A stretch of 64,000 nucleotides of DNA, taken from NCBI GenBank assembly GCA_050173015.1, contig JBFXLE010000011.1:33232-97231 (forward strand). Direction: 5' to 3'. This DNA is from Calditrichaceae bacterium (GTDB lineage: Bacteria > Calditrichota > Calditrichia > Calditrichales > JBFXGD01). Both the position numbers and the translations under genes were made by a program. Shown here one piece after another: positions 1 to 64,000 of the stretch (positions are counted from its first letter, which is position 1; each line of letters starts with the position of its first letter). The notes beneath the pieces were generated by a model. The model was not told the origin of the DNA, did no database searches, and saw nothing but the letters and a program-made list of their open reading frames with translations.

Positions 1-764
1 ATCGATCGTACATTGATACTATTTTGAAATTCCGTGGCACCGGGAGACAGGTGCTTGATTCGGGCGATACCGTTCTGAGTAAAGACTCGGTTGACGCGGC
101 ATTGACGGCGGCGGGATCTGCGGTTATGGCGGTGGATTTGATATTCGACAGTAAAAAATATGAAAAAGTGTTTTGCGCGGTCCGACCGCCGGGACACCAT
201 GCGGAGCGCGATCAGGCGAAGGGATTTTGCATATTTAATAATGTCGCCATTGCCGCGAAGTATGCGCAAAAATTAGAGTTTGTCAAAAATATATTGATCA
301 TTGACTGGGATGTTCATCATGGGAATGGTACTCAGAATTCATTCTATGAGGATAATACCGTTTTTTATTTTAGCATGCATCAGCACCCGCATTTCCCCGG
401 AACAGGTCATGCTTTTGAAATCGGAGAGAGAGAGGGAAAAGGATTTAATTTAAATATTCCTCTGCCCGGAGGACAAAATGATGATGAATATCTGAAAATT
501 TTCGAAAATGGACTCAAGGAGGTCGAAAACAGATTCCGGCCTGAATTGATTTTAATTTCTGCCGGATTTGATGGGCACTATTCTGATCCACTGGCAGGAA
601 TGAAGTTAACTGCTGAAGGATTCTATAAATTAACCGAGCTGACGGCGCGTTTTGCGCGGAAATATTGTAATAGCCGTATAATTTCATTTCTGGAAGGCGG
701 TTATAATTCCGAAGGTCTTGGGCAAAGTGTGTTTCGTCATCTTCAATGTTTATTGAAACATTGA
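1..764 (+). CDS. Histone-deacetylase-family amidohydrolase (AcuC / acetylpolyamine amidohydrolase-like), 5' end cut by window edge
   Basis: Frame is open from nt 3 to the TGA at 762-764. Motifs RPPGHHA, DWDVHHGNGTQ and FPGTG are typical of Zn-dependent HDAC-fold deacetylases. Confidence 0.85.
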   Translation, partial: RSYIDTILKFRGTGRQVLDSGDTVLSKDSVDAALTAAGSAVMAVDLIFDSKKYEKVFCAVRPPGHHAERDQAKGFCIFNNVAIAAKYAQKLEFVKNILIIDWDVHHGNGTQNSFYEDNTVFYFSMHQHPHFPGTGHAFEIGEREGKGFNLNIPLPGGQNDDEYLKIFENGLKEVENRFRPELILISAGFDGHYSDPLAGMKLTAEGFYKLTELTARFARKYCNSRIISFLEGGYNSEGLGQSVFRHLQCLLKH

Positions 765-813
765 TCATAATTGATTAATTTTAAATATCCGGAAACATTG
801 GCGGAGTGAGGCA

Positions 814-1587
814 ATGAACAAAGGCAAATTTGAAAAAATGTATTCGGTTTCAAAATCTTTTGTTTGTATTCTGATGGTATTGTTCGCCGCTTTGCTGATA
901 TGTTCATGTAAGCAGGATAATGTTATGGAAAAGTCCGCGGATGAATTTACCGAATTGCGGGAAACCATGATACGCCGACAGATTGCCGCGAGGGGGATAA
1001 AAGATTCGCTTGTACTAAGAGCGATGTCCACTGTTCCGCGTCATCTGTTTGTGCCGGCTGACAAAATGGCCCAGGCTTATAAAGATGAGCCCCTCCCGAT
1101 CGGTGAGGATCAGACAATAAGCCAGCCCTATGTTGTGGCTTTCATGACAGAACAATTAAGGGTAAAGCCGGGAGACCGGGTGCTGGAAATTGGAACGGGC
1201 TCAGGATATCAGGCCGCAATTCTTGGTCAGATTGTCGACTCTGTGTTTACAATCGAAATTATTGACGTCCTGACAAAAAAGGCCGGGATTGTTCTAAAAG
1301 ATCTGAAATACAATAATGTGGTTGTGAAAACAGGGGATGGTTATCTTGGCTGGCCTGAAAAGGCTCCTTTTGATGCGATCATCGTGACCGCGGCGCCGCC
1401 GACAATTCCTCCTCTGCTGATCGAACAATTAAAAGTCGGCGGAAAAATGGTGCTCCCGGTGGGTGAGTACGTGCAGGAACTGGTAGTGGTAAGCAAGAAC
1501 GACAGCGGGTTATCCATGGAGAATGTTTTGCCGGTTCGTTTTGTCCCCATGACCGGAAAAATTCAGGAATTGAAGGGCAAAAAATAA
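814..1587 (+). CDS. pcm: Protein-L-isoaspartate O-methyltransferase with N-terminal signal/lipoprotein-like leader
   Basis: GGAGTGAGG lies upstream of the ATG. Motifs ISQPYVVA, LEIGTGSGYQAA and DAIIVTAA are present; the hydrophobic leader ends in LLICSC. Confidence 0.9.
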   Translation: MNKGKFEKMYSVSKSFVCILMVLFAALLICSCKQDNVMEKSADEFTELRETMIRRQIAARGIKDSLVLRAMSTVPRHLFVPADKMAQAYKDEPLPIGEDQTISQPYVVAFMTEQLRVKPGDRVLEIGTGSGYQAAILGQIVDSVFTIEIIDVLTKKAGIVLKDLKYNNVVVKTGDGYLGWPEKAPFDAIIVTAAPPTIPPLLIEQLKVGGKMVLPVGEYVQELVVVSKNDSGLSMENVLPVRFVPMTGKIQELKGKK

Positions 1588-1679
1588 TTTGGACCCGAAA
1601 TTACATAAATAACAGCGGGAGTTCGTAGTTTGCAATCTCTGCCGGTTGTAAATACATATACTTACAGGACGGAAAAGAG

Positions 1680-2810
1680 TTGAGTATTAAAGAATTAATC
1701 ATTCAGTCTGAAAAAATAATTTCCGGCAGAATGCGGCTTGACTGGTTCAGTCGATTTTACGGCGTACCGGTTTATAAACAATATCGTGATAAAATATCCG
1801 AAGAAGAAGTGCGCCTGATCCAGGATGAATTGCTCAATGACGGCATCTTCTCGGAAGCGGAAATGTCCGCAAAAAAATATTATCTCCGATTGTTGCAGGG
1901 CCGCAGGATAGAGCGGAAAAATAAATATTTTTTACATATCTTCCTTTTTTTGCTGACAATCATTACTACTTCCATGACGGGCGCTCTGCTGCGCGGGAAG
2001 GATCCGTTTGTATCCTGGGAAAATTTCTCTTACGGTTTTGCTTATTCATTCGCGCTGTTGGCAATATTATTTGCTCATGAGATGGGGCACTACCTGTATT
2101 CACGCTATTATAAGGTCGATGTGACGCTCCCGTATTTTATTCCGTTTTTTATTCCCGGTTTTCACCCGGGGACACTTGGCGCGTTTATAAAAATGCGTTC
2201 ACCCATACCGGATAAAAAAGCGCTTTTTGATATTGGAATCGCAGGACCGCTGGCCGGATTTATATTAAGTGTAATCTTCCTGATAGCGGGCTTTTCGATG
2301 CTTCCGGATGAAGCCGGGATATATAATTATATCGCTCAGATCCATCCGCTCGATTCGCCGGACGGGGTCGCTCTGACGCTTGGGAATACGCTTTTGTATG
2401 ATTTTATCGGATCATTTTTTGGAGGTCAGCGTCTTCCCATGAGTGAAATGTATCATTTCCCTTTTATATTCGCCGGTTGGTTTGGGCTTTTGGTTACGGC
2501 GATTAATCTGATGCCGATCGGACAGTTAGACGGCGGTCATATCACATTTGCGATGTTTGGGCATCGGGCGCGGTTTGTAGCCATGGGGGCTTTTGTCTTG
2601 CTGATTCTGCTAAACGTATATTTGATATCAAATTATAATTCATATATCTGGGTGCTTTGGTCCGTTCTGATTCTTGTTTTTGTCCGATTCAAACATCCGC
2701 CGACGCTCAATGACAGGGCCGGGTTGGGAAGTGCCCGGATTGTTCTCGGGTGGATATCTTATGTTATATTTATCGCGTGCTTTTCGCCAATGCCGATCTA
2801 TTTGTCTTGA
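1680..2810 (+). CDS. Peptidase M50 (site-2 protease family) integral membrane metalloprotease
   Basis: HEMGHY zinc motif, a later NLMPIGQLDGGH motif, and many hydrophobic segments. TTG start. Confidence 0.75.
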   Translation: MSIKELIIQSEKIISGRMRLDWFSRFYGVPVYKQYRDKISEEEVRLIQDELLNDGIFSEAEMSAKKYYLRLLQGRRIERKNKYFLHIFLFLLTIITTSMTGALLRGKDPFVSWENFSYGFAYSFALLAILFAHEMGHYLYSRYYKVDVTLPYFIPFFIPGFHPGTLGAFIKMRSPIPDKKALFDIGIAGPLAGFILSVIFLIAGFSMLPDEAGIYNYIAQIHPLDSPDGVALTLGNTLLYDFIGSFFGGQRLPMSEMYHFPFIFAGWFGLLVTAINLMPIGQLDGGHITFAMFGHRARFVAMGAFVLLILLNVYLISNYNSYIWVLWSVLILVFVRFKHPPTLNDRAGLGSARIVLGWISYVIFIACFSPMPIYLS

Positions 2811-2956
2811 TCGAAGACTTGTGAAAAAGATAAACGAAGAGATGGTGGAAATAGTTTTATGTTTATCAAACAAGCCGGCTATCCGCCGGGCTTAACCCAG
2901 AATTTTATAACAGAATTACAGTTTTATATGAAAAGTTCCGGTATTGAAAGGAAAAG

Positions 2957-3547
2957 ATGTTTTTTACGATTTTAATGATATTGATCAGCATTTTTGTTGT
3001 TTGGGGAGTGTTGGTTTGGCTGCGCAAAACATCCTGGGACGCGGTTCACCGAAATTTGCTGGATCTTGAGGATAATTATGAAGGCCGCGTAATTCGCAGA
3101 GGATTTGCTTCCAGACCTATTTTCCACGGGAAATATAATAACTTCGGTTTAACGGTTAATTTTAGTACGGCAAAATCTACCGACGGCCGACTGACGTATA
3201 TTGATATCAGTTATGAAAAAAGCGGTTCGCTTTCCTTGTCGATTTCGGACAGAAAATGGCTGGAATCACAAGAGGCGGGGGAATTACAGGATTATAAATC
3301 AATTATAACCGATTCCGGCGCCGAGCTGATCGTCCGGCCTGTTTCGGTGGAAGCTGTACAACGCTTGCTGAATAAAAAATCATTTCTGGATTTATTGAAC
3401 AATTTTGACAATCTGGCATATATTTTTATCGGAAAAAGCGGCGTAATATCTGAATTTATTACGCGGGAAGTGATCAAAGAGACGGAATTTTTAAAAATGA
3501 ATGAAAGAATAATTTTAATCGATAAACTTATTAAGGCGGTCGGGTAA
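2957..3547 (+). CDS. Hypothetical membrane-anchored protein
   Basis: 196-aa ORF with one N-terminal TM helix (FFTILMILISIFVVWGVLVWL). Its stop overlaps the era start. No recognisable family motif. Confidence 0.5.
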   Translation: MFFTILMILISIFVVWGVLVWLRKTSWDAVHRNLLDLEDNYEGRVIRRGFASRPIFHGKYNNFGLTVNFSTAKSTDGRLTYIDISYEKSGSLSLSISDRKWLESQEAGELQDYKSIITDSGAELIVRPVSVEAVQRLLNKKSFLDLLNNFDNLAYIFIGKSGVISEFITREVIKETEFLKMNERIILIDKLIKAVG

Positions 3548-4440
3548 TGGAAACAATTTCGTCGGAATTCAAAGCCGGTTACGTGACAATAATCGGTTTG
3601 CCGAATGCGGGAAAATCAACATTGATGAATTCCCTGCTTGATATCAAATTGTCAATTATATCATCAAAGCCGCAAACTACCCGAAGGAGAGTTCTGGGGA
3701 TCCTAAACAAAAAAGAACTTCAGGCGATTTTTATTGATACACCGGGGATTCTGGAACCAAAATACAATTTACAAAAACGCATGATGCAAAATGTGGGCAG
3801 CGCCCTTGATGACGCGGACATGATACTGATGATTGTTGACGCGAAACAAAAAACGCATCCTGTGAGACTTGATATTAACGCCTTGAACCCAAAACAAAAA
3901 CCGGTAGTTTTGGTTCTGAATAAAGTGGACATTATACCTAAAGCCGATTTGCTTCCAATTATTGAAAAATACAGCACACATTATCCTTTCAAATCGATTA
4001 TTCCCATATCCGCCCTAAAGAAAGACGGATTGGCGGAACTTGAGAAGGAAATGGCTGCTCTGCTGCCGCTCAGTCCGCCATATTACCCGCCGGATACATT
4101 AACGGATCGTCCGGAGCGTTTTTTTGTGGCTGAAATTATCAGAGAGAAAATATTTGAAAAATTCTGGCAGGAAATCCCATATTCGACTGAAGTGGAAATT
4201 GAGACTTTTACTGAAAGAGAAAACAGTAAGGATTATATTTCAGCAGTGATTTATGTGGAAAGAAAATCTCAGAAGGGTATTCTGATCGGCAGTAAAGGAG
4301 AGGCGCTCAAGTCTATCGGTTCTGAAGCTCGTAAGGAAATCGAAACTTTTTTAGATCGGGGAATTTTTCTTGATTTAAGAGTTAAAGTGAATGAAGACTG
4401 GCGAAAAGATGACAAGAAATTAAATCGGCTCGGATACTGA
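3547..4440 (+). CDS. era: GTPase Era
   Basis: G1 GLPNAGKST, G3 DTPG, G4 NKVD. The C-terminal KH-domain pattern is SQKGILIGSKGEALKSIG. Confidence 0.95.
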   Translation: METISSEFKAGYVTIIGLPNAGKSTLMNSLLDIKLSIISSKPQTTRRRVLGILNKKELQAIFIDTPGILEPKYNLQKRMMQNVGSALDDADMILMIVDAKQKTHPVRLDINALNPKQKPVVLVLNKVDIIPKADLLPIIEKYSTHYPFKSIIPISALKKDGLAELEKEMAALLPLSPPYYPPDTLTDRPERFFVAEIIREKIFEKFWQEIPYSTEVEIETFTERENSKDYISAVIYVERKSQKGILIGSKGEALKSIGSEARKEIETFLDRGIFLDLRVKVNEDWRKDDKKLNRLGY

Positions 4441-4454
4441 TCAATTAAAATTTA

Positions 4455-5204
4455 ATGTTTAACTCATCCGGCAGCAAACGAGAAAGTATAAAGACGACTA
4501 TGCGCAAGAAACTCTTACTCTTTGATATAGACGGCACACTGCTTTTAGGACGCGGTATTCCTAAAAAAGTATTTTTGGAGGTGGTGCGTCATCGTTTTCC
4601 TGATTATCAAAATGGAGAAACACTGAGGTTTTCCGGGATGACAGATCCAAAAATTGTGCATGATCTGCTGATGGCGAATGGATTTAAAGAAAAGGTTACG
4701 CCTGAACTGGAAACAGAGATACTGGATGAGTTTGTCAGGGTTCTGGAAGAAAGAATTACACCCGAAAATCCCCCGCTTGTCCTCCCGGGTGTCGTGGAGC
4801 TGCTTGATCGCTGTACCAGGGAGGAGAACATTTTTCTTGGTTTGGTTACCGGCAACATTATGCAGGGGGCAAGAATTAAGTTAACGGCGGCAGGTTTATA
4901 TCATTATTTTGCGGTCGGCGCGTTTGGGAGCGACCACATTGACAGAGCGTTTTTGCCGCCACTTGCCATATCCCGGTCAGAAAAATATTTTGGACAGACT
5001 TTTGCCCCTGAGGATGTCTGGATAATTGGAGACAGCATCCATGATGTAACATGCGCGAAAGCAAATAAATTGAAATGTCTGGCGGTATACACGGGATTTA
5101 CGTCAAAGGATGAATTACTCGATGAGAATCCGGAATACTTACTTGAAAATTTTCTGGATACGAATAATGTAATGTCTATTTTTGAAGATAAACTAAAAAA
5201 ATGA
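4455..5204 (+). CDS. HAD-superfamily hydrolase (phosphoglycolate-phosphatase-like)
   Basis: Motif I is LLLFDIDGTLL; later motifs are LVTGN and IIGDSIHD. The start is uncertain (alternative ATG at 4500). Confidence 0.8.
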   Translation: MFNSSGSKRESIKTTMRKKLLLFDIDGTLLLGRGIPKKVFLEVVRHRFPDYQNGETLRFSGMTDPKIVHDLLMANGFKEKVTPELETEILDEFVRVLEERITPENPPLVLPGVVELLDRCTREENIFLGLVTGNIMQGARIKLTAAGLYHYFAVGAFGSDHIDRAFLPPLAISRSEKYFGQTFAPEDVWIIGDSIHDVTCAKANKLKCLAVYTGFTSKDELLDENPEYLLENFLDTNNVMSIFEDKLKK

Positions 5205-5281
5205 TTTGCTATTAAATGAATGCCAAATATATCAAATAACAAGTAAGCTTACGATAAAACCGGATTCACAGGAGCGGGGCA

Positions 5282-5725
5282 ATGAACGGACATTCTTATC
5301 TCTTTACGGAAGGAAAATGGAAAGCGACCGGCATATATACCGATGGCGATGGAATATCCTATAATGCAACGGGAGAAGTAATTGTTAAACACAGTACCGG
5401 GTTGTGGATGAGCGACGGAATTATGAATGTGAAGGGATTGAACGACGCCGAATTTCAAAATAATTACAAAATAATTCCGTTTACAGAAGGCAAGGATTTC
5501 ACTACATGGAAATCGATCAATCCGGTTTTCGGATTACTGACCGGTCGTTTTGTGGTGATCGCGGATTCAATTCTTTCTGTTTACGGCTCAGAAAACGGAA
5601 TAATCAGTGGTTCGGAAAGCCTGCTTCAAATTAATAATCGTCTGTACAGAAATTGGGGCTTTGTGTTCAAAGGTACCGATAAATTATCATCCTGGGCAAT
5701 GGATTTAGAAAAACAAGATCTGTGA
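5282..5725 (+). CDS. Hypothetical protein
   Basis: 147-aa ORF with coding-like composition and no recognisable motif. Confidence 0.45.
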   Translation: MNGHSYLFTEGKWKATGIYTDGDGISYNATGEVIVKHSTGLWMSDGIMNVKGLNDAEFQNNYKIIPFTEGKDFTTWKSINPVFGLLTGRFVVIADSILSVYGSENGIISGSESLLQINNRLYRNWGFVFKGTDKLSSWAMDLEKQDL

Positions 5726-5951
5726 GATAAAGACTTAATATAGAAAGGCAAAACAATTTAATTAAACTGGGATTTATTCCGAAGCCCAAACTTGTTAGCT
5801 CAAGTTAGTTTTGATCACAAAAACACAAAAGGCATTTTGATTACGCTTCAAAATTATTTATATTTTTATCTTTTGTGTAAAAAAATAGTTGAATTTAGGT
5901 GATCATAATTGAAATAAAAATATATACATTTGACAAAACAGAGGAGAATTC

Positions 5952-7238
5952 ATGCTCAAAAATCATCCTAAAGGGTTGATGACCCTGTTTTTTACAGAGA
6001 TGTGGGAACGGTTCGGATTTTATACCATGCTTGCTGTTTTTGTGCTTTACATGGATGAGTCCTTCGGCTGGACGGATTCGCAGAAGGGTGATGTTTACGG
6101 GATATTCCTGGCCTTTGTGTATTTTACTCCGATTGCAGGTGGATGGATTGCAGACCGTCTTTTGGGTTACAGAAAAACCATCATGTTGGGCGCTGTGATT
6201 CTGGGTATCGGATACGCCATGCTTGCCTATTCCGGTCTGGAAAAACTGTGGCTTTTTTATAGCGCGCTCACGGTCATGGTTATAGGTAACGGATTATTCA
6301 AAGCGAATATATCGGTTTTGGTTGGCAATTTATATGAACCCGGCAGTCAATTTAAAGATGTCGGTTACAATATTTTCTATATGGGAATTAATCTCGGGGC
6401 TTTCATCGCTCCGCTTGCCGCCACTTGGTTGCATGATTATTTCGGTACTTATAACGCTGCTTTTGGGGCTGCGGCTGTCGGAATGGTTATGTCGTTGCTT
6501 GTATTCGAAGTATTTAAAAAGAATTATATCCATGCTGATAACAAAAATGTCGCGGGCGCTGCAAACCAGAAATTGCAGGAAGGCGAACAATTGAGCCCGG
6601 AAGTAGAAAAAGAGCGAATATTTGCACTGGTCACGGTATTTGCCATTGTTGTTTTCTTTTGGATGTCATTTCATCAGAACGGTTTCGCGTTAACTCTGTT
6701 TGCTCAACGTTCAACAGTAAAACTTGATTGGCTGAAACCTGAAACCTATGCTACATTTAACCCGTTATTTATACTTATTCTCACTCCGGTAGTGGTTGCA
6801 TTTTTTAATTGGTTGAAGAAAAAAGGAAAAGAACCCTCAACACCGGCAAAAATGGGATTTGGTATGATGATATCCGGAGCGGCCATGCTGGTAATGGTCA
6901 TTGCCTCTCTGATGGGTGGAAACGCGGATGCAAACGATATGTCACCAAACTGGCTGATCTCAACATATTTTGTGATCACTTTCGGTGAATTGTTTTTGAG
7001 TCCGATGGGTCTTTCATTTGTGTCAAAGGTAGCGCCGGCGCGTATGCGCGGGTTAATGATGGGTGGCTGGTTTGCCGCCACCGCCATCGGTAATTATCTA
7101 TCGGGTTTTATCGGCAAATTTTATAACACCTTAACCCATGATCAGTTCTACGGAATATTGGTTGTCCTGCTGCTTCTTTCAGCTTTAATGATCAGGATCA
7201 GACTGAATAAATTAAAACATGCTGTCAGGGGTACCTGA
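5952..7238 (+). CDS. POT/PTR2-family proton-dependent oligopeptide transporter (MFS)
   Basis: GAGGAG lies upstream of the ATG. It has the N-terminal FFTEMWERFGFYTM signature and GGWIADRLLGYRKTI. Polytopic membrane protein. Confidence 0.85.
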   Translation: MLKNHPKGLMTLFFTEMWERFGFYTMLAVFVLYMDESFGWTDSQKGDVYGIFLAFVYFTPIAGGWIADRLLGYRKTIMLGAVILGIGYAMLAYSGLEKLWLFYSALTVMVIGNGLFKANISVLVGNLYEPGSQFKDVGYNIFYMGINLGAFIAPLAATWLHDYFGTYNAAFGAAAVGMVMSLLVFEVFKKNYIHADNKNVAGAANQKLQEGEQLSPEVEKERIFALVTVFAIVVFFWMSFHQNGFALTLFAQRSTVKLDWLKPETYATFNPLFILILTPVVVAFFNWLKKKGKEPSTPAKMGFGMMISGAAMLVMVIASLMGGNADANDMSPNWLISTYFVITFGELFLSPMGLSFVSKVAPARMRGLMMGGWFAATAIGNYLSGFIGKFYNTLTHDQFYGILVVLLLLSALMIRIRLNKLKHAVRGT

Positions 7239-7257
7239 TCACATAGTTTTTTATAAA

Positions 7258-7292
7258 AGAGGTATTCGAATGTTCGGATACCTCTTTTTTTT
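7258..7292 (+). terminator. Rho-independent terminator of the POT transporter gene
   Basis: 12-bp stem agaggtattcga / tcggatacctct (one G:T wobble), loop atgt, followed by a run of eight T. Confidence 0.75.
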
Positions 7293-7414
7293 GTCTTTCT
7301 AATTACATTGAATTAAACAGATTATGGCATTATCTTATCAAAACGATGTAATACTCTTTTTCTTTTGAATGATGTTGGATAGTAGAAAAATGAATCGATA
7401 TAAGAGGTCTCCGA

Positions 7415-9250
7415 GTGGGGTATAAAAGCACAGCGGAATGTGTGAATGATCTGGAAAAACATGGTCATCTTATAAAAATAAAAGAAGAAACAGATCCATA
7501 TCTGGAGATGGCGGAAATTCAGAGAAGGGTTTATGAAGCGGACGGGCCCGCAATATATTTTGAGCGGGTAAAAGGGAGTCCTTTTCCTGCCGTGTCAAAT
7601 CTGTTTGGATCCTTAGCCAGAGCAAAATTTATCTTTAGGGATACTCTTGATGCTGTAGAGAAATTAGTCGCTCTTAAAGGTGATCCCTCCCTGGCGGTAA
7701 GAAATCCATCAAAATGGAGCGCCATTTCAAAAACTTTGTATCATTCATGGCCGAAAAGAGTCTTCGGGGGCCCGGTACTTTCCCAACAAACAACGATCGA
7801 TCAATTGCCGCAGATCCAATCCTGGCCCGGGGATGGGGGTGCGTTTATCACCCTTCCTCAGGTGTACACTGAGCATCCCGAATTTCCGGGTATTATGAAA
7901 TCTAACCTTGGAATGTATCGAATTCAGCTTGCCGGTAACCGTTATGAATTGAATCATGAAGTGGGGCTGCATTATCAGATCCACCGGGGAATTGGAACCC
8001 ACCATGCCGCCGCGTTACGTAGAGGTGAGCCTCTTAAAGTCAGTGTCTTTGTCGGAGGCCCGCCCGCTAATACTTTCGCGGCGGTGATGCCTTTACCCGA
8101 AGGACTGCCGGAGGTTGCTTTCTCGGGCGCTCTGAACGGCAGACGTTTCAGGTATTTACGCAGAAAAGGATATACAATCGCGGCAGAAGCCGATTTTTGC
8201 ATAACCGGTACGGTAACGCCGGGCGATCTGCTTCCCGAAGGGCCCTTTGGAGATCATCTTGGATATTACAGCATGAAACATGATTTCCCGGTGCTTAAGA
8301 TCGATAAAGTGTATCACAGAAGGGATGCGGTCTGGCCTTTTACGGTAGTCGGCAGGCCACCACAGGAGGATACGGTTTTTGGACAGCTTGTTCATGATAT
8401 CACCGGACCGGTAATTCCTGAAACCATTGCCGGGTTAAAGGCTGTCCACGCGGTTGACGCCGCCGGAGTCCATCCGCTATTGCTGGCCATCGGCAGCGAG
8501 CGTTATGTGCCCTATGAAAATGACCGTCAACCCCGCGAAATTCTGACAATCGCTAACGCCATCCTTGGATTTGGACAATTGTCACTGGCGAAATATTTGT
8601 TTATTACCGCGCGGGAAGATAATCCCGGGTTGAATATCCACGAGATTGATGAATATCTAATGCATGTCTTTGAGCGGGTGGATTGGAAACGTGATCTTCA
8701 TTTTCAGACAAATACCACCATTGATACTCTGGATTATTCCGGCACCGGATTAAATGAAGGGTCCAAGGTAATTATCGCGGCAGCAGGAAGAAAGCGCCGG
8801 ACTCTTTTACAGAAATTACCGCTAAATTTGAAGCTCCCCGATGACTTTAACGATCCAAAGTTAGTCATGCCGGGGGTTATAACCATAAAAGGTCCAAAAT
8901 TTGAAGAAACAAAATTCGGATATCAGGCTATGGAACAACTTAACGCATGGCTGGATACCCACAAGGGCGTGGGCGGAATCGCGATGATCGTGGTGGTCGA
9001 TGACAGTAAATTTGTTTCTCAGAACCTGAAAAATTTCTTATGGGTGACATTTACAAGATCAAATCCGTCCCATGATATTTACGGAGTCGACAGCTTTTCT
9101 TCTCATAAACATTGGGGATGCGGCGGGCCGTTGATTATTGATGCCAGAATCAAGCCGCATCACGCGCCTCCGCTTGTCGAGAATCCGGAAATCACTAAAA
9201 GAGTGGATGCTCTCGGCGCCAGGGGCGGTAGTTTGCACGGAATAATTTAG
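7415..9250 (+). CDS. UbiD-family (prenylated-FMN-dependent) decarboxylase, long menaquinone-biosynthesis-type form
   Basis: GTG start 7 nt after AAGAGG, 611 aa. The N-terminus YKSTAECVNDLEKHGHLIKIKEE and overall UbiD-like layout are recalled from the family. Confidence 0.8.
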   Translation: MGYKSTAECVNDLEKHGHLIKIKEETDPYLEMAEIQRRVYEADGPAIYFERVKGSPFPAVSNLFGSLARAKFIFRDTLDAVEKLVALKGDPSLAVRNPSKWSAISKTLYHSWPKRVFGGPVLSQQTTIDQLPQIQSWPGDGGAFITLPQVYTEHPEFPGIMKSNLGMYRIQLAGNRYELNHEVGLHYQIHRGIGTHHAAALRRGEPLKVSVFVGGPPANTFAAVMPLPEGLPEVAFSGALNGRRFRYLRRKGYTIAAEADFCITGTVTPGDLLPEGPFGDHLGYYSMKHDFPVLKIDKVYHRRDAVWPFTVVGRPPQEDTVFGQLVHDITGPVIPETIAGLKAVHAVDAAGVHPLLLAIGSERYVPYENDRQPREILTIANAILGFGQLSLAKYLFITAREDNPGLNIHEIDEYLMHVFERVDWKRDLHFQTNTTIDTLDYSGTGLNEGSKVIIAAAGRKRRTLLQKLPLNLKLPDDFNDPKLVMPGVITIKGPKFEETKFGYQAMEQLNAWLDTHKGVGGIAMIVVVDDSKFVSQNLKNFLWVTFTRSNPSHDIYGVDSFSSHKHWGCGGPLIIDARIKPHHAPPLVENPEITKRVDALGARGGSLHGII

Positions 9251-9295
9251 CGCCAATTTGAAAAATTAAATTCTCTATCCAAAAAGGAGCGGGAA

Positions 9296-10654
9296 ATGAG
9301 CAGAAAAATAGTAGTCATCGGCGGTGTTGCCGCGGGTATGTCCGCTGCAAGCAGAGCCAGAAGAAATGATCCTGATGCATCGATCATTGTCTTTCAGAAA
9401 GAAAACGCGGTTTCTTACGGATCCTGCGGTTTACCCTATTATATTGCTGACGATATCAAAGAAGCTGAAACTCTGATTGCCATTTCAGCAGATGAATTCA
9501 GGCAGAAACGAAATATTGAAGTCCGTTTAAATCACGAGGGAATATCCTTTAATCCCAGGGAGAAGACGGTCGAAATACGAGATCTCGGGACAGGGATGAT
9601 TCATGACTATCCTTATGATAAATTAATTATTGCCACCGGCGCGCGGGCGGCGTTACCTCCCATTCCCGGCAAAGAATTAAAAAATGTTTTTGTGGTCAGA
9701 AATCTGACCGACGGACAGAACATAAAATCACACATCGAGAATGATCGTCCGGCAACTGCGGTAGTTGTGGGCGGCGGCTATATCGGTCTGGAAATGGCCG
9801 AAGCTCTCTCAAGGCAGGGGCTTCGTGTTTCGGTTGTCGAGGCGCAGGAACGGGTTATGCTGAACATAGACCCTGAATTATCTGAAAAAATTGAATCAGA
9901 AATGGAAGAAAAAGGGTGCAAAGTATATACTTCAAACGGTGTTCAGGCCATTCTCGGCTCCGATCGTGTAAATAGTGTGCGTTTAATGAACGGGGATGAG
10001 ATTGCCGCTGACATGGTGATTTTATCGGTTGGAGTAAAGCCAAATGTTGAATTTGCAATTACCGGAGGCGTACGTACAGGAAAAACCGGCGCCATAGAGG
10101 TCAATCAGAAAATGGAAACAAATGTCCAGAGCGTATATGCCGCGGGTGATTGCGCGGAAGTAAAAAATCTGGTTACGAATAAAATGGATTATATCCCATT
10201 GGGGACAACAGCCAATAAACAGGGGCGGGTTGCGGGTGATAACGCCAGCGGCCGGTTTGCCAGATTTTCGGGTGTGGCAGGTACAGCGGTGGTGAAAATT
10301 TTTGATCTGGAGGTGGCGCGGACGGGAATCACAACCACACAAGCTCTAAATTTAAAGATGAATCCACGTTCCGTGATGATAACCGGTAAATCAAGGGCGG
10401 GATATTATCCCGGTAAAGAAGATATTACCCTGAAATTAATATTCCGTGGAGATAACGGCCGGTTACTCGGCGCTCACATGATGGGTAAAGAAGGGGTAGC
10501 AAAACGGATTGATGTTTTCGCGACAGCTTTACAGCAAAAAATGACAGTGATGGAAATCTCAGAACTGGATTTGAGCTATGCTCCGCCGTATGCTCCGGTA
10601 TGGGATCCGATACTGATCGCCGCAAATCAGGCAGCTAAGTCATTCGAAAAATAG
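9296..10654 (+). CDS. FAD-dependent pyridine nucleotide-disulfide oxidoreductase (CoA-disulfide reductase / NADH oxidase family)
   Basis: AAGGAG RBS. Motifs: VVIGGVAAGMSAA (FAD), the single redox Cys motif SYGSCGLPYY, VVVGGGYIGLE (NAD) and AAGDC. Confidence 0.8.
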   Translation: MSRKIVVIGGVAAGMSAASRARRNDPDASIIVFQKENAVSYGSCGLPYYIADDIKEAETLIAISADEFRQKRNIEVRLNHEGISFNPREKTVEIRDLGTGMIHDYPYDKLIIATGARAALPPIPGKELKNVFVVRNLTDGQNIKSHIENDRPATAVVVGGGYIGLEMAEALSRQGLRVSVVEAQERVMLNIDPELSEKIESEMEEKGCKVYTSNGVQAILGSDRVNSVRLMNGDEIAADMVILSVGVKPNVEFAITGGVRTGKTGAIEVNQKMETNVQSVYAAGDCAEVKNLVTNKMDYIPLGTTANKQGRVAGDNASGRFARFSGVAGTAVVKIFDLEVARTGITTTQALNLKMNPRSVMITGKSRAGYYPGKEDITLKLIFRGDNGRLLGAHMMGKEGVAKRIDVFATALQQKMTVMEISELDLSYAPPYAPVWDPILIAANQAAKSFEK

Positions 10655-10661
10655 ACCGGTC

Positions 10662-11195
10662 TCATCGCTCAATATAATTTTTTAGCGAGGATAGATTCAA
10701 ATTTATCAGCTCATTGAATGCGGGCCGGACAATTATAAAGTCCATTAGTTTTGACAGTACGGGAGGCGCCATATAAGTGATTTCCCAAATGGCTTCCGTG
10801 CTTCCGTCCGGTAGTGCTTCCAGTACAATGGACTGCCGGATATTATGAATTAACGATTTCCTTACCGTATCGATCTGAGTAAAAGTGATCCGGTCAGATG
10901 ACTCGTAAATTTCTATCCGTTCTTTAATTTTCAGCTCTCTTCCGATGATTGAATAATCTACAACACGCAGGGATTTATTAAGTGAGACTTCGGGATAAAA
11001 TTCTATCTGCCGTATAGATTTATACCAATTCGAATATTCATTTGGTCCGGTAACCGCTGCCCAGACAACCGTTTCGGGCGCCTCAATTGTAATCGATTTC
11101 CTTATACTGGTTTCGGGATTTAATATGATCCCGGTTACTAAAATGATAGAAAATAGTACGATAAGAATTGCTGAAACCACAGCTGAAGTTTTCAT
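10662..11195 (-). CDS. Membrane-anchored SRPBCC (START/Bet v1-like) fold protein
   Basis: I prefer the internal ATG at 11195 (MKTSAVVSAILIV...). It overlaps the upstream TGA in an ATGA junction. One TM helix, then the ITIEAPETVVWAAV... pattern of SRPBCC proteins. The longer ORF-track start (11300) would overlap the upstream T9SS tail. Confidence 0.6.
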   Translation of the reverse strand: MKTSAVVSAILIVLFSIILVTGIILNPETSIRKSITIEAPETVVWAAVTGPNEYSNWYKSIRQIEFYPEVSLNKSLRVVDYSIIGRELKIKERIEIYESSDRITFTQIDTVRKSLIHNIRQSIVLEALPDGSTEAIWEITYMAPPVLSKLMDFIIVRPAFNELINLNLSSLKNYIER

Positions 11196-11971
11196 CTGAT
11201 TAAGAGCATCTTTTTGGTATGGATTTGTTTTTGTCCCGTCAGACGGTAATAATATAATCCTGACGCGGCCGGGATACCGTTTTCGGACTGTCCGTCCCAT
11301 AGAACGGTGTGTCTGCCCGTATTGTATATTCCGTCTGCCAGGCTACGAACTAATCTACCCCGGCTGTCAAAAATTTGCAAACTAATTTTTTGAGGACGGT
11401 CCAGTGAGAATCTGATGGTGGTTTCGGGATTAAAGGGATTGGGAAAATTGTGATTCAGCACAAAACTGATCGGATTTTCGGGACCGGAATCAACTGATGT
11501 TGCCAAAAGTCCGTCGATGGAAGCCCTGATATCGGAGATGTTTACGCCAAATCTTAAATATCTGATAATTCCTTCCTGATCGACCACTACACTGTAATCA
11601 TTAGCAACCTTATATGCAGCGCCGGTTTGTTGTCCGTTAAGCAGCAGAGGGTATTGAATCCCTGTACTGTTTTTAAAACTTTGGAGCTGTGAAGAGTTTC
11701 CGTTATAGTAATCAATTCCAACCGCCTGAAAAACGGTTTCACTATAATTATCCGCGATTTGGGTTTGCGTACTGCCGCCGGCAGCGAGACAAGACGGTCA
11801 ATTGTATCCGACAAAAAATAGATAGATTACTTTGCCTTTATAATCACTGAGTTTAAATGTGCCTCCGTCCAGCCGGTTTAAAGTAAAATCGGGCGCCGGA
11901 TCGCCTACCCCGGCAGTCAGTCCCGCTGAAAGGAGAAGTACCAATATTAACGGGAGAAACTTCGATTGCAT
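11192..11971 (-). CDS. Candidate selenoprotein: secreted thioredoxin-fold (TlpA/redoxin-like) protein with UxxC motif and T9SS C-terminal sorting domain
   Basis: The ATG at 11971 follows GAGGA. The product starts with signal peptide MQSKFLPLILVLLLSAGLTAG, then DPAPDFTL...YKGKVIYLFFVGYN. An in-frame TGA follows at 11800-11798 (codon 58), then PSCLAAGG...GIQYPLLLNG...VVVDQEGIIRY. The tail is NHNFPNPFNPETTIRF...LYYYRL...MLLIR. There is one continuous frame of 260 codons. The ORF track shows only the C-terminal 131 aa plus an out-of-frame ORF. Confidence 0.6.
11768..11786 (-). promoter_or_regulatory. SECIS-like stem-loop downstream of the in-frame UGA
   Basis: mRNA sense is CG-CUGCC-GGC-GGCAG-UA-CG. 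Five GC-rich pairs close a GGC loop and extend by two pairs across a UA bulge. The stem begins 12-13 nt after the UGA. Confidence 0.4.
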
Positions 11972-11990
11972 TATATATCCTCATTGTATG

Positions 11991-13505
11991 TTAAAATAGA
12001 CTATTTAAGCGAAATTCTAATCCTTCAAACGGCTGCACCTGATAACATATTCCGCCGGTACACGCATTACCCCCGCGCCGTTTCCCATAGAATAAGGCGG
12101 TAGAATGATTCTGATTAATCTGATAATTCAGGCTGAATCCAAGCCATGATTTGTAAATATCATTTTGAAGCGGATTTAGGGTGTTGTTTTCTACCGGATC
12201 ATTTGTCAGTTCAAACGCCAGACCACCCGCCAGATTCGGAGCGCGAGTGAACGACAAGCCAAGGTATCCGTTTTTTGTGGTGTGATTTTGCTCCTGATTA
12301 AATCGGTAGTTTCTGTCAAATTTTTGCGCCTGAATATCAACGGCAAGGCTCCAGATGCTGAGAAAATCATGCTCCAGGGTGATTCCCGCTGTCATCCGCT
12401 CATAAACATCGATGATCGGATCCTCTGACCAGTTAATAAAAGGTCTGATCAGAAAGTAGTCATTCAGGTAATAATTGATGTCAGCATGATATTCCTGAAA
12501 TGTGCGCTTAAAGCTGCCGAATTCATTAGTGGCTCTGGCGTGGTTTAGCGTTAATGTATTAAGTCCGTTGAGATTTATCAGGCTTTCGAGCTGAAAACCG
12601 CGTTCATCCTGCGGCTCGACCGAATGGGTGCTCCTGTTCAATAAAATGAAGGAATGCTCCCGGACAAGCTGCGGTGGATCATTAAAATTGAGAGTAAACT
12701 CATGATAATCCTTATATTCGGCTATTATGCTTATACGGTTATAACTAAAACTTACCGATGAATAGAAAGCATGCCGGCTTTCTGTGCCCAATCTAAAAGG
12801 ATCATTCGCGTCATCCAAATCCTGGACATATTCCACGTAGTATTGACTTCCGGAGATACCGTTGCCACTCAGGTTGAACCCTCCGAATTCGGTGATCTCA
12901 TTCTGGTAATCCTGACGGAGATACAACAGGCCGGGGGTCATTAAATTCCCTAAAGAAAAATTGATTTCACCTGCCTGAAGCAGGTTTGGGCGTCGCAAAT
13001 CACGGTCATTTGTCGGCGGGCGTGTTAAGTCAAGAGGTTTTCCGTATAATACTTTCGCCTGAAAAAAATCTCCGGTATATCCCGCCGAAACTCCTTCTAT
13101 ATCCTTGAAGAAACCGTAATGTTGTCTTGTACCAATGTCTTCAAAAGTAACACCCGGTATCTCATAAGTGCGCAGCAGGAGACCGCGTCCGAGAATGTCA
13201 AAAAAGTTTCCAAGCCTGATCTGAAAATGGTTGTTTTGGAATTTTATATATTTTTGAGAGATTTGATTATACCGGTGGTCATCATTGGTGACCTCGAACG
13301 ATTCAGTACGCAGACCGGCACTGAAATTATTATACCGATAATCCAGATTCATCTGATTGTATAAATTGTAATGCGCGGGCTGGCCACTGTCCGGGATGTT
13401 TCCCAGTTGATATTCAAGACGGTTGGATACGGAGATTTGGCCTGATGTGATTGCGCCGGTGAATAGAATCAGAACTAAAGGAAGCAAATAATACTTATTT
13501 TTCAA
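11991..13505 (-). CDS. Predicted outer-membrane beta-barrel protein (unknown function)
   Basis: Signal peptide MKNKYYLLPLVLILFTGAITSG, alternating aromatic/polar beta-strand pattern throughout, and a C-terminal ...EFRLNSLF ending in Phe. It overlaps the upstream TlpA stop. Confidence 0.6.
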   Translation of the reverse strand: MKNKYYLLPLVLILFTGAITSGQISVSNRLEYQLGNIPDSGQPAHYNLYNQMNLDYRYNNFSAGLRTESFEVTNDDHRYNQISQKYIKFQNNHFQIRLGNFFDILGRGLLLRTYEIPGVTFEDIGTRQHYGFFKDIEGVSAGYTGDFFQAKVLYGKPLDLTRPPTNDRDLRRPNLLQAGEINFSLGNLMTPGLLYLRQDYQNEITEFGGFNLSGNGISGSQYYVEYVQDLDDANDPFRLGTESRHAFYSSVSFSYNRISIIAEYKDYHEFTLNFNDPPQLVREHSFILLNRSTHSVEPQDERGFQLESLINLNGLNTLTLNHARATNEFGSFKRTFQEYHADINYYLNDYFLIRPFINWSEDPIIDVYERMTAGITLEHDFLSIWSLAVDIQAQKFDRNYRFNQEQNHTTKNGYLGLSFTRAPNLAGGLAFELTNDPVENNTLNPLQNDIYKSWLGFSLNYQINQNHSTALFYGKRRGGNACTGGICYQVQPFEGLEFRLNSLF

Positions 13506-14001
13506 CTTTACTCTCCGGCGAATTTAATATTTTTAGGATTTCCTCTTCAATGATATTTTCATCTCCGGAACGGTAGCCCTTGTGGATATAAATGATTTCA
13601 CGATCACTGTTGATAATCAGCAGGGTTGGTATGTTGATGATGCCCAGTTCGGAGGCAAAGGAGCTGTTAGGGTCAAGAAGAATGGGATAACTTATTTTAT
13701 AAGTCTTTGCGAAGGGTTTAATTTTGGCGGAATTACGCGGGCTGTCCACATTGATTCCGATAAACGCAACGCCGCTATTTTTAAATTGTTCGGAAAGTTT
13801 GTTCAATTTTGGAAGCGCTTTCGCACAAGGTTTGCACCAGGTGGCCCAAAAATCAATAACAGTTACATTCCCGCCTTTCAGTTCAGAAAAATTTGTCCAT
13901 TTATTGTCGATATTTTTTAATTTAAAATCAGGGATAGTTCTTCCGGCCAAGACGGTTTGCAACAGAATAAGAGTGAAATATATCATAAATCTGGAACGCA
14001 T
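13495..14001 (-). CDS. TlpA-family thiol:disulfide oxidoreductase (periplasmic thioredoxin fold)
   Basis: Signal peptide, then IPDFKL...VTVIDFWATWCKPCAKALP (WCxxC), then YPILLD and IPTLLIIN. Confidence 0.85.
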   Translation of the reverse strand: MRSRFMIYFTLILLQTVLAGRTIPDFKLKNIDNKWTNFSELKGGNVTVIDFWATWCKPCAKALPKLNKLSEQFKNSGVAFIGINVDSPRNSAKIKPFAKTYKISYPILLDPNSSFASELGIINIPTLLIINSDREIIYIHKGYRSGDENIIEEEILKILNSPESKVEK

Positions 14002-14147
14002 ATTTGTTACCTCGTTCTATTTTATATATATTATTTACTAAAGAGTCTAAGAAAGACTAACGCAGGTTTTTCCCAAAACATTCTAATAACTTGAATTGTT
14101 CACGCTTATCATACTAATTTGATGAATCAAAGATATTTAACTTCAGA

Positions 14148-14528
14148 TTGTTCATGAAAAAAAAACTAATCGAACTAAACGAAGGATTAGATAATCAGCA
14201 TGTCAACCTGCTCTGTCTTGAAGTAGGAAGAGATATTCAGGTAATACTCAGCGGTGGTGCGTCCCATATCGGCGCGATCGGATTGGGTGTGTGTTATGAC
14301 AGTGATAAGGCAAACTCATCGGTAATTGCCGTTCACGGTCACAAAGAGGACGATCTTGTAAAAAAAGCGGCATACAGGTTAAGCAAGGCATTAAGAAGAA
14401 ACGTAGCTGTTTCGGCCGGCATTCATTATGATGATTTAACCGGTAATGATATCTCTGCAATTCTCGCCAATGCGGATCTATTGATTGACCGGTTAATAGA
14501 ATTGCTCGAAAAAGACTCTAATCGTTAG
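14148..14528 (+). CDS. Hypothetical protein (weak recollection of LpdD-like small partner proteins of UbiD decarboxylases; unverified)
   Basis: 126-aa ORF with motifs GGASHIGAIGLG, HGHKEDD and AGIHYDD. Start uncertain (TTG 14148 or ATG 14154). Confidence 0.45.
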   Translation: MFMKKKLIELNEGLDNQHVNLLCLEVGRDIQVILSGGASHIGAIGLGVCYDSDKANSSVIAVHGHKEDDLVKKAAYRLSKALRRNVAVSAGIHYDDLTGNDISAILANADLLIDRLIELLEKDSNR

Positions 14529-14611
14529 AAAAAATGAAACAAGATGCGTTTTTTTAAGTAAGAGGCTACCACAAGCGCTAAGTCCGCTATAATATAAAAT
14601 TAGGAGTAGTC

Positions 14612-14746
14612 ATGTCTGAAAAACAAACCAACAAAACATCGAAATCAAACAAAAAGAAGAACAGTCAGGTTGATGGAATCTGGATACTTGTTCTTTTTGC
14701 ATTTCTTTTGATGGGTATCATCGCCATCGGTCTTTTTATTGAATAA
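14612..14746 (+). CDS. Small (44 aa) tail-anchored membrane protein, not in ORF track
   Basis: AGGAG lies 7 nt upstream of the ATG. Product is MSEKQTNKTSKSNKKKNSQVDGIWILVLFAFLLMGIIAIGLFIE: a Lys-rich N-terminus plus one TM helix. Confidence 0.45.
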   Translation: MSEKQTNKTSKSNKKKNSQVDGIWILVLFAFLLMGIIAIGLFIE

Positions 14747-14855
14747 AATAGCGCCGGAATATGTTCTAAAATGATCATGGACAGAATTCGTAAAATCACG
14801 CGTCGGATATTCAAATTATCATAGCGGGAATCCGCAAACTACCGGAAATATAGAT

Positions 14856-16820
14856 ATGGAAATACCGTTTCTTGTTGATATAGTTATAATTCTTGGATTA
14901 TCAGTTCCCGTATCCTTTGTTTGCAGTAAGCTGAAAATACCCACTATTGTTGGATTTTTAATCACGGGAGTCCTCGCCGGACCGGCAGGGCTTTCGCTTG
15001 TGAGCGCGATGCATCAAGTGGAAGTTATGGCGGAGATAGGTGTTATTCTCCTGTTATTTTCCATCGGTCTTGAATTTTCGTTTAAACATCTCTTTGAGTT
15101 AAGACGCACGGTTTTGGTTGGTGGCGCGATACAAGTCGGTTTAACAATTTTGCTGACAGCGATGATCGCGCAATTATTTGAATTCAGCTGGGAAAAATCA
15201 ATTTTTTTCGGATTTCTGGTTGCCTTGAGCAGTACAGCGATTGTATTAAATCAGCTGCAGGCTTCTTCGGCGATTGACGCGCCTCATGGCCGGACATCTT
15301 TGAGCATACTCATTTTTCAGGATATCGTGATTGTTCCGATGATGATATTGACACCTCTCTTATCCGGCAATAGTCAGCTTAATATTAGCTATGTTGCATT
15401 GCTTCTTGGTAAAGCCACCTTGCTGGTCGTGTTTGTTTTTGTGGGAACCCGCTGGCTGATCCCGAAAATATTTTTTCAGATTGCAAAAACTCAGCTTCGC
15501 GAACTCTTTTTATTAAGCATTGTATTTCTTGCTTTTGCCATTGCATGGCTGACTTCAATGATTGGACTGTCATTGGCACTGGGAGCTTTTTTAGCCGGTC
15601 TGATGATTTCAGAATCAGAATACAGTCATAATGCTATTTCACATATATTGCCGTTTCGTGATATATTTCTGAGTTTCTTCTTTGTATCCGTAGGAATGCT
15701 GCTCGATATCAGGACGATTCTCAATCATTATGAAATTATAATATTTGTCCTTTTTGCCCTTATCATGTTAAAAATATTTACATCGGGAGCGGCCGCCTTA
15801 ATTTTGGGCTATCCCTTGCGAACGGCTGTCTTTGTGGCCCTGGCGCTTGCCCAGATTGGCGAATTTTCGTTTGTACTGGCAAAAGAAGGCTACAGTCAGG
15901 CATTGATGACCGGGGAATTTTATCAGATATTCTTATCGGTTACGATACTGACCATGATATTCACGCCGTTTCTCATTTCAATAGGTGAATATTCAGACAG
16001 AATCGCGAATTTCCTACCCCTTCCTTCCGGAATTAAAAACAGAAGATTTTCAGAATATAACGCGACGAAAACAATTGAGAAACATCTCATAATCGCCGGA
16101 TTCGGATTAAGCGGAAGAAATCTGGCTCATACAGCCCGGTCGGCGCAAATTCCATATATCATACTCGAAATGAATCCTGAAACGGTAAGAACGGAAAGAT
16201 TTAAAGGTGAGCCGATATATTTTGGGGATGCCTGCCAGATATCTGTTCTGAAGCAGGCGGGAATACATTCCGCCAGGGTAATAGTTGTCGCGGTGTCAGA
16301 TATTGCTGCCCTAAGAAGAATTGTATTCCTGGCGAAGCTCGAAAATCCTGAAATTTACGTCATCGCGAGAACCCGTTTTGTCAAGGAGATCGAACCGCTC
16401 CGGGAGCTTGGAGCCGATGAAATTGTGGCTGAAGAATTCGAATCATCCATTGAAATTTTTACACGCGTTCTAAAACGATTTTTGATTTCGGATGAACTGA
16501 TAGACGCGCTTAATTCTGAAGTTCGAGCTGACGGGTATAGCCAACTAAGAAAACCGGATTGGTCAGTTCACGCTCTGGATGATTTAAAACTGCCCGATGT
16601 CCGGGTGAGTCGGATGACGGTGACCGCGGTTTCCGGGCTTGCGGATAAAACTCTCTCAGAGATCGGGCTTCGCAAAAAATACGGTGTAACCCTGCTGGCT
16701 ATCATTCGGGCGAAAAATGTGATTTCCAATCCTTCATCCGAAGAGCGAATTGTTGCAAATGATCAACTTATTGTGCTTGGCCACCCGGATCAGATAAGTG
16801 TATTGTTGACAAAGATCTGA
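14856..16820 (+). CDS. CPA2-family monovalent cation:proton antiporter (Kef-type) with C-terminal RCK/TrkA-N and TrkA-C domains
   Basis: About 12 TM segments in the N-terminal 380 aa, then a Rossmann motif IIAGFGLSGRN, then a TrkA-C-like segment LSEIGLRKKYGVTLLAI. Confidence 0.85.
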   Translation: MEIPFLVDIVIILGLSVPVSFVCSKLKIPTIVGFLITGVLAGPAGLSLVSAMHQVEVMAEIGVILLLFSIGLEFSFKHLFELRRTVLVGGAIQVGLTILLTAMIAQLFEFSWEKSIFFGFLVALSSTAIVLNQLQASSAIDAPHGRTSLSILIFQDIVIVPMMILTPLLSGNSQLNISYVALLLGKATLLVVFVFVGTRWLIPKIFFQIAKTQLRELFLLSIVFLAFAIAWLTSMIGLSLALGAFLAGLMISESEYSHNAISHILPFRDIFLSFFFVSVGMLLDIRTILNHYEIIIFVLFALIMLKIFTSGAAALILGYPLRTAVFVALALAQIGEFSFVLAKEGYSQALMTGEFYQIFLSVTILTMIFTPFLISIGEYSDRIANFLPLPSGIKNRRFSEYNATKTIEKHLIIAGFGLSGRNLAHTARSAQIPYIILEMNPETVRTERFKGEPIYFGDACQISVLKQAGIHSARVIVVAVSDIAALRRIVFLAKLENPEIYVIARTRFVKEIEPLRELGADEIVAEEFESSIEIFTRVLKRFLISDELIDALNSEVRADGYSQLRKPDWSVHALDDLKLPDVRVSRMTVTAVSGLADKTLSEIGLRKKYGVTLLAIIRAKNVISNPSSEERIVANDQLIVLGHPDQISVLLTKI

Positions 16821-17079
16821 TGTTGTATCAAATTCTCCCGCCATTTTTAATAAGCCCTAGTCCACTTTCAAACGCATGACAATTTTTTGTACCTGGCCGG
16901 TGATACGTTTAAATTGAACCCTATTTTCTTTGTAATGCGGTTAAAATGGCTGATGGGATAGATTGAAAACAGAAAAAATGGCTTTAAAATCGGTGTTGAG
17001 TCCTTGTATTTATAACTGTTTAGGTTTATATTTTTAGATTAAGTTATGGAATCGATTATCTTTTGACGGGAGGTTTTTC

Positions 17080-18432
17080 TTGTCCACGCTTATGGTTTCG
17101 ATATCGGGCGTACGAGGAGAGATAGGAAGTACCCTTACACCTGAAATTATACAGAAATATACCCTTGCGTACGGAACATATTTAAACGGCGGTACAGTTA
17201 TTGTCGGCCGTGATTCAAGAGTATCGGGACCCTTCGTCCTGTCAATCGTGAAGGGCTGTCTTATGGCAACAGGATGCAAAGTGATTGATATAGGGATTGT
17301 ACCGACGCCAACTGTGCAGATGTCCATTGAGCATTACAAAGCGGATGGCGGCATCGCCATCACCGCCAGTCACAATCCGGTTCAATGGAACGGATTGAAA
17401 TTTATGGATTCAAACGGCCGGTTTTTAAGCCCGGAGAAAGCCGGACAGGTTTATGAAATGGCCGATAAGGGTGAATTCAGTCTAAAGGAATGGCAGTATC
17501 TTGGTGATGAAGTAAGTGATGAACGGGCAAATGAACGGCATATCGAAGCAGTGCTTAATCTTCCGTATATTGATTTGCAGAAACTGCGTGAACGCGGATT
17601 CCGGGTTGTGGTAGATACGGTAAACGGCGCGGGCGGACTCATCATCCCTCAGCTGCTGCGCAAAATGGGTTGTGAAGTAATCGCCATAAATGATGAAGCA
17701 ACGGGGCAGTTTTCTCACACCCCTGAACCGCTGCCTGAGAATCTTACCCAGTTGAGCCGGGCGGTAAAAGAAGCGGGAGCGGATCTCGGTTTTGCCGTCG
17801 ATCCGGATGTGGATCGTTGCGCCATAGTGGACGAGAACGGTAATCCGATCGGGGAAGAATATACTCTGGCGTTGGCTGTAAAATTAATACTTTCAAAAAA
17901 AATGGGCCGTGTTGTGGTAAATATGTCCACATCGATGGCCTCGGAAGATATCGCGAAATATTACAATTGCATGTTCCTCCGCAGCAAAGTCGGGGAGATT
18001 AATGTTGCTGAAATGATGGCAGAGTATGACGCGATTATCGGCGGAGAAGGAAACGGAGGGGTCATCCTGCCGGAACTTCATCTTGGGCGTGACGCGCCTC
18101 TGGCGGTGGTTTTGACCCTGCAGCATCTGCTTGAATTTGGAGGGACTTTATCGGAACTGCATCAATCACTGCCGCAATATACCATCGTGAAAATGAAAGT
18201 GGATATTGAAGGTATGAATCCCGAAACGGTTCTTGAGAAGTTAGCTAAAAAATATGCCAGTGAAGATATCAATTTACTGGACGGAGTCAAAATTGATTTT
18301 GACAAAAGTTGGGTGCACCTTCGCAAGTCCAATACCGAGCCAATCGTGCGGGTGATGGCGGAGGCACCGACGGATGATGACGCAAAGGCACTGGCAAATC
18401 GATTTATGGATGAAATTAAACAATTAATGTGA
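17080..18432 (+). CDS. glmM: Phosphohexomutase-family enzyme, Bacteroidota-type phosphoglucosamine mutase (a phosphopentomutase role cannot be excluded)
   Basis: TTG start 6 nt after GGGAGG. Motifs: VSISGVRGEIG, the active-site loop TASHNP, and the metal loop DPDVDR. Confidence 0.8.
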   Translation: MSTLMVSISGVRGEIGSTLTPEIIQKYTLAYGTYLNGGTVIVGRDSRVSGPFVLSIVKGCLMATGCKVIDIGIVPTPTVQMSIEHYKADGGIAITASHNPVQWNGLKFMDSNGRFLSPEKAGQVYEMADKGEFSLKEWQYLGDEVSDERANERHIEAVLNLPYIDLQKLRERGFRVVVDTVNGAGGLIIPQLLRKMGCEVIAINDEATGQFSHTPEPLPENLTQLSRAVKEAGADLGFAVDPDVDRCAIVDENGNPIGEEYTLALAVKLILSKKMGRVVVNMSTSMASEDIAKYYNCMFLRSKVGEINVAEMMAEYDAIIGGEGNGGVILPELHLGRDAPLAVVLTLQHLLEFGGTLSELHQSLPQYTIVKMKVDIEGMNPETVLEKLAKKYASEDINLLDGVKIDFDKSWVHLRKSNTEPIVRVMAEAPTDDDAKALANRFMDEIKQLM

Positions 18433-18444
18433 TATTGGGAATTT

Positions 18445-18720
18445 ATGATTATCTGCAGAGTGCTCGGTGATATCGTATCTACCGTAAAAAACAGCCACTT
18501 CGAAGGTAAAAAACTGATGATTGTCCAGCCTTTGGATTTGTCTGATCAGGCGGAAGGCAAAGCCTTCATAGCGCTGGATACCGTTCAGGCGGGCATGGGT
18601 GATAAGGTGCTTGTAATGAGAGAGGGCGGCTCGGCGAGGATCATTTTTAACGATAATGAAATTCCCGTACAGGCGGTAATTGTGGGTGTGGTGGACAATG
18701 TGGATATCGTTGAATCCTGA
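18445..18720 (+). CDS. Bacterial microcompartment vertex protein (BMC-P, EutN/CcmL family)
   Basis: 91 aa. The pattern MIICRVLGDIVSTVK...KLMIVQPLD...ALDTVQAGMGDKVLVMREGGSAR...VIVGVVDNV aligns along its length with the remembered EutN pattern. Confidence 0.85.
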   Translation: MIICRVLGDIVSTVKNSHFEGKKLMIVQPLDLSDQAEGKAFIALDTVQAGMGDKVLVMREGGSARIIFNDNEIPVQAVIVGVVDNVDIVES

Positions 18721-18798
18721 TCCGGGTGAATAATTTGTGTGTGAAGAGAATTTAATATATAATAAAATTAATGGAATCATTTAAAATCAGGCTGAATT

Positions 18799-19656
18799 AT
18801 GTCAAGTATAACATCTGAAATCATCGAAAGTATTATATCTCAGGTCATTAGCGAATCGAATCTGGAGAGTTGCAGCAATTGCGAAGAATGTCCAAAAAGC
18901 TGCAAGCCATTCACTTATGAAGGAGCGAATGATCTGGTTTCATTTGGAGCGAGCCGTGTAGGTACCGTGGCGCCAAGTTGTCCTCCCAAATATGAGATGG
19001 CCAAATGGATTGATCACACGTTTCTAAAGCCCGACTCCACTAGGGACGACATCGAAAAAATTTGTGACGAAGCGCTTGAAAATAATTTTGCTTCTGTATG
19101 TATCAATCCTTTTTGGGTATCGCTGGCAAGCAGAAAACTCCGGAATTCAAAGGTTAAGGTATGCACGGTGGTCGGTTTTCCTCTTGGGGCGACTTTTCCC
19201 GAAATTAAAGCGGCGGAAACTCAGGCGGCGGTGGATCGCGGAGCCGAAGAGATTGATATGGTGATTAATGTCGGCGCCCTGAAATCTGGTGATTATGACA
19301 CGGTTGAACGTGATATCCGCGCGGTTGTAAGAGCAGCGGGACGGCGTGTTGTAAAAGTGATCATCGAAGCCTGTCTTCTTACCGACGAAGAAAAAGTGAC
19401 CGCCTGCGTGATATCCCAAAGAGCTGGAGCAAACTTTGTTAAAACTTCGACCGGATTCAGTAGCGGCGGCGCGACCGTTAAGGATGTAGCGTTGATGCGT
19501 CAGGTGGTCGGTCCGCGGATGGGTGTTAAGGCAAGCGGTGGTGTTCGTACCTACGATGAGGCCTGCAAAATGGTTGAAGCCGGAGCCACAAGGATCGGCG
19601 CTAGCGCGAGTGTGGCAATCGTAAGCAATGGTCAGGCGAAATCTACAGATTACTGA
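18799..19656 (+). CDS. deoC: Deoxyribose-phosphate aldolase with 66-aa N-terminal extension
   Basis: The core begins at [15 protein letters not shown]. Motifs: [17 protein letters not shown], the Schiff-base region FVKTSTGF, and VKASGGVR. Residues 1-66 are extra. Confidence 0.9.
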
Positions 19657-19763
19657 TCAATCCTCAAGGCGTGATTTATTAAGTTACTCCGGCATATGAC
19701 CGGGCCGGGAATCCTATTCATCAATCAGACGACGAATATTTATAAAGGAAAGAATTATAGACT

Positions 19764-21080
19764 ATGACGGCATACGAGATTATCAGCAGGAAACGGGACG
19801 GGGGAGAATTGACAGATCAGGAAATCACTTATATGATCGACGGTTATACACGGGGCTCCATTCCCGATTATCAGGTTGCTGCCTGGCTCATGGCTATTTT
19901 CTTTCAGGGAATGAATACAAGGGAAACGCTGGCTATAACAAATACGATGCTTCATTCCGGTGAATCAGCCGATTTAAGTCAGGTACCGGGTATTAAGGTT
20001 GACAAGCACAGCACCGGCGGAGTGGGTGATAAGGTCTCCATCATTCTTGCTCCAATAGTAGCGGCGGCAGGCGTGCCGGTACCGATGATATCGGGTAGAG
20101 GGCTTGGGCACACCGGAGGTACTTTGGATAAACTCCAAAGCATCCCGGGTTTCCGTGTGGATTATTCCATTGATGAGTACCGTAAAAAGATTAAAAAAAC
20201 CGGAGTGTGTCTGATCGGTCAGACAGCCTCTCTTGCCCCGGCAGATAAAAAGATTTATGCTTTGCGTGACGTGACCGCGACCATTCAGTCCATTCCGCTG
20301 ATTTCGGCAAGTATTATGAGCAAAAAACTGGCCGAAGGGATTGACGCGCTGGTACTGGATGTGAAAACCGGAAACGGCGCATTTATGCAGTCGTATGAGA
20401 AGTCGGTTGAACTGGCGAAAAGCCTGATCGCCATAGGTGAGAAAGCGGGTAAACCGACGGTTGCTTATATCACTAACATGGACGAACCATTGGGTAAAAC
20501 GGTCGGCAACTGGCTGGAGATGGTAGAGTGCTTTGAATGTATGCAGGGCGATGGTCCTGATGATCTGATGGAAGTGACTCACTATCTTAGCGGAACAATG
20601 ATTTATTTGGGTAAAAAAGCCGATTCCATTGAAGATGGCATAAAAATCTCACAGGAAATGATCAAATCCGGAAAAGCGTGGGAAAAGTTTCTGGAAATTG
20701 TTGAAGAACAAAATGGTGATGTATCTTTTGTGAAAAAACCGGAGCAATATCCGGCCGCAAGTTTTCAGACCGATGTTCTTGCCGGGAGTGACGGATTTAT
20801 TTCGGGGATCAACGCGTTGGAAGTAGGACTGACGGCAATCTCCCTGGGAGCGGGAAGAGAAAAATCAGAAGATGTTATCGATCCTAAAGCAGGGATTATA
20901 CTGCATAAAAAAACGGGTGACAAGGTCATAAAAGGTGACAAATTAATGACGGTTTATACTGATAAAGAGCATGTGATTCAATCAGCTGTTGAGCGGCTTT
21001 CAGAGTCGGTATCCTATTCCGATACACCGGTTTCGAGGGAAAAGATGATACTTGATTATCTTGATAAAAAAGACTTATAA
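19764..21080 (+). CDS. pdp: Pyrimidine-nucleoside (thymidine) phosphorylase
   Basis: Motifs VDKHSTGGVGDK, GRGLGHTGGTLDKL and SIMSKK. 438 aa. Confidence 0.9.
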   Translation: MTAYEIISRKRDGGELTDQEITYMIDGYTRGSIPDYQVAAWLMAIFFQGMNTRETLAITNTMLHSGESADLSQVPGIKVDKHSTGGVGDKVSIILAPIVAAAGVPVPMISGRGLGHTGGTLDKLQSIPGFRVDYSIDEYRKKIKKTGVCLIGQTASLAPADKKIYALRDVTATIQSIPLISASIMSKKLAEGIDALVLDVKTGNGAFMQSYEKSVELAKSLIAIGEKAGKPTVAYITNMDEPLGKTVGNWLEMVECFECMQGDGPDDLMEVTHYLSGTMIYLGKKADSIEDGIKISQEMIKSGKAWEKFLEIVEEQNGDVSFVKKPEQYPAASFQTDVLAGSDGFISGINALEVGLTAISLGAGREKSEDVIDPKAGIILHKKTGDKVIKGDKLMTVYTDKEHVIQSAVERLSESVSYSDTPVSREKMILDYLDKKDL

Positions 21081-21087
21081 TAGAAAC

Positions 21088-21879
21088 ATGAAAAATATTA
21101 CAAAACGTCAGCAAAAGAAGATCAAGTATTATTTAAAGGAGAAACAGGACCGCAAAGAGAAAAAAGATATCATCCACGGAAAAGACCTGCCGAAATATCT
21201 TGAAAAAAGGATACCTTATATCCGGCATCTGGCGCCAAATTTAGATAGAATTCTGATCGTTTCATCATTTGTGTCCCCTCCGTTTAAACCCGGCCTGATA
21301 GACCGCTTTCTTGTGCTTGCCGAGTTGGAAGAAGTAGAACCGATAATTTGTCTGAACAAGACTGATTTGCTTGAAGACAGGACGGAAATGGATTCTTTTG
21401 TCAGTTTGTACACAAAGATAGGCTATTCGACGATCGCGACATCCGCTGTGACCGGTGAGGGAATTGAAGAACTTCACGGCATGATGAAAGGGCATCGTTC
21501 GGCGTTTGCGGGGCATTCTGGTGTCGGGAAAAGCAGTCTGTTGAATAAAATCTCTCCGGACCTTCAAATCGAAACCGGAGAAGTCAGCGGCCTGACCAAT
21601 AAGGGGCGTCATACAACCACCAGCCTAAAAATTTATAAACTTGATACAGACACTGATGTGATCGATCTTCCCGGGATTAAGCTGATTGATTTTATTGATA
21701 TTCACAGGGACGAAGCCCGCTTTTATTTCCGTGAATTCCGCGAATTGGATCAATACTGTAAATTTCGGGATTGTCTTCATCTGACTGAATTCAAATGCGC
21801 TGTTAAACAAGCGGTAAAAGATGGAGAAATTTCCACAATTCGGTACGATTCCTATGTGAATTTTGTCGATTCATTGTAA
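21088..21879 (+). CDS. rsgA: Ribosome small-subunit-dependent GTPase A (circularly permuted GTPase), apparently lacking the N-terminal OB fold
   Basis: The G-motif order is G4 LNKTDL, then G1 GHSGVGKSSLLN, G2 GRHTTT, G3 DLPG. The C-terminal Zn knuckle is CKFRDCLHLTEFKC. I chose the ATG at 21088 to avoid overlapping pdp. Confidence 0.8.
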   Translation: MKNITKRQQKKIKYYLKEKQDRKEKKDIIHGKDLPKYLEKRIPYIRHLAPNLDRILIVSSFVSPPFKPGLIDRFLVLAELEEVEPIICLNKTDLLEDRTEMDSFVSLYTKIGYSTIATSAVTGEGIEELHGMMKGHRSAFAGHSGVGKSSLLNKISPDLQIETGEVSGLTNKGRHTTTSLKIYKLDTDTDVIDLPGIKLIDFIDIHRDEARFYFREFRELDQYCKFRDCLHLTEFKCAVKQAVKDGEISTIRYDSYVNFVDSL

Positions 21880-21944
21880 TATATACCATGTATTTATAGA
21901 AGCGACAGTTTTAACTCGATTTTCCATTAACACGAGAATTACAA

Positions 21945-22625
21945 ATGGCGTATAAATATATCCTCTTCGATTTAGACGGTACATTGTTTGACTACGATAT
22001 GGCGGAAGCCAAAGCCCTGAAAGCGGCGTTTGTAAAATTTGGACTCGCATATAATTCGTCCTGTCTTCAAATTTACAGAAGACTGAACTCCGATCTTTGG
22101 CGTCAGTATGAAGCGGGTAATGTCACCCAGGATGCGCTTAAAGTGAAAAGGTTCGAACTTTTAGGGGCAGAAATGGGTATCCCCATTGACCCGGCAGGTT
22201 TCAGTGAGATTTATTTGAATTATCTTGCTCAGGGGACGGATTTGATTGATGGTTCTGAAAATGTATTAAAATATCTTTCTGCCAAATATCAGCTTTTTCT
22301 AATCACCAACGGTTTGAAAAATGTACAGAGACCGAGAATAGCGAATTCCTCGATTGGTCATTATTTTAACGATGTGATCATTTCCGAAGAAGTCGGTTAC
22401 GCTAAACCTGATAGACAAATTTTCGATATTACCTTTAAAATTATGAACTACCCGGGCCGGAAAGATGTTCTGCTGGTGGGCGACAGTCTGACCTCTGATA
22501 TGGCCGGAGGGTCAAATTACGGCATCGATACCTGCTGGTTTAATCCTTCCGGTAACGAAAACAATTCAGGGAATTCGGTTAGTTTTGAAATCAGAAAACT
22601 GGATGAATTGATTTCATTGCTTTAA
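21945..22625 (+). CDS. HAD-superfamily hydrolase, YjjG-like nucleotidase subfamily
   Basis: Motifs YILFDLDGTLFDY, ITNG and VGDSLTSDMAGG. Confidence 0.8.
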   Translation: MAYKYILFDLDGTLFDYDMAEAKALKAAFVKFGLAYNSSCLQIYRRLNSDLWRQYEAGNVTQDALKVKRFELLGAEMGIPIDPAGFSEIYLNYLAQGTDLIDGSENVLKYLSAKYQLFLITNGLKNVQRPRIANSSIGHYFNDVIISEEVGYAKPDRQIFDITFKIMNYPGRKDVLLVGDSLTSDMAGGSNYGIDTCWFNPSGNENNSGNSVSFEIRKLDELISLL

Positions 22626-22659
22626 AATCATCGTTTAACCGCTGTAACAGTGACACATT

Positions 22660-22701
22660 AGATCTTAAAATAAAAACGGCAATCTGAATGGATTGCCGTT
22701 T
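22660..22701 (-). terminator. Rho-independent terminator (serves the minus-strand T9SS gene; hairpin shared with the convergent plus gene)
   Basis: 11-bp stem aaacggcaatc / gattgccgttt (22674-22701) with loop tgaatg. On the minus strand it is followed by ttttatttt. Confidence 0.6.
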
Positions 22702-22723
22702 GACATTTATATCAGGTCTCTAA

Positions 22724-25177
22724 TTACTTTATCAGCATCATTTTTCTAATCGAACTTTCGCGGTTATCAACGGACAGTTTATAAAAATAAAGCCCGCTTG
22801 ATAAATTTGAACCGTCAAATTTTACCTGATAGGTTCCGGTGGCCTGATTTCTATCGACCAGGCGCGCCACAGTTTGACCAAGGATATTATAAACAAGCAC
22901 ACTTACATGGCCGGGTTTGGAGATAGAATATTTGATGGTCGTTTCCGGATTAAACGGATTCGGATAATTTTGATTTAATTTGAAATCCGCTATAATAAAG
23001 CCGTCATCATGAACCGCAGTGGGAATTCCAAATTCACTGGCGCCGATATCAATCCGGTTGCCGTAGATCCTGTCCACGCCATTTATCGCGTACTGATACA
23101 AATTTAAACCGGTTGTATCCGGGGTACCGGCATCGATGCACGCGGAACCCTCCGAAAGGTTGTATAGAAGGGAATCGGCGAATTCCGGGGCGACGTCCAG
23201 ACAATTGGAATAAATCCCGCTGTACTCAATTCCGGCTCCGTCACCGCTGAAACCGGAGGAATCACCCTCGATGTCACAGTAATAAAAATCAGGATCACAG
23301 GTAGTTTCCAACCGGATCTGTGTGCTTTCATTGCCATAAATAATGTTATTGTACAACTCATTTACAGAAGTTGCCCGGAAACTAATTCCTCCGGATTGAT
23401 TTTCTACTATCGTATTGTTAATAAAACGAGAATTGGACTGATAGCTGTATATACCATAACTGGAATTATTGAAGATCAAATTGCTGACAAAATCCGCCTG
23501 ATTGGAGTATCCGGTATAAACGCCGGATGATGAATTATTGAATATTTTATTGTTATAGATCCAGGGTTGAGAATCGCTCCCGCCAATCAACATACCGTAA
23601 CCATAATTATCATGAATACCGCAGTTTTCGATCACAGGCGAACTATTATCAATATAAACGGCCGCATTGATCCCGTGATTAAAACGAATATCTGAATGAC
23701 GAATAAGCAATTTTGAAAATCCTGTGATGTAAAATGCCCCACCATCTTTGTTGATATTGTTGGGATCCCCGTAAGGATTTCCGTATTCTATAACGCAGTA
23801 GGAAAAAACCGATGTGTCGTTGGCCGCAGGAGTTTGATTAAATAAAATCCGGTTCCAGCCTTCTTGCTGATCCGCGGCGGTGAACTTAATAGAATCACTC
23901 TCCGCGCCTTCCGCGATAAGAGTCCCCTGCACATCGATATAGAAAAATCCCTGGAATATTATTTCGACACCGGGTTCGATAGTCAGTGTGGTCCCGTCTT
24001 TAATAATGATATTTCCATCGATCAGATAGGGTGAATTTTCTTTCCCCCACACCCCCGCAACGGTATCAGTTTTGACATAATATTCGTACGCGCCGATATC
24101 GATCAATCCATTGCTAAATCGTTGTTTACCGGATAGATCAAGAACAGGTAAGGAAGCGTCATAAATATCGTTATATCCCTTGTCCCGGCAGGGAGAAAGC
24201 TTCTGAAGGGCATAGGGGGCATCTCCGGTATTCATAAAGAGAGGATCACTATCAAGGCAATTGCTATAGATTCCCGTAAATTCTGCGCCTGCGCCGTCTC
24301 CGTTAAAATATTCTTTTCCGCCCATGATATTGCAATTGTAAAAATTAGGATCACAGGTTGTTTCCAACTGAATTTGTGTCCCGGTATTAGCATAAATAGT
24401 ATTATTGTACAAATTATTTACCGAATTCGCGCGGAAAAAAATTCCTCCGTTTTGATTTTCTACTATCGTATTGTTAATAAAACGAGAATTGGACTGATAG
24501 CTGTATATACCATAATTGAAATTATTGAATATAAGATTATTGACAAAATCCGCCTGATTGGAGTATCCGGTATAAACGCCGGATGATGAATTGTTGAATA
24601 TTTTATTATTAAAAATCCCGGGTTGAGAACCGCTCCCGCCAATCAACATACCGTAACCATAATTATCATGAATACCGCAGTTTTCGATTACAGGCGAAGC
24701 GTTATCAATATAAACGGCCGCATTGGTGCCATGATTCTGACGAATATCGGAATGACGAATGCTCAGTTTTGAAAAGCCAGTGATGTAAAAAGCGCCGCCG
24801 TCCTGACTGTTTGAATAAGGTTTACCGTATTCAATAATACAGTAATCGAACAAGGAACTGTCATTCGTAGCGGGCGTCCCGGAGAAAAGAATCCGGTTCC
24901 ACCCCTCCGTTATGTTGGATGCCGTAAACTTGATCGAGTCACCGGCGGTGCCCACTGCCTGAACGGAACCCTTGACATCAATCATGTAAAATCCTTCTGC
25001 AATAACGGTTGTACCGGGATTGACCCGCAGATGAACACCGTCTTCAATTAAAATGTCACCTTTTACAAAAACCGTGTCCGCATCCCACGCTGAATCGGTT
25101 GAAATCGTTCCGGAAACATCGATAGATGAGGCCAGAGTAAAAGATGTCAGACATAATACCAGTAAAATTTTGTACAT
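22724..25177 (-). CDS. Secreted protein with two tandem right-handed parallel beta-helix modules and a T9SS C-terminal sorting domain
   Basis: Signal peptide MYKILLVLCLTSFTLASS. Repeated NN(T/L)I(F/V)xN beta-helix rungs. C-terminal LNQNYPNPFNPETTIKYSI...GLYFYKL...MMLIK. Confidence 0.8.
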   Translation of the reverse strand: MYKILLVLCLTSFTLASSIDVSGTISTDSAWDADTVFVKGDILIEDGVHLRVNPGTTVIAEGFYMIDVKGSVQAVGTAGDSIKFTASNITEGWNRILFSGTPATNDSSLFDYCIIEYGKPYSNSQDGGAFYITGFSKLSIRHSDIRQNHGTNAAVYIDNASPVIENCGIHDNYGYGMLIGGSGSQPGIFNNKIFNNSSSGVYTGYSNQADFVNNLIFNNFNYGIYSYQSNSRFINNTIVENQNGGIFFRANSVNNLYNNTIYANTGTQIQLETTCDPNFYNCNIMGGKEYFNGDGAGAEFTGIYSNCLDSDPLFMNTGDAPYALQKLSPCRDKGYNDIYDASLPVLDLSGKQRFSNGLIDIGAYEYYVKTDTVAGVWGKENSPYLIDGNIIIKDGTTLTIEPGVEIIFQGFFYIDVQGTLIAEGAESDSIKFTAADQQEGWNRILFNQTPAANDTSVFSYCVIEYGNPYGDPNNINKDGGAFYITGFSKLLIRHSDIRFNHGINAAVYIDNSSPVIENCGIHDNYGYGMLIGGSDSQPWIYNNKIFNNSSSGVYTGYSNQADFVSNLIFNNSSYGIYSYQSNSRFINNTIVENQSGGISFRATSVNELYNNIIYGNESTQIRLETTCDPDFYYCDIEGDSSGFSGDGAGIEYSGIYSNCLDVAPEFADSLLYNLSEGSACIDAGTPDTTGLNLYQYAINGVDRIYGNRIDIGASEFGIPTAVHDDGFIIADFKLNQNYPNPFNPETTIKYSISKPGHVSVLVYNILGQTVARLVDRNQATGTYQVKFDGSNLSSGLYFYKLSVDNRESSIRKMMLIK
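23012..25121. repeat. Intragenic tandem duplication (two ~1056-bp / 352-aa copies) inside the beta-helix gene
   Basis: The string ttctactatcgtattgttaataaaacgagaattggactgatagctgtatataccataa occurs at 23402 and 24458 (offset 1056). Flanking several hundred nt are identical at most positions. Confidence 0.85.
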
Positions 25178-25604
25178 GCACTTCTCCTCGTGATTAAATA
25201 GTTCTGCCTTATTTATTTGTATGAATCTATATTAACGATACAACCTTGGTGTCTGGCGTTGATATTGCGCACGATTTCAATTCGGGTACTGATTTAATTA
25301 AATCGGGTTAGGGTCATAAACTTTTTTTTAAACTCGACTTTTAATGAATGAATCTTTAAAAAAAAAACATATTAGTGAAAAAATGATCAATTGATGAGAA
25401 AAAATAGGATTGTGAAGTTTCGAAAGATGGATTGAAGGAGTGTCGATGATTGAAGAATTCGATCCGGCCATACTGGTTGGGTAAATTTTCTGCTTTGTAT
25501 TTAAGATGTGTAATAGTATATTTCTCAATAGCCTGCTATTTTTTCAATATGCTTATACTCAAAAGATAAAATAAATGAACAGCGCTTTTTAGTGAGGATA
25601 AAAA

Positions 25605-26060
25605 ATGAACTGTAATTTTAAGAAATTGCTTACAGGGAAAGCATTGCTGATTAGTCTGACGATATTCATTTTAATAGTTTCCTGTGACAATGATTCTGCG
25701 GGGCCATGTGCGCATATCTATGAAGAGCCAATTCTCAGTGTGATTTCCGCTAGTGCTGTCGATACTCAGCAGGGAATTGACAGGATTGAGCTTAAATCAA
25801 TAAAAATTGACGGCATAGACGCTGAACTCAATATTCTATTGGACCAGTCATCAAATATTAATCGGCTGGACAGTACGCTGATCTGCAATATTCCCTGTGC
25901 CTTCGGCACTCAAACGGGGGAATACAGTTTTATGGTCTCCGCGGAAGGCTACAGGGATTCCCTCTATACACTGGATGTGCAATATAAGTACTCTGAGGGG
26001 GGCTGTCCATCCCGGTCATGGGGGAGTCAGGAGATGATGATAGAGTTAGCGCTTCAATAA
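25605..26060 (+). CDS. Hypothetical lipoprotein
   Basis: GAGGA RBS. The signal peptide ends in the lipobox-like LIVSCDN. 151 aa, no family motif. Confidence 0.5.
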   Translation: MNCNFKKLLTGKALLISLTIFILIVSCDNDSAGPCAHIYEEPILSVISASAVDTQQGIDRIELKSIKIDGIDAELNILLDQSSNINRLDSTLICNIPCAFGTQTGEYSFMVSAEGYRDSLYTLDVQYKYSEGGCPSRSWGSQEMMIELALQ

Positions 26061-26106
26061 AAGGACATTGATATAATGAGATAAAATAAAATTCCATAAA
26101 CATATT

Positions 26107-26335
26107 ATGATGGGTAAAATTCAATGTTAGCAAGGATGGTTTATTTGCGGGCGCGGCGCTTGGTCCTGGAATTGGCGGGCTTGTGGGATACATTATGGAT
26201 TCAGATAGTGAGGACCCTTCTCCCATAGAAGTGCTCGTTGTGTTTCACTCTTTTGCGGGGGGTCTTTTAGGAGGGCTCATTGGTACTCCCATAGGTATTA
26301 TCATCGGTAAACGAGACATCTATTATTTCAAATAG
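26107..26335 (+). pseudogene. Possible small glycine-zipper membrane protein interrupted by a 1-nt frameshift in an A4 run (or a shorter ORF starting at ATG 26195)
   Basis: The ATGATG at 26107 reads MMGKIQC*. Skipping one A of 26116-26119 gives MMGKFNVSKDGLFAGAALGPGIGGLVGYIMDSDSEDPSPIEVLVVFHSFAGGLLGGLIGTPIGIIIGKRDIYYFK*. No SD is seen. Confidence 0.25.
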
Positions 26336-26541
26336 CAAAATCAACTGAAAACTCTGATTACAATAAACGATGAATCATGAACTCCTTAAATCAGATGAAG
26401 ATGGTTCAGATAAATTAAAAATGGGGAATTCACCGGAATTATAATAAAAGTCATGAAAAAAACATGACCCTTATCAGCAAGATATTATCCCGGTTTCTTC
26501 TCTCCTAAAAGACAGTGTGCAAGGCAGACCCGCCTCCCCGA

Positions 26542-27012
26542 TTATATCTCCGGTCCGAAAGATCCGGTCTGGATTTTGTACTTCTTCTCGATGTTTTTGT
26601 GATGATTAACCTCTTCTTCGGCCAGATTTTTAAAGAGGGTAATCAATTCTGTGTCTTTTGCCGCCTTGGATGCAGCAACAAAGATCTGGTTCGCCCTGTA
26701 TTCGCGTTTAAGCGCTAAATTTAGTATTTCTTCTATCGTCCAGTCCTCCTTGAAAGGCTCGTCCTGAACATCATGAGAAGATTTTCCACTTTGAAAAATG
26801 GTGTCATCCTTAACGACCACATCCAGATCGTACAAACCGGTTTCCTTTATATTATAAAGCATTTTTTCGTGCTCTTCTTCTTCCTTAACCAATTCTTTCA
26901 GAAATTTTTGGCTTTCGGGATCTTTAATGACTTTTAATCCTTTTCTGTAAAGATCCTGTGAATTGATCTCCTGCTGGATGGCTACATCGAGTAAATCTCT
27001 TAAGGTTTTCAT
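26542..27012 (-). CDS. Ferritin-like / rubrerythrin-family diiron protein
   Basis: Two EExH-type helices (KEEEEHEKML and AEEEVNHHKNIE) in a 156-aa four-helix-bundle-sized protein. Confidence 0.65.
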   Translation of the reverse strand: MKTLRDLLDVAIQQEINSQDLYRKGLKVIKDPESQKFLKELVKEEEEHEKMLYNIKETGLYDLDVVVKDDTIFQSGKSSHDVQDEPFKEDWTIEEILNLALKREYRANQIFVAASKAAKDTELITLFKNLAEEEVNHHKNIEKKYKIQTGSFGPEI

Positions 27013-27033
27013 GACTTTTACCCCGTAATTTGA

Positions 27034-28062
27034 TTATTTTAAATTTTCCAGTGATTGAAATATTCGCTCATGAATCGAATCCACAAGCGGGGATGAATCG
27101 AGCGCGACTTGTCGAATGCCCAGATATTCGGTTAACGGTTTGAGAAGTTGAAAAATTTCCGGTTTGACAGATTGAATTTCTTCAGGAATCCGCGTTCTTT
27201 TTTCAATCAGTTCCAGTATTTGTTTTGGTAAAATAGAAAAGTACTCGTCATCTTTAAATGTAAATGAATCAATAAGCATCGAATTATGAGCATTCGCCAG
27301 GATGAAGATTTTTGTAAAGTAAGGCCGCTCGTCATCATCTTTAACAGGAATCGGTGAAAAAAAGTAGTCAAGAATCCATTTCTCATCGGTATGGTGAACA
27401 GAGTGTTTGAAGAGTGATAATCGGTCGAAATCGAGTTTAATTTCTGGAACCGGTAATTCGTCGGATTGGGGCACAGAAATCCAGCGGTCGATCCAATTCA
27501 GGTTGGTTTCATTTTTTACAGGCACTTTTACAAAATATTCATCTTCAAACGCAGAGAGAATCGCATCCACGCCGTTTATATGATGAATAGCTATTTTTGC
27601 CGCCTGTGTGAGGCAAACAGTTATAAATTGCGCCTGTGATTCATTTTCCAGATACCAGGGATAATATCCCGGTAGATAATTTCTGAACAACGGCCACGCG
27701 TTTCTGCCCCTGAACTTTAACCCGAGTGAATTTATAATTTCTTTATCCGGGGCGGTGATCAGTTGGCTGTTTTCAAAAGAGGTCATAAGACATTTCTGGG
27801 AATAATAGAGGTCCCTAAAATATGAACCCCGGTTTTGTGAGAGATCTAAAAAACTTTTTAATCCTTCGACTCCCGGATATACGGCAAGCGCGAAATGTTC
27901 ACCTTTATTGCCAAGGATTGAGCAAAATCCAATCTGATGATCCAGGGGATTCTGAACACCAAAGATATGTTTTTCCGTAAACCACTTCCAGGGCGCGAGT
28001 TTTTTAAATTCCACAGCCGCCTGATATAATTTTTTCCAGATAATCAAATTAATACCGGGCAT
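27034..28062 (-). CDS. Conserved hypothetical protein
   Basis: 342-aa ORF with good coding character and no motif I can name. Confidence 0.5.
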   Translation of the reverse strand: MPGINLIIWKKLYQAAVEFKKLAPWKWFTEKHIFGVQNPLDHQIGFCSILGNKGEHFALAVYPGVEGLKSFLDLSQNRGSYFRDLYYSQKCLMTSFENSQLITAPDKEIINSLGLKFRGRNAWPLFRNYLPGYYPWYLENESQAQFITVCLTQAAKIAIHHINGVDAILSAFEDEYFVKVPVKNETNLNWIDRWISVPQSDELPVPEIKLDFDRLSLFKHSVHHTDEKWILDYFFSPIPVKDDDERPYFTKIFILANAHNSMLIDSFTFKDDEYFSILPKQILELIEKRTRIPEEIQSVKPEIFQLLKPLTEYLGIRQVALDSSPLVDSIHERIFQSLENLK

Positions 28063-28191
28063 AATACGATCCTTTAAATTACCATAACAAATATATTTAA
28101 TAATGAAATAAAGAGCAATTGCCGTTTTAATTGCGTAAAATAAAAAAAATACCTATAATTCTGGTTTGAATAAACAAAAACGGAAGATGAT

Positions 28192-28740
28192 ATGAAAATA
28201 TTAATCGGAGTAACTTCATCCATTGCCGCTTACAGAATTCCAAACCTTATTTCATCGTTAAAAAAGGAAGACCATGAGATCAAGGTGATAGTAAGCGAAC
28301 ACGCAAAAGCCTTTGTGGCGCCGCAGGCGATTGCCGTTATGAGTCAGAATCCATGTTTCACGGACCATGATGAGTGGAATAACACCAATCGTGTACTGCA
28401 TATTGAACTGGCGAAATGGTGTGATGTTTTTCTGATAGCGCCCCTCTCAGCAAACACTCTGGCAAAAATATCAAATGGTCTGTGTGATAATTTGCTGACT
28501 TCCGCGGTTAGGGCGTTGGGCGATAAAAAACTGGTCATCGCTCCGGCGATGAATACAAGAATGTGGGAAAACGGGTTCACAAAAATTCATATCGATCTGC
28601 TCGGGCGGATTTACAATTTGGATATCATCGAACCGGTAAGCAAACGACTTGCCGACGGTGACGAGGGCATTGGCGGACTCGCGGAAGATGAAACAATCAT
28701 TCAGGCGATTCGTTTATTGAGTAATTCAGCTAAACAGTAA
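28192..28740 (+). CDS. Stand-alone HFCD flavoprotein (homo-oligomeric flavin-containing Cys decarboxylase family), phosphopantothenoylcysteine-decarboxylase (CoaC)-like
   Basis: Motifs ILIGVTSSIAAYR, HIELAKWCDVFLIAPLSANTLAKISNGLCDNLL and PAMNTRMWEN parallel the Dfp N-terminal domain. No CoaB domain follows. Confidence 0.75.
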   Translation: MKILIGVTSSIAAYRIPNLISSLKKEDHEIKVIVSEHAKAFVAPQAIAVMSQNPCFTDHDEWNNTNRVLHIELAKWCDVFLIAPLSANTLAKISNGLCDNLLTSAVRALGDKKLVIAPAMNTRMWENGFTKIHIDLLGRIYNLDIIEPVSKRLADGDEGIGGLAEDETIIQAIRLLSNSAKQ

Positions 28741-28837
28741 ATTTTGCAAATCAATTGCATTTTGAGACTTCGAAATATTTGATTCTAAAATCGACTTTTA
28801 TGGTCTAAAAGAAATCAGGAAATCAGAAAGGGTACAG

Positions 28838-30391
28838 ATGAGACCGGTTTGTTTAATTGTTAGAGACGGTTGGGGGTATAATGAAAATCCCAAAGGCAAT
28901 GCGGTGATGGCCGCTCATACTCCCAACATTGATTCATATAAAAAGAATTATCCCTGGATGTTGATTAAAACATCCGGCGAAGCGGTAGGGTTACCGGAAG
29001 GTTTTCAGGGTTCCAGTGAAGTCGGACATCTTAATATGGGCGCCGGGAGGATAGTTGTTCAGGAGCTAAAAAGAATCGACGAGGGATTTAGAGACGGTTC
29101 GATTTTCAGAACCGAAAAATGGACGGCGCTGATCGGGCAGTGGAAAGAGAATAAATCACAACTTCATTTAATGGGACTGCTGCAGGATGAAGGAGTCCAT
29201 GCCCATATGGATCATCTATTTAAGATTATCCGGCAGGCCCGTAGTGAGTACGCGGAAGGGAAAATCGTTATACATCCTTTTCTCGATGGCAGGGATACCC
29301 CGCCAAGAAGCACGCTCGAGTATATCGCCAAACTGAAATTGGTAATGCAGGAGGCGGGAGGCTGCAAAATCGGTACCGTGATGGGACGATACTACAGTAT
29401 GGACCGTTCCAGGGACTGGAAACTGACGGATAAAGCCTATAACTGTATTGTCAATCTCGATGGCCGCGGGACGGAGACGGCTGAAGACGCGGTGAGAGCC
29501 TCTTATGAAAATGATAAAACTCCGGATAATGTGGATATGTTTGATGAGTATATCCCACCTTATGTTGTCGCCGGATATGAAGGCGTGAAGGACGGAGATT
29601 GTGTTTTTCATACAAATTACCGTCAGGACCGCGCCATACAGCTTACCATGGCTTTCGTTGATGAGCGTTATCCCGGGAAACTGCAAAAAAAGGTCCGTGT
29701 CCGTTATCTTGGATTTACCCGTTATTATGATGAGTTTAAGGAATATCTCATGGGAGCGATGGGATCCGGCGGGGCCATGAATAAACTTCTTGGGGAAGTG
29801 ATTTCAGAAGCTGGTCTTAAACAGCTGCGCTTGTCCGAGACACAAAAATTTCGACATGTCACAAGCTTCTTTAACGGTAAGTTGACAACACCTTATCCGG
29901 ATGAAGACCAGGTTGAGATTAAAAGCGATATTGATCCCGCGGCATTTGCAAGTCACCCGCAGATGGAAGCGGCTGCTATTACCGATGAGCTATTAAAAAG
30001 AGTTGAAAATAATCCATATGGTTTCATTCTGATCAATTATCCGAACGGCGATATGGTTGGCCATACAGGCGATTTTAACGCTGCAAAAAAAGCTGTTGAA
30101 ATAGTAGATGAAAATATCGGTAAAGTAGTGAAAAGACTTCTGCAACTGGACGCCCATATTCTTATCACAGCCGATCACGGCAATTCGGAGCAGATGTTGG
30201 ATTATGAAACCGGCATGATAAAAACAAGTCACACCACTTTTCCGGTGGAATTGATCTATATTGCCAAAGACGCGAATGTGTGGAAGCTCAAGGATGACGG
30301 AAAACTCGCGGATATAGCGCCAACTATTTTGACGTTGCTTGGTCTACCGATCCCAAAAGAAATGACAGCAGACGTGTTGATAAAAAAATAG
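28838..30391 (+). CDS. gpmI: 2,3-bisphosphoglycerate-independent phosphoglycerate mutase
   Basis: 517 aa. Motifs RDGWG, SSEVGHLNMGAGR, YPNGDMVGHTG and ITADHGN. Confidence 0.95.
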   Translation: MRPVCLIVRDGWGYNENPKGNAVMAAHTPNIDSYKKNYPWMLIKTSGEAVGLPEGFQGSSEVGHLNMGAGRIVVQELKRIDEGFRDGSIFRTEKWTALIGQWKENKSQLHLMGLLQDEGVHAHMDHLFKIIRQARSEYAEGKIVIHPFLDGRDTPPRSTLEYIAKLKLVMQEAGGCKIGTVMGRYYSMDRSRDWKLTDKAYNCIVNLDGRGTETAEDAVRASYENDKTPDNVDMFDEYIPPYVVAGYEGVKDGDCVFHTNYRQDRAIQLTMAFVDERYPGKLQKKVRVRYLGFTRYYDEFKEYLMGAMGSGGAMNKLLGEVISEAGLKQLRLSETQKFRHVTSFFNGKLTTPYPDEDQVEIKSDIDPAAFASHPQMEAAAITDELLKRVENNPYGFILINYPNGDMVGHTGDFNAAKKAVEIVDENIGKVVKRLLQLDAHILITADHGNSEQMLDYETGMIKTSHTTFPVELIYIAKDANVWKLKDDGKLADIAPTILTLLGLPIPKEMTADVLIKK

Positions 30392-30646
30392 CCCGGTCGA
30401 TGGTTTGGGAAAAATTGTCCACTGATTTCACGGATTACACAGATTACTTAGAAAAAAAATATATCAATTTAATTCTAATCCGTGAAAATTAGTGAAATCC
30501 GTGGACCATCTTGAAAGGCCATCGAAAAAGAAACAAGCCCGCGAATTACACGAATTACCACTAAAATGAAAAAAAGTAATTATTAATTGGTGAAAATTAG
30601 TGAAATTAGTGGGCCATCTTAAAAAACCGCAAGAGAAGAAGAATTG

Positions 30647-30728
30647 TCCACAGATTGCACAGATTATTTAGAAAAATAACTATATAAATTTAATTCTAAT
30701 CCGTGAAAATCGGTGAAATCCGTGGACC
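30647..30728. repeat. Representative module A (imperfect 82-nt hairpin; 90-91 nt in copies carrying the extra 9-mer)
   Basis: The sequence is gtccacagattgcacagatta - A/T-rich loop tttagaaaaataactatataaatttaattc - taatccgtgaaaatcggtgaaatccgtggac. The outer 6 bp gtccac/gtggac are perfectly complementary. Confidence 0.85.
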
Positions 30729-30758
30729 ATCTTGAAAGGCCATCGAAAAAGAAACAAG

Positions 30759-30836
30759 CCCGCGAATTACACGAATTACCACTAAAATGAAAAAAAGTAA
30801 TTATTAATTGGTGAAAATTAGTGAAATTAGTGGGCC
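30759..30836. repeat. Representative module B (imperfect 78-nt hairpin, diverged homologue of module A)
   Basis: The sequence is gcccgcgaattacacgaattaccac - loop taaaatgaaaaaaagtaattatt - aattggtgaaaattagtgaaattagtgggc. It has the same arm/loop/arm layout, and the following linker starts with the same c/tatctt. Confidence 0.85.
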
Positions 30837-32109
30837 ATCTTAAAAAACCGCAAGAGAAGAAGAATTGTCCACAGATTGCACAGATTATTTAGAAAAATAA
30901 CTATATAAATTTAATTCTAATCCGTGAAAATCGGTGAAATCCGTGGACCATCTTGAAAGGCCATCGAAAAAGAAACAAGCCCGCGAATTACACGAATTAC
31001 CACTAAAATGAAAAAAAGTAATTATTAATTGGTGAAAATTAGTGAAATTAGTGGGCTATCTTAAAAAGCCGCAAGAGAAGAAGATTGTCCACAGATTGCA
31101 CGGATTACACAGATTATTTAGAAAAATAACTATATAAATTTAATTCTAATCCGTGAAAATCGGTGAAATTCGTGGACCATCTTGAAGGGCCATCTAAAAA
31201 GAAACAAGCCCGCGAATTACACGAATTACCACTAAAATGAAAAAAAGTAATTATTAATTGGTGAAAATTAGTGAAATTAGTGGGCTATCTTAAAAAGCCG
31301 CAAGAGAAGAAGATTGTCCACAGATTGCACGGATTACACAGATTATTTAGAAAAATAACTATATAAATTTAATTCTAATCCGTGAAAATCGGTGAAATTC
31401 GTGGACCATCTTGAAGGGCCATCTAAAAAGAAACAAGCCCGCGAATTACACGAATTACCACTAAAATGAAAAAAAGTAATTATTAATTGGTGAAAATTAG
31501 TGAAATTAGTGGGCTATCTTAAAAAGCCGCAAGAGAAGAAGAAATGTCCACAGATTGCACGGATTACACAGATTATTTAGAAAAATAACTATATAAATTT
31601 AATTCTAATCCGTGAAAATCGGTGAAATCCGTGGACCATCTTGAAAGGCCATCGAAAAAGAAACAAGCCCGCGAATTACACGAATTACCACTAAAATGAA
31701 AAAAAGTAATTATTAATTGGTGAAAATTAGTGAAATTAGTGGGCTATCTTAAAAAGCCGCAAGAGAAGAAGATTGTCCACAGATTGCACGGATTACACAG
31801 ATTATTTAGAAAAATAACTATATAAATTTAATTCTAATCCGTGAAAATCAGTGAAATTCGTGGACCATCTTGAAAGGCCATCGAAAAAGAAACAAGCCCG
31901 CGAATTACGCGAATTACCACTAAAATGAAAAAAAGTAATTATTAATTGGTGAAAATTAGTGAAATTAGTGGGCTATCTTAAAAAGCCGCAAGAGAAAAAG
32001 AATTGTCCTCAGATTGCACGGATTACACAGATTGTTTAGAAAAAAAATATATATAAAATTAATTCTAATCCGTGAAAATCAGTGAAATTCGTGGACGATC
32101 TTTGCTTTT

Positions 32110-33576
32110 CTATGGCAATTTTGCCAGTTCGATGATCAGATTTTTATGCATCTGATTCAAATTGGCAAGGGATCCGCTGTAATTATTAGCAATAATGGAA
32201 AAGGCAATCAACCGCCCCGTCCTGCTTTGCACATAACCGGACAGACTGCGCACCCGGGCGAGTGTGCCTGATTTTAATCTGGCATTATTTGCGAGAATGG
32301 TGTTGGATCCGAATGAACTAAATGAAGCCGGGTCGGCAGGATCTCCCGCAATGCCGAGTGAGTTGTAAAAATAGTCGAAGTATGGATGAGAAGTCATATT
32401 TACAAGCAATTGGGTTATGGATTCGGTCGTAATACTGTTTTCCCTGGAAAGACCGGAGCCGTCATACAGATGCATGCCGTCCGTTGATATTTTGTTGTTT
32501 TCACAAAAATTATAAAGAGAATGGATACCTTGTTTGATTGATGAGTTTCCGGTTTTTTCAAGAGCGATCAGGCGCAGGAGCTGCTCGGCGTAGAGATTCA
32601 TACTGCGTTTATTTGTGTAATATACGATTTCCTTTATGGGTGATGACATCGTTTTGTGTATTAATTTTGCAGAATTATAGCTTATGGTCTGATTCTGTTT
32701 TTTCGGAATTCCGCTTATGGCTATACCCATCTTTTTAAGTTGATCGGAAAAATATTGGGCAGTGAACAAAGCGGGGTCAGGGATCGAACCCTTAATGGCG
32801 AACTCACTCACACCCGCGGGAACGGTTCCCCGCAGAGTTGCCGTATATTGCCCGGGAGCGCAATATATATAACCGCGATCACCGGAGCCTCTGCGTCCGG
32901 TTAACATATGATTGTCGAAGCTGAGTCCGGGAATAACCGGTTCTGTTCTAAGTGTGTTGGCGGGTTGACCGTTGAATTTGCCCGGTTTGAAATAAAGAAA
33001 ATAAAGATTGTCATGGATTGATAAAGCATTGGTGCCTGCGCCGTAGTAATTTCCAATATCACCCCAGGTCCAGTTATCGGGTACGGCGTTACCGCTAAAA
33101 AGCAAATCATCAGCGATAATCGCGCCGCGGATTTCCCTGATGCCCTTTTTCCCGACAGCAACAGCCCACTCAGCCATCAGATTATTTAGCGAAGCGGAAC
33201 TGTCTATTCTGTCCGAGCCGAGTGCCGGATCTCCTCCGCCTTTAATGTAGATATTTCCGGTTAGAATACCATCAGGTCCTATATTTCCGTCATAATAGAG
33301 GTGTGTTTCGATTCGATGATCAGGGCCGAGCAGATCCAGAGCGGCCGCGGTGGTTAGTAATTTTAGGCCCGAAGCTGGGGCCAGACTGGCGTTGCCGTTA
33401 AAATCGATAATAACTTCAGAATTATCCGTGTATTGAGCATAAATACTCCATTGCGCATGACGGAGGCTGTAATAATTCTGATAAGAGTCAATCAGTTTTT
33501 GGAGCTGGTTTTGCGCAAAGAGCAGTGCGGGTATTATCAATATTAATATCAAAGTCGTTATTATTCTATTTCGCAT
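32110..33576 (-). CDS. dacB: D-alanyl-D-alanine carboxypeptidase/endopeptidase, PBP4 (peptidase S13) family
   Basis: Signal peptide, SxxK in APASGLKLLTTAAAL, and the typical PBP4 length and pattern (GGGDPAL, DGSGLSR, KSGTL). Confidence 0.85.
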   Translation of the reverse strand: MRNRIITTLILILIIPALLFAQNQLQKLIDSYQNYYSLRHAQWSIYAQYTDNSEVIIDFNGNASLAPASGLKLLTTAAALDLLGPDHRIETHLYYDGNIGPDGILTGNIYIKGGGDPALGSDRIDSSASLNNLMAEWAVAVGKKGIREIRGAIIADDLLFSGNAVPDNWTWGDIGNYYGAGTNALSIHDNLYFLYFKPGKFNGQPANTLRTEPVIPGLSFDNHMLTGRRGSGDRGYIYCAPGQYTATLRGTVPAGVSEFAIKGSIPDPALFTAQYFSDQLKKMGIAISGIPKKQNQTISYNSAKLIHKTMSSPIKEIVYYTNKRSMNLYAEQLLRLIALEKTGNSSIKQGIHSLYNFCENNKISTDGMHLYDGSGLSRENSITTESITQLLVNMTSHPYFDYFYNSLGIAGDPADPASFSSFGSNTILANNARLKSGTLARVRSLSGYVQSRTGRLIAFSIIANNYSGSLANLNQMHKNLIIELAKLP

Positions 33577-33642
33577 AATCGGGTTCCGGAATTTATAATT
33601 GAAAAAAGGTTCAGATCTGAATTTTAATCGCGCTGATTTGAT

Positions 33643-34785
33643 CTAATCCATAAAAATAAATTTTATATTCCTCTTTTCCAGCTCTTCCATAAATGTCATT
33701 GTCGGAACGGAAATCTCCTGTTTAAGTACTCCATGATCTTTGATTTGACCTGATAAGAGCATCTGAAGAACGATGGCAGCCGGAAAAGCGGTGGTGCGCA
33801 TCATAGCAGACAAGCCTGAAGACGGATCACCGTATTCAATCGCCTGATATTGGATGATTTTATTGCTGCCCGCTTTTTGTCCCTTTGCGGTAACCCGGAT
33901 GAGTACAACATCATCATCCTCATGGGTGAGAGCTGCTCCCAGCAACTTTTCAAAAATATCCCGCGTTTTGTACTTCCGTCCATCCAGGTCCAGTTCGGCT
34001 GTCCCGGTAAATCCGAGATCAATCATTGCCTTCATAATGTGGGCATGTCCGGGATAGCGGATGGTCTTGTAGTCAAGACGCTTGATTTTTCCCTCATATG
34101 TCTGAGGCAGCGTTGACGTTCCGCCCGATGTATAGAAAGCTTCGAGCAGACCGAAAGGTTTTGGGAATTCAAGTTCTTCAACATCGGTCATGCTCGGGAC
34201 TGTCCTGATTTCCCCGTCTTCGATAATCACCGCCGGTTCGATATATTCATTGATAAGGCCGTGGACAGAAAATACAAGCATATAATTCAATGGTGGTTTG
34301 GGATTAACCGGGAGGCCTCCGACGCGGATTTTTACAGAATCTATTCTCGCGAGTTCGCTGATCGCATGGGCAGTAACAATAGACACCATCCCAGGGGCAA
34401 GACCGCAGTCCGGTACAATGCCGATCCCTTTGGCTTTAGCCTTATCATGCAGGCCGAACTGTTTTTCGACGACAGAATTATTGCCGCCCAGATCGACAAA
34501 ATGAGTCGCGGTATCGACGGCTAACTGCGAAAGTCCGAAATTGAAATCATATGGCACGGCGCTCACGGCACCGTCTGCCTGTTCGAAGAGCGGGCGAAGG
34601 ATCGCATAATCATCCGCGCCTGCCAGCGTTGTTCGAATCCGGCTGTCTTTGTATTTTTTTTCAATAATATCCAAGGCGTCTTTGGATTGATCCACTATCC
34701 ATATATCGGTAATATTACGATTATTTAAAAAATCAAAGACAAGGCCGCGCGCCATTTTTCCGGCCCCAAGAACAATAACTTTCAT
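33643..34785 (-). CDS. Saccharopine-dehydrogenase-family NAD(P)-dependent oxidoreductase
   Basis: N-terminal Rossmann motif MKVIVLGAGKMARG. The CGLAPGM segment is typical of the family. Confidence 0.75.
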   Translation of the reverse strand: MKVIVLGAGKMARGLVFDFLNNRNITDIWIVDQSKDALDIIEKKYKDSRIRTTLAGADDYAILRPLFEQADGAVSAVPYDFNFGLSQLAVDTATHFVDLGGNNSVVEKQFGLHDKAKAKGIGIVPDCGLAPGMVSIVTAHAISELARIDSVKIRVGGLPVNPKPPLNYMLVFSVHGLINEYIEPAVIIEDGEIRTVPSMTDVEELEFPKPFGLLEAFYTSGGTSTLPQTYEGKIKRLDYKTIRYPGHAHIMKAMIDLGFTGTAELDLDGRKYKTRDIFEKLLGAALTHEDDDVVLIRVTAKGQKAGSNKIIQYQAIEYGDPSSGLSAMMRTTAFPAAIVLQMLLSGQIKDHGVLKQEISVPTMTFMEELEKRNIKFIFMD

Positions 34786-34902
34786 TTAAAATCTCCATTT
34801 TTTTAACTTTTACTCATAAGCTAAGAACTGAAATTAAGAAAATAAATACTTGATGAAAATTTAGCTTTCCGTATCCCGGTTACCCATTGAACATTTTTTT
34901 TA

Positions 34903-35478
34903 TTACGTCCACTTCTGAACGGCCTCCGGTGGTACATAAGAAGAAAAATAATCAAAAATTTCTTCTACGGATTCACTGACAAAATAAAGATCGCGATAGG
35001 CGTTTTTGGAAAAATTCAGATTGTAGAATCTATCAAACTGATCAAGCAAGCAGTCATAAAAATTACGGGTATTGAGAATCGCGACCGGTTTATTATGCAG
35101 TCCAAGCTGTTTTGCGGTAATAATTTCCATCAGCTCTTCGAGGGTGCCGAATCCTCCCGGGAGGGCGATAAACGCATCCGAAAGTTCCTCCATTTTTGCC
35201 TTTCTGGAACGCATATCTTTTGTAATGTAAAATTGACTGGCGTTTGTATATTGAACACCTTTATTGACGAGGACCTCCGGCATTACACCAATAACATTTT
35301 TGTTTCCGTCCAAAATGACATCGGCCAGGTGACGCATCAAACCGACATTGGCTCCGCCGAATACGAGTTCCTTATCATGTTTTACAAACGCCTTCCCCAG
35401 CTCCACAGCGGAAATGATGAATTGCGAATCGATTGTATTGCTTGAAGACGCGAAAACGGCGATGCGGTTGAGAACCAT
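34903..35478 (-). CDS. LOG-family (TIGR00730) nucleotide 5'-monophosphate nucleosidase
   Basis: Motifs VFGGANVGLMR and PGGFGTLEEL. I prefer the start at ATG 35478 (MVLNRIAVFASS) over the longer ORF-track start. Confidence 0.85.
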   Translation of the reverse strand: MVLNRIAVFASSSNTIDSQFIISAVELGKAFVKHDKELVFGGANVGLMRHLADVILDGNKNVIGVMPEVLVNKGVQYTNASQFYITKDMRSRKAKMEELSDAFIALPGGFGTLEELMEIITAKQLGLHNKPVAILNTRNFYDCLLDQFDRFYNLNFSKNAYRDLYFVSESVEEIFDYFSSYVPPEAVQKWT

Positions 35479-35716
35479 GGACTTCCCTTTCTGTGAGATT
35501 GGATGTCCGGTAAATTTAAGATGTTTTGACCTGACCGACAACCCTAAATAAGTTACCCGATCAATCCATCCTCTGTCAAATTGGATGAAGGCGCGCAATA
35601 TTGGCGTATATATCTGACAGAACGACCGACGATTGATGTTGTGAAATTGTATTTATAATTTTCTCATTTTATATAAATATAGAAAAAATAATATGATATG
35701 AGAATAAAAAAGGTTT

Positions 35717-35731
35717 TGGCACGATGATTGT
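35717..35731 (+). promoter_or_regulatory. Sigma-54-like -24/-12 element upstream of hsp20
   Basis: TGGCACG-atga-TTGT against the consensus TGGCACG-N4-TTGC. Spacing is correct, but the conserved -12 GC is GT. It lies about 50 nt before the ATG. Confidence 0.3.
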
Positions 35732-35781
35732 TTTATTTGTAAGCAAAGATCATGTAACAATAAAAAATAGGAGGATTTAAA

Positions 35782-36225
35782 ATGACTATAGTAAGATGGG
35801 CCCCAAAAAGAGGGATGATGAATTTGAAAGATGATATGGATCGCATGTTTGAAGATTTCTTTGGATCTGATGTAAGTCCGGTTGAAAATTACAACAGCGT
35901 TACGCCGATTGTAAATGTTGAGGAAACCGAAAATGACTTTATGGTTTCCGCTGAACTGCCCGGGATGACAAAGGATGATATTAAAATTACTTTTCAGAAT
36001 AACAGCCTGACCATCAGCGGTGAAAAGAAATCAGAAAAGGATTTCAAAGATGCCAATTATCATCGCTACGAGCGTCGTTACGGTAAATTTTGCCGTTCGA
36101 TATCCATACCCAGTTCGATCGTCGCGGACAAAATTGAAGCAGATTACAAAAATGGTGTTCTAATGGTTAATTTACCGAAAGCGGAAGAAGTTAAACCAAA
36201 GTTAATCGACATCAAAGTGAAGTAA
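35782..36225 (+). CDS. Hsp20/alpha-crystallin small heat-shock protein
   Basis: AGGAGG RBS. Alpha-crystallin domain motifs: AELPGMTKDDIKI, the GKF..S..LP pattern, and YKNGVLMVNLPK. Confidence 0.9.
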   Translation: MTIVRWAPKRGMMNLKDDMDRMFEDFFGSDVSPVENYNSVTPIVNVEETENDFMVSAELPGMTKDDIKITFQNNSLTISGEKKSEKDFKDANYHRYERRYGKFCRSISIPSSIVADKIEADYKNGVLMVNLPKAEEVKPKLIDIKVK

Positions 36226-36240
36226 GAGTCACGCATCCGG

Positions 36241-36267
36241 AAAAGCAGGCTTCGGCCTGCTTTTTTT
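36241..36267 (+). terminator. Rho-independent terminator of hsp20
   Basis: The hairpin aaaagcaggc-ttcg-gcctgctttt is followed by a T7 run. Confidence 0.85.
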
Positions 36268-36372
36268 ATTTTAGCGGGATCAAATAAATGATGCTCAAAG
36301 TTTAGAGATATAATTCATGTGATGCGGATGGTGTCACAGGCGATCAGGATATTGAACTAAGGATAATTGAAT

Positions 36373-37683
36373 ATGTCACATCATGTCGTCATTATCGGCG
36401 GAGGATTTGCAGGTTTATATGCCGCGAGATCTCTCGGCAAAGCCGGGGTAAAAGTAACACTGGTCGACAGAAGAAATTTTCATTTGTTTCAGCCGTTGTT
36501 ATATCAGGTAGCGACAGGAGGTTTGTCACCGGGTGATATTGCATCGCCATTGAGAGGAGTTCTTAACCGCCATAAAAATGTTGAGGTTTTGATTGGTGAT
36601 ATGAAGGGTCTTGATGCTAAGACCAGAACTGTCATACTTGAAAACGGGTTTATAAGTTACGATACACTCATTCTGGCCACCGGGGTGAAACATCATTATT
36701 TCGGGCGGGATGATTGGGCCGAAACTGCCCCGGGACTCAAAACGGTTGAGGACGCGATAGATATAAGACACCGCGTCATGTTTGCGTTCGAAGCGGCTGA
36801 ATTGGAAACAAATCCGGTAGCGCGGAAGCAATGGCTAACATTTGTCATTGTAGGCGGGGGGCCTACAGGTGTTGAACTTGCCGGCAGCCTGGGGGAATTG
36901 GCTCATTTTACATTAAAAAATGATTTCAGACGGATTAATCCCGAGGAGGCGAAGATTGTGTTGCTGGAAGGGACAGATCGTTTGCTGCCCACGTTTCCGG
37001 AACAATTATCAGCCACCGCCGAGAGGGCGTTAACAAAACTGGGTGTCACGGTACAAACCCGAACGCTTCTGACAGAATTAAACGGGACTCAGCTCTCGCT
37101 TAAAAGCGAAAACGGTGATGAAAAAATCGATGCAAAAACAGTATTGTGGGCGGCCGGTGTAAAAGCGTCATCCATCGGTCAAATTGTATCCGATTCAACC
37201 GGAGTTGCACTTGATAAAGCAGGAAGAGTAAATGTTGAGCCTGATTTAACGGTTCCGAATCACCCGGAAATCCTAATCGCGGGAGATCTGGCGAATCTGG
37301 ATGACGGTAAGGGAAAAAGTCTGCCGGGAGTAGCGCCCGTGGCGATTCAGCAGGGACGGTATGTGGCCGATATAATTAAGAATCGCCTAAAAGGAATAGA
37401 ATCAAAGCCGTTTCGGTATCGTGACAAAGGAAGCCTCGCGGTAATCGGGCGAAATTGCGCGGTCGCGTATTTTGGTAGATTTAAATTTTCAGGATTTTCC
37501 GCATGGATATTATGGGTATTTGTGCATATCGGCTATTTGATTGAATTTGATAATAAGATTATTGTTATGTTCGAATGGGCCTGGAATTATCTCACACGAA
37601 ACAGGGGCGCGAGATTGATTACAGGCGCTGAAGTTCAAGATCAAAATATAAAGAAGGAAAAAGAAAAGGAGTTAATCGCTTAA
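36373..37683 (+). CDS. ndh: Type II NADH:quinone oxidoreductase (NDH-2)
   Basis: Motifs VVIIGGGFAGL, a second dinucleotide motif VIVGGGPTGVELAG, and AGD. The ATG at 36373 has better AGGA spacing than the TTG at 36367. Confidence 0.85.
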   Translation: MSHHVVIIGGGFAGLYAARSLGKAGVKVTLVDRRNFHLFQPLLYQVATGGLSPGDIASPLRGVLNRHKNVEVLIGDMKGLDAKTRTVILENGFISYDTLILATGVKHHYFGRDDWAETAPGLKTVEDAIDIRHRVMFAFEAAELETNPVARKQWLTFVIVGGGPTGVELAGSLGELAHFTLKNDFRRINPEEAKIVLLEGTDRLLPTFPEQLSATAERALTKLGVTVQTRTLLTELNGTQLSLKSENGDEKIDAKTVLWAAGVKASSIGQIVSDSTGVALDKAGRVNVEPDLTVPNHPEILIAGDLANLDDGKGKSLPGVAPVAIQQGRYVADIIKNRLKGIESKPFRYRDKGSLAVIGRNCAVAYFGRFKFSGFSAWILWVFVHIGYLIEFDNKIIVMFEWAWNYLTRNRGARLITGAEVQDQNIKKEKEKELIA

Positions 37684-37713
37684 AAATTTTCAGGCGATCA
37701 ACTCCTGATTTTG

Positions 37714-40362
37714 TTATATATTTAGCCAATAACTGACTTTAATCATCAAAATGTTATCAGAATCGGCGTCAGCGAGCCGGCTCAGAGAACGCGAGAAACG
37801 AAATTCCCCAATGTCTTCAAAGTCGGACCTGTTTTGTGTCCAGACCAGATAAAATGTTGATCCGGGCATATATTCCCAACGAAGCACGGCATTTCCGCGC
37901 AGAGATTTAAAGTTAAAATCCGGCTGGTTCCAGGATATTTCTCTGGCGAGCCCGCTCCCGTCAGGATCAACTGTGTATGAGTCCCCGTTATAATTAAGGC
38001 CAGATTCTCCCTTTTCGTATTCAATAAAATCATAGCTCTTCGAACGGGTCAGCTCTTTAAAATGATGATAATCACCGGAGGAAATTAATGGCTGCGCGTA
38101 AATCTGTAAGCTTAATTTGGGTGTGAATGTCCAGTTCACACGAACGCTGGCGGAGGCGGTGAGCTGGTCCATCTCAGCAAATACGTATCGCCGGCCAAAG
38201 GTATGTGACGCATAAATATCATCAAATGAATCAACCCATTGCGCGTCAACGTGATTCCATTCAATTTCGGGGGATACCGTCACGCTCAAGTTCGCGGCGG
38301 GTTTCCATTCGGTTTCCAGTTCCACGCCACGGTTCCATGAACCTGATTCACTTATGTACCCGTACGTTCCGAAACCGAATACCCAATCTTTTCTCTCATC
38401 AGAATTGGCAAAAGCGTTTACTTCATATCCGGGACGATTGATGGTCAAAGGTCCGCCTCTCGTTCTGCGGTTACTGATAGATTCAGGATTATAGGCGGAA
38501 GAAATCTCCATTTCATAGTAGTTTGGAAACTGCAGGTAAACATTTGACCAAATCCCGCTCCAAATCGTATTCCCGTCAAAATCTTTAGACCCGAATAGCG
38601 CGCCGAGTACTTTCGCGTACCTGGTGTAGCGGCCGGGTTTTACCCATTTATATCCGCCGCCGATATGAGCATTGATGATATTGGTTCTCCACATGTAGCC
38701 CATATCGTTTACATCAAATTCGGGATCTACAAATCCTATGGCGGAATTAAAAATGATATTGCCTTTCTGTTTATTCAGCAGCACTCTGCCGGAAAAGCCA
38801 GTCATCGAAGTCGCGCTGCTGTCCACGCTCAGATGCTTGGAGTCAGGCATTTGAAAATAGTGCAGCGGATTAGTCTGAAGGTCGGTAATTCGCGCTTCGC
38901 TCCCATGAACATTGCTCATGCCTCCCCAGGCGGTAATGACCCATACTTTATCCTGATCCAGGAATGTCCAGCCATCAAGGCCGAAAGTGAAGGCATCACT
39001 GTTCATTTCATCTTCGAGATAATTTTCTTTAAAATATCGGTGTGTCAGAGTTGAAATAAATCCCAATCCCTGTTTGCCTTTATTAAATTCTTTCTGGGCC
39101 CTCATGATTCCGTAATATGTCAATGGTTCCACTTCATAAGAAGAGCGATGACCGGAGCTGTCAAGATCCGCATATTCACGAGCGGTGATGGCGTGAATGG
39201 TCCCAATGTTCCAGTTATTACCAATTTTCCCTGTGATCTTTGCGGCACTGATAATGGTGGTGCCGTCGGGTACATCGGCAAAATCATGATCCGGCAAATC
39301 AGCCCGGGGAGCGCGGCCTATTCTCCGGCTGTAAAAGAAATTGGGGTTGCCCCAGTTAAATCCCCAGTTGCTGTTGGATCCACCGTATCCAAAATCAAAA
39401 ATGGATGATCCTTCAATAAAAAACGGTCGTTTTTCGCTAAAAAAAGTTTCCACATCGCTTAAGTTTACCACTGCGGGATCCACTTCCACTTGTCCAAAAT
39501 CAGGGTTAACAGTGAGATCAAGGGTAACATTGCTGCTCAGACCAACTTTTACGTCGCCGCCAACCGCGGGGGAATATGTGGATCCGTCATTGAAAGGATC
39601 GCCCACCTCAGGATGAGTAAATGCCGCTTTATTTCTAAAATAAGGCAATATTTCTAAATTCCTCGGCGGTTCTATATTTTCAATACCGACTAGATCATAA
39701 AACCGGGAAACAAATCCGCTTCCGTTTTTTGGCGTAAATACTAAAAAGTCTTCCTCGTTTTTTCGGGCGATGTCTCTTCTAAAATTTACACCCCACACAT
39801 AATGATCTTTTTTCTTAAAACGGAGCTGTGAAAAAGGAACTTTGAATTCGGCGACCCAACAGTCCTGTTCAATGCGGGCTTTGCCTTCCCATACACCGTC
39901 CCACGAATCGTCATCCCAGTCGTCGTTATAACAGACACCGTCGTACAATGTCCCGGCGGCATTGACCGCAAAGTAAAATCCGCTTCGTCTGTCATAGTAT
40001 GGATCAATATAAAAACCGAAAACATCGGAAGTCATCCAGTCATCCCGTCTGCCCAGCCTGGCGATGATTGAATCGGGATTTGAATCAAACATACGCGCGG
40101 CAACATAGATCGCCTCGTCATCATAGGTCATGTAAACAATGGTTTTTTCCGTGGGGGGCGAGCCTTCGTTGGGATTTTTTTGAATAAATTCAGAAATGCC
40201 GGTGGAATTCTGCCATGCAGATTCATTAAGAAATCCGTCAATCTTTATGCCGGAATCGGAACGATTAATCTGAATTTTATTATTTTCTGTTTCATTGGTA
40301 ATTGATGCAAATGTGGATCCGGATACCAGGACAATCAAGAGAATAGTCGTATAAAATTTCAT
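37714..40362 (-). CDS. Large secreted/outer-membrane protein with N-terminal CBM9-like domain (DUF5916-like family)
   Basis: Signal peptide, then the KIDGFLNESAWQN...IYVAARMFD pattern of CBM9-like domains, then a long beta-rich C-terminal region. 882 aa. Confidence 0.6.
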   Translation of the reverse strand: MKFYTTILLIVLVSGSTFASITNETENNKIQINRSDSGIKIDGFLNESAWQNSTGISEFIQKNPNEGSPPTEKTIVYMTYDDEAIYVAARMFDSNPDSIIARLGRRDDWMTSDVFGFYIDPYYDRRSGFYFAVNAAGTLYDGVCYNDDWDDDSWDGVWEGKARIEQDCWVAEFKVPFSQLRFKKKDHYVWGVNFRRDIARKNEEDFLVFTPKNGSGFVSRFYDLVGIENIEPPRNLEILPYFRNKAAFTHPEVGDPFNDGSTYSPAVGGDVKVGLSSNVTLDLTVNPDFGQVEVDPAVVNLSDVETFFSEKRPFFIEGSSIFDFGYGGSNSNWGFNWGNPNFFYSRRIGRAPRADLPDHDFADVPDGTTIISAAKITGKIGNNWNIGTIHAITAREYADLDSSGHRSSYEVEPLTYYGIMRAQKEFNKGKQGLGFISTLTHRYFKENYLEDEMNSDAFTFGLDGWTFLDQDKVWVITAWGGMSNVHGSEARITDLQTNPLHYFQMPDSKHLSVDSSATSMTGFSGRVLLNKQKGNIIFNSAIGFVDPEFDVNDMGYMWRTNIINAHIGGGYKWVKPGRYTRYAKVLGALFGSKDFDGNTIWSGIWSNVYLQFPNYYEMEISSAYNPESISNRRTRGGPLTINRPGYEVNAFANSDERKDWVFGFGTYGYISESGSWNRGVELETEWKPAANLSVTVSPEIEWNHVDAQWVDSFDDIYASHTFGRRYVFAEMDQLTASASVRVNWTFTPKLSLQIYAQPLISSGDYHHFKELTRSKSYDFIEYEKGESGLNYNGDSYTVDPDGSGLAREISWNQPDFNFKSLRGNAVLRWEYMPGSTFYLVWTQNRSDFEDIGEFRFSRSLSRLADADSDNILMIKVSYWLNI

Positions 40363-40497
40363 ATATTCCCACCTTTAAATTTTTTACTTTTTTATTACAG
40401 ACGTCGGTTGTTGCGAAAAGTTTGCATTCGGGGTATATTTTTTTAAAAATTAGTCAGAATTGATTTGTTTCCTAATTTTAGTTTAAAAAAGAGTTTC

Positions 40498-41247
40498 ATG
40501 ACAAGCATAATAAAAACGCGTGGGATTGTTCTTAGCTCCATACGATGGCATGAATCAAGTAAGATAGTTACGCTGTACACCGAGAAACTCGGTAAAATAA
40601 AAGTAATAGCCCGCGGCGCGTTAAAAGATAAAAGCTCATTCAGAGGGGATTTAGAGGCATTAAACGAACTTGATGTAATAATCTCGGTTAAACAGGCGCG
40701 TTCGCTGCAGATACTGACTGAGACCGAGTTAGAGGAGACTTTTAATGCTGTTAAGGCGGACTGGAATCGTCTGCCGATTGCTTTGGCGATATTGGAGTTA
40801 ATAAACGAGGTATTCGATGAAGGGCACGCGGATCAAATTTTTTACAATTTTACAGTTTCGGTACTTCGGCAGACGGGAGAATTAAAAACTCCATTCACCG
40901 CGTTCTGGTACTTTCTGCTTAAGTTGTCATCTTTCCTGGGGTTTAAGCCGAATTTAAATAACTGTCAGACATGCGGCGCTGACCGGTTTGATTCGGATGT
41001 GTTCTTTTCAGTTGAGCAGGGGGCCGTATATTGTGATAATTGCGCAAGAGGCGCGGGTCTTTCAATAAAGATCAACCCTAATAATTTCGATTTTTTACGA
41101 AAATTGCAGGACTATCATCATCGACAACTCAAAAAATTTGAAGAGCAATCTAAATCGTCATATGATTTCACAAATATACTTATTGATTACCTGAACCACC
41201 ATATTGACCGCAAAATAGTATTGAACTCGTTGAGCATGTTTTCATGA
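40498..41247 (+). CDS. recO: DNA repair protein RecO
   Basis: The N-terminal OB region is TRGIVLSSIRWHESSKIVTLYT. The Zn motif is CQTCG...YCDNC. ATG 40498 preferred. Confidence 0.85.
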   Translation: MTSIIKTRGIVLSSIRWHESSKIVTLYTEKLGKIKVIARGALKDKSSFRGDLEALNELDVIISVKQARSLQILTETELEETFNAVKADWNRLPIALAILELINEVFDEGHADQIFYNFTVSVLRQTGELKTPFTAFWYFLLKLSSFLGFKPNLNNCQTCGADRFDSDVFFSVEQGAVYCDNCARGAGLSIKINPNNFDFLRKLQDYHHRQLKKFEEQSKSSYDFTNILIDYLNHHIDRKIVLNSLSMFS

Positions 41248-41390
41248 TATAAAAATCCGGTTTTTTAAGATTCGGGATAACAGATAAATCTTGATTCTAT
41301 AACGATTTCCGTAACTAAATTTATTATGAAATTTGTGTTTAATATTTTATATTGTTGTTCTGTTTAAACAAAAAACATAGGAGGCGATGA

Positions 41391-42701
41391 GTGGCCACTC
41401 AACCTGATAATAAAATAATGGAAAAGATTGTATCTCTTGCCAAACGCAGGGGATTCATATTTCAGAGCAGTGAAATTTATGGTGGAATCAATTCTTGTTA
41501 TGATTACGGCCCGCTTGGCATTGAAATGAAGAAAAATATAAAAGAGTTATGGTGGAAAAGCATGGTTTATGAGCGGGATGATATTGAGGGCATAGATGCA
41601 AGTATTCTGATGCACCCGAAAGTGTGGGAAGCATCCGGCCATGTGGAAGGATTTACTGATCCCCTGATCGACTGTAAAATCTGTAAATCACGTTTTCGCG
41701 AAGATCAGATAGATACTTCAAAGCCATGTCCGGTATGCGGTAACCGGGAATCATTCACAGAATCCCGTCAGTTTAACCTTATGTTCAAGACATTTATGGG
41801 ACCATTGGAAGATTCCGCAAATGTCATTTTTCTGCGTCCCGAAACAGCGCAGGGTATTTATGTTAATTTCCACAATGTCCGTGAAGCCGCTCGGCAAAAA
41901 CTGCCGTTCGGGATTGCTCAAATTGGAAAAGCATTCAGGAATGAAATCACACCCGGTAACTTTACTTTCAGAACCCGTGAATTTGAACAAATGGAGATGC
42001 AGTTTTTTGTATATCCCGGGGAAGATGACAAGTGGTTTGAATATTGGAAAGAAAAAAGGATGGGATGGTATGAAAGGCTCGGTTTACCGTCCAAAAAACT
42101 AAGGTTCCATCCCCATGGTGATAATGAGCTGGCGCATTACGCGAAAAGCGCGGCTGATATTGAATATGAATTCCCGTTCGGATGGCAGGAAATCGAGGGT
42201 GTCCATAATCGGACAGATTTCGATCTTGGCCGGCATAAAGAATATTCAGGTAAAGATTTAAGATATTATGACGATCAATTAAAGGAAAAGTTTATTCCTT
42301 ATGTAATTGAGACGTCGATTGGTTGCGATCGTACATTGCTGACTTGTTTAATCGATGCCTATACTGAAGAAGAGGAGCGGGTGGTTCTGAAATTAGCTCC
42401 GTCAATCGCACCAATAAAAGTGGCTGTGTTTCCCTTAGTGAACAGGGACGGGATGCCTGAGATCGCGAAGAATATATGTAGCGAGTTAAGGGGAGATTAC
42501 AGGGTGTTTTATGACAGCAGCGGCTCCATCGGACGGAGATACCGCAGACAGGATGAAGCAGGTACGCCGTTTTGTCTGACCGTAGATACCGAGACTCTTG
42601 AAAATAAAACAGTTACGGTGCGGTACAGGGACAGCATGGAACAAAAGAGAGTTGATATAAATAATCTGAAGTCATTTTTGGCTACAGAATTAAAGTTTTA
42701 A
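41391..42701 (+). CDS. glyQS: Glycine--tRNA ligase (homodimeric class II type)
   Basis: GTG start 6 nt after AGGAGG. Motifs RRGFIFQSSEIYGG, LRPETAQG, FRNEITP and GCDR. Confidence 0.95.
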   Translation: MATQPDNKIMEKIVSLAKRRGFIFQSSEIYGGINSCYDYGPLGIEMKKNIKELWWKSMVYERDDIEGIDASILMHPKVWEASGHVEGFTDPLIDCKICKSRFREDQIDTSKPCPVCGNRESFTESRQFNLMFKTFMGPLEDSANVIFLRPETAQGIYVNFHNVREAARQKLPFGIAQIGKAFRNEITPGNFTFRTREFEQMEMQFFVYPGEDDKWFEYWKEKRMGWYERLGLPSKKLRFHPHGDNELAHYAKSAADIEYEFPFGWQEIEGVHNRTDFDLGRHKEYSGKDLRYYDDQLKEKFIPYVIETSIGCDRTLLTCLIDAYTEEEERVVLKLAPSIAPIKVAVFPLVNRDGMPEIAKNICSELRGDYRVFYDSSGSIGRRYRRQDEAGTPFCLTVDTETLENKTVTVRYRDSMEQKRVDINNLKSFLATELKF

Positions 42702-42707
42702 AATAAT

Positions 42708-42745
42708 GCCATACAGGTTCACGGCTGAACCTGTATGGCCTGTTT
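42708..42745 (+). terminator. Terminator hairpin after glyQS
   Basis: Perfect 14-bp stem gccatacaggttca / tgaacctgtatggc with loop cggc. The T tract that follows (ctgttt) is weak. Confidence 0.6.
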
Positions 42746-42767
42746 AATAGAATGAAAAGAGTACTTA

Positions 42768-43856
42768 ATGGGCAAAGGATTCCTAAAGTCTTTAGGGAAG
42801 CTGATAGTCATTGAAATTTTGTATCTGTTGTTCTTTGGGATAATATTTTCTGTTATTCCACACCGGACGGTGGAAGTAATTACGTTTTTAAACTTCAATT
42901 TGTACTTTCTTATTTTTATAGTCATATGGTTATCGCTTCCGTTCACGGTGGCAAATAAACCATTGGTGAAATTGTTTCTTTTGCAATTCCTTTTATATGC
43001 GTTCGGACCGTTATTTCTGGTTTTTGTCGGTGATGAGGCCGGTTTCCTTTCAGACAATATGGCGAACATCCTGTACATTTATCAGTATATTTTTCTAAAC
43101 GGGTTCAATCTGCTGGTTACCATGTTTATATTTATCTATGCTGTTTTGCCGGGTAAGGAATCCAAAATAATTTTACGCAGAGCTGTTATTTTAAGCATGA
43201 TCATTACGACCGGAATATATTTCAATATCATTTTCTCCGGACAGTCGTTAGGATATGAAAATTATTATGATTATTATCAGAAGTTTTTTACAAATAATTA
43301 CTATATCAATATTTTGAATTTTTCCTTTTTATTTATTGTCTGGGTTTATTACCAACAGGGAAGATTCATATTTTCTGATTATCTGACGTCGATACTTTCT
43401 CTCTTTACTCTGGTCATTATTTTAGAGATTTTCCATTCGTTTAATTTAACGAGCGGCAGTCATTATTTTACATATGGCCAATATTTTAACGTCATTTTAA
43501 ATTCAGGCCTATTGATGCTTTGGTTAATAAGATTAAGATATTTGATGACGCCCGATGCAAAAGAGAATGAAAGATATGTAATAAATTATGAATTGCTTCA
43601 CGGTTATGTTGAGAAGCCGCGAAGAGGATATCTTACAAATCTGGCTCTCAAAATAGGGAGAAGAAACCTGTTCATTAGCGCCTTGGTCCTCGTGTTGATT
43701 CTGGTCATACCGGTAATCGCGTTGGACAAACAAAACAGTTTTGTAAGGTTAAATATTTTGATACTGACGATATCATTACTTGTTCTGATCATTTTCGGTT
43801 TTTTATACTTGCAGAGTCGATGGTTTAAGTCCATAGGTTTTCTGTTTAAAAAATAG
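42768..43856 (+). CDS. Polytopic membrane protein (possible sensor module for the downstream kinase)
   Basis: 362 aa and about 10 hydrophobic segments. It ends 11 nt before the histidine-kinase gene. Confidence 0.6.
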   Translation: MGKGFLKSLGKLIVIEILYLLFFGIIFSVIPHRTVEVITFLNFNLYFLIFIVIWLSLPFTVANKPLVKLFLLQFLLYAFGPLFLVFVGDEAGFLSDNMANILYIYQYIFLNGFNLLVTMFIFIYAVLPGKESKIILRRAVILSMIITTGIYFNIIFSGQSLGYENYYDYYQKFFTNNYYINILNFSFLFIVWVYYQQGRFIFSDYLTSILSLFTLVIILEIFHSFNLTSGSHYFTYGQYFNVILNSGLLMLWLIRLRYLMTPDAKENERYVINYELLHGYVEKPRRGYLTNLALKIGRRNLFISALVLVLILVIPVIALDKQNSFVRLNILILTISLLVLIIFGFLYLQSRWFKSIGFLFKK

Positions 43857-43867
43857 GTCCCTGGGTA

Positions 43868-45394
43868 ATGTTTCTTAGGAAAAAAAGTCAGCCCCACAAT
43901 ACGAGGCTCACCACTTTGGTTGATGAACTCCAGGATGGATTTTGTACAATTCGTCTTAACGGGGATTTTATTTACATGAACAGAGCCGCCAGAGACCTTT
44001 TTGTTTTTAATGAAGATCCGTATGACTATAATTTTTTTCGCGACTGCATCCGCAATGAAATCATTATCAACAAAATGAAGATAAATTTTGTTGAAAAAGA
44101 TTACCTGAAAGATATTGAAATAGATCTGTACAATACAAAGAACCAAAAATTCCCAACGATACTGACCTTAAATCTTATTCGTGATCTAAGAGGCAATACC
44201 ATTGGGATGGCGGCTTTGATTAAGGATATGACAGCTTTTAAGACCATGCAAACCCAGCTTCTGCAGGCGCAAAAAATGGAAAGTATTGGTCTCCTCGCCA
44301 GCGGTATTGCTCATGAGTTCAATAATATTTTATCCGGAATCATGCCGAATGCGGAGCTGATTAAGATGACAACGGATAAGGACAGCCAAAATCACGCGCG
44401 CGCAGAATCCATTGAAAAGTCAGCGCAGAGAGCCGCAAACATTGTAAAACAACTATTGAGTTTTGCCAGAAGCGATAAGTTTGACGATGATGTTTCACTG
44501 GATTTAAAACAGGCGGTGACAGAAACCCTTGAAATAATGGGAAAATTGTTCAGCAAAAACATCACAATCGAGAATAAACTGCCGATGGATTTGTACCCGG
44601 TTAAAGCCGATCCTACACGGGTTCAGCAAATTGTGATGAATCTTGCTATTAATGCAAAAGACGCGATTAAGGATGTAAGTGGTTTTATCACTTTCAACGC
44701 GGAAAATATTATTATTAAAGAAAATTACACTGAGAATATAAAGCTGTCCAGTGGAAAATATGTCAAATTGATTGTTTCGGATACGGGAGGCGGAATTCCT
44801 ACTCATGTAATAGATAAAATTTTTGATCCGTTTTTTACGACAAAGAGTCCGGGAAAAGGTACAGGTTTGGGTTTGTCAACCGTATATGGAATAGTTAAAA
44901 ATATTAATGGTGAAATTAAGGTGTTTAGTGAATTGAATAAAGGTACACGATTTGAGATTTACCTGCCGGCAAGCGAGAAAGCGGCAGTTAAAGATGATAC
45001 AAGTATTGAAATGACAGTTTTGGATGACATAAAGACGGTTCTGGTAGTCGATGATGAAGATATGATCAGAGAAATGACAAAAGATATGCTGAATTATTTT
45101 GGCTATGAAGTTCTTATAGCAAAAAATGGTATGGAAGCATTAAATGTTTTTGATGATCATAAAGAAAAAATTGATATAGTTTTACTCGATCTGATCATGC
45201 CGAAAATGAACGGAGTTGCATGTTTTGAAAAAATTCGCGAGTTAAAAAATGATGTACCGGTGATCATCACCTCTGGTGTAGGAGAGGCCGACAAAAAAGA
45301 TGATTTAATGAGAATGGGGGTGACGGCTTATCTGGAAAAACCGTATACGATTAAAGTTCTCGCGGATAAATTTAAGGAAATTTTTAAAGCATAA
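43868..45394 (+). CDS. Hybrid sensor histidine kinase / response regulator (PAS-HisKA-HATPase-REC), no TM segment
   Basis: H-box SGIAHEFNNIL, N/G boxes NLAINAKDA, DTGGGI and GTGLGLS, and the receiver VLVVDDEDMIRE...DLIMPKMNG. Confidence 0.9.
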   Translation: MFLRKKSQPHNTRLTTLVDELQDGFCTIRLNGDFIYMNRAARDLFVFNEDPYDYNFFRDCIRNEIIINKMKINFVEKDYLKDIEIDLYNTKNQKFPTILTLNLIRDLRGNTIGMAALIKDMTAFKTMQTQLLQAQKMESIGLLASGIAHEFNNILSGIMPNAELIKMTTDKDSQNHARAESIEKSAQRAANIVKQLLSFARSDKFDDDVSLDLKQAVTETLEIMGKLFSKNITIENKLPMDLYPVKADPTRVQQIVMNLAINAKDAIKDVSGFITFNAENIIIKENYTENIKLSSGKYVKLIVSDTGGGIPTHVIDKIFDPFFTTKSPGKGTGLGLSTVYGIVKNINGEIKVFSELNKGTRFEIYLPASEKAAVKDDTSIEMTVLDDIKTVLVVDDEDMIREMTKDMLNYFGYEVLIAKNGMEALNVFDDHKEKIDIVLLDLIMPKMNGVACFEKIRELKNDVPVIITSGVGEADKKDDLMRMGVTAYLEKPYTIKVLADKFKEIFKA

Positions 45395-45400
45395 AAAACA

Positions 45401-45424
45401 GGTATAAGGCGAAAGCCCTATACC
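45401..45424. terminator. Bidirectional terminator hairpin between convergent genes
   Basis: The hairpin ggtataaggc-gaaa-gccctatacc has a GNRA loop and one mismatch. It is flanked by T-runs on both strands (tcgtttt on plus; tgttttttat on minus). Confidence 0.55.
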
Positions 45425-45443
45425 CGTCGTTTTAGTATTGCTC

Positions 45444-46571
45444 TCAGGAATAAAATTCCGAAATACTGTCCATCACATAGTCTTTTTGCGCATCCGTCAA
45501 CTCAGGATATATGGGAATCGCCAATGAAGACCCAGCGATTTTTTCCGCGACCGGGAATTCGCCATTTTTATATCCAAGGTAATTAAAACACTCCTGTTCA
45601 TGGAAGCAAACCGGATAATATATTTCACAACCGATATTCTTACTTTGAAGAAATTTCAGTAATTCATCACGATTTTCGACCAGTATAATATACTGATTGA
45701 AAATATGTCTGTATCCTTCAACTCTCACAGGTATTTTTACCTTACTCTGCAAATTGCGCTTTTTTATTCCGGCATCATAATAATCGGCATTTTTCTGTCT
45801 TCCGGCAGTCCATCCGTCTAGATATTTAAGTTTTACATCCAGAACGACGGCCTGGAGCGAATCCAGCCTGAAGTTGCCACCTATCATCTTGTGGTAATAT
45901 TTAGGGTGGGCGCCATGATTTCTTAAATAAGCCAGTTTATTAAACAGGTTTTCATCGTCGGTCGTCACAAGGCCGCCGTCACCGAAACCACCGAGGTTCT
46001 TACTGGGGAAGAACGAGAAACATCCGATGTGACCAATTGAACCGGCTCTTCTTCCGTCTTTGTATTCAGAACCGATTGCCTGAGCTGCATCTTCGATGAC
46101 ATACAGACTGTTTTTCTTTGCGATATCCATTATTGGATCCATGTCCGCAAGCTGACCATAAAGATGAACAGGAATAATGGCTTTCGTTTTCTTTGTTATG
46201 GCGGCTTCAATTTTTGATGGATCAATATTATAACTTTCCGGATCAACATCCACAAATACCGGAACAGCATTCATTCGTGATATGCATCCGGCAGTTGCAA
46301 AAAATGAATAAGTTGTGGTGATAACTTCATCTCCGGGCTGCAGGTCGATTGCCATTAAAGCGATTAATAGCGCGTCTGTCCCGGATGAAACACCAAGCGC
46401 GTATTTTGATTGACAATAAGAAGCTACATTATCTTCAAAGGCTTTTACTTTAGGCCCCAATATGAAGTACTGCGATTCGATGACATCCTTTACCACCGGC
46501 TCAATTTCATCACGGATAGCACTGTATTGCGCTTTCAGATCCAGTAACGGAACATTTGTGACTTTTTCCAA
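45444..46571 (-). CDS. DegT/DnrJ/EryC1/StrS-family PLP-dependent sugar aminotransferase
   Basis: The family pattern runs throughout (YFILGPKV, SGTDAL, FSFFPSKNLG with the PLP lysine). Confidence 0.9.
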   Translation of the reverse strand: MEKVTNVPLLDLKAQYSAIRDEIEPVVKDVIESQYFILGPKVKAFEDNVASYCQSKYALGVSSGTDALLIALMAIDLQPGDEVITTTYSFFATAGCISRMNAVPVFVDVDPESYNIDPSKIEAAITKKTKAIIPVHLYGQLADMDPIMDIAKKNSLYVIEDAAQAIGSEYKDGRRAGSIGHIGCFSFFPSKNLGGFGDGGLVTTDDENLFNKLAYLRNHGAHPKYYHKMIGGNFRLDSLQAVVLDVKLKYLDGWTAGRQKNADYYDAGIKKRNLQSKVKIPVRVEGYRHIFNQYIILVENRDELLKFLQSKNIGCEIYYPVCFHEQECFNYLGYKNGEFPVAEKIAGSSLAIPIYPELTDAQKDYVMDSISEFYS

Positions 46572-46669
46572 AATTTATTCTCCTGATTTAATTCTTAAGT
46601 ATAATATTTTATCATCTTAAAATAAGTTTAAATTTACATACAAATTATTGTAATTAAAACGCTTTCTTC

Positions 46670-48154
46670 TTAAAAGTATTTTTTTATTCCGGGGATTAGT
46701 CTCAAAAACTGCACTGAAATGGATTTTATGCGATCCAATTCGATTTGTTCGTAAAAATTGAGTAATAACAGGGTGAACGGGAATAATACGAGTAATGAAA
46801 GTTTGAAACTATAATTGATAAGTTCCGACATTGGAGAATATAAAAAAGTAAAAAAATAGAAGATGACTCCCAGGGAAAGAACCTTCAATAATTTCAAATT
46901 TTCAAATGGTATTTTGTAAAGTTTAATCGAAAAATAATATGAACAAACATAGAGTATAATGTATGAAATCAGCGTGGCATATGCCGCGCCCATCATACGG
47001 TATTTTGGAATAAGGTATAAATTGATTCCCACATTTGCGATAAAAGCGATAAGATAAATTAAAGCATAATAGCCGGTTTTTCTCTTCAGAATAATACTAA
47101 TAGACGCAACGGAACTCGCGCCACTGAAAATGTAAGCCAGAATTATTATCGGCACAACCGTGGCCGCGGGCCAATAACTCGAGTCGTTTGCAAAAAATTT
47201 GATAAGATCTTGACTAAAAAATGCTAATCCCAGCCCTGCCCAGGTCAGGATAAAAATAAAATATGTCATGATCTTGCTATAATAACGCAGATCTCCCTGT
47301 TTTCCGTATTTTTTAAACGCGAGAGGCATGATGCCAAGCATAAAGGATTGAATTAAGAAAACATTCAAAATTCCGGCGATTTTATACCCTAAGTTATAAA
47401 GGCCGACTTCCTCATAATTCACAAGAAGCTTTAGCAGATATCGATCACCCATACTCAGGAGCATTGATGCAAGTGATGAAAAAATTAATGGTAAACCGAA
47501 ATAAAACGATTCTTTCCAGATAGACAGATCTATTTTAAACTTCATGTTTGAGATAGATGGAAACAGGAGGATCAGCGTCAGTAAAATTTCTCCAATCAGA
47601 TAGGCATAAAGGATTCCGCTGATGCCGATTTTCAGATATGCCACAAAATATATATTTAAAGCTAATATTACTGTTAATTGCGTGATATTTGATGCCGCGT
47701 AGATAACCGATTTTTCTCTGGCCCGCAGATCATTTAATAAGAGGTTGTTCATGACTCTGAAAAAGATGATGCCTGAAGAAATTTGAAAGTAAAGTTTAAA
47801 TAAAGATGGCGTCTCAAAAAACGACGATAATGGGCCTGATAAAGAAAAGAACATCATCGTTACTGAAAATGTGGACAAACCCAGCATCATAAAAATAGAG
47901 AAAAATACTATTTTTCTTTTATTCTCAAAACCCTCTCTGTGGTAATAGCTCAAAAGAGATGTACTTTGGCCAAAAATTAATACCTGGGACGCGATTAAGA
48001 ATGTAATCTCTAATACACCCAGAATTCCATATTCGGTAACCGAGATGTGCGCGGTGTATAAGGGAAGGAGTACAATACCGATCAATTTTGTCGCGAATGA
48101 TCCAATACTATAAATTGCGGTATGCTTTAATGTCTCTTTTATGTTCTTAATCAT
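46670..48154 (-). CDS. Wzx-like polysaccharide/oligosaccharide flippase (MOP superfamily)
   Basis: 494 aa with about 12-14 TM helices. Located in a glycosyltransferase cluster. Confidence 0.75.
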   Translation of the reverse strand: MIKNIKETLKHTAIYSIGSFATKLIGIVLLPLYTAHISVTEYGILGVLEITFLIASQVLIFGQSTSLLSYYHREGFENKRKIVFFSIFMMLGLSTFSVTMMFFSLSGPLSSFFETPSLFKLYFQISSGIIFFRVMNNLLLNDLRAREKSVIYAASNITQLTVILALNIYFVAYLKIGISGILYAYLIGEILLTLILLFPSISNMKFKIDLSIWKESFYFGLPLIFSSLASMLLSMGDRYLLKLLVNYEEVGLYNLGYKIAGILNVFLIQSFMLGIMPLAFKKYGKQGDLRYYSKIMTYFIFILTWAGLGLAFFSQDLIKFFANDSSYWPAATVVPIIILAYIFSGASSVASISIILKRKTGYYALIYLIAFIANVGINLYLIPKYRMMGAAYATLISYIILYVCSYYFSIKLYKIPFENLKLLKVLSLGVIFYFFTFLYSPMSELINYSFKLSLLVLFPFTLLLLNFYEQIELDRIKSISVQFLRLIPGIKKYF

Positions 48155-48233
48155 GCCTTGTTCGTTTTACCCGTCATTGTGGTTCTTTAACTAATTTGTT
48201 AAGCTTACTATGTAATCAGAATGATGATTCTTT

Positions 48234-49016
48234 TTATATCATGGATTTCCTTCTCAGTAGCACAAACAACTGATATGGTTTCTTTGGAGATAATAATATA
48301 TTTAATAAATCACATATAAAAGCAACAGCATGGATTTTTGGAGTTATTAAAAATTTTTTGTTGCAGTTCGGACAAAGCGTGCCTGCTTGTGTAGTCTTGA
48401 TCCATCTTTTGGGGATCCATGATTCTGGCGGTGCAATGGCATGTTTAATCACGGCCAATAATCCATTGTACCGCCTTATTTTTGTGCCAAATTCAAAAGA
48501 CTTGATCACATCAAAATCACTAAATAATTCTTTAATAATTTTCAGATTTAATTTACGCATATGATAAGATCGATTAAATATAAATGCGCATTGAGGACAT
48601 TTAATATAATTTTTTTCAACATTTTCATTGTTTGGAAATGTCAGATATATATATTTCCTGCTCAATCTTTTGATTTCAGATATAGTGGATTCAAAAACTT
48701 CATCAGGCAAATGTTCCAGAACTTCACTGGAAAAAACCAAATCGAACTTATTCGTAGCCGCGCCTATCTTGTCCGATGACGCTCTCAGCCGTTTAGTTGT
48801 TACAAAATTTAAGGCGTTTCTGCTTCTGTCAACCGCGATGACATTAAATTTATTACCTAGTTGGTTCGTGATTGTACCATCACCACAACCAATGTCAATA
48901 AGATTTTGAACATCATGGGGGATGGTCAGTAAAATTTGTTTGATTTTATCTTTTAAATGATTATCAAGATTAGCTGCTGTCCAATCAAATGATTCGTAAT
49001 AACTTTTATTATCCAT
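48234..49016 (-). CDS. Class I SAM-dependent methyltransferase with Cys-pair (zinc-ribbon-like) insertions
   Basis: Motif I is LIDIGCGDGT; the acidic loop is VIAVDRS. CPQC and CPNC pairs lie in the C-terminal half. Confidence 0.8.
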   Translation of the reverse strand: MDNKSYYESFDWTAANLDNHLKDKIKQILLTIPHDVQNLIDIGCGDGTITNQLGNKFNVIAVDRSRNALNFVTTKRLRASSDKIGAATNKFDLVFSSEVLEHLPDEVFESTISEIKRLSRKYIYLTFPNNENVEKNYIKCPQCAFIFNRSYHMRKLNLKIIKELFSDFDVIKSFEFGTKIRRYNGLLAVIKHAIAPPESWIPKRWIKTTQAGTLCPNCNKKFLITPKIHAVAFICDLLNILLSPKKPYQLFVLLRRKSMI

Positions 49017-49050
49017 AAATTATAAATCTCAAATATCTTTATTAAAAAAC

Positions 49051-50250
49051 TTAACCTTTAGACTTTACGTCTTGGTAGACTTTAATTAAGTTTTTTTCTA
49101 TTTTTTCCCACCGATACTCTGACTTAATAGCATCAAAGGAGTTTTTTCCCATTTGCACCGCTATATCAGGGTTTTGATACAGGTGATAGATTTTATCTGC
49201 CAGATCAACCTCATTGGAAGGCTCGTGAATCAATCCACATCCTAATTCTTCTATCAGATTGGCCTGGGCCTCACAATTACTCACGATTATGGGTTTTGAG
49301 AAGGCCATATATTGAAAAAGTTTGTTGGCGTATGTAGTCTCATGATGTCTGTTTTTTAATAATGGTGAAATGCATACATTACTTGCTTTTATATAAGAAG
49401 GGAATAATTTCATATCCTTCCACCCTACTAAGTCAATCTGTTTTTCTAAATGTAAATCAGCGGTCAAAGTTTTTAAATAGTTGTCATCACGGCTATTTCC
49501 AACAATGACTAATTTGATATTTTTTATTTTGTGTTTCAAAAGGTTTATAGATTTTATTGCCGATTCTAATCCCCTTCTTACGCCCGTAGAACCTAAATAT
49601 AATATGACAAAGTTATATTCGTACTTTTTGGTGATATCCGAATAGACCGGATAACTTAAAAACTTATTTAGTCGTACAGAATTAGGTACAACATATATGT
49701 CATTTTTCCGTTTTTTGCTCTTCTTAAGAATGTCCTTTTTTGCCTCGGCTGTAACAACAATAATTTTATCTACGCGTTCAATAAAAAAAAACTGTTTTTC
49801 CACCCATTTATCAAGGTTAATCAATATATTTCCGGGAAAACTCCTGACGTGAGAATATAATTTCATAATCTCTGGACGATTTTCGTGTAAATCCAATATG
49901 ATGGGGATGGTATCATTTTTCCATAATTTTAAAATAGGCTCAATTGCTACCATATCGTGAACGTGAATTACATCGATTGAAACCGTTTTAAAAAACTGTT
50001 GAAGTTTTTTTCTTAATAATTGGTGATAAAATGGTACGGTGTAGGCAAGAGGTGATAACTTCTCATGGAGTAACTTACTGAATTTATAGCGATAGACGTT
50101 TATATTGTTTATCAATTCAAATGAAGCTTTATTATCAAAATCAAGACAGAACAAGTGCACTTCATGCCCGGCATTTATCAGTGATATGGCCTCGTTCTCA
50201 ACCCGGTTATCAGGCGGGAATTCCTGATCGAGGATCATAGCAATTTTCAA
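49051..50250 (-). CDS. Glycosyltransferase family 4 (GT-B fold)
   Basis: The TTG at 50250 lies 5 nt after AGAGGAG and gives (M)KIAMILDQEFPP. The C-terminal E-x7-E-like region is present. The ORF-track start (50298) is probably too long. Confidence 0.8.
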   Translation of the reverse strand: MKIAMILDQEFPPDNRVENEAISLINAGHEVHLFCLDFDNKASFELINNINVYRYKFSKLLHEKLSPLAYTVPFYHQLLRKKLQQFFKTVSIDVIHVHDMVAIEPILKLWKNDTIPIILDLHENRPEIMKLYSHVRSFPGNILINLDKWVEKQFFFIERVDKIIVVTAEAKKDILKKSKKRKNDIYVVPNSVRLNKFLSYPVYSDITKKYEYNFVILYLGSTGVRRGLESAIKSINLLKHKIKNIKLVIVGNSRDDNYLKTLTADLHLEKQIDLVGWKDMKLFPSYIKASNVCISPLLKNRHHETTYANKLFQYMAFSKPIIVSNCEAQANLIEELGCGLIHEPSNEVDLADKIYHLYQNPDIAVQMGKNSFDAIKSEYRWEKIEKNLIKVYQDVKSKG

Positions 50251-50310
50251 AATTTCTCCTCTTAACAAAAAATTTTCATTATTTTTAAATGAAAACAACT
50301 TTTCTGAAAA

Positions 50311-52245
50311 CTAAAGGTAATAAGTTTCCAGATCAAAAGCCTTGTCTTTAAATTTATCAGACTGAATAAACATCTTTTCCCAGATCGCGATTCCAAGGAC
50401 AATCCATAGGTAATTATAATGCCATCTGAGTCTTGGATGAGGGGGATAATCCATTATGCGCCGCAAATACGCATAATTAAAAATACCCTGTTCATCTATA
50501 AATTCTTTTGTCAAAATCTTCTCGGCGATCAGCTTTAAATCCTTCTTAAACTGAAGATAAGGATTGACCGTAAATCCCCATTTCTTCTTTTGGAGAATCT
50601 CATCCGGAAGGCGGGAGCGCATTGCTTCCCTGAACAGGTGTTTTGTGACATTTCTCCGGATTTTCATTTCTCCGGGGACCGTGTACATAAACTCAACCAG
50701 ATCCTTGTCAAGAAACGGCACACGCAATTCAACTGAATGGGCCATTGACATTCTGTCATCAACCAGTAGATAATCATTCACCATTTTTGAATGAAATTCA
50801 GCGTAGGCGACCCGGTCAATGGGTGATAGATTCCCATTCGGCGCGAACAATTGGTCAAAATATTGATGAACTGGTTTTAATTTTGTCGATAAGAAATCAG
50901 GTTGATAAATTTCATGATAGAAGCCCGAATCATATTCCCACACGTTCCGGATAATTAAATAAAACTTTTGCAAATTACCCGTGGACAACAACATTTGGAG
51001 CCCGCGCCTATATTCATCAAAACGCAGGGTTCCTGATTTGTTCTGAAGCATGAAGAGTAATTGACTGAATGGCTCAAGAAAGGTTTTTTGAAAACCGGGT
51101 GAAAGTTTTTTTAATAATGCTCCTGCCGAATTGATATATTTATAGATATCGTATCCGATAAACAGCTCATCTCCCCCAAGCCCTCCGAGAATGACTTTAT
51201 ATTCCGGTGAAACAAATCGCGACATATTAAATCCCTGCAGGAGATTTATTTTCGGTTCCTCCGCGTGCCAGATTACCTCAGGAAATTGTCTGAGAGGATC
51301 AAAGGCCAGTGAGGTTGTATAATGATTCGTATCAAAATGTTTTGCAATTTTTTCAGCGTCCGGGAACTCATCTGTGTCTTCATTAAACCCAAGGGTAAAT
51401 GTATTGATTTCAGGGACATTAAGCTCATGCATCATGGCCACAATGGCAGATGAATCCATGCCGCCGGAGAGATAGACACCTATGGGAACATCACTTAACA
51501 GCTGTTTGCGAATGGCCTCCCTGAGATGAGAATGAATACTCTCAATTACATCCCTTTCGGAAAGTCCGTAATCCGGATTCATCGGCAGAGTATAATATGG
51601 TTTAATACTTATCTTATTATTTTCATAAATTAAGAAGTGGGCGGGAGGAACACGGAAAATGTCCTTGAATAGCGTCTCATCTCCCTGTGTATATCTTAAA
51701 TTTATCTGGCTGTGAAGCGCGTCATAATTAATACCGCGTTTGACATCCGGATGAAGAAGGATTGATTTCTGTTCTGATGAGAAAATAAATTTATTGTCTT
51801 TGCGCCAATAATGAAGAGGTTTAACACCAAAATGATCTCTGACCAGAATTAATCTTTTTTTCTTCACATCATAAAGCGCAAATGCAAAAATACCGTTTAG
51901 ATCCTTTATAAAATCCAACCCGTATTCTTCATAACAGTGAACCAGCGTTTCAGTGTCGCTCGTGGTTAAAAATTTATGTCCTTTTTCTATGAGCCGGTCT
52001 TTGATTGATTGAAAATTATAGATTTCTCCGTTAAATACAATGACAACTGATTTATCTTCATTAAATATCGGCTGGTCACCGGTATTCAGATCGATAATTG
52101 ATAAGCGCCGGTGTCCGAGTGTGACAGCTCCATTATTGTAATAGCCGGAATTGTCGGGACCGCGATGCGCCATCATATCGCACATATCGGTTATCAGCTG
52201 CCTGTTATCTTTACCGTTCTCAATGATTCCGCAGATTCCGCACAT
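50311..52245 (-). CDS. asnB: Asparagine synthase (glutamine-hydrolysing) family amidotransferase
   Basis: N-terminal MCGICG (Cys2 nucleophile) and the PP-loop SGGMDSS. Confidence 0.9.
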   Translation of the reverse strand: MCGICGIIENGKDNRQLITDMCDMMAHRGPDNSGYYNNGAVTLGHRRLSIIDLNTGDQPIFNEDKSVVIVFNGEIYNFQSIKDRLIEKGHKFLTTSDTETLVHCYEEYGLDFIKDLNGIFAFALYDVKKKRLILVRDHFGVKPLHYWRKDNKFIFSSEQKSILLHPDVKRGINYDALHSQINLRYTQGDETLFKDIFRVPPAHFLIYENNKISIKPYYTLPMNPDYGLSERDVIESIHSHLREAIRKQLLSDVPIGVYLSGGMDSSAIVAMMHELNVPEINTFTLGFNEDTDEFPDAEKIAKHFDTNHYTTSLAFDPLRQFPEVIWHAEEPKINLLQGFNMSRFVSPEYKVILGGLGGDELFIGYDIYKYINSAGALLKKLSPGFQKTFLEPFSQLLFMLQNKSGTLRFDEYRRGLQMLLSTGNLQKFYLIIRNVWEYDSGFYHEIYQPDFLSTKLKPVHQYFDQLFAPNGNLSPIDRVAYAEFHSKMVNDYLLVDDRMSMAHSVELRVPFLDKDLVEFMYTVPGEMKIRRNVTKHLFREAMRSRLPDEILQKKKWGFTVNPYLQFKKDLKLIAEKILTKEFIDEQGIFNYAYLRRIMDYPPHPRLRWHYNYLWIVLGIAIWEKMFIQSDKFKDKAFDLETYYL

Positions 52246-52248
52246 GGG

Positions 52249-53253
52249 TTAAATCCGGTTTAGTTTTTTTAAAGCTTTAAATTTTACGGGATACATTCTT
52301 GCAATATTATAAATACGATCATATTTTTCAATTTTAAATTGAAATTGACTTAAAAAATCATTTTCCGAGAGTCTGGATAGTATTTTTAGTTGAGTATTTA
52401 TTAAACGAAGATATCCAATGGTACATGGATCGGTCTCGGGATAATGATCCATCCTGCAAAGATTAAATCTCAGCCAATATTTCATGTCAAATTCGGGCAG
52501 CCAGTGGGTTAAGCTCTCTATCCCGGCGTTGAAAAGGTTTTTCGCTAACAAATGTGATTCGGCGTCACTTGATTCGGGCACAGCTCTTACAAAATCATAC
52601 AGGCCGAAAAGGGAAAAGAGATGTCCGTCCAGCACCATGGTCGGTTCGTCGGCAACATACTCCTCATAAAATGGAAAACCATTTCTTAGATTCGCCGATA
52701 CACCGCCGTCGCGAATATCGACAGTGAAGGGAATCAGGGCTTTTTTACAAACGTCGAAATATTCTTTTCGACCGGTCATTTGCCAGGCCCGGAGCAGGAT
52801 CGATAAACCGCGGCTCTGGGCGAAGGCCGATTTCCAGGGGCGGGATATTTTGTATTCAGGTTTTGGGATATCCGTCAGCCAGTAACTTCCCAGTTTAGAA
52901 TCATCTACGCGGTTCTCATAAAACCAGTCTGCTAGTCTCAGGAAATATTGTTTTTTATCGATGCTATTTGATTTTTTAAACGAGGCAAACACAGCCAAAC
53001 CGTACTGGCCTATTGAAATCGGATAATAATGGAGCCGGGGCTCCTCAACATCAATATAAGATGAGTTCAAAGGAATTCCGTTATCATCAAATGTCGAAAT
53101 AAGCCGGTTCAGGCGGGCCGGATCTTCATCAAATATTAAATAATATTCTCCCAAATCCTCCGAGTGTAATTTTTCTGAAATGGCAAAGGAATTCCGGTTG
53201 GTGATATCGGTCTTTAGTTTTTTAATCATGAACAGGATTTTTTTTATATTCAA
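52249..53253 (-). CDS. D-glucuronyl C5-epimerase C-terminal-domain family protein
   Basis: PWKSAFAQSRGLSILLRAWQMTG...GGV...FPFYEEY...MVLDGHLFSLFGLYD matches the remembered C5-epimerase domain pattern (PWySamAQGqalSvLvRAy ... WyEEY ... vLNG..ysL.GLyD). Confidence 0.6.
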   Translation of the reverse strand: MNIKKILFMIKKLKTDITNRNSFAISEKLHSEDLGEYYLIFDEDPARLNRLISTFDDNGIPLNSSYIDVEEPRLHYYPISIGQYGLAVFASFKKSNSIDKKQYFLRLADWFYENRVDDSKLGSYWLTDIPKPEYKISRPWKSAFAQSRGLSILLRAWQMTGRKEYFDVCKKALIPFTVDIRDGGVSANLRNGFPFYEEYVADEPTMVLDGHLFSLFGLYDFVRAVPESSDAESHLLAKNLFNAGIESLTHWLPEFDMKYWLRFNLCRMDHYPETDPCTIGYLRLINTQLKILSRLSENDFLSQFQFKIEKYDRIYNIARMYPVKFKALKKLNRI

Positions 53254-54536
53254 TGAGAATCTCCCGCAAGAATCTCAGCTAATTTCTTTGACAATTCTTT
53301 TCTGGAGTACTTGCTTGTCTCTGTCTTGTCTGCTTTATTCCACCGGTCGTTTTTCCAGTTTTGGAAATATGATAACAGCGTATCATTAAGCGATTGATTA
53401 TGTGCGTACATTTTCCCGCTTCCGGTCTGTTCCAGAATCATCGCTGCGTCACCATCAACGGGCCCTATTCCCAGAATATAATTTCCGGAGGCCATATACT
53501 CAAAAATTTTGCCTGTTACGATTCCCCTGTTCTCCGGAATATCCGGAATAACGAGTAACAGTAGGTCCGAATCGATCATCTGAACGAGCATCTTATCATG
53601 AGAAATATAAGGATTGAAATTAATATATGATTCTAAATTATATTCCTTGACGGTCATCTCGATTGTTTTATGGACACTGCCGAAGAATGTAATTTCCATC
53701 TTGTTAAGAATAGCCGGATCAAAGCTTGTAAGTGATTTAAAAAAAGCGTGAATATTCTGGTCCTTTCCCAAATGGCCAAAATATTTTATTCTGAACTTAC
53801 GGCTTTGTTTTTTCTCCACATTACCAAAATCATCCGGATCGTATCCATTGGAAATTAAATGATAGTTATTATTTGCTTTATGGCTGAAAAGGCTGATTAA
53901 AGATGGACTGATTGTTACAATTTCGTCAGCCGCGCCGAGAGTTTCTTTCTCCATTTTAAGGTCACGGTTCCGGGCATAGTTTGTGCGTGTAAGATCACTT
54001 TGCCAGAACGCGTCCACCCACGGATCTCTGTAATCGGCGATCCACCTTAGTCCTGATTTTTTGGCCAGGCGCCGTGCGATTAGCTGAACGGAGTGCGGCG
54101 GAGAGGATGACAAAATGACATCAATGTTTTCATTCTCTATAATTTTCATCCCGGTTCTTACGGCAAATGGAATCCAGCCTATTTTGGCATCCGGGATAAA
54201 TACATTAGAGCGAATCCAGCGGGAGATTCGTTCCTTAATATTTTCATCGTGTTTTTTGTTCAATACAAACGTTGGAAGTTTCTCGTTTTTTTTCCTTCCG
54301 GTAAATCTTTTGTAAAGCGTAACCGGTTCCAGACTGCTGGTTTTATATACCTTACAACCTTCCGGAATGTCTTTGAGCAGGCTCTCATCAATAGCAGGAT
54401 ATTCACCGCTCTCTACCGTCAGTATCACCGGTTGCCAGCCGAACTCCGGAAGATATTTCGCGAATTTTAATACCCGCTGAACCCCGGGTCCGCCTGCCGG
54501 CGGCCAGTAATAGGTAATGATCAGGACTTTTTTCAT
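53250..54536 (-). CDS. Glycosyltransferase (GT-B, group-1-like)
   Basis: The N-terminus MKKVLIITYYWPPAGGPGVQRV is typical of GT4-like enzymes. 4-nt overlap with the downstream gene. Confidence 0.7.
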   Translation of the reverse strand: MKKVLIITYYWPPAGGPGVQRVLKFAKYLPEFGWQPVILTVESGEYPAIDESLLKDIPEGCKVYKTSSLEPVTLYKRFTGRKKNEKLPTFVLNKKHDENIKERISRWIRSNVFIPDAKIGWIPFAVRTGMKIIENENIDVILSSSPPHSVQLIARRLAKKSGLRWIADYRDPWVDAFWQSDLTRTNYARNRDLKMEKETLGAADEIVTISPSLISLFSHKANNNYHLISNGYDPDDFGNVEKKQSRKFRIKYFGHLGKDQNIHAFFKSLTSFDPAILNKMEITFFGSVHKTIEMTVKEYNLESYINFNPYISHDKMLVQMIDSDLLLLVIPDIPENRGIVTGKIFEYMASGNYILGIGPVDGDAAMILEQTGSGKMYAHNQSLNDTLLSYFQNWKNDRWNKADKTETSKYSRKELSKKLAEILAGDSH

Positions 54537-54546
54537 TTTTTTTATA

Positions 54547-57033
54547 TTATTTCTTTCCTGATTTACTTTTGTATTGGAACGCCAGAGACAAAAGAATCGT
54601 CAGATATAAGATTCCAACAGAAAAGGAAGCCATTTTGACATACCGGTGATACGAATCGGGTTCGAACCGCAAATCAACGCTGTGATTTCCTTTTTCTACG
54701 ATGATTGACTGAATGGCATGATCCGTTTTATAAATCTGTTTTACCGGCTGGTCATCAATCAATACTTTCCAGCCCGGAGGGTAATACAATTCGGAAATCA
54801 CTAATAGAGAAGTTTTGTCGGTGAATACATCAAGCCGGACATGGTTGGGATTAAACTCGGTTACCCTGCTGAAACTGCTGTCAGGCATCGAGATATCCGT
54901 AGATATGCTTTCTTCAAGTAACGCGGTAACCGCGGGATCAAAATCCGGACTGTTCAAACGCTGCAGACGCGTGTATTCATCATCAACGACTTCCGCTGAT
55001 TCAACAAAAAAAGCCCTTGGCAGCCTGGAATTATAAATATATGTAAATAATTTATTTGTATCATCTTTGTTTACCAGGGTCAGTTCCGGATGTGACAGCA
55101 TCCCTTCCAAAATAACATATTTGACATTCAGGATTTTTAATATATTCCAGTTCAGGGGAAAATCGGGTTCCCAGCCTTTGTAAAGATTGTTTTCGATTAT
55201 TTCTTCGATAGTGTACATCTTGATGGGACTGTATCCACCGATAGTCTGGTGATAATAGGCCCACCGGTTGTCGCCAAATTGTTTGCCAACCGGAAGAATC
55301 CGGGCAATTTCTTTGTCATTATTCAGAAACCTGTCGGTCGCGGTTTCCGCAAAATAAGTTCTTTCAATTTTATCAATATCCATATAATCTTTATGAACCC
55401 GCTCCTGGATATTGAGTAAATCCAGAGCCATAAGGATCGTGAACAAAATGCCGAGAACAGGAAACGAAATTTTACTTTTCAAATAACCAATGATCAGACC
55501 CGCGCCGAATAATAAGAGAATCATATATCTAATCAGATCCTGTGTAAAAAATTCCTTTCTGATGGATGTTATCATGGCCAGGATTTGCGGTTCGTATGTC
55601 TCACCGGGTTTAACAAAACTCATCATCTGACCGGCGAGCCACATTACGATGCCGAGACCAAAAAATCCGCCAAGAATCAACAATAAATTTTTATGTTTTT
55701 TTAGATTATCACCAGTAATATCTATTTCGGATAAATACTTTAATCCAAAGGCGGCGAGAAAACTCATTATGAACATAGTTACTGTAACACTCATCATCGG
55801 GGCGCGAAATTTATTAAAAAACGGGACATCATAGTAGAAGATACTGTAAAAGGACTGGAAATGCCGCCCGAAAGAAAGCAGCACAAGAAACAGAGCAAAA
55901 AATGAAAGACTCACAATCATCCGGTTTTTCCTGTAGGCGAATAATCCAAGGAAAGCGAGCAAAATGCTTAGTACCCCCATATACTCGTAACTCTGGGTGA
56001 ACGGCATAGAACCCCAATAGCCCGGGACCGTTCGATTACGTAATTGCGGTACGGCGTTGCCTGTATATTGCTCACCCGACATACCACCATAAAATCTCGG
56101 TACAATCCAGGTGAGAATTTCAGAAGGTTGGGTTGACCACTGTGTGGCATATTCCAGGGTGACGCCATCTGAATTTGATTTTTTTGTTGTTTCATTGAGC
56201 GAAATCGTTGTTTTCCCGCGTTTTGAATATGGAAGATATTCTCTGGCCAAAAACAACGGCTGCGCGGACATGGTAATGCTCAGTACGATTGCGGCGGTCA
56301 ATAGACCGGCAGATTTCAGGAAAAGAGTATATTTCTTTTCCATTATATCCTTTATAAAGGGATAGATGCCAATCGCAAAAACCATAAGGCCGGTATAAAA
56401 TACAATCTGATAGTGTTGTGTGCGTATCTGAGTACCAAACGCGAGGGCAAACAAAGCAGCCGAAAGAAAATTTCTTTTATCCAGAAAATGCAGAAAAGTT
56501 AAGGTCACCCAGGGAAGTAACATGAGCGCTCTGAACTTTGTGAAATGGCCTTCGAGATAAAGCGATTTATAATGCGGCATGAGAATAAAAATTAATGTGG
56601 CGGCAAGACTGATCAGGGGGGACATTTTCAGATACCTGAAAAGCAGATATGACCCCAGCGCCGCGAATAAGTAATATATAAATACGGTGTTAAAAATTCT
56701 GCTGAGTATGTTCAGGAGATTGTCAACCGAAAACGCGACAGGATTGGAACGGTGATACGTCGGCATTCCTGAAAAAATAAAAGGATTCCATAATGCCTTC
56801 TCGCCGGTTTTTTCGGCAAATTCGGTTAATTGATGGGTTTGACCAACGGAAGCGATGACATCCACGCCCTGAGGACTCAGACCGTCTATCACAAGCGGTT
56901 TTAACATAAATATCAGAAAAATAGTGATCAGAACAGTAAATAAAATGTCCTGGTTCCGGTCAGACAATTTAAATCTTTTGTTTGCCTTTTTAGCGAGAGG
57001 TGGCTGTTTTTGTTTTTTTCTTCCCTTAGCCAT
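54547..57033 (-). CDS. YfhO-like large polytopic membrane protein (putative GT-C-type extracytoplasmic glycosyltransferase)
   Basis: AAGGAG RBS. 828 aa, with more than 12 TM helices, a soluble domain of about 250 aa, and a final TM. Assignment rests on architecture and context. Confidence 0.5.
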   Translation of the reverse strand: MAKGRKKQKQPPLAKKANKRFKLSDRNQDILFTVLITIFLIFMLKPLVIDGLSPQGVDVIASVGQTHQLTEFAEKTGEKALWNPFIFSGMPTYHRSNPVAFSVDNLLNILSRIFNTVFIYYLFAALGSYLLFRYLKMSPLISLAATLIFILMPHYKSLYLEGHFTKFRALMLLPWVTLTFLHFLDKRNFLSAALFALAFGTQIRTQHYQIVFYTGLMVFAIGIYPFIKDIMEKKYTLFLKSAGLLTAAIVLSITMSAQPLFLAREYLPYSKRGKTTISLNETTKKSNSDGVTLEYATQWSTQPSEILTWIVPRFYGGMSGEQYTGNAVPQLRNRTVPGYWGSMPFTQSYEYMGVLSILLAFLGLFAYRKNRMIVSLSFFALFLVLLSFGRHFQSFYSIFYYDVPFFNKFRAPMMSVTVTMFIMSFLAAFGLKYLSEIDITGDNLKKHKNLLLILGGFFGLGIVMWLAGQMMSFVKPGETYEPQILAMITSIRKEFFTQDLIRYMILLLFGAGLIIGYLKSKISFPVLGILFTILMALDLLNIQERVHKDYMDIDKIERTYFAETATDRFLNNDKEIARILPVGKQFGDNRWAYYHQTIGGYSPIKMYTIEEIIENNLYKGWEPDFPLNWNILKILNVKYVILEGMLSHPELTLVNKDDTNKLFTYIYNSRLPRAFFVESAEVVDDEYTRLQRLNSPDFDPAVTALLEESISTDISMPDSSFSRVTEFNPNHVRLDVFTDKTSLLVISELYYPPGWKVLIDDQPVKQIYKTDHAIQSIIVEKGNHSVDLRFEPDSYHRYVKMASFSVGILYLTILLSLAFQYKSKSGKK

Positions 57034-57102
57034 AAAATCTCCTTGTCTGGAATTTAATTTTGCCGGAGGTGATAATTTCTGATCTAAATTAACAAATGCA
57101 GG

Positions 57103-58146
57103 TCATTTGTAATAATTTTTTTTGAATCCGGTTTTTTCTTCTTTCCCGAACCAAACGCGGCGGATATAATTATAGATAAATCCAAGTCCATATCCGTAAA
57201 TCTGAGCCGGCATGACCAGCGGTAAAAGAAACACGGGAGCAAGCGAACGATATTTACGCGCCGCGTCGATCATCGAAAAAAGAAGAATGAGCGCGCCAGA
57301 AAAAACACCCGCCACTAAAAATAATCTTGAAATCAGCAAGAAGGGGGCGCTGATCAAAACCAAAGCCGATATAAAAGTGCCGGCGGCCGGTAAAGCGTGG
57401 AGCGGCTCCAGCATCGTTGCGTCTATTTTATATAAATTAATCCGGGCGACACCCCAATTGAAAACCTGTCTGTAAAAACGGCGGAGATTCGTGCGCCGTT
57501 TGTGGTACACGGGCGCGTCTTCGATGAAAACCACCTTCGCTCCGCTTTTGATGATCCGATGACTGAATTCGATATCCTGCCCATGTCTTAATGATCCAAA
57601 TCCGCCTATTTTGTCCCACAACAGAGGGCTGATCCCCATATTAAATGACCTGGGATAAAATTTCGCCAGTTTTTTACCCTTTCGCCCCCGAAGACCGCCT
57701 GTGGTGATAAACGAAGTCATAGAATAATCGATCGCTTTAAGCAATGCCGGGAAATCATCACGATAAGTGTCGGGTCCGCCAAAAGCATCAGCATTCTCGC
57801 TATTAACAATTTCAGCGATATTCTTAAGCCAGCTGTCCGGAACAGTCACATCAGAATCAATAAATATAAAGAAATCGCCTTTGGCGTTTTTAACAGCCAA
57901 ATTTCTCGCGGCTCCGGGGCCCTGATTTTTCTGGCTGACGTATTTAAGTGAATAAGCCGTGTTCCGCGTAAAGGAATCAACAATTTCCCGTGTGCGGTCG
58001 GTAGAACCGTCATCAGCAATAATTAATTCGAATTGATCCGGGGAAAAGTCAATATGCCTGAATGATTCGAGCAATTCAAAAATCTCATCAGCGCGATTAT
58101 ACGAAGGAATAAGAACAGAGAAAAATCGGTAAGGTGTATCAGCCAT
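57103..58146 (-). CDS. Glycosyltransferase family 2 with C-terminal TM helices
   Basis: Motifs FSVLIPSYNR, ADDGSTD and IDSD (DxD). Confidence 0.85.
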   Translation of the reverse strand: MADTPYRFFSVLIPSYNRADEIFELLESFRHIDFSPDQFELIIADDGSTDRTREIVDSFTRNTAYSLKYVSQKNQGPGAARNLAVKNAKGDFFIFIDSDVTVPDSWLKNIAEIVNSENADAFGGPDTYRDDFPALLKAIDYSMTSFITTGGLRGRKGKKLAKFYPRSFNMGISPLLWDKIGGFGSLRHGQDIEFSHRIIKSGAKVVFIEDAPVYHKRRTNLRRFYRQVFNWGVARINLYKIDATMLEPLHALPAAGTFISALVLISAPFLLISRLFLVAGVFSGALILLFSMIDAARKYRSLAPVFLLPLVMPAQIYGYGLGFIYNYIRRVWFGKEEKTGFKKNYYK

Positions 58147-58170
58147 GAAAGTGTTATCTCGGTTAGAAGG

Positions 58171-59094
58171 TTAGTTTATCTCCTGTTTGATAGAATAGTC
58201 GATGGAGTCGTCCCGCGTGCTGGTCAGCATCTCACCTATCAGCCCTAAAGAAAACGACTGGACACCCACAATCAACATCAAAACACCAAGGAACAAGAGC
58301 GGTCGCTGACCGATACTGTTTCCCTGAAACCAAAGAATGGTCAGATACAATGAGATTAATAAGCCGATGAACATTGAGACAAGTCCGAAAAAACCAAACA
58401 AATGCAGTGGTTTTTGCCGGAAACGGGTAATAAACATAACCGTAAGCAGATCAAAAAAACCGTTAAAAAACCGGCTGATTCCAAATTTGGTTTTTCCAAA
58501 TTTTCTGGCGTGATGGGTGACGATGATTTCTCCGACCCGGAATCCCTGCCAATGAGCGAGAACGGGTAAATACCGGTGAAGCTCACCATATACAGGAATC
58601 GATTTTATGACATCGTTACGGTACGCTTTCAGGCCGCAGTTAAAATCATGGATTTTTATCCCGGTAATTAGCCGTGTAGTTGCATTAAATAATTTTGACG
58701 GGATCGTTTTGGTGATCGGATCATGTCGCCTTTTTTTCCATCCGGAGACAAGATCAAGCCCGTTCTCAATTTTTTCAATAAGTTTTGGAATCTCGGCCGG
58801 ATCATCCTGAAGGTCCGCATCCATCGTGATCACAATTTCACCGTTGGCCCTTTTAAATCCTTCGGAGAGCGCGGCGCTTTTTCCGTAATTTTTCCGGAAC
58901 CGGATAATTCTGATTTCAGGATACCCTTTTTTTAATTTCATCAGCTCCTCAAATGAACCGTCGGAGCTGCCGTCATCAATAAATATAATCTCAAATTTTT
59001 TAGCCAGGCTATTGATCTGGGAGACAATTCCTTCAGTCAGCAATGCTAATGAATCTACTTCGTTATATAAGGGTATGACGATCGATAAATCCAT
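58171..59094 (-). CDS. GT2 polyprenol-phosphate glycosyltransferase (GtrB/CsbB/ArnC-like)
   Basis: Motifs LSIVIPLYNE, FIDDGSSDGS and MDADLQD, plus two C-terminal TM helices. This architecture is characteristic of the family. Confidence 0.8.
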   Translation of the reverse strand: MDLSIVIPLYNEVDSLALLTEGIVSQINSLAKKFEIIFIDDGSSDGSFEELMKLKKGYPEIRIIRFRKNYGKSAALSEGFKRANGEIVITMDADLQDDPAEIPKLIEKIENGLDLVSGWKKRRHDPITKTIPSKLFNATTRLITGIKIHDFNCGLKAYRNDVIKSIPVYGELHRYLPVLAHWQGFRVGEIIVTHHARKFGKTKFGISRFFNGFFDLLTVMFITRFRQKPLHLFGFFGLVSMFIGLLISLYLTILWFQGNSIGQRPLLFLGVLMLIVGVQSFSLGLIGEMLTSTRDDSIDYSIKQEIN

Positions 59095-59111
59095 ATAAAT
59101 TCCCGGTTTCC

Positions 59112-59888
59112 TTAGTTCTCAAGTGAAAGGTCTATCTGACTGGCATTATCAGATATTTTAATGTCAAACAGTTTATGATCAACAGGTTTGTTGATGTCAA
59201 GACTGGAAAAATAAATAGATATCCCCTGTTTTTCATCCGGTCTTACAAAGTTAATTGCCATTGGAAAATAAGTATTGTTTATTCTGTTGAATTTATCATA
59301 TTCTTTATAATATATAAGTTGTCCTTCCTGGAAAAACTCAACTCTCCTGATCAGATTGGTTTTGGCGTCGAACCAAATATGGTAAGTCGCTTCGCCATTG
59401 GCCGCCTCCAGATAGTAGGCATTGTCGCGAATTTCAAACAGTTTCTTTTCAAGAACGTCAAATTTATCCTGCGCGACAAATACAGACTGTAATTCAGTGA
59501 TCTCGAGCGGAAATTGTAAAAAATTACGCCCTTCAAAGTCAATTTTCGAACCGGTATAAAATTGGTTCATTACCTGATTATAAAAAACAAATCGATTTTT
59601 AGCCAGAAAAACTTTTCCTAGATTCATCCCGAACGGCCCGGTTACGGCGATCAGAAGCGAATCACTTCCGGTCTGCGCTATACGCGCGGAAAAATTACCC
59701 GAATACTGAGGAGAATCCAGAGTGATGCGTGTTTCTCCCGATAAAGAGGTAATTGAATTTTGCCAGGCGACATTGTTCTGCAGTAATTCTCTGTATGTAA
59801 TTTTATTAAGATCCGGTTTTATATTGGTTTGAACTGAGGAACATCCAACGGCGAATATGGTAACCGTTAATATTAAAAATTTATACAT
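59112..59888 (-). CDS. Lipoprotein, LolB-like / DUF4292-like
   Basis: Lipobox IFAVGCSS. 258 aa. It lies directly downstream of a TPR lipoprotein, as is common for this family in the FCB group. Confidence 0.55.
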   Translation of the reverse strand: MYKFLILTVTIFAVGCSSVQTNIKPDLNKITYRELLQNNVAWQNSITSLSGETRITLDSPQYSGNFSARIAQTGSDSLLIAVTGPFGMNLGKVFLAKNRFVFYNQVMNQFYTGSKIDFEGRNFLQFPLEITELQSVFVAQDKFDVLEKKLFEIRDNAYYLEAANGEATYHIWFDAKTNLIRRVEFFQEGQLIYYKEYDKFNRINNTYFPMAINFVRPDEKQGISIYFSSLDINKPVDHKLFDIKISDNASQIDLSLEN

Positions 59889-61573
59889 TATTTGTTTTTA
59901 TCCATTTTAGATTTAACGTTTTCGTTGTCAGGTTCAATCTCGAGCGCTTTTTCCCAAAGGATATTCGCGTCTATCAACTTTCCCATTTCATAGTAAATAT
60001 CTCCGAGATGATCCAGCACTATCGATGAAGTTTCCCTTATCTGAACGGATCTTTCGATATTTCTGGCCGCTTCTTCAAGATTACCCAGCTTAAAATAAAT
60101 CCATCCCACGGTATCCAGATAGGCGGGATTATCCGGTTGAGCTTCAATCGCTTTCTTAGCCATGGCAAGGGCTTCATCCATGCGGATATTTCGTTCGGAC
60201 AAGCTATAACCGTAATTATTGAGCAAAAGATGATTATCCGGAAATCGTTTCAATCCATCTTCATAAACACTGTCTGACTGAGCGTACATTTTTAGCGATT
60301 CATATACCACCGGCAGGGTCGACAACGCATTAAAATTCATCGGTTCAAGTTCAAGCGCTTTTCGCAAAGGAGGTATAGCTTCTCTGTATTTTTTTAATTC
60401 CTGAAGAGTGATTCCATAAAAAGTCCACAGTGAAGCGTCTTCCGGGAGTTCTTTAATGGCATCGGAATAGATTTGCGCGGCCTTATTCAGGCTGTCCATG
60501 TCGCTGTAAGTGAATCCCAGATAAAGCCAGCCGAAACGATTCTTTCTGTCTCCCTTAATGATTTTGCTGAAATATCCGATGGCCGCGGGGTAGTTTTTTT
60601 CATTCAGTTCAATGCGGCCGATAATATCATAGGCGCCCCAGGGTATCCCGGGACTATTGATAACCGGTAATAACAGTTTCTTCGCTTCGTCAAGATCTTC
60701 AAGATAAAATTTAGATTCGGCAATCATAATTCTGGATGAAAGATCTGTGGAGTCTCTTTTAAAAAGCGGCTGATAAAGATCAATGACTTTTTGCCATTCC
60801 TGTTCCCGCCGGTAAAGCATGGCAAGATGTTCTATCGCGTCGATAAAATCACTTTTATAAGTGACCGCTTTACTGTAATAATTTCTGGCCTTATCAAAAT
60901 CCTGCCGATTCTCTTCAATTCTACCGAGCATATACCAGATTCCTGCATCTGTTGAATCTGATTTTAAGATCTCATTATAATAATAAATCGCTTTATCGTG
61001 CTGCATGTTTCTCAAATATATGTTTGCGATCTGTTCAAGGATTTTTCTGTCACTGCCATACAAATCAATCAGTTGTTCGTAAAGTTCTGCCTTTGCTATC
61101 TCGTCCTGATTCTTTTCATAAAGAAAAAGCAAAAAATTACGGGCATCCTCGTTATATGGATCTAATTTGAGCAGTTTTTTATAAGTGGTGACGGCCTGGT
61201 CATCCTGTTTCAACCTGAAATAACATTCCGCTTTTAACTGAAGGGTTTCTTCGTTTAGAGAATCAAGCCTGGCTGCTTTCTCAAGATAGTAGAGGGCAGT
61301 ATCGTAATTACCGAGTTTCATTCGCGTATAGGCAAGGCTGTTGTGAATGGTCGCGGAGGTGGAATCATACAAGAGCGCCTGATCAAATTGAACAAATGCT
61401 TCATCAAAGCGTTCTTCCATCTGAAGAAACAAGCCCTGTAGATAGTGGTCGCGCGCCTTCAACGAGACTGTTTCCGTTTTAGCATCCGCGGGAACCAGCT
61501 TTCTGGATGAAGTACAGCCTATGACTGTTACTGATAGAATGACGGCTGTTGTTATGTAGATAATCTTTTTCAT
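59888..61573 (-). CDS. Tetratricopeptide-repeat lipoprotein
   Basis: Lipobox VIGCTS, then many 34-aa TPR-like repeats (A..Y...L..DP pattern). Confidence 0.8.
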   Translation of the reverse strand: MKKIIYITTAVILSVTVIGCTSSRKLVPADAKTETVSLKARDHYLQGLFLQMEERFDEAFVQFDQALLYDSTSATIHNSLAYTRMKLGNYDTALYYLEKAARLDSLNEETLQLKAECYFRLKQDDQAVTTYKKLLKLDPYNEDARNFLLFLYEKNQDEIAKAELYEQLIDLYGSDRKILEQIANIYLRNMQHDKAIYYYNEILKSDSTDAGIWYMLGRIEENRQDFDKARNYYSKAVTYKSDFIDAIEHLAMLYRREQEWQKVIDLYQPLFKRDSTDLSSRIMIAESKFYLEDLDEAKKLLLPVINSPGIPWGAYDIIGRIELNEKNYPAAIGYFSKIIKGDRKNRFGWLYLGFTYSDMDSLNKAAQIYSDAIKELPEDASLWTFYGITLQELKKYREAIPPLRKALELEPMNFNALSTLPVVYESLKMYAQSDSVYEDGLKRFPDNHLLLNNYGYSLSERNIRMDEALAMAKKAIEAQPDNPAYLDTVGWIYFKLGNLEEAARNIERSVQIRETSSIVLDHLGDIYYEMGKLIDANILWEKALEIEPDNENVKSKMDKNK

Positions 61574-61710
61574 AATAAGTCGCTAAATTTATGGGTTAAT
61601 AACTGAAATAACAAGATTTAATTGATCTCTTTACAGGGAATATACCTTGATTTGAAAAATTTAATTAATTAAGTTCAAAAATTATAACAACTCTTTGAAT
61701 AAATTTTTTA

Positions 61711-63918
61711 TTGAATAGATCGCCTGTTAAAGTAAATTTAAAATCAAAAAGTTCCTGTCTTATGAAGAGAAAAAAACGCGGTACACAAACAGTGACTAAA
61801 ATAATGAAAAATCAGAACCAATCTTCAATGATTGCCACAGCGAGGCAAAACAATGGTTCAAAAAAGAAAACGCTGATTCTGGCCGGAATTCTTGCCATGT
61901 TTATATTTGGTGGAATCGGCTATTTATACTATCTGAGCAAAGATTTGCCTTCTCTTACAAAACTTGAAAGAATTGATCCCGCCATAGCGAGTCAGGTCTA
62001 TTCATCTGATGGTGAAGTCATTCATTCATTCTTTACATATAACCGAACATATACACCCTTCGATAAAATTCCGGAGTCAGTGCTTGATGCATTGCTTTCA
62101 ACGGAAGACCGTGATTTTTATTCACACTGGGGAATAAATTTAACCGGCATTATGAGGGCGATTGCGGTTGATATTGCCCATATGGGATTTAAGCAGGGCG
62201 CGAGTACGATTACTATGCAGTTGGCAAGAAACCTGTATTTCGGACTTGAACAGACCTGGGCGCGAAAACTAAAAGAAGCGATGACGGCCATACAGATCGA
62301 ACGCTCATATTCCAAGAATGAAATCATCGAGATGTATCTGAATGTTAACTCATTCGGAAATAACGCTTTTGGTATTCAGGCCGCGGCGCGCAGATATTTT
62401 GACAAAAACGTTGAAGAGCTGAATGTTGAGGAGTCCGCTCTCTTGATTGGATTGCTGAAAGGACCGAGCCGGTATTCACCCATACGGCACCCGGAACGAG
62501 CTCTCCAGAGACGGAATGTTGTGTTGAGTACCATCATGGATAATGGAAATCTGACCCAGGCGGAATTTGATAGTCTGAAAGAAATTCCTTTGAACATGAC
62601 TCTAAATGATCCTCACGAAATGAAAGTTGCGCCTTATTTTACAGAGTATATCCGGCGTCAGTTAAATATGCTTCAGGATTCACTCAATGTTAATGTCTAT
62701 GAAGACGGTTTGCGTGTTTATACATCCCTTAATATCCGCATGCAGAAATTAATGGAAGAGGCGATAATTAAGCATATAGATGGCCTTCAGGAACGGGTAA
62801 GAAATCAATCCGCATTTGATGAAATGCGAAAGACGATGACCGACTCCGCCTTTAACGAATTGACAACCATGCAAATCGCTTTTACCGCCATTAATCCTCA
62901 TACCGGACAAATTCTGGCTATGGTAGGCGGCAGGGATTTTGAAAAATCAAAGTTTAATCGGGTTACTCAGGCAAAACGGCAGCCGGGTTCGGCCTTCAAA
63001 CCATTTTTATACACAGCTGCCATTGATAATGGTTATACCCCGGCGGACGAATACCTGAACCAGCCTACCGTTGAAATTAACCCCGACGGCACACGCTGGA
63101 CTCCCGAAAATTATGAAGGGACTGTCAGCGGTTTGATGACGATCAGGGAAGCGCTATATCGCTCCGTTAACCTGGTAGCCGTCCGTTTGATTGCGGATAT
63201 AACGCCGGCTCTGGTGGCACAGTACGCGCACCGAATGGGAATTACCACCGATATCAGGGCTTTTTCTTCCCTTGCGCTGGGAAGTTCAGATGTGATCCCA
63301 CTTGAGCTGATCTCGGCTTATGGTACGTTTGCCAATAACGGTGTTCATGTCACTCCGATTTCAATTCTCAAAATCGAAGACAAAAACGGAAATACTATTT
63401 ATCAGGCTAAAACCGAAAGAAAAGAAGTTCTCTCTCCGGAAACCGTATATATAATGAACGATATGATGCAGGATGTAATAAGGCGGGGTACAGGATATGG
63501 CGTCCGCAGGGATTACAATTTTTATGTTCCGGCCGGTGGAAAAACAGGAACCACCAATGACAATACCAATGCCTGGTTTGTCGGGTTTACACCGGATATC
63601 GTAGCCGGTGTATGGGTTGGACTTGATGATTTCAAGCTGACATTAGGGAAAAAAATGACCGGCGCGGTCGCGGCTTTGCCATTCTGGGGTGAATTTATGA
63701 AATCGGTATATGATTCGGTTCAATTTACACACGGAAGTTTTGCCGAAGCCCCGGGGGTTATCCGGCTTGAGATCTGCAATGAGAGTAAGCAACTGGCGGG
63801 TCCGTATTGTCCGGAACGTTATGAAGAATTATTTAATGCCAGCTATAAACCGAAAGAACAGTGTTCGATTCACACCGGTGATCAATCCGTTCGGGACGGA
63901 AGAAGAAAACGTTTTTAG
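61711..63918 (+). CDS. mrcA: Class A penicillin-binding protein (PBP1A: glycosyltransferase + transpeptidase)
   Basis: GT51 motifs EDRDFYSHWGI and RKLKE. Transpeptidase motifs SAFKPF (SxxK), SVN and KTGTT. The start is uncertain (TTG 61711; ATGs at 61762 and 61804). Confidence 0.9.
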   Translation: MNRSPVKVNLKSKSSCLMKRKKRGTQTVTKIMKNQNQSSMIATARQNNGSKKKTLILAGILAMFIFGGIGYLYYLSKDLPSLTKLERIDPAIASQVYSSDGEVIHSFFTYNRTYTPFDKIPESVLDALLSTEDRDFYSHWGINLTGIMRAIAVDIAHMGFKQGASTITMQLARNLYFGLEQTWARKLKEAMTAIQIERSYSKNEIIEMYLNVNSFGNNAFGIQAAARRYFDKNVEELNVEESALLIGLLKGPSRYSPIRHPERALQRRNVVLSTIMDNGNLTQAEFDSLKEIPLNMTLNDPHEMKVAPYFTEYIRRQLNMLQDSLNVNVYEDGLRVYTSLNIRMQKLMEEAIIKHIDGLQERVRNQSAFDEMRKTMTDSAFNELTTMQIAFTAINPHTGQILAMVGGRDFEKSKFNRVTQAKRQPGSAFKPFLYTAAIDNGYTPADEYLNQPTVEINPDGTRWTPENYEGTVSGLMTIREALYRSVNLVAVRLIADITPALVAQYAHRMGITTDIRAFSSLALGSSDVIPLELISAYGTFANNGVHVTPISILKIEDKNGNTIYQAKTERKEVLSPETVYIMNDMMQDVIRRGTGYGVRRDYNFYVPAGGKTGTTNDNTNAWFVGFTPDIVAGVWVGLDDFKLTLGKKMTGAVAALPFWGEFMKSVYDSVQFTHGSFAEAPGVIRLEICNESKQLAGPYCPERYEELFNASYKPKEQCSIHTGDQSVRDGRRKRF

Positions 63919-63922
63919 ATTG

Positions 63923-64000
63923 TTATTGCAGCCACGATTCAGGGTTGTAAGTAATCTGCTTACCATAAATCTCAAAATGCAGTTTCGTACCGGATAACGA
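63923..64000 (-). CDS. C-terminal fragment of an M23-family (LytM-type) peptidase, 5' part beyond window
   Basis: The minus strand reads ...SLSGTKLHFEIYGKQITYNPESWLQ* (stop at 63925-63923). The HxH-region ending LHFEI...NP..WL is typical of M23 peptidases. Too short to appear in the ORF track. Confidence 0.5.
   Translation of the reverse strand, partial: SLSGTKLHFEIYGKQITYNPESWLQ

Follow-up and report, generated by a model that had tools for sequence, protein, structure and literature searches.

A predicted selenocysteine-containing redoxin with a T9SS sorting domain in a Calditrichaceae genome

Introduction

Does the TGA codon that interrupts a redoxin-like reading frame in a Calditrichaceae metagenome-assembled genome (MAG) terminate translation, or is it decoded as selenocysteine (Sec)? 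The question was raised by a first-pass annotation of a 64-kb stretch of DNA, here called the window, which proposed that a TGA falling at the first position of a thioredoxin-type CxxC motif marks a UxxC selenoprotein, not a dead gene. Thioredoxin-fold selenoproteins of the UxxC type are, as that annotation stated, an established class: a "Prx-like protein" with a UXXC motif was represented by 22 sequences in a survey of the Sargasso Sea (PMC1088965), and Prx-like thiol:disulfide oxidoreductase selenoproteins (PF00578, UxxC/UxxU), with WP_010940744.1 as the reference member, are described as "predicted with high confidence" (PMC13188914). Within the same phylum, Caldithrix abyssi encodes the selenophosphate synthetase SelD (PMC3916229). 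The literature that we searched contained nothing relevant on selenocysteine or selenoproteins in Calditrichaeota/Calditrichota, no Sec form of a T9SS cargo protein, and no link between selenoproteins and T9SS export. Here, we examine the gene, its homologues, the RNA downstream of the UGA, and the genomic neighborhood.

Results

On the minus strand, the frame opens with an ATG at 11971-11969, meets a single in-frame TGA at 11800-11798, which is codon 58, and then remains open until the stop codon at 11194-11192, so that translation through the TGA gives a product of 259 aa (Table 1). The start codon, the GAGGA upstream of it, the TGA at codon 58, and the frame open to 11192 had been read in the same way in the first-pass annotation, and all of them were confirmed from the sequence. 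The gene is indeed missed by the list of open reading frames (ORFs), which breaks it into a 57-aa (11798..11971) and a 131-aa (11192..11587) piece and leaves codons 59-128 outside every gene call. The NCBI annotation retains the last 131 residues only, under the name "FlgD immunoglobulin-like domain containing protein" (MGD9488300.1), and the annotation breaks up at least six related genes with a T9SS tail likewise. A six-frame scan of the window for TGA codons with an open frame on both sides, the resulting list being judged by eye, retrieved no other recoded-looking gene.

Table 1. Coordinates of the selenoprotein candidate, its sequence elements, and the neighboring operon genes in the window
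Feature	Coordinates	Strand	Basis
Complete predicted selenoprotein gene, 259 codons plus stop	11192..11971	-	Translation, Pfam, TIGR04183, full-length homologues of 258-270 aa
GAGGA, Shine-Dalgarno-like, 6 nt before the ATG	11978..11982	-	Read from the sequence
Predicted Sec-dependent signal peptide, residues 1-21 (MQSKFLPLILVLLLSAGLTAG)	11909..11971	-	Hydrophobic N terminus; putative cleavage site
Thioredoxin-fold AhpC-TSA/Redoxin domain, residues 22-146	11534..11908	-	Pfam, PDB sequence matches, homologue model, Foldseek
In-frame UGA, codon 58, predicted selenocysteine codon, first position of UxxC	11798..11800	-	Alignment with Cys homologues, conserved TGA
SECIS-like stem-loop, -10.0 kcal/mol	11765..11792	-	Folding; bSECIS constraints of PMC13188914
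T9SS type A sorting domain (FlgD_ig / Por_Secre_tail beta-sandwich), residues 176-256/259	11204..11446	-	TIGR04183, Pfam, homologue model
First operon gene, 168-aa TlpA/ResA-like thiol-disulfide oxidoreductase, WCKPC (Cys form)	13495..14001	-	NCBIfam, NCBI name, synteny
Upstream operon gene, 504-aa DUF6029 protein, putative outer-membrane beta-barrel	11991..13505	-	Pfam DUF6029, 84.9 bits
Downstream gene, 177-aa SRPBCC (Polyketide_cyc2) protein with N-terminal hydrophobic segment	10662..11195	-	ATGA, 4-nt overlap with the redoxin gene

The full-length product begins with a predicted signal peptide, followed by a thioredoxin fold of the AhpC-TSA/Redoxin type, which a flexible linker joins to a C-terminal T9SS sorting domain. 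Searches against Pfam returned AhpC-TSA (PF00578) with 58.5 bits against a gathering score of 26, Redoxin with 48.4 bits, and FlgD_ig with 38.6 bits, above the cut-off, while TIGR04183 matches the extreme C terminus with 37.3 bits against a cut-off of 23 and Por_Secre_tail reaches 25.8 bits, marginally below its Pfam cut-off of 27. A second protein encoded in the window, at 22724-25177, carries Por_Secre_tail with 43.8 bits. The best NCBIfam match is the generic ResA model (NF002854), whose 40.2 bits lie below its cut-off of 170 bits; no NCBIfam model is specific to the window protein, and NF041054 does not match it. A hydrophobic N-terminal segment is visible in the window protein and has an equivalent in all homologues, as judged by inspection of the sequences.

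The active site reads U58-P-S-C61 in the context FFVGYN-U-PS-C, where the residue three places ahead of the predicted Sec is neither Thr nor Ser, and U58 aligns in the PDB sequence matches with the first Cys of the WCPPC motif of TlpA/ResA-like proteins. The solved structures nearest by sequence and fold are 3kcm, 2ls5, 1su9, and 3gl3. The fold was modelled with AF2 on the Cys homologue P0001, which is 46% identical to the window protein; this model has a confident thioredoxin fold, in which the nucleophilic Cys lies at the N terminus of the helix 56-72, and a sorting domain in the form of a beta-sandwich, and its top Foldseek matches are ResA/DsbE-like, with target TM-scores of 0.78-0.85.

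When the homologues were aligned, the TGA fell in the one column where every full-length homologue has the first Cys of its CxxC; seven Cys forms are among the sequences (P0001, P0002, P0003, P0005, P0008, P0009, and L102) with the motifs GFNCPTC, GYSCPTC, GAGCPHC, GYNCGSC, GYGCPFC, GYNCPHC, and GWNCPFC. Ten divergent homologues (L001, L002, L006, L007, L008, L009, L014, L025, L056, and L073) have a TGA in this column, and their frames are open and homologous on both sides of it; with the TGA written as U, their motifs include GYSUPFC in L001 and L002-5, GYYUPTC in L006, GATUGIC in L007, GCTUFTC in L008, and ASWUPVC in L014. Conservation of the protein continues past the stop, as close homologues match the uncalled codons 59-128 with 39-54% identity and the downstream stretch shares 17-49% identity among the at least ten divergent TGA lineages, all with intact frames. 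The exact coincidence of the TGA with the first Cys of CxxC, from which the first-pass annotation had started, is confirmed by this column, and the alignment with homologues that it had proposed finds Cys or TGA there. A metagenome scan added one close Cys form (L102) and no new close Sec form.

Within the species, the TGA is present in all of seven independently assembled contigs, derived from at least three NCBI MAGs and four Logan runs. Strain L090 differs at 13 other nucleotides, keeps the TGA, and has no frameshift or stop. The check for a base error that had been proposed along with the selenoprotein reading, here carried out on assemblies, came out in favor of a genuine TGA.

A SECIS-like hairpin begins 13 nt after the UGA. 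Its 6-bp upper stem, GCUGCC/GGCAGU (11785-11780 and 11776-11771), is followed by a 4-bp lower stem and encloses a 3-nt apical loop, GGC (11779-11777), that starts 18 nt after the UGA. The published model of bacterial SECIS elements describes a loop of 3-9 nt, a stem of 4-16 bp, a G in the first two loop positions, a spacing of 16-37 nt, and an energy of -7.5 kcal/mol or lower (PMC13188914). The window hairpin, at -10.0 kcal/mol, fits this model, and the bacterial SECIS prediction suggested in the first-pass annotation has in this way returned a candidate element at the expected distance.

Equivalent hairpins with differing stem sequences are found in all ten other TGA loci of our first set, which brings the hairpin to 11/11 TGA loci versus 7/44 Cys loci (Fisher, 2.7e-7) under a criterion that is based on the published model but was fixed after the first hairpins had been seen. 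In the second set, obtained from the metagenome scan, three of the four further TGA redoxin genes (two in L128, one in L147) are without a simple perfect hairpin, and both sets together give 12 of 15 TGA forms versus 7 of 73 Cys forms. Among the close Cys homologues, L097 and L101 have no hairpin at this place, and L099 forms a different fold, with -9.0 kcal/mol. When the window sequence is recoded synonymously, only 4.2% of the variants yield as good a hairpin, and over the 11 loci the comparison with such recodings gives a combined p of 6.6e-10. In a codon-level alignment the hairpin registers are shifted by 1-2 nt between lineages. An alignment of the hairpins with MAFFT lost the structural register and was dropped; in the loop-anchored pair counts used instead, 47 of 48 stem cells are paired despite the differences between lineages, a figure that this way of counting biases toward pairing. 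The folding energy of the whole region was likewise discarded as a SECIS test in favor of the position-specific hairpin criterion, being uninformative: the energy is unexceptional (z-score of 0.39 against dinucleotide shuffles), and 43% of the synonymous recodings fold equally stably, since codons for Ala-Ala-Gly-Gly are rich in GC with any choice of wobble base. Rfam gave no match anywhere in the window.

The genes selA, selB, and selD and the gene for tRNA-Sec were found neither within the 64-kb window nor in the fetched loci. Approximate Escherichia coli SelD and SelA queries had no tblastn match in the window or the fetched loci, and ARAGORN detected no tRNA of any kind in the window and 14 loci.

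The redoxin gene is the third gene of a conserved four-gene operon, TlpA–DUF6029–redoxin–SRPBCC. Its terminal TGA overlaps the ATG of the SRPBCC gene (11195..10662), which is the coupled ATGA junction described in the first-pass annotation, and this overlap of 4 nt recurs together with the gene order in L002, L006, and the contig of P0006. The first gene, named "TlpA family protein disulfide reductase" by NCBI, contains in its translation the FWATWCKPC with which the redoxin had initially been compared; it matches a ResA subfamily model of NCBIfam with 97.5 bits, has a weak match to NF041054, and is syntenic in L006, L097, and L099. The DUF6029 gene is syntenic in L090-L096, L006, L097, and L099, and the porin-like suggestion for DUF6029 comes from PMC9603273. 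The composition of the operon suggests an envelope redox module.

Discussion

Several explanations of the interrupted frame other than Sec insertion have to be considered. The gene might be a pseudogene, in which a nonsense mutation has inactivated a CxxC redoxin and the frame beyond it has yet to decay; gene callers and NCBI show just such a 57-aa fragment and a 131-aa ORF, and the Sec machinery was not found in the window. This explanation fits poorly with the conservation, in that at least ten divergent lineages, all with intact frames, have their TGA in this one column, strain variants occur without a frameshift or an extra stop, the TGA hits the catalytic position and is followed by a SECIS-like hairpin in every case of the first set, and the gene has kept its translational coupling to the one that follows; we regard the pseudogene as very unlikely. 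An error of sequencing or assembly, for which it would take a single base to turn a TGC or TGT (Cys) into TGA, is still less credible and can practically be set aside, as the codon recurs in the seven independently assembled contigs as well as in unrelated homologues from other samples. We give as little credence to the notion of two products, a 57-residue secreted peptide and a sorting-domain protein initiated at the internal GTG 11587. Both ORFs are called by gene finders, and HBP35 of Porphyromonas gingivalis yields internally initiated shorter forms (PMC2907840), but the intervening 70 codons are conserved in frame and make up the core of the thioredoxin fold, and the 131-residue form has no signal peptide, so that the T9SS would be out of its reach. 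The internal starts also vary, leaving 190 aa in L001 and 143 aa in L002, as gene-caller artefacts would be expected to do.

The remaining alternative, to which we assign a small probability that nonetheless exceeds that of the others, is that the UGA is read through without Sec, be it by Cys carried on tRNA(Sec) under selenium limitation, by near-cognate Trp or Cys at a leaky UGA-C, or under a reassigned code. UGA followed by C is a weak termination context and occurs in 8 of the 11 first-set loci, including the window, and Sec insertion is here a prediction from sequence. The conserved Pro codon, however, dictates this C; the residue that homologues have here is Cys and neither Trp nor Gly; and the position-specific hairpin, which few Cys forms possess, speaks for a SelB-type mechanism. 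With TGA as the stop codon of 14 of the 50 long ORFs in the window, among them those ending at 764 and 4440, a reassigned code is excluded, in agreement with the earlier remark that TGA is an ordinary stop elsewhere in this DNA.

The reading that we prefer is that 11971..11192 (-) is very probably one intact Calditrichaceae gene whose UGA codon 58 is decoded as selenocysteine. The proposal of a UxxC thioredoxin-fold selenoprotein, in place of a dead gene, is supported by the homologue column, the seven assemblies, and the SECIS-like hairpin. Placed by its domain and motif, the predicted protein joins the known UxxC "Prx-like" selenoproteins as a new member. It shares with them the AhpC-TSA/Redoxin domain, Sec as the first residue of a thioredoxin-like UxxC and not in a peroxiredoxin TxxU, the existence of Cys homologues, and a bacterial SECIS-type hairpin just 3' of the UGA. 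What sets the window subfamily apart is its GY[NSY]-U-P-x-C motif, its predicted signal peptide, and its T9SS C-terminal sorting domain, and the window protein additionally differs in its TlpA-DUF6029 operon and Calditrichaceae source.

The likeness to TlpA/ResA/DsbE (CcmG) proteins extends to the closest solved sequences and folds, the nucleophile at the N terminus of helix 1 (in the P0001 model), and predicted export, and a bona fide TlpA-type paralogue is encoded in the same operon. The window protein differs from them in having a predicted Sec for Cys, GYN-U with no Trp before the nucleophile, and a ResA score below the cut-off, and a T9SS tail replaces the membrane anchor, which puts its predicted site beyond the outer membrane. 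To our knowledge, no known reductant (DsbD/CcdA) reaches outside the outer membrane. As for other exported thioredoxin-fold reductase families that have recruited Sec, the type of scaffold is common to them and the window protein, but they carry UGC (UxC-type) in WAxxUGC whereas the window protein has UPxC and no NF041054 match. An experimental precedent for a redoxin delivered by the T9SS is HBP35 of P. gingivalis, which likewise joins a thioredoxin-motif domain to a T9SS C-terminal domain; the Por/T9SS system secretes this protein and attaches it to the cell surface, and in vitro it has thioredoxin activity (PMC2907840, PMC3120885). Differently from the window protein, HBP35 is Cys-based, hemin-binding, and from Bacteroidota.

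A plausible course of events is that SelB, loaded with Sec-tRNA(Sec), binds the hairpin as a bacterial SECIS element, upon which the ribosome would insert Sec at the UGA in place of terminating. The protein would be exported by the Sec translocon, fold in the periplasm, and then be carried over the outer membrane by the T9SS, to be displayed or released. Outside, it may act as a thiol-disulfide (selenylsulfide) oxidoreductase, in which the selenolate would attack and Cys61 would resolve. More speculatively, the Sec-redoxin might represent a class of bacterial selenoproteins, the first to be described, that the T9SS delivers to the surface or the medium. It would be the outermost member of a conserved four-gene envelope module, next to a TlpA-type reductase in the periplasm, the DUF6029 beta-barrel in the outer membrane, and the SRPBCC protein as a membrane protein, and this module would relay redox reactions of thiols and selenols through the outer membrane. 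Sec could then have been chosen because, outside the cell, a selenolate keeps its reactivity and withstands irreversible over-oxidation; we put the whole of this reading forward tentatively, as an idea that we think less likely to be right than wrong.

As UxxC thioredoxin-fold proteins with Sec are already well known, what is gained here is incremental and not conceptual; the unusual feature is the T9SS export tail. The public record is wrong for this gene, and a family model would fix an error that recurs in the Calditrichaceae and the related uncultured lineages examined. The finding would place selenocysteine use in Calditrichaceae and points to selenoproteins that leave the cell via the T9SS. 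It also makes two questions testable, namely, which reductant serves a redox enzyme beyond the outer membrane and why Sec and Cys replace each other at one site from one sister lineage to the next.

Gene structure and conservation of the in-frame TGA

The 259-codon frame, which the first-pass annotation had proposed to encode a UxxC selenoprotein, starts with a hydrophobic signal sequence followed by DPAPDFTLNRLDGGTFKLSDYKGKVIYLFFVGYN and, past the TGA at codon 58, continues as PSCLAAGGSTQ... with no further stop up to 11194-11192, where its terminal TGA shares bases with the start codon of the following gene (ATGA). We checked frame, TGA, codon count, and ATGA junction, and all the coordinates and sequence statements of that annotation were correct. 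This includes the ordinary use of TGA as a stop, since it ends 14 of the 50 long ORFs of the window, among them both examples that had been named. The mechanical ORF list splits the frame into pieces of 57 and 131 aa; NCBI record MGD9488300.1 (11192-11587) covers only the last 131 residues, as a "FlgD immunoglobulin-like domain containing protein," and the N-terminal 57-aa fragment is without an NCBI accession. The redoxin gene is identically mis-split in loci L001, L002 to L005, and L006 and in the contig of homologue P0006.

Features of the Sec-redoxin gene, its product, and its surroundings (window positions, unless a locus or residues are named)
Feature	Position	Strand	Remark
GAGGA ahead of ATG	11982-11978	minus	read from sequence
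Start codon ATG	11971-11969	minus	read from sequence
In-frame TGA, codon 58	11800-11798	minus	translation
Pfam AhpC-TSA	residues 22-138		58.5 bits (cut-off 26)
Pfam Redoxin	residues 22-146		48.4 bits (cut-off 26.6)
NCBIfam T9SS type A sorting domain TIGR04183	residues 176-256		37.3 bits (cut-off 23)
Pfam FlgD_ig	residues 184-247		38.6 bits (cut-off 27)
TlpA/ResA-like reductase, WCKPC	14001..13495	minus	operon gene 1
DUF6029 protein	13505..11991	minus	operon gene 2, 11-nt overlap with gene 1
Sec-redoxin (predicted)	11971..11192	minus	operon gene 3, 19 nt past DUF6029 gene
SRPBCC/Polyketide_cyc2 protein, hydrophobic N terminus	11195..10662	minus	operon gene 4, 4-nt overlap
CoA-disulfide reductase, 452 aa	9296-10654	convergent	ends 8 nt from last operon gene
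Redox/cofactor genes flanking operon	7415-10654, 14148-14528
Cassette, window	10662-14001	minus
Cassette, L006	1973-5312
Cassette, L097	1991-4777
Cassette, L099	1475-4813
Second predicted T9SS cargo, 817 aa	22724-25177	minus	Por_Secre_tail, 43.8 bits
Tandem array	30409-32102		7.5 copies of 229-bp unit, 96% matches

The protein search returned six full-length homologues (258 to 270 aa) with the architecture of the window protein, all of which carry Cys at the TGA column (GFNCPTC, GYSCPTC, GAGCPHC, GYNCGSC, GYGCPFC, and GYNCPHC). The "short" homologues P0004, P0006, and P0007 lie on contigs where the gene is likewise broken up, with a roughly 55-aa AhpC-TSA fragment separate from the C-terminal part. 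When translated across the gap, L001 and L002 have a TGA at the identical column, both reading GYS*PFC. The genome scan found TGA at this column in L006, a Calditrichaceae MAG (GYY*PTC), in L007 (GAT*GIC), L008 (GCT*FTC), and L014 (ASW*PVC), the last three of which also end in a T9SS-type tail, and in L009, L025, L056, and L073. The 57-residue fragment with its stop was present as an exact record from nine contigs, and codon 58 was TGA in all seven that were read (three NCBI MAGs and four Logan assemblies). Strain L090 has differences at 13 further positions of the gene; none causes a frameshift or a new stop, and none alters an amino acid of the redoxin domain. The TGA at codon 58 is not an error. 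Codons 59 to 128, which belong to no called gene, are 39 to 54% identical to close Sec and Cys homologues, like the flanking parts, and on this comparison the stretch is coding.

Several TGA loci have peculiarities of their own. In L014 (CAZYOC010000319.1, position 1732), a long open frame precedes the TGA redoxin domain and T9SS tail; with a predicted read-through product of about 667 aa, this locus may thus encode a larger selenoprotein of several domains. In L008, a masked run of N (L008:5545-5883) directly upstream of the Sec-redoxin gene hides its upstream neighbor. The marine contig L128 (TARA_R110002126_G_scaffold12375_5) carries two redoxin genes with an in-frame TGA at the CxxC motif (FYGFW*GPC and FYGFW*PPC).

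SECIS-like hairpin

Twelve nt past the UGA begins a hairpin, GCUGCC-GGC-GGCAGU, which is extended by a short lower stem. The published bacterial SECIS model calls for a 3- to 9-nt apical loop whose first or second base is G, an upper stem of 4 to 16 bp, a UGA-to-loop distance of 16 to 37 nt, and an energy of -7.5 kcal/mol or lower (PMC13188914). The window hairpin, with an energy of -10.0 kcal/mol and a loop starting 18 nt past the UGA, fits the model on all four requirements. Comparable hairpins with different stem sequences, such as CGGCUG-GUC-CAGCCG in L001, UCUGUC-GGU-GGCAGA in L006, and GGUCCCA-GGC-UGGGGCU in L007, occur at every other TGA locus of the genome and encoding-contig set. According to a criterion set only after the first hairpins had been viewed, this set has a hairpin in 11/11 TGA loci, the window included, versus 7/44 Cys loci (Fisher, 2.7e-7), the metagenome set in 1/4 versus 0/29, and both together in 12/15 versus 7/73. 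By this criterion, both TGA redoxin genes of L128 are without a simple perfect hairpin; their SECIS may be bulged or lie at another position.

When the window sequence is recoded synonymously, a stem at least as long arises in only 4.2% of cases, and combining the 11 loci gives p = 6.6e-10. By plain folding energy, the window element is indistinguishable from shuffles or recodings. When eight hairpins were anchored on their loops, three to five different pair types were seen at each of the six inner stem positions, and pairing held in 47 of 48 cells, a count biased by the anchoring. At the corresponding site, the close Cys homologues L097 and L101 fold weakly (-3.4 kcal/mol) and modestly (-6.3 kcal/mol), respectively, and L099 reaches -9.0 kcal/mol but with a different structure.

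The conserved TGA, the coding sequence downstream, and the SECIS-like hairpin together strongly support the selenoprotein call of the first-pass annotation; such comparative criteria are the usual basis for predicting bacterial selenoproteins (PMC1088965, PMC13188914). The whole window contains no tRNA gene, and a search with approximate E. coli queries gave no SelD- or SelA-like sequence in it; the fetched loci, searched likewise, gave the same result. Background support is limited to Caldithrix abyssi, of the same phylum, whose selenophosphate synthetase carries a fused NifS-like domain (PMC3916229). Sec insertion at codon 58 is therefore inferred from sequence.

Operon and neighborhood

The Sec-redoxin gene is the third of a tight minus-strand operon, for which neither a sigma-70-like promoter nor an intrinsic terminator stands out. 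L006 (Sec form) and L097 and L099 (Cys forms) share the order TlpA-DUF6029-redoxin with the window; L002, L006, and the contig of P0006 share the redoxin-SRPBCC overlap. In the window and L006, the SRPBCC gene comes after the tailed redoxin; L097 and L099 have an additional untailed redoxin gene. The tailed redoxin alternates between Sec and Cys among sister lineages. According to a published suggestion, DUF6029 is a Wzi-like outer-membrane beta-barrel (PMC9603273). The redox/cofactor genes around the operon encode a UbiD-family decarboxylase (611 aa), the CoA-disulfide reductase, and a PAC_bac/LpdD-like protein (126 aa). Near Cys homologues lie iron/heme genes (FecCD, TonB receptor, Fe-dependent repressor, and CtaA), only a hint of a link between the redoxin and heme or iron.

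Elsewhere in the window, the tandem array fills a 1.7-kb stretch without an ORF of at least 40 aa, between phosphoglycerate-mutase-like and Peptidase_S13 genes. Each unit contains two long imperfect hairpins of CACNGATT-type heptads with AT-rich loops. The RNA fold has an energy of -44.3 kcal/mol (z-score, -3.3). The 28-nt core AATCCGTGAAAATCNGTGAAATCCGTGG has eight copies, all within the array, for which the Rfam search gave no match.

Fold, family, and predicted export

Profile searches were carried out with Cys substituted for the stop. Among solved structures, the product is closest in sequence to exported thiol-disulfide oxidoreductases of the TlpA/ResA type (3kcm, 2ls5, and ResA), and the stop codon aligns with the first Cys of their WCPPC motif. 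The structure model is that of the Cys homologue P0001, 46% identical to the window protein and standing in for it; it has a thioredoxin fold (residues 20 to 155, pLDDT >93) with a helix (56 to 72) starting right behind the first Cys, a disordered linker, and a C-terminal beta-sandwich. Its top Foldseek PDB matches are a Bacteroides putative protein disulfide isomerase, ResA, a Chlorobium DsbE-like protein, and the pneumococcal surface thioredoxin Etrx2. Although similar in fold, the window protein was not assigned to the TlpA/ResA family, since it reaches 40 bits against a curated ResA cut-off of 170 and is missing the Trp of WCxxC. [quoted passage not shown]

In the mechanism we propose, SelB with Sec-tRNA(Sec) would bind the hairpin and deliver Sec at codon 58; the preprotein would leave through the Sec translocon and lose its signal peptide, and the T9SS would recognize the folded protein by its C-terminal domain before release or surface anchoring. 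At the surface, the U58/C61 pair would carry out thiol-disulfide exchange via a selenylsulfide intermediate. Speculatively, the periplasmic TlpA of the operon and the beta-barrel are candidates for a supply route. The window also encodes a right-handed beta-helix/NosD-like protein with a Por_Secre_tail, which supports T9SS use by the organism. T9SS-delivered redoxins do exist: the experimentally characterized cargo HBP35 of P. gingivalis carries a thioredoxin motif, acts as a thioredoxin in vitro, and takes part in hemin use (PMC2907840, PMC3120885). The searchable literature describes neither a T9SS sorting domain on a selenoprotein nor selenoproteins in Calditrichota. The UxxC phenomenon is already established, and the unusual feature of the window protein is its export tail.

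Follow-up and report, generated by a model that had tools for sequence, protein, structure and literature searches.

The window, that is, the whole 64 kb stretch of DNA analysed, carries at 11192..11971 of its minus strand a gene which translates as 259 codons plus a terminal TGA when one in-frame TGA is read through, and which is the third of four genes in an operon. The features of this locus, together with a second gene of the window that bears on it, are as follows:

13495..14001, minus strand: operon gene 1, a TlpA-family disulfide reductase of 168 aa with a signal/anchor sequence and a WCKPC motif (Pfam AhpC-TSA, Redoxin, Thioredoxin_8)
11991..13505, minus strand: operon gene 2, a DUF6029 protein of 504 aa, predicted large outer-membrane beta-barrel (PF19494, AF2)
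11192..11971, minus strand: the whole gene of the candidate selenoprotein (translation, Pfam and NCBIfam matches, full-length CxxC homologues of 255-276 aa, AF2 model)
11903..11971, minus strand: predicted Sec-type signal peptide, ~residues 1-23 (MQSKFLPLILVLLLSAGLTAGVG), read by eye
11534..11908, minus strand: TlpA/ResA-like thioredoxin-fold redoxin domain, residues 22-146 (PF00578, PF08534, Foldseek, family profile)
11798..11800, minus strand: in-frame TGA, codon 58, predicted selenocysteine (Sec), first residue of U-P-S-C (motif 11789..11800; alignment to CxxC homologues)
11771..11785, minus strand: SECIS-like hairpin GCUGCC-GGC-GGCAGU (centroid fold and comparison of seven Sec forms)
11195..11446, minus strand: C-terminal sorting domain, residues 176-259, of the T9SS type A class, with the end KKMLLIR (TIGR04183, PorU match, AF2)
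10662..11195, minus strand: operon gene 4, an SRPBCC/Polyketide_cyc2 protein of 177 aa with an N-terminal transmembrane helix (PF10604, 38.4 bits)
22724..25177, minus strand: beta-helix protein of 817 aa, the second cargo-type protein of the window, with its sorting domain at 22727..22966 (PF18962)

In the NCBI annotation the gene is represented only by a 131-aa fragment (MGD9488300.1), named 'FlgD immunoglobulin-like domain containing protein'. The read-through product, modelled by AF2 with a mean pLDDT of 82, runs from signal peptide through redoxin domain and a linker (~residues 157-175, disordered and of low pLDDT in the model) to the sorting domain, and the tail quoted in the sequence-only reading is found in it at residues 172-259 (11195..11458). 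The N-terminus lacks a lipobox Cys, and similar hydrophobic N-termini are present in every homologue compared. It is most likely that this gene, split in public annotation, encodes one Sec-containing thiol-disulfide oxidoreductase.

The four genes follow one another in the order TlpA-like redoxin (named 'TlpA family protein disulfide reductase' by NCBI), DUF6029, Sec-redoxin and SRPBCC protein, with junctions that overlap or measure 19 nt: the DUF6029 gene shares 11 nt with the TlpA gene, its end is separated from the start of the Sec-redoxin by 19 nt, and the ATG of the SRPBCC gene overlaps the redoxin stop (ATGA). No terminator-like sites were found in 10400..14300. The DUF6029 protein is all-beta in its AF2 model (mean pLDDT 88.4, pTM 0.82), and Foldseek aligns it with the usher pores FimD/PapC at TM ~0.5-0.55 and with other barrels. 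Adjacency to DUF6029 is also seen at four related loci (L001-L003 and L004), while an SRPBCC gene is the downstream neighbour on the P0006 contig as well, with a weak match in L005.

The N-terminal half had been read as a thioredoxin-fold redoxin, and the profile and structure searches agree. PF00578 (AhpC/TSA) is the top Pfam match at 58.5 bits (cut-off 26), followed by PF08534 at 48.4 bits (cut-off 26.6), and the best Foldseek matches are the Bacteroides thetaiotaomicron structure 2ls5, which the family profile also matches at E 1e-24, and ResA (1su9/1st9), with TM 0.84-0.87 on the target and an rmsd of ~1.9 A for the ResA superposition. In the AF2 model, the CxxC-type motif U58-P-S-C61 lies where the first long helix (residues 60-71) begins.

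The AhpC/TSA match, the presence of the peroxiredoxins Bcp and AhpE among the structural neighbours, and the rubrerythrin and CoA-disulfide reductase genes in the same window would suit an exported selenol peroxidase acting against surface peroxides rather than a disulfide reductase or isomerase, and efficient peroxidases are known that use Sec for catalysis. However, the active site is of the CxxC type (GYN-U-PS-C) and the peroxiredoxin motif PxxxTxxC is absent; the nearest relatives in sequence and fold are oxidoreductases of the ResA/TlpA type, and the NCBIfam peroxiredoxin models score far under their cut-offs (NF006960 21 bits against 140, NF040737 17.7 against 270). We consider a peroxidase quite improbable.

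Codon 58 is part of G-Y-N-U-P-S-C; homologues have the first Cys of their CxxC motif at the aligned position. Scoring Cys against TGA at this position, as had been proposed for redoxin plus tail proteins, gave CxxC in 185 full-length relatives of the same architecture and TGA at the same aligned codon in seven independent, diverged orthologues, which share only ~40-50% identity and read UPSC, UPFC, USSC, USEC, UQSC or UPTC at the motif. Neither TAA nor TAG occurs at that codon in the seven Sec forms, the reading frame is open and conserved down to the sorting domain in all seven, and two loci from independently assembled genomes of the same species (L008 and L009) retain the TGA. When other genes with an in-frame TGA were sought across the window, this was the sole credible case. 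Two marks of a bacterial selenoprotein, an in-frame UGA aligned with the Cys of homologues and a conserved frame downstream, are present.

TGA is the ordinary stop of 15 of the 50 genes in the window, and therefore the genetic code is not reassigned; a UGA reassignment was considered and rejected on this ground. The same usage could be taken to mean that codon 58 is a true stop as well, in a decaying gene or between two small genes that encode 57 aa and 131 aa, and it would fit with this that only the 131-aa fragment is annotated and that the machinery for Sec was unseen in the window: selA, selB, selC and selD were found neither in the 64 kb nor in ~10 kb past each end, and no tRNA genes, tRNA-Sec included, were found in the window or in 12 related loci. 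SelD has been reported for Caldithrix abyssi (PMC3916229). A true stop would nevertheless require the same nonsense codon, always TGA, at the catalytic position in every one of the diverged orthologues, and it is opposed by the intact and conserved downstream frames with a covarying hairpin in all of them, by the retention of the TGA across assemblies, and by the nature of the 131-aa fragment, which has neither signal peptide nor active site. We regard it as extremely improbable.

The hairpin follows the TGA closely, with its loop at nt 22-24 when the U of UGA is numbered 1. In each of the seven Sec forms a hairpin of 5 or more base pairs (5-7 bp) is centred at nt 22-24; the stem sequences differ, and the background rate of a comparable hairpin is 17-20%. 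Six Sec forms have a loop that starts ~18-20 nt past the UGA; for the seventh (L101), the MFE fold has a larger loop of 7 nt that starts ~16 nt past it. The spacing rule of bSECISearch is reportedly 16-37 nt. Under a common alignment with a 3-nt loop, the first loop base is G in 7/7.

In the structural alignment, which was centred on the hairpin by the analyst, a choice that favours pairing, 87.8% of cells are paired versus 46.6% in shuffles, and none of 500 shuffles equalled this; double-sided stem changes amount to 22 cells versus 8.5 expected, a count likewise reached by 0/500 shuffles, and slid controls of the alignment gave 22-57% of cells paired. The hairpin is absent from both Cys-form genes checked (n = 2, the sole negative control). 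The hairpin is small, and the 76-nt region after the TGA folds no better than its shuffles (z = +1.14, not significant), so that the support for the hairpin comes from comparison between genes and not from thermodynamics. No Rfam family matched at gathering thresholds, and we know of no bacterial SECIS model in Rfam. A conserved G in the apical loop is a criterion for bacterial SECIS elements (PMC2398784), and what is found here is a stem-loop shortly 3' of the UGA with such a G. Taken with the orthologues, the covarying hairpin bears out the earlier proposal of a selenoprotein, and codon 58 very probably encodes selenocysteine.

The C-terminal tail had been assigned to the C-terminal domains of type IX secretion (T9SS) cargo, an assignment upheld by NCBIfam TIGR04183 (T9SS type A sorting domain), which matches residues 176-256 at 37.3 bits against a cut-off of 23, although Pfam PF18962 (Por_Secre_tail) remains 1.2 bits short (25.8 against 27). 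PF13585 (CHU_C) is also just short (26.4 against 27), whereas PF13860 (FlgD_ig) passes with 38.6 bits against 27. The tail alone matches the sorting domain of Porphyromonas gingivalis PorU (PDB 6za2, residues 1061-1136 of 1156) at E 1.7e-4, and the family profile does so at E 4e-5. AF2 predicts a six-strand beta domain over residues 184-257 (mean pLDDT 76-90 per 10-residue block), so modelled a compact Ig-like beta-sandwich that is related, as judged from sequence, to the solved sorting domains of RgpB, HBP35, PorU and PorZ. It stands at the extreme C-terminus of a protein with a predicted N-terminal signal peptide, and its end, KKMLLIR, resembles the KVIVK of RgpB.

The same kind of tail had been claimed for the beta-helix protein, correctly so, since residues 738-813 of that protein match PF18962 at 43.8 bits and its tail is 40% identical to that of the redoxin (E 3e-23). 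The tail also occurs on a subtilisin-like protease of a Caldithrix locus (L084), a clearly extracellular type of enzyme, and on an alpha-amylase of a Bacteroidota locus (L019). A search of genome contigs found it widespread in Calditrichia, Marinimicrobia, Cloacimonadota, Zixibacteria, KSB1, Ignavibacteria and Gemmatimonadota.

No T9SS core genes (PorK/L/M/N, SprA/Sov, PorU/V) were found in the 64 kb window or in ~10 kb past each end, nor was there any among the 12 large ORFs scanned, out of ~31 in the sampled Caldithrix/Calditrichia loci. The search for PorU in Caldithrix and other FCB MAG loci returned cargo-type proteins, with one PorU-like exception. A PorU-like protein in a Cloacimonadota MAG (L037) scores 90 bits on NF033707, whose cut-off is 420. 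Calditrichota is absent from the list in reviews of T9SS-bearing phyla (PMC11285876), TIGR04183 has been reported as a trait of the FCB superphylum, Calditrichaeota included (PMC5317091), and our literature search found no paper joining Calditrich- names or Caldithrix with T9SS. Because the core genes were unseen in the window and its flanks and Calditrichota is off the review lists, we infer the extracellular localisation rather than observe it, and the bacterial selenoprotein predicted here may be displayed at the cell surface or secreted.

These same absences would be expected if the selenoprotein stayed in the periplasm, where an Ig-like tail of the FlgD type would serve for binding or tethering and the TlpA/ResA-like reductase would be recharged by CcdA/DsbD. 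FlgD_ig indeed outscores PF18962, the top PDB sequence matches of the tail are to FlgD (E 1e-5), and such a location solves the supply of electrons, with a TlpA gene in the same operon; to our knowledge, a redoxin beyond the outer membrane has no established electron donor, which counts against export. On the other hand, TIGR04183 lies above its curated cut-off, the domain has the terminal position and the RgpB-like end, it matches the sorting domain of PorU itself, it is shared by proteins whose place of action must be outside the cell (beta-helix, protease, amylase), and HBP35 provides a thioredoxin-type protein that is genuine T9SS cargo. We take a periplasmic selenoprotein to be rather unlikely.

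HBP35 of P. gingivalis resembles the present protein in its layout: a signal peptide is followed by a thioredoxin-type domain with CxxC in the N-terminal part, and the protein ends in a T9SS C-terminal domain. By experiment it is translocated by Por/T9SS, glycosylated and anchored at the surface, and it reduces the disulfides of insulin in a CxxC-dependent manner (PMC2907840, PMC3120885). It differs in having Cys rather than Sec, in its greater length (344 aa), in its hemin-binding role and in its origin from Bacteroidota, and no HBP35 chain is among the PDB sequence or fold matches, where the redoxin half of the Sec protein resembles ResA/TlpA; the deposited HBP35 structure may cover the sorting domain only. 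The nearest solved folds are ResA/TlpA/CcmG and the pneumococcal Etrx1/2 (TM 0.76-0.87), extracytoplasmic CxxC reductases of which Etrx2 is a surface-exposed lipoprotein; unlike the protein described here, they are membrane-anchored beside CcdA/DsbD, which recharges them, and have neither Sec nor an outer-membrane export tail.

With regard to Sec, the closest likeness is to the Prx-like thiol:disulfide oxidoreductase selenoproteins (PF00578, UxxC/UxxU; Prx-like 1-3 of the GOS survey), which share the PF00578/PF08534 fold, the Sec that opens the UxxC motif, and a bacterial SECIS whose apical loop has a G. Reviews list them as a high-confidence predicted family of bacterial selenoproteins (PMC13188914, PMC2398784), and a PF00578 domain with Sec in UxxC fits the definition of that family (PMC13188914), a likeness drawn from its description. 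A C-terminal sorting domain is unmentioned in the descriptions of the family, whose described representative is WP_010940744.1.

The Cys-type proteins with redoxin and tail (e.g., MCH8299761.1, TFB11254.1 and MFC2113565.1) have 255-276 aa, the same domain order and the motif G-[YFW]-x-C-x-x-C; they are 34-48% identical, some of them in the same TlpA-DUF6029 context, and differ in having Cys for Sec and in lacking the hairpin in the two checked. Proteins that combine a redoxin with PF18962 form ~75 clusters at the 90% identity level, E <= 1e-30 is reached by 323 representatives at the 50% level, and such Cys-type proteins are common in metagenomes of the FCB group. Some of the relatives have already been named automatically, e.g., as 'redoxin domain-containing protein [Ca. 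Marinimicrobia]' or 'T9SS type A sorting domain-containing protein [Bacteroidota]', and no study of them was found in the literature beyond these names. The sequence-only reading had held a redoxin-Sec-T9SS architecture to be undescribed, which stands in part: the redoxin with a sorting tail is known, from these clusters and from HBP35, while the version with Sec appears undescribed, as our literature search gave no relevant paper combining a selenoprotein with type IX secretion.

Searches of genome contigs with the full-length alignment were swamped by matches to the tail motif N[FY]PNPFN, and three loci with apparently longer query coverage (L051, L088 and L065) proved to be unrelated proteins sharing the tail only. 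A search of metagenome contigs with the redoxin alone returned generic TlpA relatives of 27-36% identity, and the metagenome matches that stop at residue 59, considered as possible Sec forms, belong to another family of thioredoxins and have no TGA in frame.

The explanation that we favour, and hold to be reasonably probable, is a TlpA/ResA-like Sec oxidoreductase (U-P-S-C) exported by a type IX-like route and working with its operon partners. SelB would read the UGA as Sec, aided by the short hairpin ~13 nt downstream, and Sec would be the attacking residue of a thiol-disulfide oxidoreductase. The Sec pathway would take the preprotein through the inner membrane to fold in the periplasm, its C-terminal domain would be recognised by a type IX-like translocon of the outer membrane, and the protein would then be released or anchored at the surface, as has been shown for HBP35. 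Outside the cell, in reducing sediment, it could reduce or shuffle the disulfides of external substrates, e.g., detrital protein or polysulfide, its presumed partners being the periplasmic TlpA-like reductase, the DUF6029 outer-membrane barrel and the membrane-anchored SRPBCC protein.

To speculate further, this would be the first surface-displayed or secreted bacterial selenoprotein, standing at the outer end of a redox module of the envelope (a TlpA-like reductase in the periplasm, the DUF6029 barrel of the outer membrane, the surface Sec-redoxin and the SRPBCC protein) that lets anaerobic sediment bacteria of the FCB group reduce extracellular disulfides, polysulfides or metalloids, a proposal we put forward as doubtful in its entirety. 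Bacterial selenoproteins described so far are regarded as residing in the cytoplasm or periplasm, and a 2026 review of prokaryotic selenoproteomes contains none of the words 'secret', 'periplasm' and 'signal peptide' (PMC13188914). Because gene callers break genes of this kind into an N-terminal and a C-terminal piece, no fewer than 7 of them, and probably 12 or more, lie concealed in public data. The recurring link with DUF6029 would provide a first functional context for that family, which is predicted to form a large outer-membrane barrel. If true, a Sec enzyme with an outer-membrane export tail raises the question of what recharges a redox enzyme beyond the outer membrane, and would extend selenium biochemistry to the cell surface.

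At 11195..11458 (-) lies the 3' part of a longer frame, 11192..11971 (-). Read straight through, this frame has 259 codons and is interrupted once, by a TGA at codon 58 (window 11798..11800). Its N-terminus, MQSKFLPLILVLLLSAGLTAGVG, reads in translation as a typical Sec-type signal peptide, followed by PAPDFTL...GYN-[TGA]-PSC and, at the C-terminal end, by the tail quoted in the sequence-only reading. It is strongly supported that this is a single gene (the Sec-redoxin) composed of a signal peptide, a CxxC-type redoxin and a C-terminal domain of the T9SS type A class. According to exact matches, the source is a MAG of the Calditrichaceae, in the phylum Calditrichota of the FCB group, and its NCBI record holds only a C-terminal fragment of the protein, MGD9488300.1, named 'FlgD immunoglobulin-like domain containing protein'. 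The annotation is split at the TGA here, and likewise in 6/6 other loci of the selenocysteine (Sec) form. The halves in public annotation are:

11192..11587 (-), named 131-aa fragment
11798..11971 (-), unnamed 57-aa N-terminal ORF

The tail had been claimed to be a type IX secretion sorting domain, and this is borne out by profile, PDB sequence match and model. With NCBIfam TIGR04183 (T9SS type A sorting domain; curated cut-off 23), residues 176-256 reach 37.3 bits, and Pfam FlgD_ig PF13860 is also above its cut-off (38.6 vs 27), while Por_Secre_tail PF18962 (25.8 vs 27) and CHU_C (26.4 vs 27) are slightly under theirs. When the tail alone was searched against PDB sequences, the matches were the P. 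gingivalis PorU C-terminal domain (6za2 residues 1061-1136 of 1156, E 1.7e-4; 4e-5 with the family profile) and FlgD Ig-like domains (E 1e-5). In the AlphaFold2 model (mean pLDDT 82), residues from about 20 to 156 adopt a thioredoxin fold (pLDDT ~90), those from about 157 to 175 are a disordered linker, and 184-257 build a beta domain of six strands (block-mean pLDDT 76-90). The beta-helix protein at 22724..25177 (817 aa) does carry the same tail, as had been proposed (PF18962 43.8 bits; 40% identity between both tails, E 3e-23).

The N-terminal half scores above the Pfam cut-offs for AhpC-TSA (58.5 bits) and for Redoxin (48.4 bits). The closest solved folds include a putative disulfide isomerase of B. 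thetaiotaomicron (2ls5), B. subtilis ResA (TM 0.84-0.87, rmsd ~1.9 A), TlpA/DsbE-like proteins of Geobacter and Chlorobium, and the surface-exposed pneumococcal thioredoxin Etrx2. Since the redox motif is of the CxxC type and lies at a helix start, and since peroxiredoxin equivalog models score far under their cut-offs, the domain reads as a TlpA/ResA-like thiol-disulfide oxidoreductase rather than a peroxiredoxin. Four relatives of this domain (P0253, P0257, P0273, P0284) have two to three tandem copies per protein, each with CxxC, and no sorting tail.

All full-length homologues (255-276 aa) that share the three-part architecture, 185 CxxC forms among the sequences retrieved, have G-[YFWNA]-x-C-x-x-C opposite G-Y-N-TGA-P-S-C. 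Shorter database entries that begin right after the motif are, wherever the DNA was readable, gene-caller stops at an in-frame TGA. Six such genes, only ~40-50% identical to the window gene, have a complete frame of signal peptide, redoxin and tail with exactly one internal stop, which is every time a TGA at the same aligned codon.

Read-through genes of the predicted Sec form (position, motif with U for Sec) and their hairpins
Window gene, hairpin at 11771..11785: GCUGCC-GGC-GGCAGU
L004, 1041-1829, UPFC: CGGCUG-GUC-CAGCCG
L005, 5159-5938, UPFC: CUGCC-GGC-GGCAG
L096, 242-1030, USSC: GUGGCUG-GUC-CAGCCAC
L097, 5779-6609, USEC: UGAUUG-GUC-CAAUCA
L099, 5803-6591, UQSC: UGCUCCU-GGG-AGGAGCA
L101, 763-1566, UPTC: GCUGUG-ACGGCGC-CACAGU

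At least five further fragment clusters resemble TGA-split genes at the protein level, and the TGA is kept in two independent assemblies of the window's species (L008, L009). Because TGA terminates 15/50 window genes, genome-wide reassignment of this codon is ruled out.

All seven TGA genes have a SECIS-like hairpin of 5-7 bp, the centre of its loop lying 22-24 nt from the U of UGA. In six, the loop starts ~18-20 nt past the codon, and the minimum-energy fold of L101 has a larger 7-nt loop with a slightly earlier start. In an alignment centred on the loop by our choice, which favours pairing, standard pairs fill 87.8% of pair cells vs 46.6% in shuffles (0/500), 22 cells are changed on both sides vs 8.5 expected, and only 22-57% of cells pair when the 3' partner is slid by 1-3 columns. 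With the common 3-nt loop of this alignment, the loop opens with G in 7/7, which fits the conserved apical-loop guanosine used for recognising bacterial SECIS elements (PMC2398784). The hairpin is absent from Cys-form genes L001 and L182, a small negative control, being the only two with DNA. Among arbitrary positions, 17-20% have a hairpin of such size at such an offset, and the whole 76-nt region is no more stably folded than its shuffles (z = +1.14). With all evidence taken together, the TGA at codon 58 is very probably decoded as Sec, and there is strong support for Sec as the attacking residue in this redoxin of the CxxC type.

On the 176-kb Logan contig DRR538836 (L097), the orthologue adjoins DUF4292, TPR, PBP1 and RsgA genes, which are also found in the window 10-50 kb from the Sec-redoxin; this recurrence points to a related lineage in which synteny has been rearranged.

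Four genes are packed tightly here, the Sec-redoxin being the third, and no terminator-like site is present within 10400..14300:

13495..14001 (-), TlpA-family reductase, WCKPC
11991..13505 (-), DUF6029, overlapping the reductase gene by 11 nt
11192..11971 (-), Sec-redoxin, starting 19 nt after DUF6029
10662..11195 (-), SRPBCC/Polyketide_cyc2 protein with an N-terminal transmembrane helix

The ATG of the last gene overlaps the redoxin stop (ATGA), so the two are predicted to be translationally coupled. DUF6029 lies immediately ahead of the orthologue in L004 (Sec form; L004:3-1001, 38% identical to the window DUF6029) and in L001-L003 (Cys form P0001; L001:6481-7980), where two TlpA-like genes precede it. 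The SRPBCC gene is downstream of the orthologue on the contig of P0006 too, and L005 has a weak match to it. Neighbours differ around other orthologues, and therefore the module is recurrent, not universal. The DUF6029 model (30 homologues) is confidently all-beta (pLDDT 88.4, pTM 0.82) and resembles large outer-membrane barrels, among them FimD/PapC usher pores (TM ~0.5-0.55), AlgE and TonB-dependent receptors, none of which is a specific match; such a barrel is predicted with high confidence. This family, repeatedly found between a TlpA-like gene and a redoxin-plus-tail gene, is common in Calditrichota and in Bacteroidota such as Reichenbachiella.

Around the operon there are UbiD-family decarboxylase and CoA-disulfide reductase genes (7415..10654 (+), convergent), a PAC_bac/LpdD-chaperone-like gene (14148..14528 (+), divergent) and, 14 kb away, a PF02441 flavoprotein gene (28192..28740 (+)); this set could be a prenylated-flavin decarboxylase system. 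Between the iPGM and S13 carboxypeptidase genes, a 1.7-kb stretch (30409..32102) repeats a 229-bp unit head-to-tail 7.5 times with 96% matches; among the motifs in its units are CACAGATTGCACAGATT and AATCCGTGAAAATCGGTGAAATCCGTGG, it has no ORF of ≥40 aa in any frame, and an Rfam search of it found nothing.

The preprotein would be exported by the Sec pathway and fold in the periplasm, after which a type IX-like translocon would recognise the tail for release or surface anchoring, and the enzyme may perform thiol-disulfide chemistry on external substrates in a reducing sediment habitat. We infer this because the same tail is present on proteins which need to act outside the cell (the window beta-helix protein, a subtilisin-like protease of a Caldithrix locus and an amylase of a Bacteroidota locus), because TIGR04183 is an FCB-wide trait, Calditrichaeota included (PMC5317091), and because of the HBP35 precedent. 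Neither T9SS core genes nor selA/B/C/D were found in the window or ~10 kb past each end, and 12 large ORFs from Caldithrix/Calditrichia loci yielded cargo and no T9SS machinery; SelD is reported for Caldithrix abyssi (PMC3916229). Since the machinery was not found in the regions scanned, retention of the protein in the periplasm keeps some weight, although we consider it unlikely compared with export. In a Cloacimonadota MAG (L037:366-3986, JAJBAW010000027.1), a sorting tail is also carried by a 1206-aa protein that matches the middle section (profile positions 319-745) of the PorU sortase model NF033707 with 90 bits (cut-off 420) and is possibly a divergent PorU outside Bacteroidota.

Bacterial selenoprotein families listed with high confidence include 'Prx-like thiol:disulfide oxidoreductase' (PMC13188914; PMC2398784), to which the Sec-redoxin would belong by the definition of PF00578 plus UxxC. 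Its closest working analogue is P. gingivalis HBP35, which shares the plan of a thioredoxin motif plus C-terminal sorting domain, is exported by Por/T9SS and surface-glycosylated, and reduces insulin in a CxxC-dependent manner (PMC2907840, PMC3120885), although outside the tail no sequence relationship was detected. Redoxin-plus-tail proteins of the Cys type are numerous (~75 clusters at 90% identity; 323 representatives at E ≤ 1e-30), some with automatic names. Thus, tail, redoxin and Sec as read from sequence are supported, but the architecture, which had not been recognised as described, is known from these clusters and HBP35. Our literature search found no report that pairs Sec with a T9SS tail. 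Judged from its homologues, the protein appears to be a Sec variant within a redoxin-plus-tail family that is widespread yet unstudied. Encoded in a recurring envelope operon, it would be a bacterial selenoprotein, predicted to be secreted or at the surface, that mis-annotation has concealed.

What the first reader, a model, noticed from the sequence alone, without database searches (positions are those of the whole stretch)
30414..32103. 1.7-kb noncoding tandem array of 15 long hairpin modules (7.4 copies of a 220-230-bp unit) filling a convergent intergenic gap
The whole gap between the gpmI and dacB stop codons is a head-to-tail array. Unit starts are at 30414, 30644, 30864, 31084, 31313, 31543, 31772 and 32002. 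Each unit reads: module A (82-91 nt), a 30-nt linker, module B (78 nt), then a 29-30-nt linker. A and B are diverged versions of one design, so the basic period is about 110 bp. There is no ORF of 60 aa or more on either strand, no unique spacers and no cas or integrase genes nearby. An array of this size and regularity is unusual for a compact bacterial chromosome. The closest analogy I know is enterobacterial BIME/REP clusters, but the modules here are twice as long and are arranged in direct order. It could be a REP-like element family amplified in place, a multi-domain structured RNA, or an array of protein-binding sites.
Basis: seen in the sequence. Interest (0 to 1): 0.8.

Follow-up and report, generated by a model that had tools for sequence, protein, structure and literature searches.

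The report
Amplified palindromic repeat array, nuclease-linked family
The 1.7-kb gap between two convergent housekeeping genes is a real, non-coding tandem array of 15 hairpin-shaped repeats, and these belong to a repeat family found in many bacterial phyla that typically flanks genes for a small uncharacterised nuclease (GxxExxY), which suggests a REP-like selfish element of a kind I could not find described.

Summary
Positions 30409-32102 hold 7.5 copies of a 229-bp unit (96% match), made of 8 A and 7 B imperfect palindromes separated by about 30-bp linkers. The array fills the gpmI/dacB gap, has no ORF above 35 aa and matches no Rfam family. Each arm is 2-3 head-to-tail copies of a 9-10-bp word (CAC-NN-ATT-A on the left, GTG-A-AAT-NN on the right), closed by GTCCAC/GTGGAC.

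The right-arm word occurs in 113 stretches of species-representative genomes. These span Bacteroidota, Calditrichota, Verrucomicrobiota, Planctomycetota, Chlorobiota and others. The sites are intergenic and biased to gene 3' ends, and none was found in viral contigs.

The commonest neighbour is a GxxExxY/PDDEXK_3 nuclease gene: 14 in 744 kb of motif loci against 0 in 736 kb of control loci. No Y1 transposase (RAYT) showed up as a recurrent neighbour.

The window itself has no GxxExxY gene, no transposase and no arm outside the array. The nearest relatives sampled have an ordinary terminator after gpmI.

Best reading: these are gene-less copies of a GxxExxY-associated, REP/REPIN-like palindromic element, amplified in place by unequal recombination. 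How the family spreads, and whether the array has a function, is inferred and not shown.

The parts
30409..32102 (+). Whole tandem array: 7.5 units of 220-230 bp, made of 8 A modules, 7 B modules and their linkers. The polarity (L-type arm, then R-type arm) reads on the + strand.
   Evidence: TRF; unit table; unit comparison; arm-word scan.
30417..30506 (+). A module 1 (edge copy, the most diverged).
   Evidence: fold -26.2 (+) and -31.1 (-) kcal/mol.
30536..30615 (+). B module 1 (GCCCGC...GTGGGC closing stem).
   Evidence: -22.2 (+) and -16.4 (-).
30646..30727 (+). A module 2, short form lacking one 9-bp sub-repeat (CACGGATTA).
30757..30836 (+). B module 2.
30867..30948 (+). A module 3, short form; its unit (u3) differs from u2 at two sites, outside the A modules.
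30978..31057 (+). B module 3.
31087..31177 (+). A module 4 (three sub-repeats per arm).
31207..31286 (+). B module 4.
31316..31406 (+). A module 5 (unit 5 has no substitutions relative to unit 4).
31436..31515 (+). B module 5.
31546..31636 (+). A module 6.
31666..31745 (+). B module 6.
31775..31865 (+). A module 7.
31895..31974 (+). B module 7.
32005..32096 (+). A module 8 (edge copy; closing stem degraded, GTCCTC).
31516..31545 (+). Example of the B-to-A linker (TATCTTAAAAAGCCGCAAGAGAAGAAGAAAT). It is nearly identical to the linkers of the arrays in another Calditrichaceae genome (L108) at an unrelated locus.
   Evidence: L108 sequence.
28838..30391 (+). Left flank: gpmI (2,3-bisphosphoglycerate-independent phosphoglycerate mutase). 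It reads into the array, and no conventional terminator lies between its stop and module A1.
   Evidence: Pfam; sequence; relatives have a hairpin plus T-run here.
32110..33576 (-). Right flank: S13 D-Ala-D-Ala carboxypeptidase (dacB-like), convergent with gpmI and reading into the array.
   Evidence: Pfam; ORF list.

Best explanation
The array is a cluster of gene-less copies of a polar, imperfect-palindrome repeat family, amplified in place.

Anatomy (shown). Each module has a left arm made of 2-3 head-to-tail 9-10-bp words (CAC-NN-ATT-A/G). An AT-rich centre of 25-30 bp follows, then a right arm of the inverted words (GTG-A(A)-AAT-NN). The module is closed by GTCCAC/GTGGAC in A and GCCCGC/GTGGGC in B. 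All 15 modules have the same polarity.

Family (shown). The same arms occur singly, as arms-only arrays or as short hairpin arrays in intergenic DNA, mostly at gene 3' ends. They are found in Calditrichota, Bacteroidota, Chlorobiota/Ignavibacteria, Verrucomicrobiota, Planctomycetota, Marinimicrobia, Spirochaetota, Desulfobacterota and others. They are the characteristic flanks of genes for the roughly 125-aa GxxExxY protein (TIGR04256/PF13366). Its model is a minimal Cas4/RecB-like PD-(D/E)XK nuclease with an intact E...D...ExK set. The gene lies either between a left arm and a right arm (in the 'loop' position) or between two complete hairpins (in the 'linker' position).

Mechanism (inferred). 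The palindromes are the recognition or target DNA of the GxxExxY nuclease. They spread with it or through it, in the way REP/REPIN sequences depend on RAYT, MITEs on a transposase, or a homing-endonuclease gene on its split target site. In this genome a roughly 110-bp hairpin-plus-linker unit landed downstream of gpmI, diverged into A and B forms, and was then multiplied as a 229-bp A+B unit by unequal recombination or replication slippage. Sub-repeat slippage produced the 9-bp length variants.

The array needs no cellular function to exist. Because neither convergent gene has another terminator, its hairpins probably also serve as the 3' boundary of both transcripts. On the minus strand the B hairpin is followed by CTTGTTTCTTTTTC.
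For: - Array anatomy, polarity and unit history.
- Family outside the window: a 25-nt degenerate right-arm pattern gave 113 stretches in one-genome-per-species contigs, where I estimate one or two are expected by chance (my own calculation, not a tool result). Record titles cover at least 14 phylum-level lineages, none of them Gammaproteobacteria, Firmicutes, Actinobacteria or Cyanobacteria.
- Placement: 18 convergent against 3 divergent contexts (p = 0.0015). The gene on the 5' side is on the motif strand in 74 of 107 cases (p = 9e-5). ORF calling here was crude.
- GxxExxY link: the L108 protein matches TIGR04256 (4e-44) and PF13366. GxxExxY genes lie in 14 of the 113 motif loci, 13 of them within about 600 bp of the motif. 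PF13366 is the most frequent Pfam family among 150 adjacent ORFs, with 10 members. The arms bracket the gene. There are 14 such genes in 744 kb of motif loci against 0 in 736 kb of unrelated metagenome loci (p = 1e-4).
- Reverse test: six GxxExxY genes at five loci, chosen only for contig length, were all flanked by the arms. One of them sits between cysD and cysN.
- Same unit at a different locus: the linker and the B loop are nearly identical in L108, a different Calditrichaceae genome, where two arrays flank a GxxExxY gene.
- Lineage-specific gain: relatives with 76-83% gpmI identity have a hairpin plus T-run terminator and no modules.
- Nuclease fold: AF2 pLDDT 92. The best PDB matches are Cas4 SSO0001 (E 4.5e-4, TMq 0.57), lambda exonuclease and the AddAB nuclease domain.
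Against: - The 64-kb window has no GxxExxY gene or remnant (HMM with filters off). It also has no arm outside the array. The rest of the source genome could not be read, so dispersal and a resident nuclease gene are unproven for this organism.
- The association is a correlation. No target-site duplication, empty-site pair or activity was shown. Only about 12% of motif loci carry the gene.
- Both the gene and the arms favour nucleotide-sugar clusters, so shared preference for variable regions could inflate the link.
- The six 'unbiased' genes all belong to one subfamily, 60-73% identical to the L108 protein.
- The motif loci and the control loci differ in taxonomic make-up.
- Copy number comes from a single assembly.
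Confidence: 0.6

Rival explanations
1. An array of binding sites with a host function. About 85-90 phased 9-10-bp words would titrate or organise a DNA-binding protein, for example a datA-like DnaA-box cluster, an iteron-like sink or a nucleoid-organising site.
For: - Words (CAC, ATT) are conserved while the NN positions pair only weakly: 33 of 46 inner pairs against 24 expected, and 28 of 46 outer pairs against 24.
- Arms-only arrays exist in other genomes (L040, L028).
- The 9-10-bp period puts the sites on one face of the helix.
- The base of five A modules reads TTGTCCACA, one mismatch from the DnaA box TTATCCACA. Many family members start TTATCCAC or TTGTCCAC.
- From memory: IS50 ends carry a DnaA box, so host-factor sites inside element ends have a precedent.
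Against: - The array has no perfect DnaA box and only 5 one-mismatch boxes. B modules have none.
- Most family members have G, not A, at box position 9 (listing).
- Cumulative GC skew rises smoothly across the locus and no dnaA or dnaN gene is in the window.
- The array is absent from the sampled relatives, which is unexpected for a housekeeping titration site.
- The words are dispersed and tied to a nuclease gene, which suits element ends better than a single-locus regulator.
Confidence: 0.12
2. The array is selected at the RNA level. It could be a multi-hairpin transcript acting as an RNA-binding-protein sponge or a processed sRNA array. More modestly, it could be a stack of hairpins that terminate and stabilise the convergent gpmI and dacB mRNAs, as E. 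coli REPs do.
For: - Both strands fold far better than shuffles (z about -6).
- Neither gene has another terminator, while relatives have one after gpmI.
- On the minus strand the B hairpins are followed by a T-rich run, which the scan flagged as terminator-like.
- Family members sit at gene 3' ends, and the motif strand tends to be the sense strand of the upstream gene.
- A conserved A-A (or T-T) mismatch at the spacer gives the hairpin a polarity.
Against: - No Rfam family matches. The only hits are chance matches to plant miRNA hairpins far below threshold.
- A modules fold better on the minus strand and B modules on the plus strand, so no single strand is favoured.
- Compensatory change at the variable positions is weak.
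- Family hairpins typically have a T-run before them and an A-run after them, the reverse of an intrinsic terminator.
- One or two hairpins would be enough for termination; fifteen are not needed.
- No expression data were available.
Confidence: 0.15
3. A classical REP/BIME or REPIN cluster mobilised by a RAYT (Y1 HUH transposase) encoded elsewhere in the genome.
For: The modules are extragenic palindromes at gene 3' ends, dispersed in relatives and locally clustered. A REPIN is likewise a long hairpin built from two inverted repeats.
Against: - The termini carry no GTAG or CGTC tag, the feature by which most REPs can be sorted into two super-families (PMC3733652).
- Modules are 80-92 nt, against 20-40 nt for REPs.
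- All modules have the same polarity, unlike BIMEs.
- No Y1_Tnp is in the window, and none is among the families matched by two or more of the 150 neighbouring ORFs.
- The same words occur in many phyla, whereas REPs are lineage-specific (from general knowledge).
Confidence: 0.05
4. An assembly artefact: a single unit, or a few units, inflated by the assembler.
For: Every short-read contig that carries the flanking genes ends inside the array. The copy number therefore has no independent support.
Against: - The units carry an ordered pattern of substitutions and a 9-bp indel, with diverged edge units and near-identical neighbours. This is what unequal crossing-over produces, not what collapse or expansion of identical reads produces.
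- Both borders are reproduced in independent samples.
- Arrays of the same unit exist in another genome (L108).
Confidence: 0.03

Closest known systems
REP/BIME elements and REPIN clusters with their RAYT transposases (Enterobacteria, Pseudomonas)
   Same: Both are extragenic imperfect palindromes placed at gene 3' ends, dispersed and also locally clustered into arrays. Both include a long hairpin built from two inverted repeats (the REPIN). In both cases a small nuclease-type gene is characteristically flanked by the repeats in inverted orientation.
   Different: The modules have no GTAG or CGTC tag. They are two to three times longer, and their arms are themselves built of 9-10-bp sub-repeats. 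All modules are in direct order, unlike BIMEs. The associated gene is a PD-(D/E)XK (Cas4/RecB-like) GxxExxY protein, not a Y1 HUH transposase. The same words occur across many phyla instead of being lineage-specific.
MITEs and modular repeats such as pneumococcal BOX, Neisseria Correia and ERIC elements
   Same: Both are short non-coding units with terminal inverted repeats and an AT-rich centre. Both are gene-less relatives of a gene-carrying form. Both have a modular build with a variable number of internal sub-units.
   Different: No target-site duplication was seen and no transposase of a known IS family is associated. Regular head-to-tail arrays with a conserved 30-bp linker are not typical of MITEs.
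Free-standing homing endonuclease genes and their split target sites (for example the PD-(D/E)XK enzyme I-Ssp6803I; from memory)
   Same: A small PD-(D/E)XK nuclease gene sits between two halves of a palindromic site that also exists uninterrupted elsewhere. It is inserted between genes of intact operons, for example cysD and cysN in L245.
   Different: The 'site' here is a multi-copy repeat rather than a unique conserved gene. The gene is also found between complete hairpins. No cleavage or homing has been shown. The fold search placed the protein nearest Cas4/lambda-exonuclease-type nucleases rather than a known homing enzyme.
DnaA-box clusters (E. coli datA, B. subtilis DBCs) and plasmid iteron arrays
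   Same: Both consist of many phased, same-orientation 9-10-bp words in non-coding DNA. The terminal word TTGTCCACA is one mismatch from a DnaA box.
   Different: The array has no perfect box, and most of its words are poor boxes. The array is absent from the sampled relatives. The words are dispersed genome-wide in other taxa and linked to a nuclease gene.

Membership tests
REP (repetitive extragenic palindromes) with RAYT | A 20-40-bp palindrome carrying a conserved GTAG or CGTC tetranucleotide at one end (PMC3733652). | tested here: not met
   Modules are 80-92 nt and end in GTCCAC/GTGGAC or GCCCGC/GTGGGC, with no GTAG or CGTC tag.
REP (repetitive extragenic palindromes) with RAYT | An associated Y1 HUH transposase (RAYT) gene flanked by the repeats. 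| tested here: not met
   All 50 window ORFs were scanned against Pfam and none matched Y1_Tnp. Y1_Tnp is not among the families matched by two or more of the 150 ORFs next to motif sites. The rest of the source genome could not be tested.
REP (repetitive extragenic palindromes) with RAYT | Many dispersed intergenic copies, biased to gene 3' ends. | tested here: inconclusive
   Met in other genomes: several contigs per MAG in Calditrichia and Bacteroidota, and 18 convergent against 3 divergent contexts. The window has no copy outside the array, and the source genome is not available.
BIME (bacterial interspersed mosaic element) | REPs in alternating orientation separated by defined linker motifs. 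| tested here: not met
   All 15 modules have the same polarity, with the L-type arm on the left and the R-type arm on the right of the + strand. Defined linkers do exist.
CRISPR array | Short identical repeats separated by unique spacers, usually with cas genes nearby. | tested here: not met
   The two linker types repeat throughout the array. No cas gene is in the 64 kb.
MITE | Terminal inverted repeats, a target-site duplication, and a parent IS with matching ends. | tested here: inconclusive
   Inverted arms are present. No consistent flanking direct repeat was seen, by inspection only. No IS transposase is among the recurrent neighbours. A gene-carrying form does exist, but its gene is GxxExxY.
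Any Rfam RNA family | A covariance-model score at or above the family's gathering threshold. | tested here: not met
   There were 0 hits at gathering threshold in the window. In E-value mode the only hits were MIR7993 and MIR9481, at 25-30 bits against thresholds of 100-130.
DnaA-box cluster (datA/DBC type) | Several consensus or near-consensus TTATCCACA boxes. | tested here: not met
   No perfect box is present. Five one-mismatch boxes (TTGTCCACA) occur in 1.7 kb, one in each of five A modules.
   All 15 modules fit. The same design is seen in L005-L117 and around GxxExxY genes that were not selected by motif.
   No hit in the window's six-frame translation with filters off; the best E-value was 2.1. 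Present in the related Calditrichaceae MAG L108, between two arrays of the same unit. The genome outside the window is not testable here.

The most novel reading that the evidence does not exclude
The CAC-NN-ATT palindromes and the GxxExxY nuclease together form an undescribed, cross-phylum class of selfish element. It would be a PD-(D/E)XK counterpart of the REP/RAYT partnership, or a homing system whose target is its own multi-copy palindrome. In this reading the small Cas4/RecB-like nuclease recognises the phased words and drives the spread of both gene-carrying and gene-less copies. The window's array would be the largest amplified gene-less form seen here.
Probability: 0.35. Interest if true: 0.85.

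Novelty: new variant of a known kind. Interest (0 to 1): 0.66.

Why it matters
GxxExxY/PDDEXK_3 is a very large protein family with no known function. A 2012 survey of PD-(D/E)XK enzymes lists its function as unknown (PMC3424549).

A specific DNA partner that is conserved across phyla would give the family a testable function: binding or cutting of the arm words. It would also explain why these genes sit between genes of intact operons and mostly on very short contigs.

It would add a second, non-HUH solution to the REP/RAYT type of repeat-nuclease partnership. That partnership is a standing topic in the study of how selfish repeats colonise bacterial genomes.

Practically, such arrays break short-read assemblies. 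Every short-read contig found here ends inside one.

Tried and rejected
1. The single metagenome-contig scan, run with the linker pattern AAAARCCGSAAGAGAAGA, returned only chance purine-rich matches. None of the 120 loci holds an arm. The scan was wasted, although the loci later served as a GxxExxY-free control.
2. A viral-contig scan with the arm pattern gave 0 matches, so there is no sign of phage carriage.
3. Full-text searches for arm 12-mers found only unrelated primers. Searches for GxxExxY, PF13366, PDDEXK and inverted repeats found nothing about flanking repeats.
4. The 18-nt palindrome AACCGTTnnAACGGTT described for Caldithrix abyssi (PMC5317091) is absent from the window and unrelated to these modules.
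5. Rfam gave nothing at gathering threshold or in E-value mode.
6. Strand choice from G-U versus A-C mismatches: A modules favour the minus strand and B modules the plus strand, so there is no consistent RNA strand.
7. Covariation at the NN positions is weak, so I did not build a covariance model. Any such model would also have matched the window by construction, because the loci were retrieved with a window-derived pattern.
8. The DnaA-box reading rests on only five one-mismatch boxes.
9. Synteny: the gene downstream of gpmI differs in all four relatives examined, so no orthologous empty site between gpmI and dacB could be shown.
10. No solved structure matches GxxExxY by sequence.
11. One look-up (P0209) was not on record.
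12. attC sites, retron and integron readings were considered and dropped on inspection. The modules have no GTTRRRY/RYYYAAC cores, there are no cassette ORFs, and no integrase is present.
Full report
**1. The observation**

Tandem Repeats Finder reports one array at 30409-32102 with period 229, 7.5 copies and 96% matches, plus an overlapping period-459 description. Nothing comparable exists elsewhere in the 64 kb.

The array occupies almost all of the 1,718-bp gap between two stops. One is the stop of a 517-aa iPGM-type phosphoglycerate mutase on the + strand. The other is the stop of a 488-aa S13 D-Ala-D-Ala carboxypeptidase on the - strand. No ORF in the array exceeds 35 aa, and the unit length is not a multiple of three.

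I place 8 A modules (82-92 nt) and 7 B modules (80 nt) with 30-31-nt linkers. One unit folds much better than shuffled sequence on either strand (z -6.0 and -6.6).

The units are not identical. The two edge units are the most diverged. Units 2 and 3 share a 9-bp deletion of one sub-repeat and differ at two sites. Units 4 and 5 have no substitutions between them. This is the pattern expected from unequal crossing-over and it argues against assembler inflation.

Both borders are reproduced in independent assemblies: L002 on the left, and NCBI MAG contig JBFHXE010000056.1 (L238) on the right. All of those short-read contigs stop inside the array. The copy number therefore rests on this assembly alone.

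**2. Anatomy**

Each arm is built from 9-10-bp words.

- In A modules the left arm reads GTCCAC-AG-ATT-G-CAC-GG-ATT-A-CAC-AG-ATT.
- The A right arm reads AAT-CC-GTG-AAAAT-CG-GTG-AAAT-CC-GTGGAC.
- B modules use GCCCGC and GTGGGC as the closing hexamers.
- The word CACNNATTNCACNNATT occurs 35 times in the window against 0.45 expected, always inside the array.
- The spacer base is A on the same strand in both arms: ATT-A-CAC on the left and GTG-A-AAT on the right. The palindrome is therefore imperfect in a fixed way and the module has a polarity.
- All 15 modules point the same way.
- A modules fold better as minus-strand RNA and B modules as plus-strand RNA, so wobble pairs give no consistent strand signal.

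**3. Known RNA families and the surroundings**

Rfam gave no hit at gathering threshold in the window. In E-value mode the only hits were chance matches to plant miRNA precursor hairpins at a quarter of their thresholds.

All 50 ORFs of 80 aa or more were scanned against Pfam. They are housekeeping genes plus a low-GC polysaccharide cluster at 45-59 kb. There is no transposase, integrase, cas gene, Y1 transposase, PDDEXK_3 or DnaA. No tRNA gene is present. Cumulative GC skew rises smoothly through the locus.

**4. Organism and relatives**

The gpmI product is 76% identical to that of Caldithrix abyssi, and its best named relatives are Calditrichota.

In four relatives with 76-83% gpmI identity, the gene is followed by an ordinary hairpin plus T-run terminator and then by a different gene. 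These loci contain no modules. Among the relatives sampled, the array is therefore specific to the window's lineage. In the window the array is the only hairpin-forming sequence between the two convergent genes.

**5. The family outside the window**

A degenerate 25-nt right-arm pattern (GTGAAAWTNNGTGAAATNNGTGGRC) matched 113 stretches in a collection with one genome per species. I estimate one or two matches are expected by chance; that figure is my own calculation, not a tool result.

By record title the hits are distributed as follows:

| Lineage | Loci |
|---|---|
| Bacteroidota | about 35 |
| Calditrichota | 14 |
| Verrucomicrobiota | 10 |
| Planctomycetota | 7 |
| Neomarinimicrobiota | 4 |
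| Chlorobiota | 3 |
| Desulfobacterota | 3 |
| Treponema | 3 |

Single hits come from Melioribacteraceae, Cloacimonadota, Omnitrophota, Lentisphaeria, Nitrospiraceae, Aminicenantes, Anaerolineales and others. None is from Gammaproteobacteria, Firmicutes, Actinobacteria or Cyanobacteria. Some MAGs have hits on 5-11 contigs. Viral contigs gave none.

The sites are intergenic. With crude ORF calls, convergent contexts outnumber divergent ones 18 to 3, and the 5'-side gene is on the motif strand in 74 of 107 cases.

Many sites are full hairpins of the window's design. Others are solo arms, or arrays of arms with lineage-specific linkers and periods: about 45 bp in L028, 100 in L040, 110 in L011 and 169 in L023.

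One Calditrichaceae MAG (L108) carries two arrays made of the same A/B units as the window. Its linker (CTTCTTAAAAAGCCGGAAGAGAAGAAGAATT) is nearly identical to the window's, and its B loop is very similar. These arrays lie at an unrelated locus.

**6. The link to GxxExxY nuclease genes**

In L108 the two arrays flank a 123-aa ORF. It matches TIGR04256 'GxxExxY protein' (4e-44) and PF13366 PDDEXK_3.

Forward test, starting from motif sites:

- Fourteen of the 113 motif loci contain such a gene, 13 of them within about 600 bp of the motif.
- PF13366 is the most frequent Pfam family among 150 ORFs adjacent to motif sites, with 10 members. Nucleotide-sugar epimerases and dehydratases come next.
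- In 736 kb of unrelated metagenome loci there is no GxxExxY gene, against 14 in 744 kb of motif loci (p about 1e-4).

Arrangement of the arms around the gene:

- Left arm, gene, right arm: L042, L040, L049 and L016.
- Complete hairpin, gene, right arm: L032.
- Complete hairpin, gene, complete hairpin: L052 and L108.

Reverse test, starting from the gene. I took homologues of the L108 protein found by protein search and chose them only for long contigs. I examined six genes at five loci:

- a Carboxylicivirga chromosome (L244);
- a gene inserted between cysD and cysN (L245);
- two tandem genes (L246);
- one gene next to comM (L247);
- one gene between an EamA gene and a GT2 gene (L248-L251).

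All six are flanked by the same arms. Most GxxExxY genes in the protein database lie on contigs of a few kb or less, as expected if repeats flank them.

The family is large: 29,239 representatives at 50% identity with E <= 0.001.

An AlphaFold model (pLDDT 92) is a minimal PD-(D/E)XK core. It is closest to Cas4 SSO0001, lambda exonuclease and the AddAB nuclease domain. No solved structure matches by sequence. I found no paper describing the flanks of these genes. A 2012 survey lists PF13366 as 'function unknown, multiple transfers'.

**7. Structure or words?**

Across 46 non-redundant family hairpins, the two variable positions next to the closing stem are complementary in 33 (inner) and 28 (outer) cases. 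Shuffling gives about 24. Window and L108 modules differ at these positions without compensation.

CAC/GTG and ATT/AAT are what is kept. Together with the arms-only arrays and the 9-10-bp phasing, this points to sequence-specific recognition of duplex words at least as much as to a selected hairpin. The fixed A-A/T-T spacer asymmetry leaves room for a strand-specific folded form.

**8. Interpretation**

Shown:

- the array is real and non-coding;
- its modules belong to a polar palindromic repeat family spread over many phyla;
- that family is tightly associated with GxxExxY nuclease genes;
- no RAYT, other transposase or known RNA family is involved;
- the same unit sits at different loci in two Calditrichaceae species.

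Inferred:

- the palindromes are the DNA partner (recognition or target site) of the nuclease and spread with or through it;
- the window's array is a gene-less form multiplied by unequal recombination, with sub-repeat slippage producing the 9-bp variants;
- the hairpins double as the 3' boundary of gpmI and dacB transcripts.

Not shown:

- any activity of the protein;
- target duplications;
- dispersal or a nuclease gene in the source genome;
- transcription of the array.

**9. Comparison with known systems**

The array works most like REP/REPIN clusters with their RAYT. It fails the membership tests for that family: no GTAG or CGTC tag, no Y1 transposase, and modules that are much longer and built from sub-repeats (for the definition). 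It is not a BIME, because all modules share one orientation. It is not a CRISPR array, because the 'spacers' are identical and no cas gene is present. It is not in any Rfam family.

MITE membership is undecided: inverted ends and a gene-carrying form exist, but no target duplication and no IS transposase were found. The DnaA-box cluster reading has only five one-mismatch boxes behind it.

I therefore class the array as a new variant of a known kind: a repeat-plus-nuclease selfish element.

**10. Verdict**

The finding is real and more interesting than a local oddity, because it leads to a repeat-nuclease association that spans phyla and that I could not find described. The mechanistic part remains inference.

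- Interest: 0.66.
- Confidence in the best explanation: 0.6.
- Stronger claim (a new class of nuclease-driven mobile or homing element): about 0.35.

Noticed in passing
L023 6150-6704; also L088, L098, L113 and L005 (all from MAG CAZIEA01): In this uncultured bacterium the right arm is embedded in longer intergenic mosaics made of other short tandem words. Examples are CATGAAGAN x3, CTACATGTC x3, CTTCAGY x2 and GTAATCTGCG x2, and the mosaic repeats with a 169-bp period. The arm word may be one of several word-repeat modules that combine.
   Followed up: no
L026 1430-1545; L079; L085 (three Verrucomicrobiae MAGs): A solo right arm (GTGAAAATCCGTGAAATCTGTGGAC) sits in about 110 nt of flanking sequence that is nearly identical in three different species. 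This suggests a conserved, possibly co-opted, element there.
   Followed up: no
L245 2447-2900: A GxxExxY gene with its left and right arms is inserted between PAPS_reduct (cysD-like) and GTP_EFTU (cysN-like) genes, downstream of an APS kinase gene. This is an insertion inside what is normally a tight operon.
   Followed up: partly
L246 1490-3100: Two tandem GxxExxY genes with identical HMM scores (209.8 bits each), each bracketed by complete hairpins, lie next to small toxin-antitoxin-like genes (DUF2683, DUF4258/DUF2283) at the edge of a polysaccharide cluster.
   Followed up: partly
Protein hits P0241, P0265, P0270, P0287 and others: Some GxxExxY representatives are 250-295 aa long with two matched stretches, so they look like tandem fusions of the domain. 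Most family members lie on contigs shorter than 5 kb.
   Followed up: no
window 45447-59094: A low-GC (0.33-0.40) polysaccharide biosynthesis cluster: DegT aminotransferase, flippase, methyltransferase, GT1/GT2/GT4 glycosyltransferases, asparagine synthase and a C5-epimerase-like protein. In other genomes such clusters are where GxxExxY genes and arms are most often found, but this one has neither.
   Followed up: partly
window 22727-25177 (-): An 817-aa beta-helix (NosD-like) protein with a T9SS C-terminal sorting domain. Its translation shows two long, closely similar halves, indicating an internal duplication.
   Followed up: no
window 1-64000: The 18-nt palindrome AACCGTTnnAACGGTT, reported as a high-copy motif of Caldithrix abyssi (PMC5317091), is absent even with one mismatch allowed. 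This Calditrichota lineage apparently does not share it, at least in this window.
   Followed up: yes
L011 3400-4500 (Desulfobacterales MAG, 1.5-Mb contig): An array of about 110-bp period built of the same arms but with a different linker (CATCAGCGGTTTGGTCCTCGGATGTCAGTTG...). It surrounds a GxxExxY gene, and the hairpins are in the opposite orientation to the gene.
   Followed up: partly
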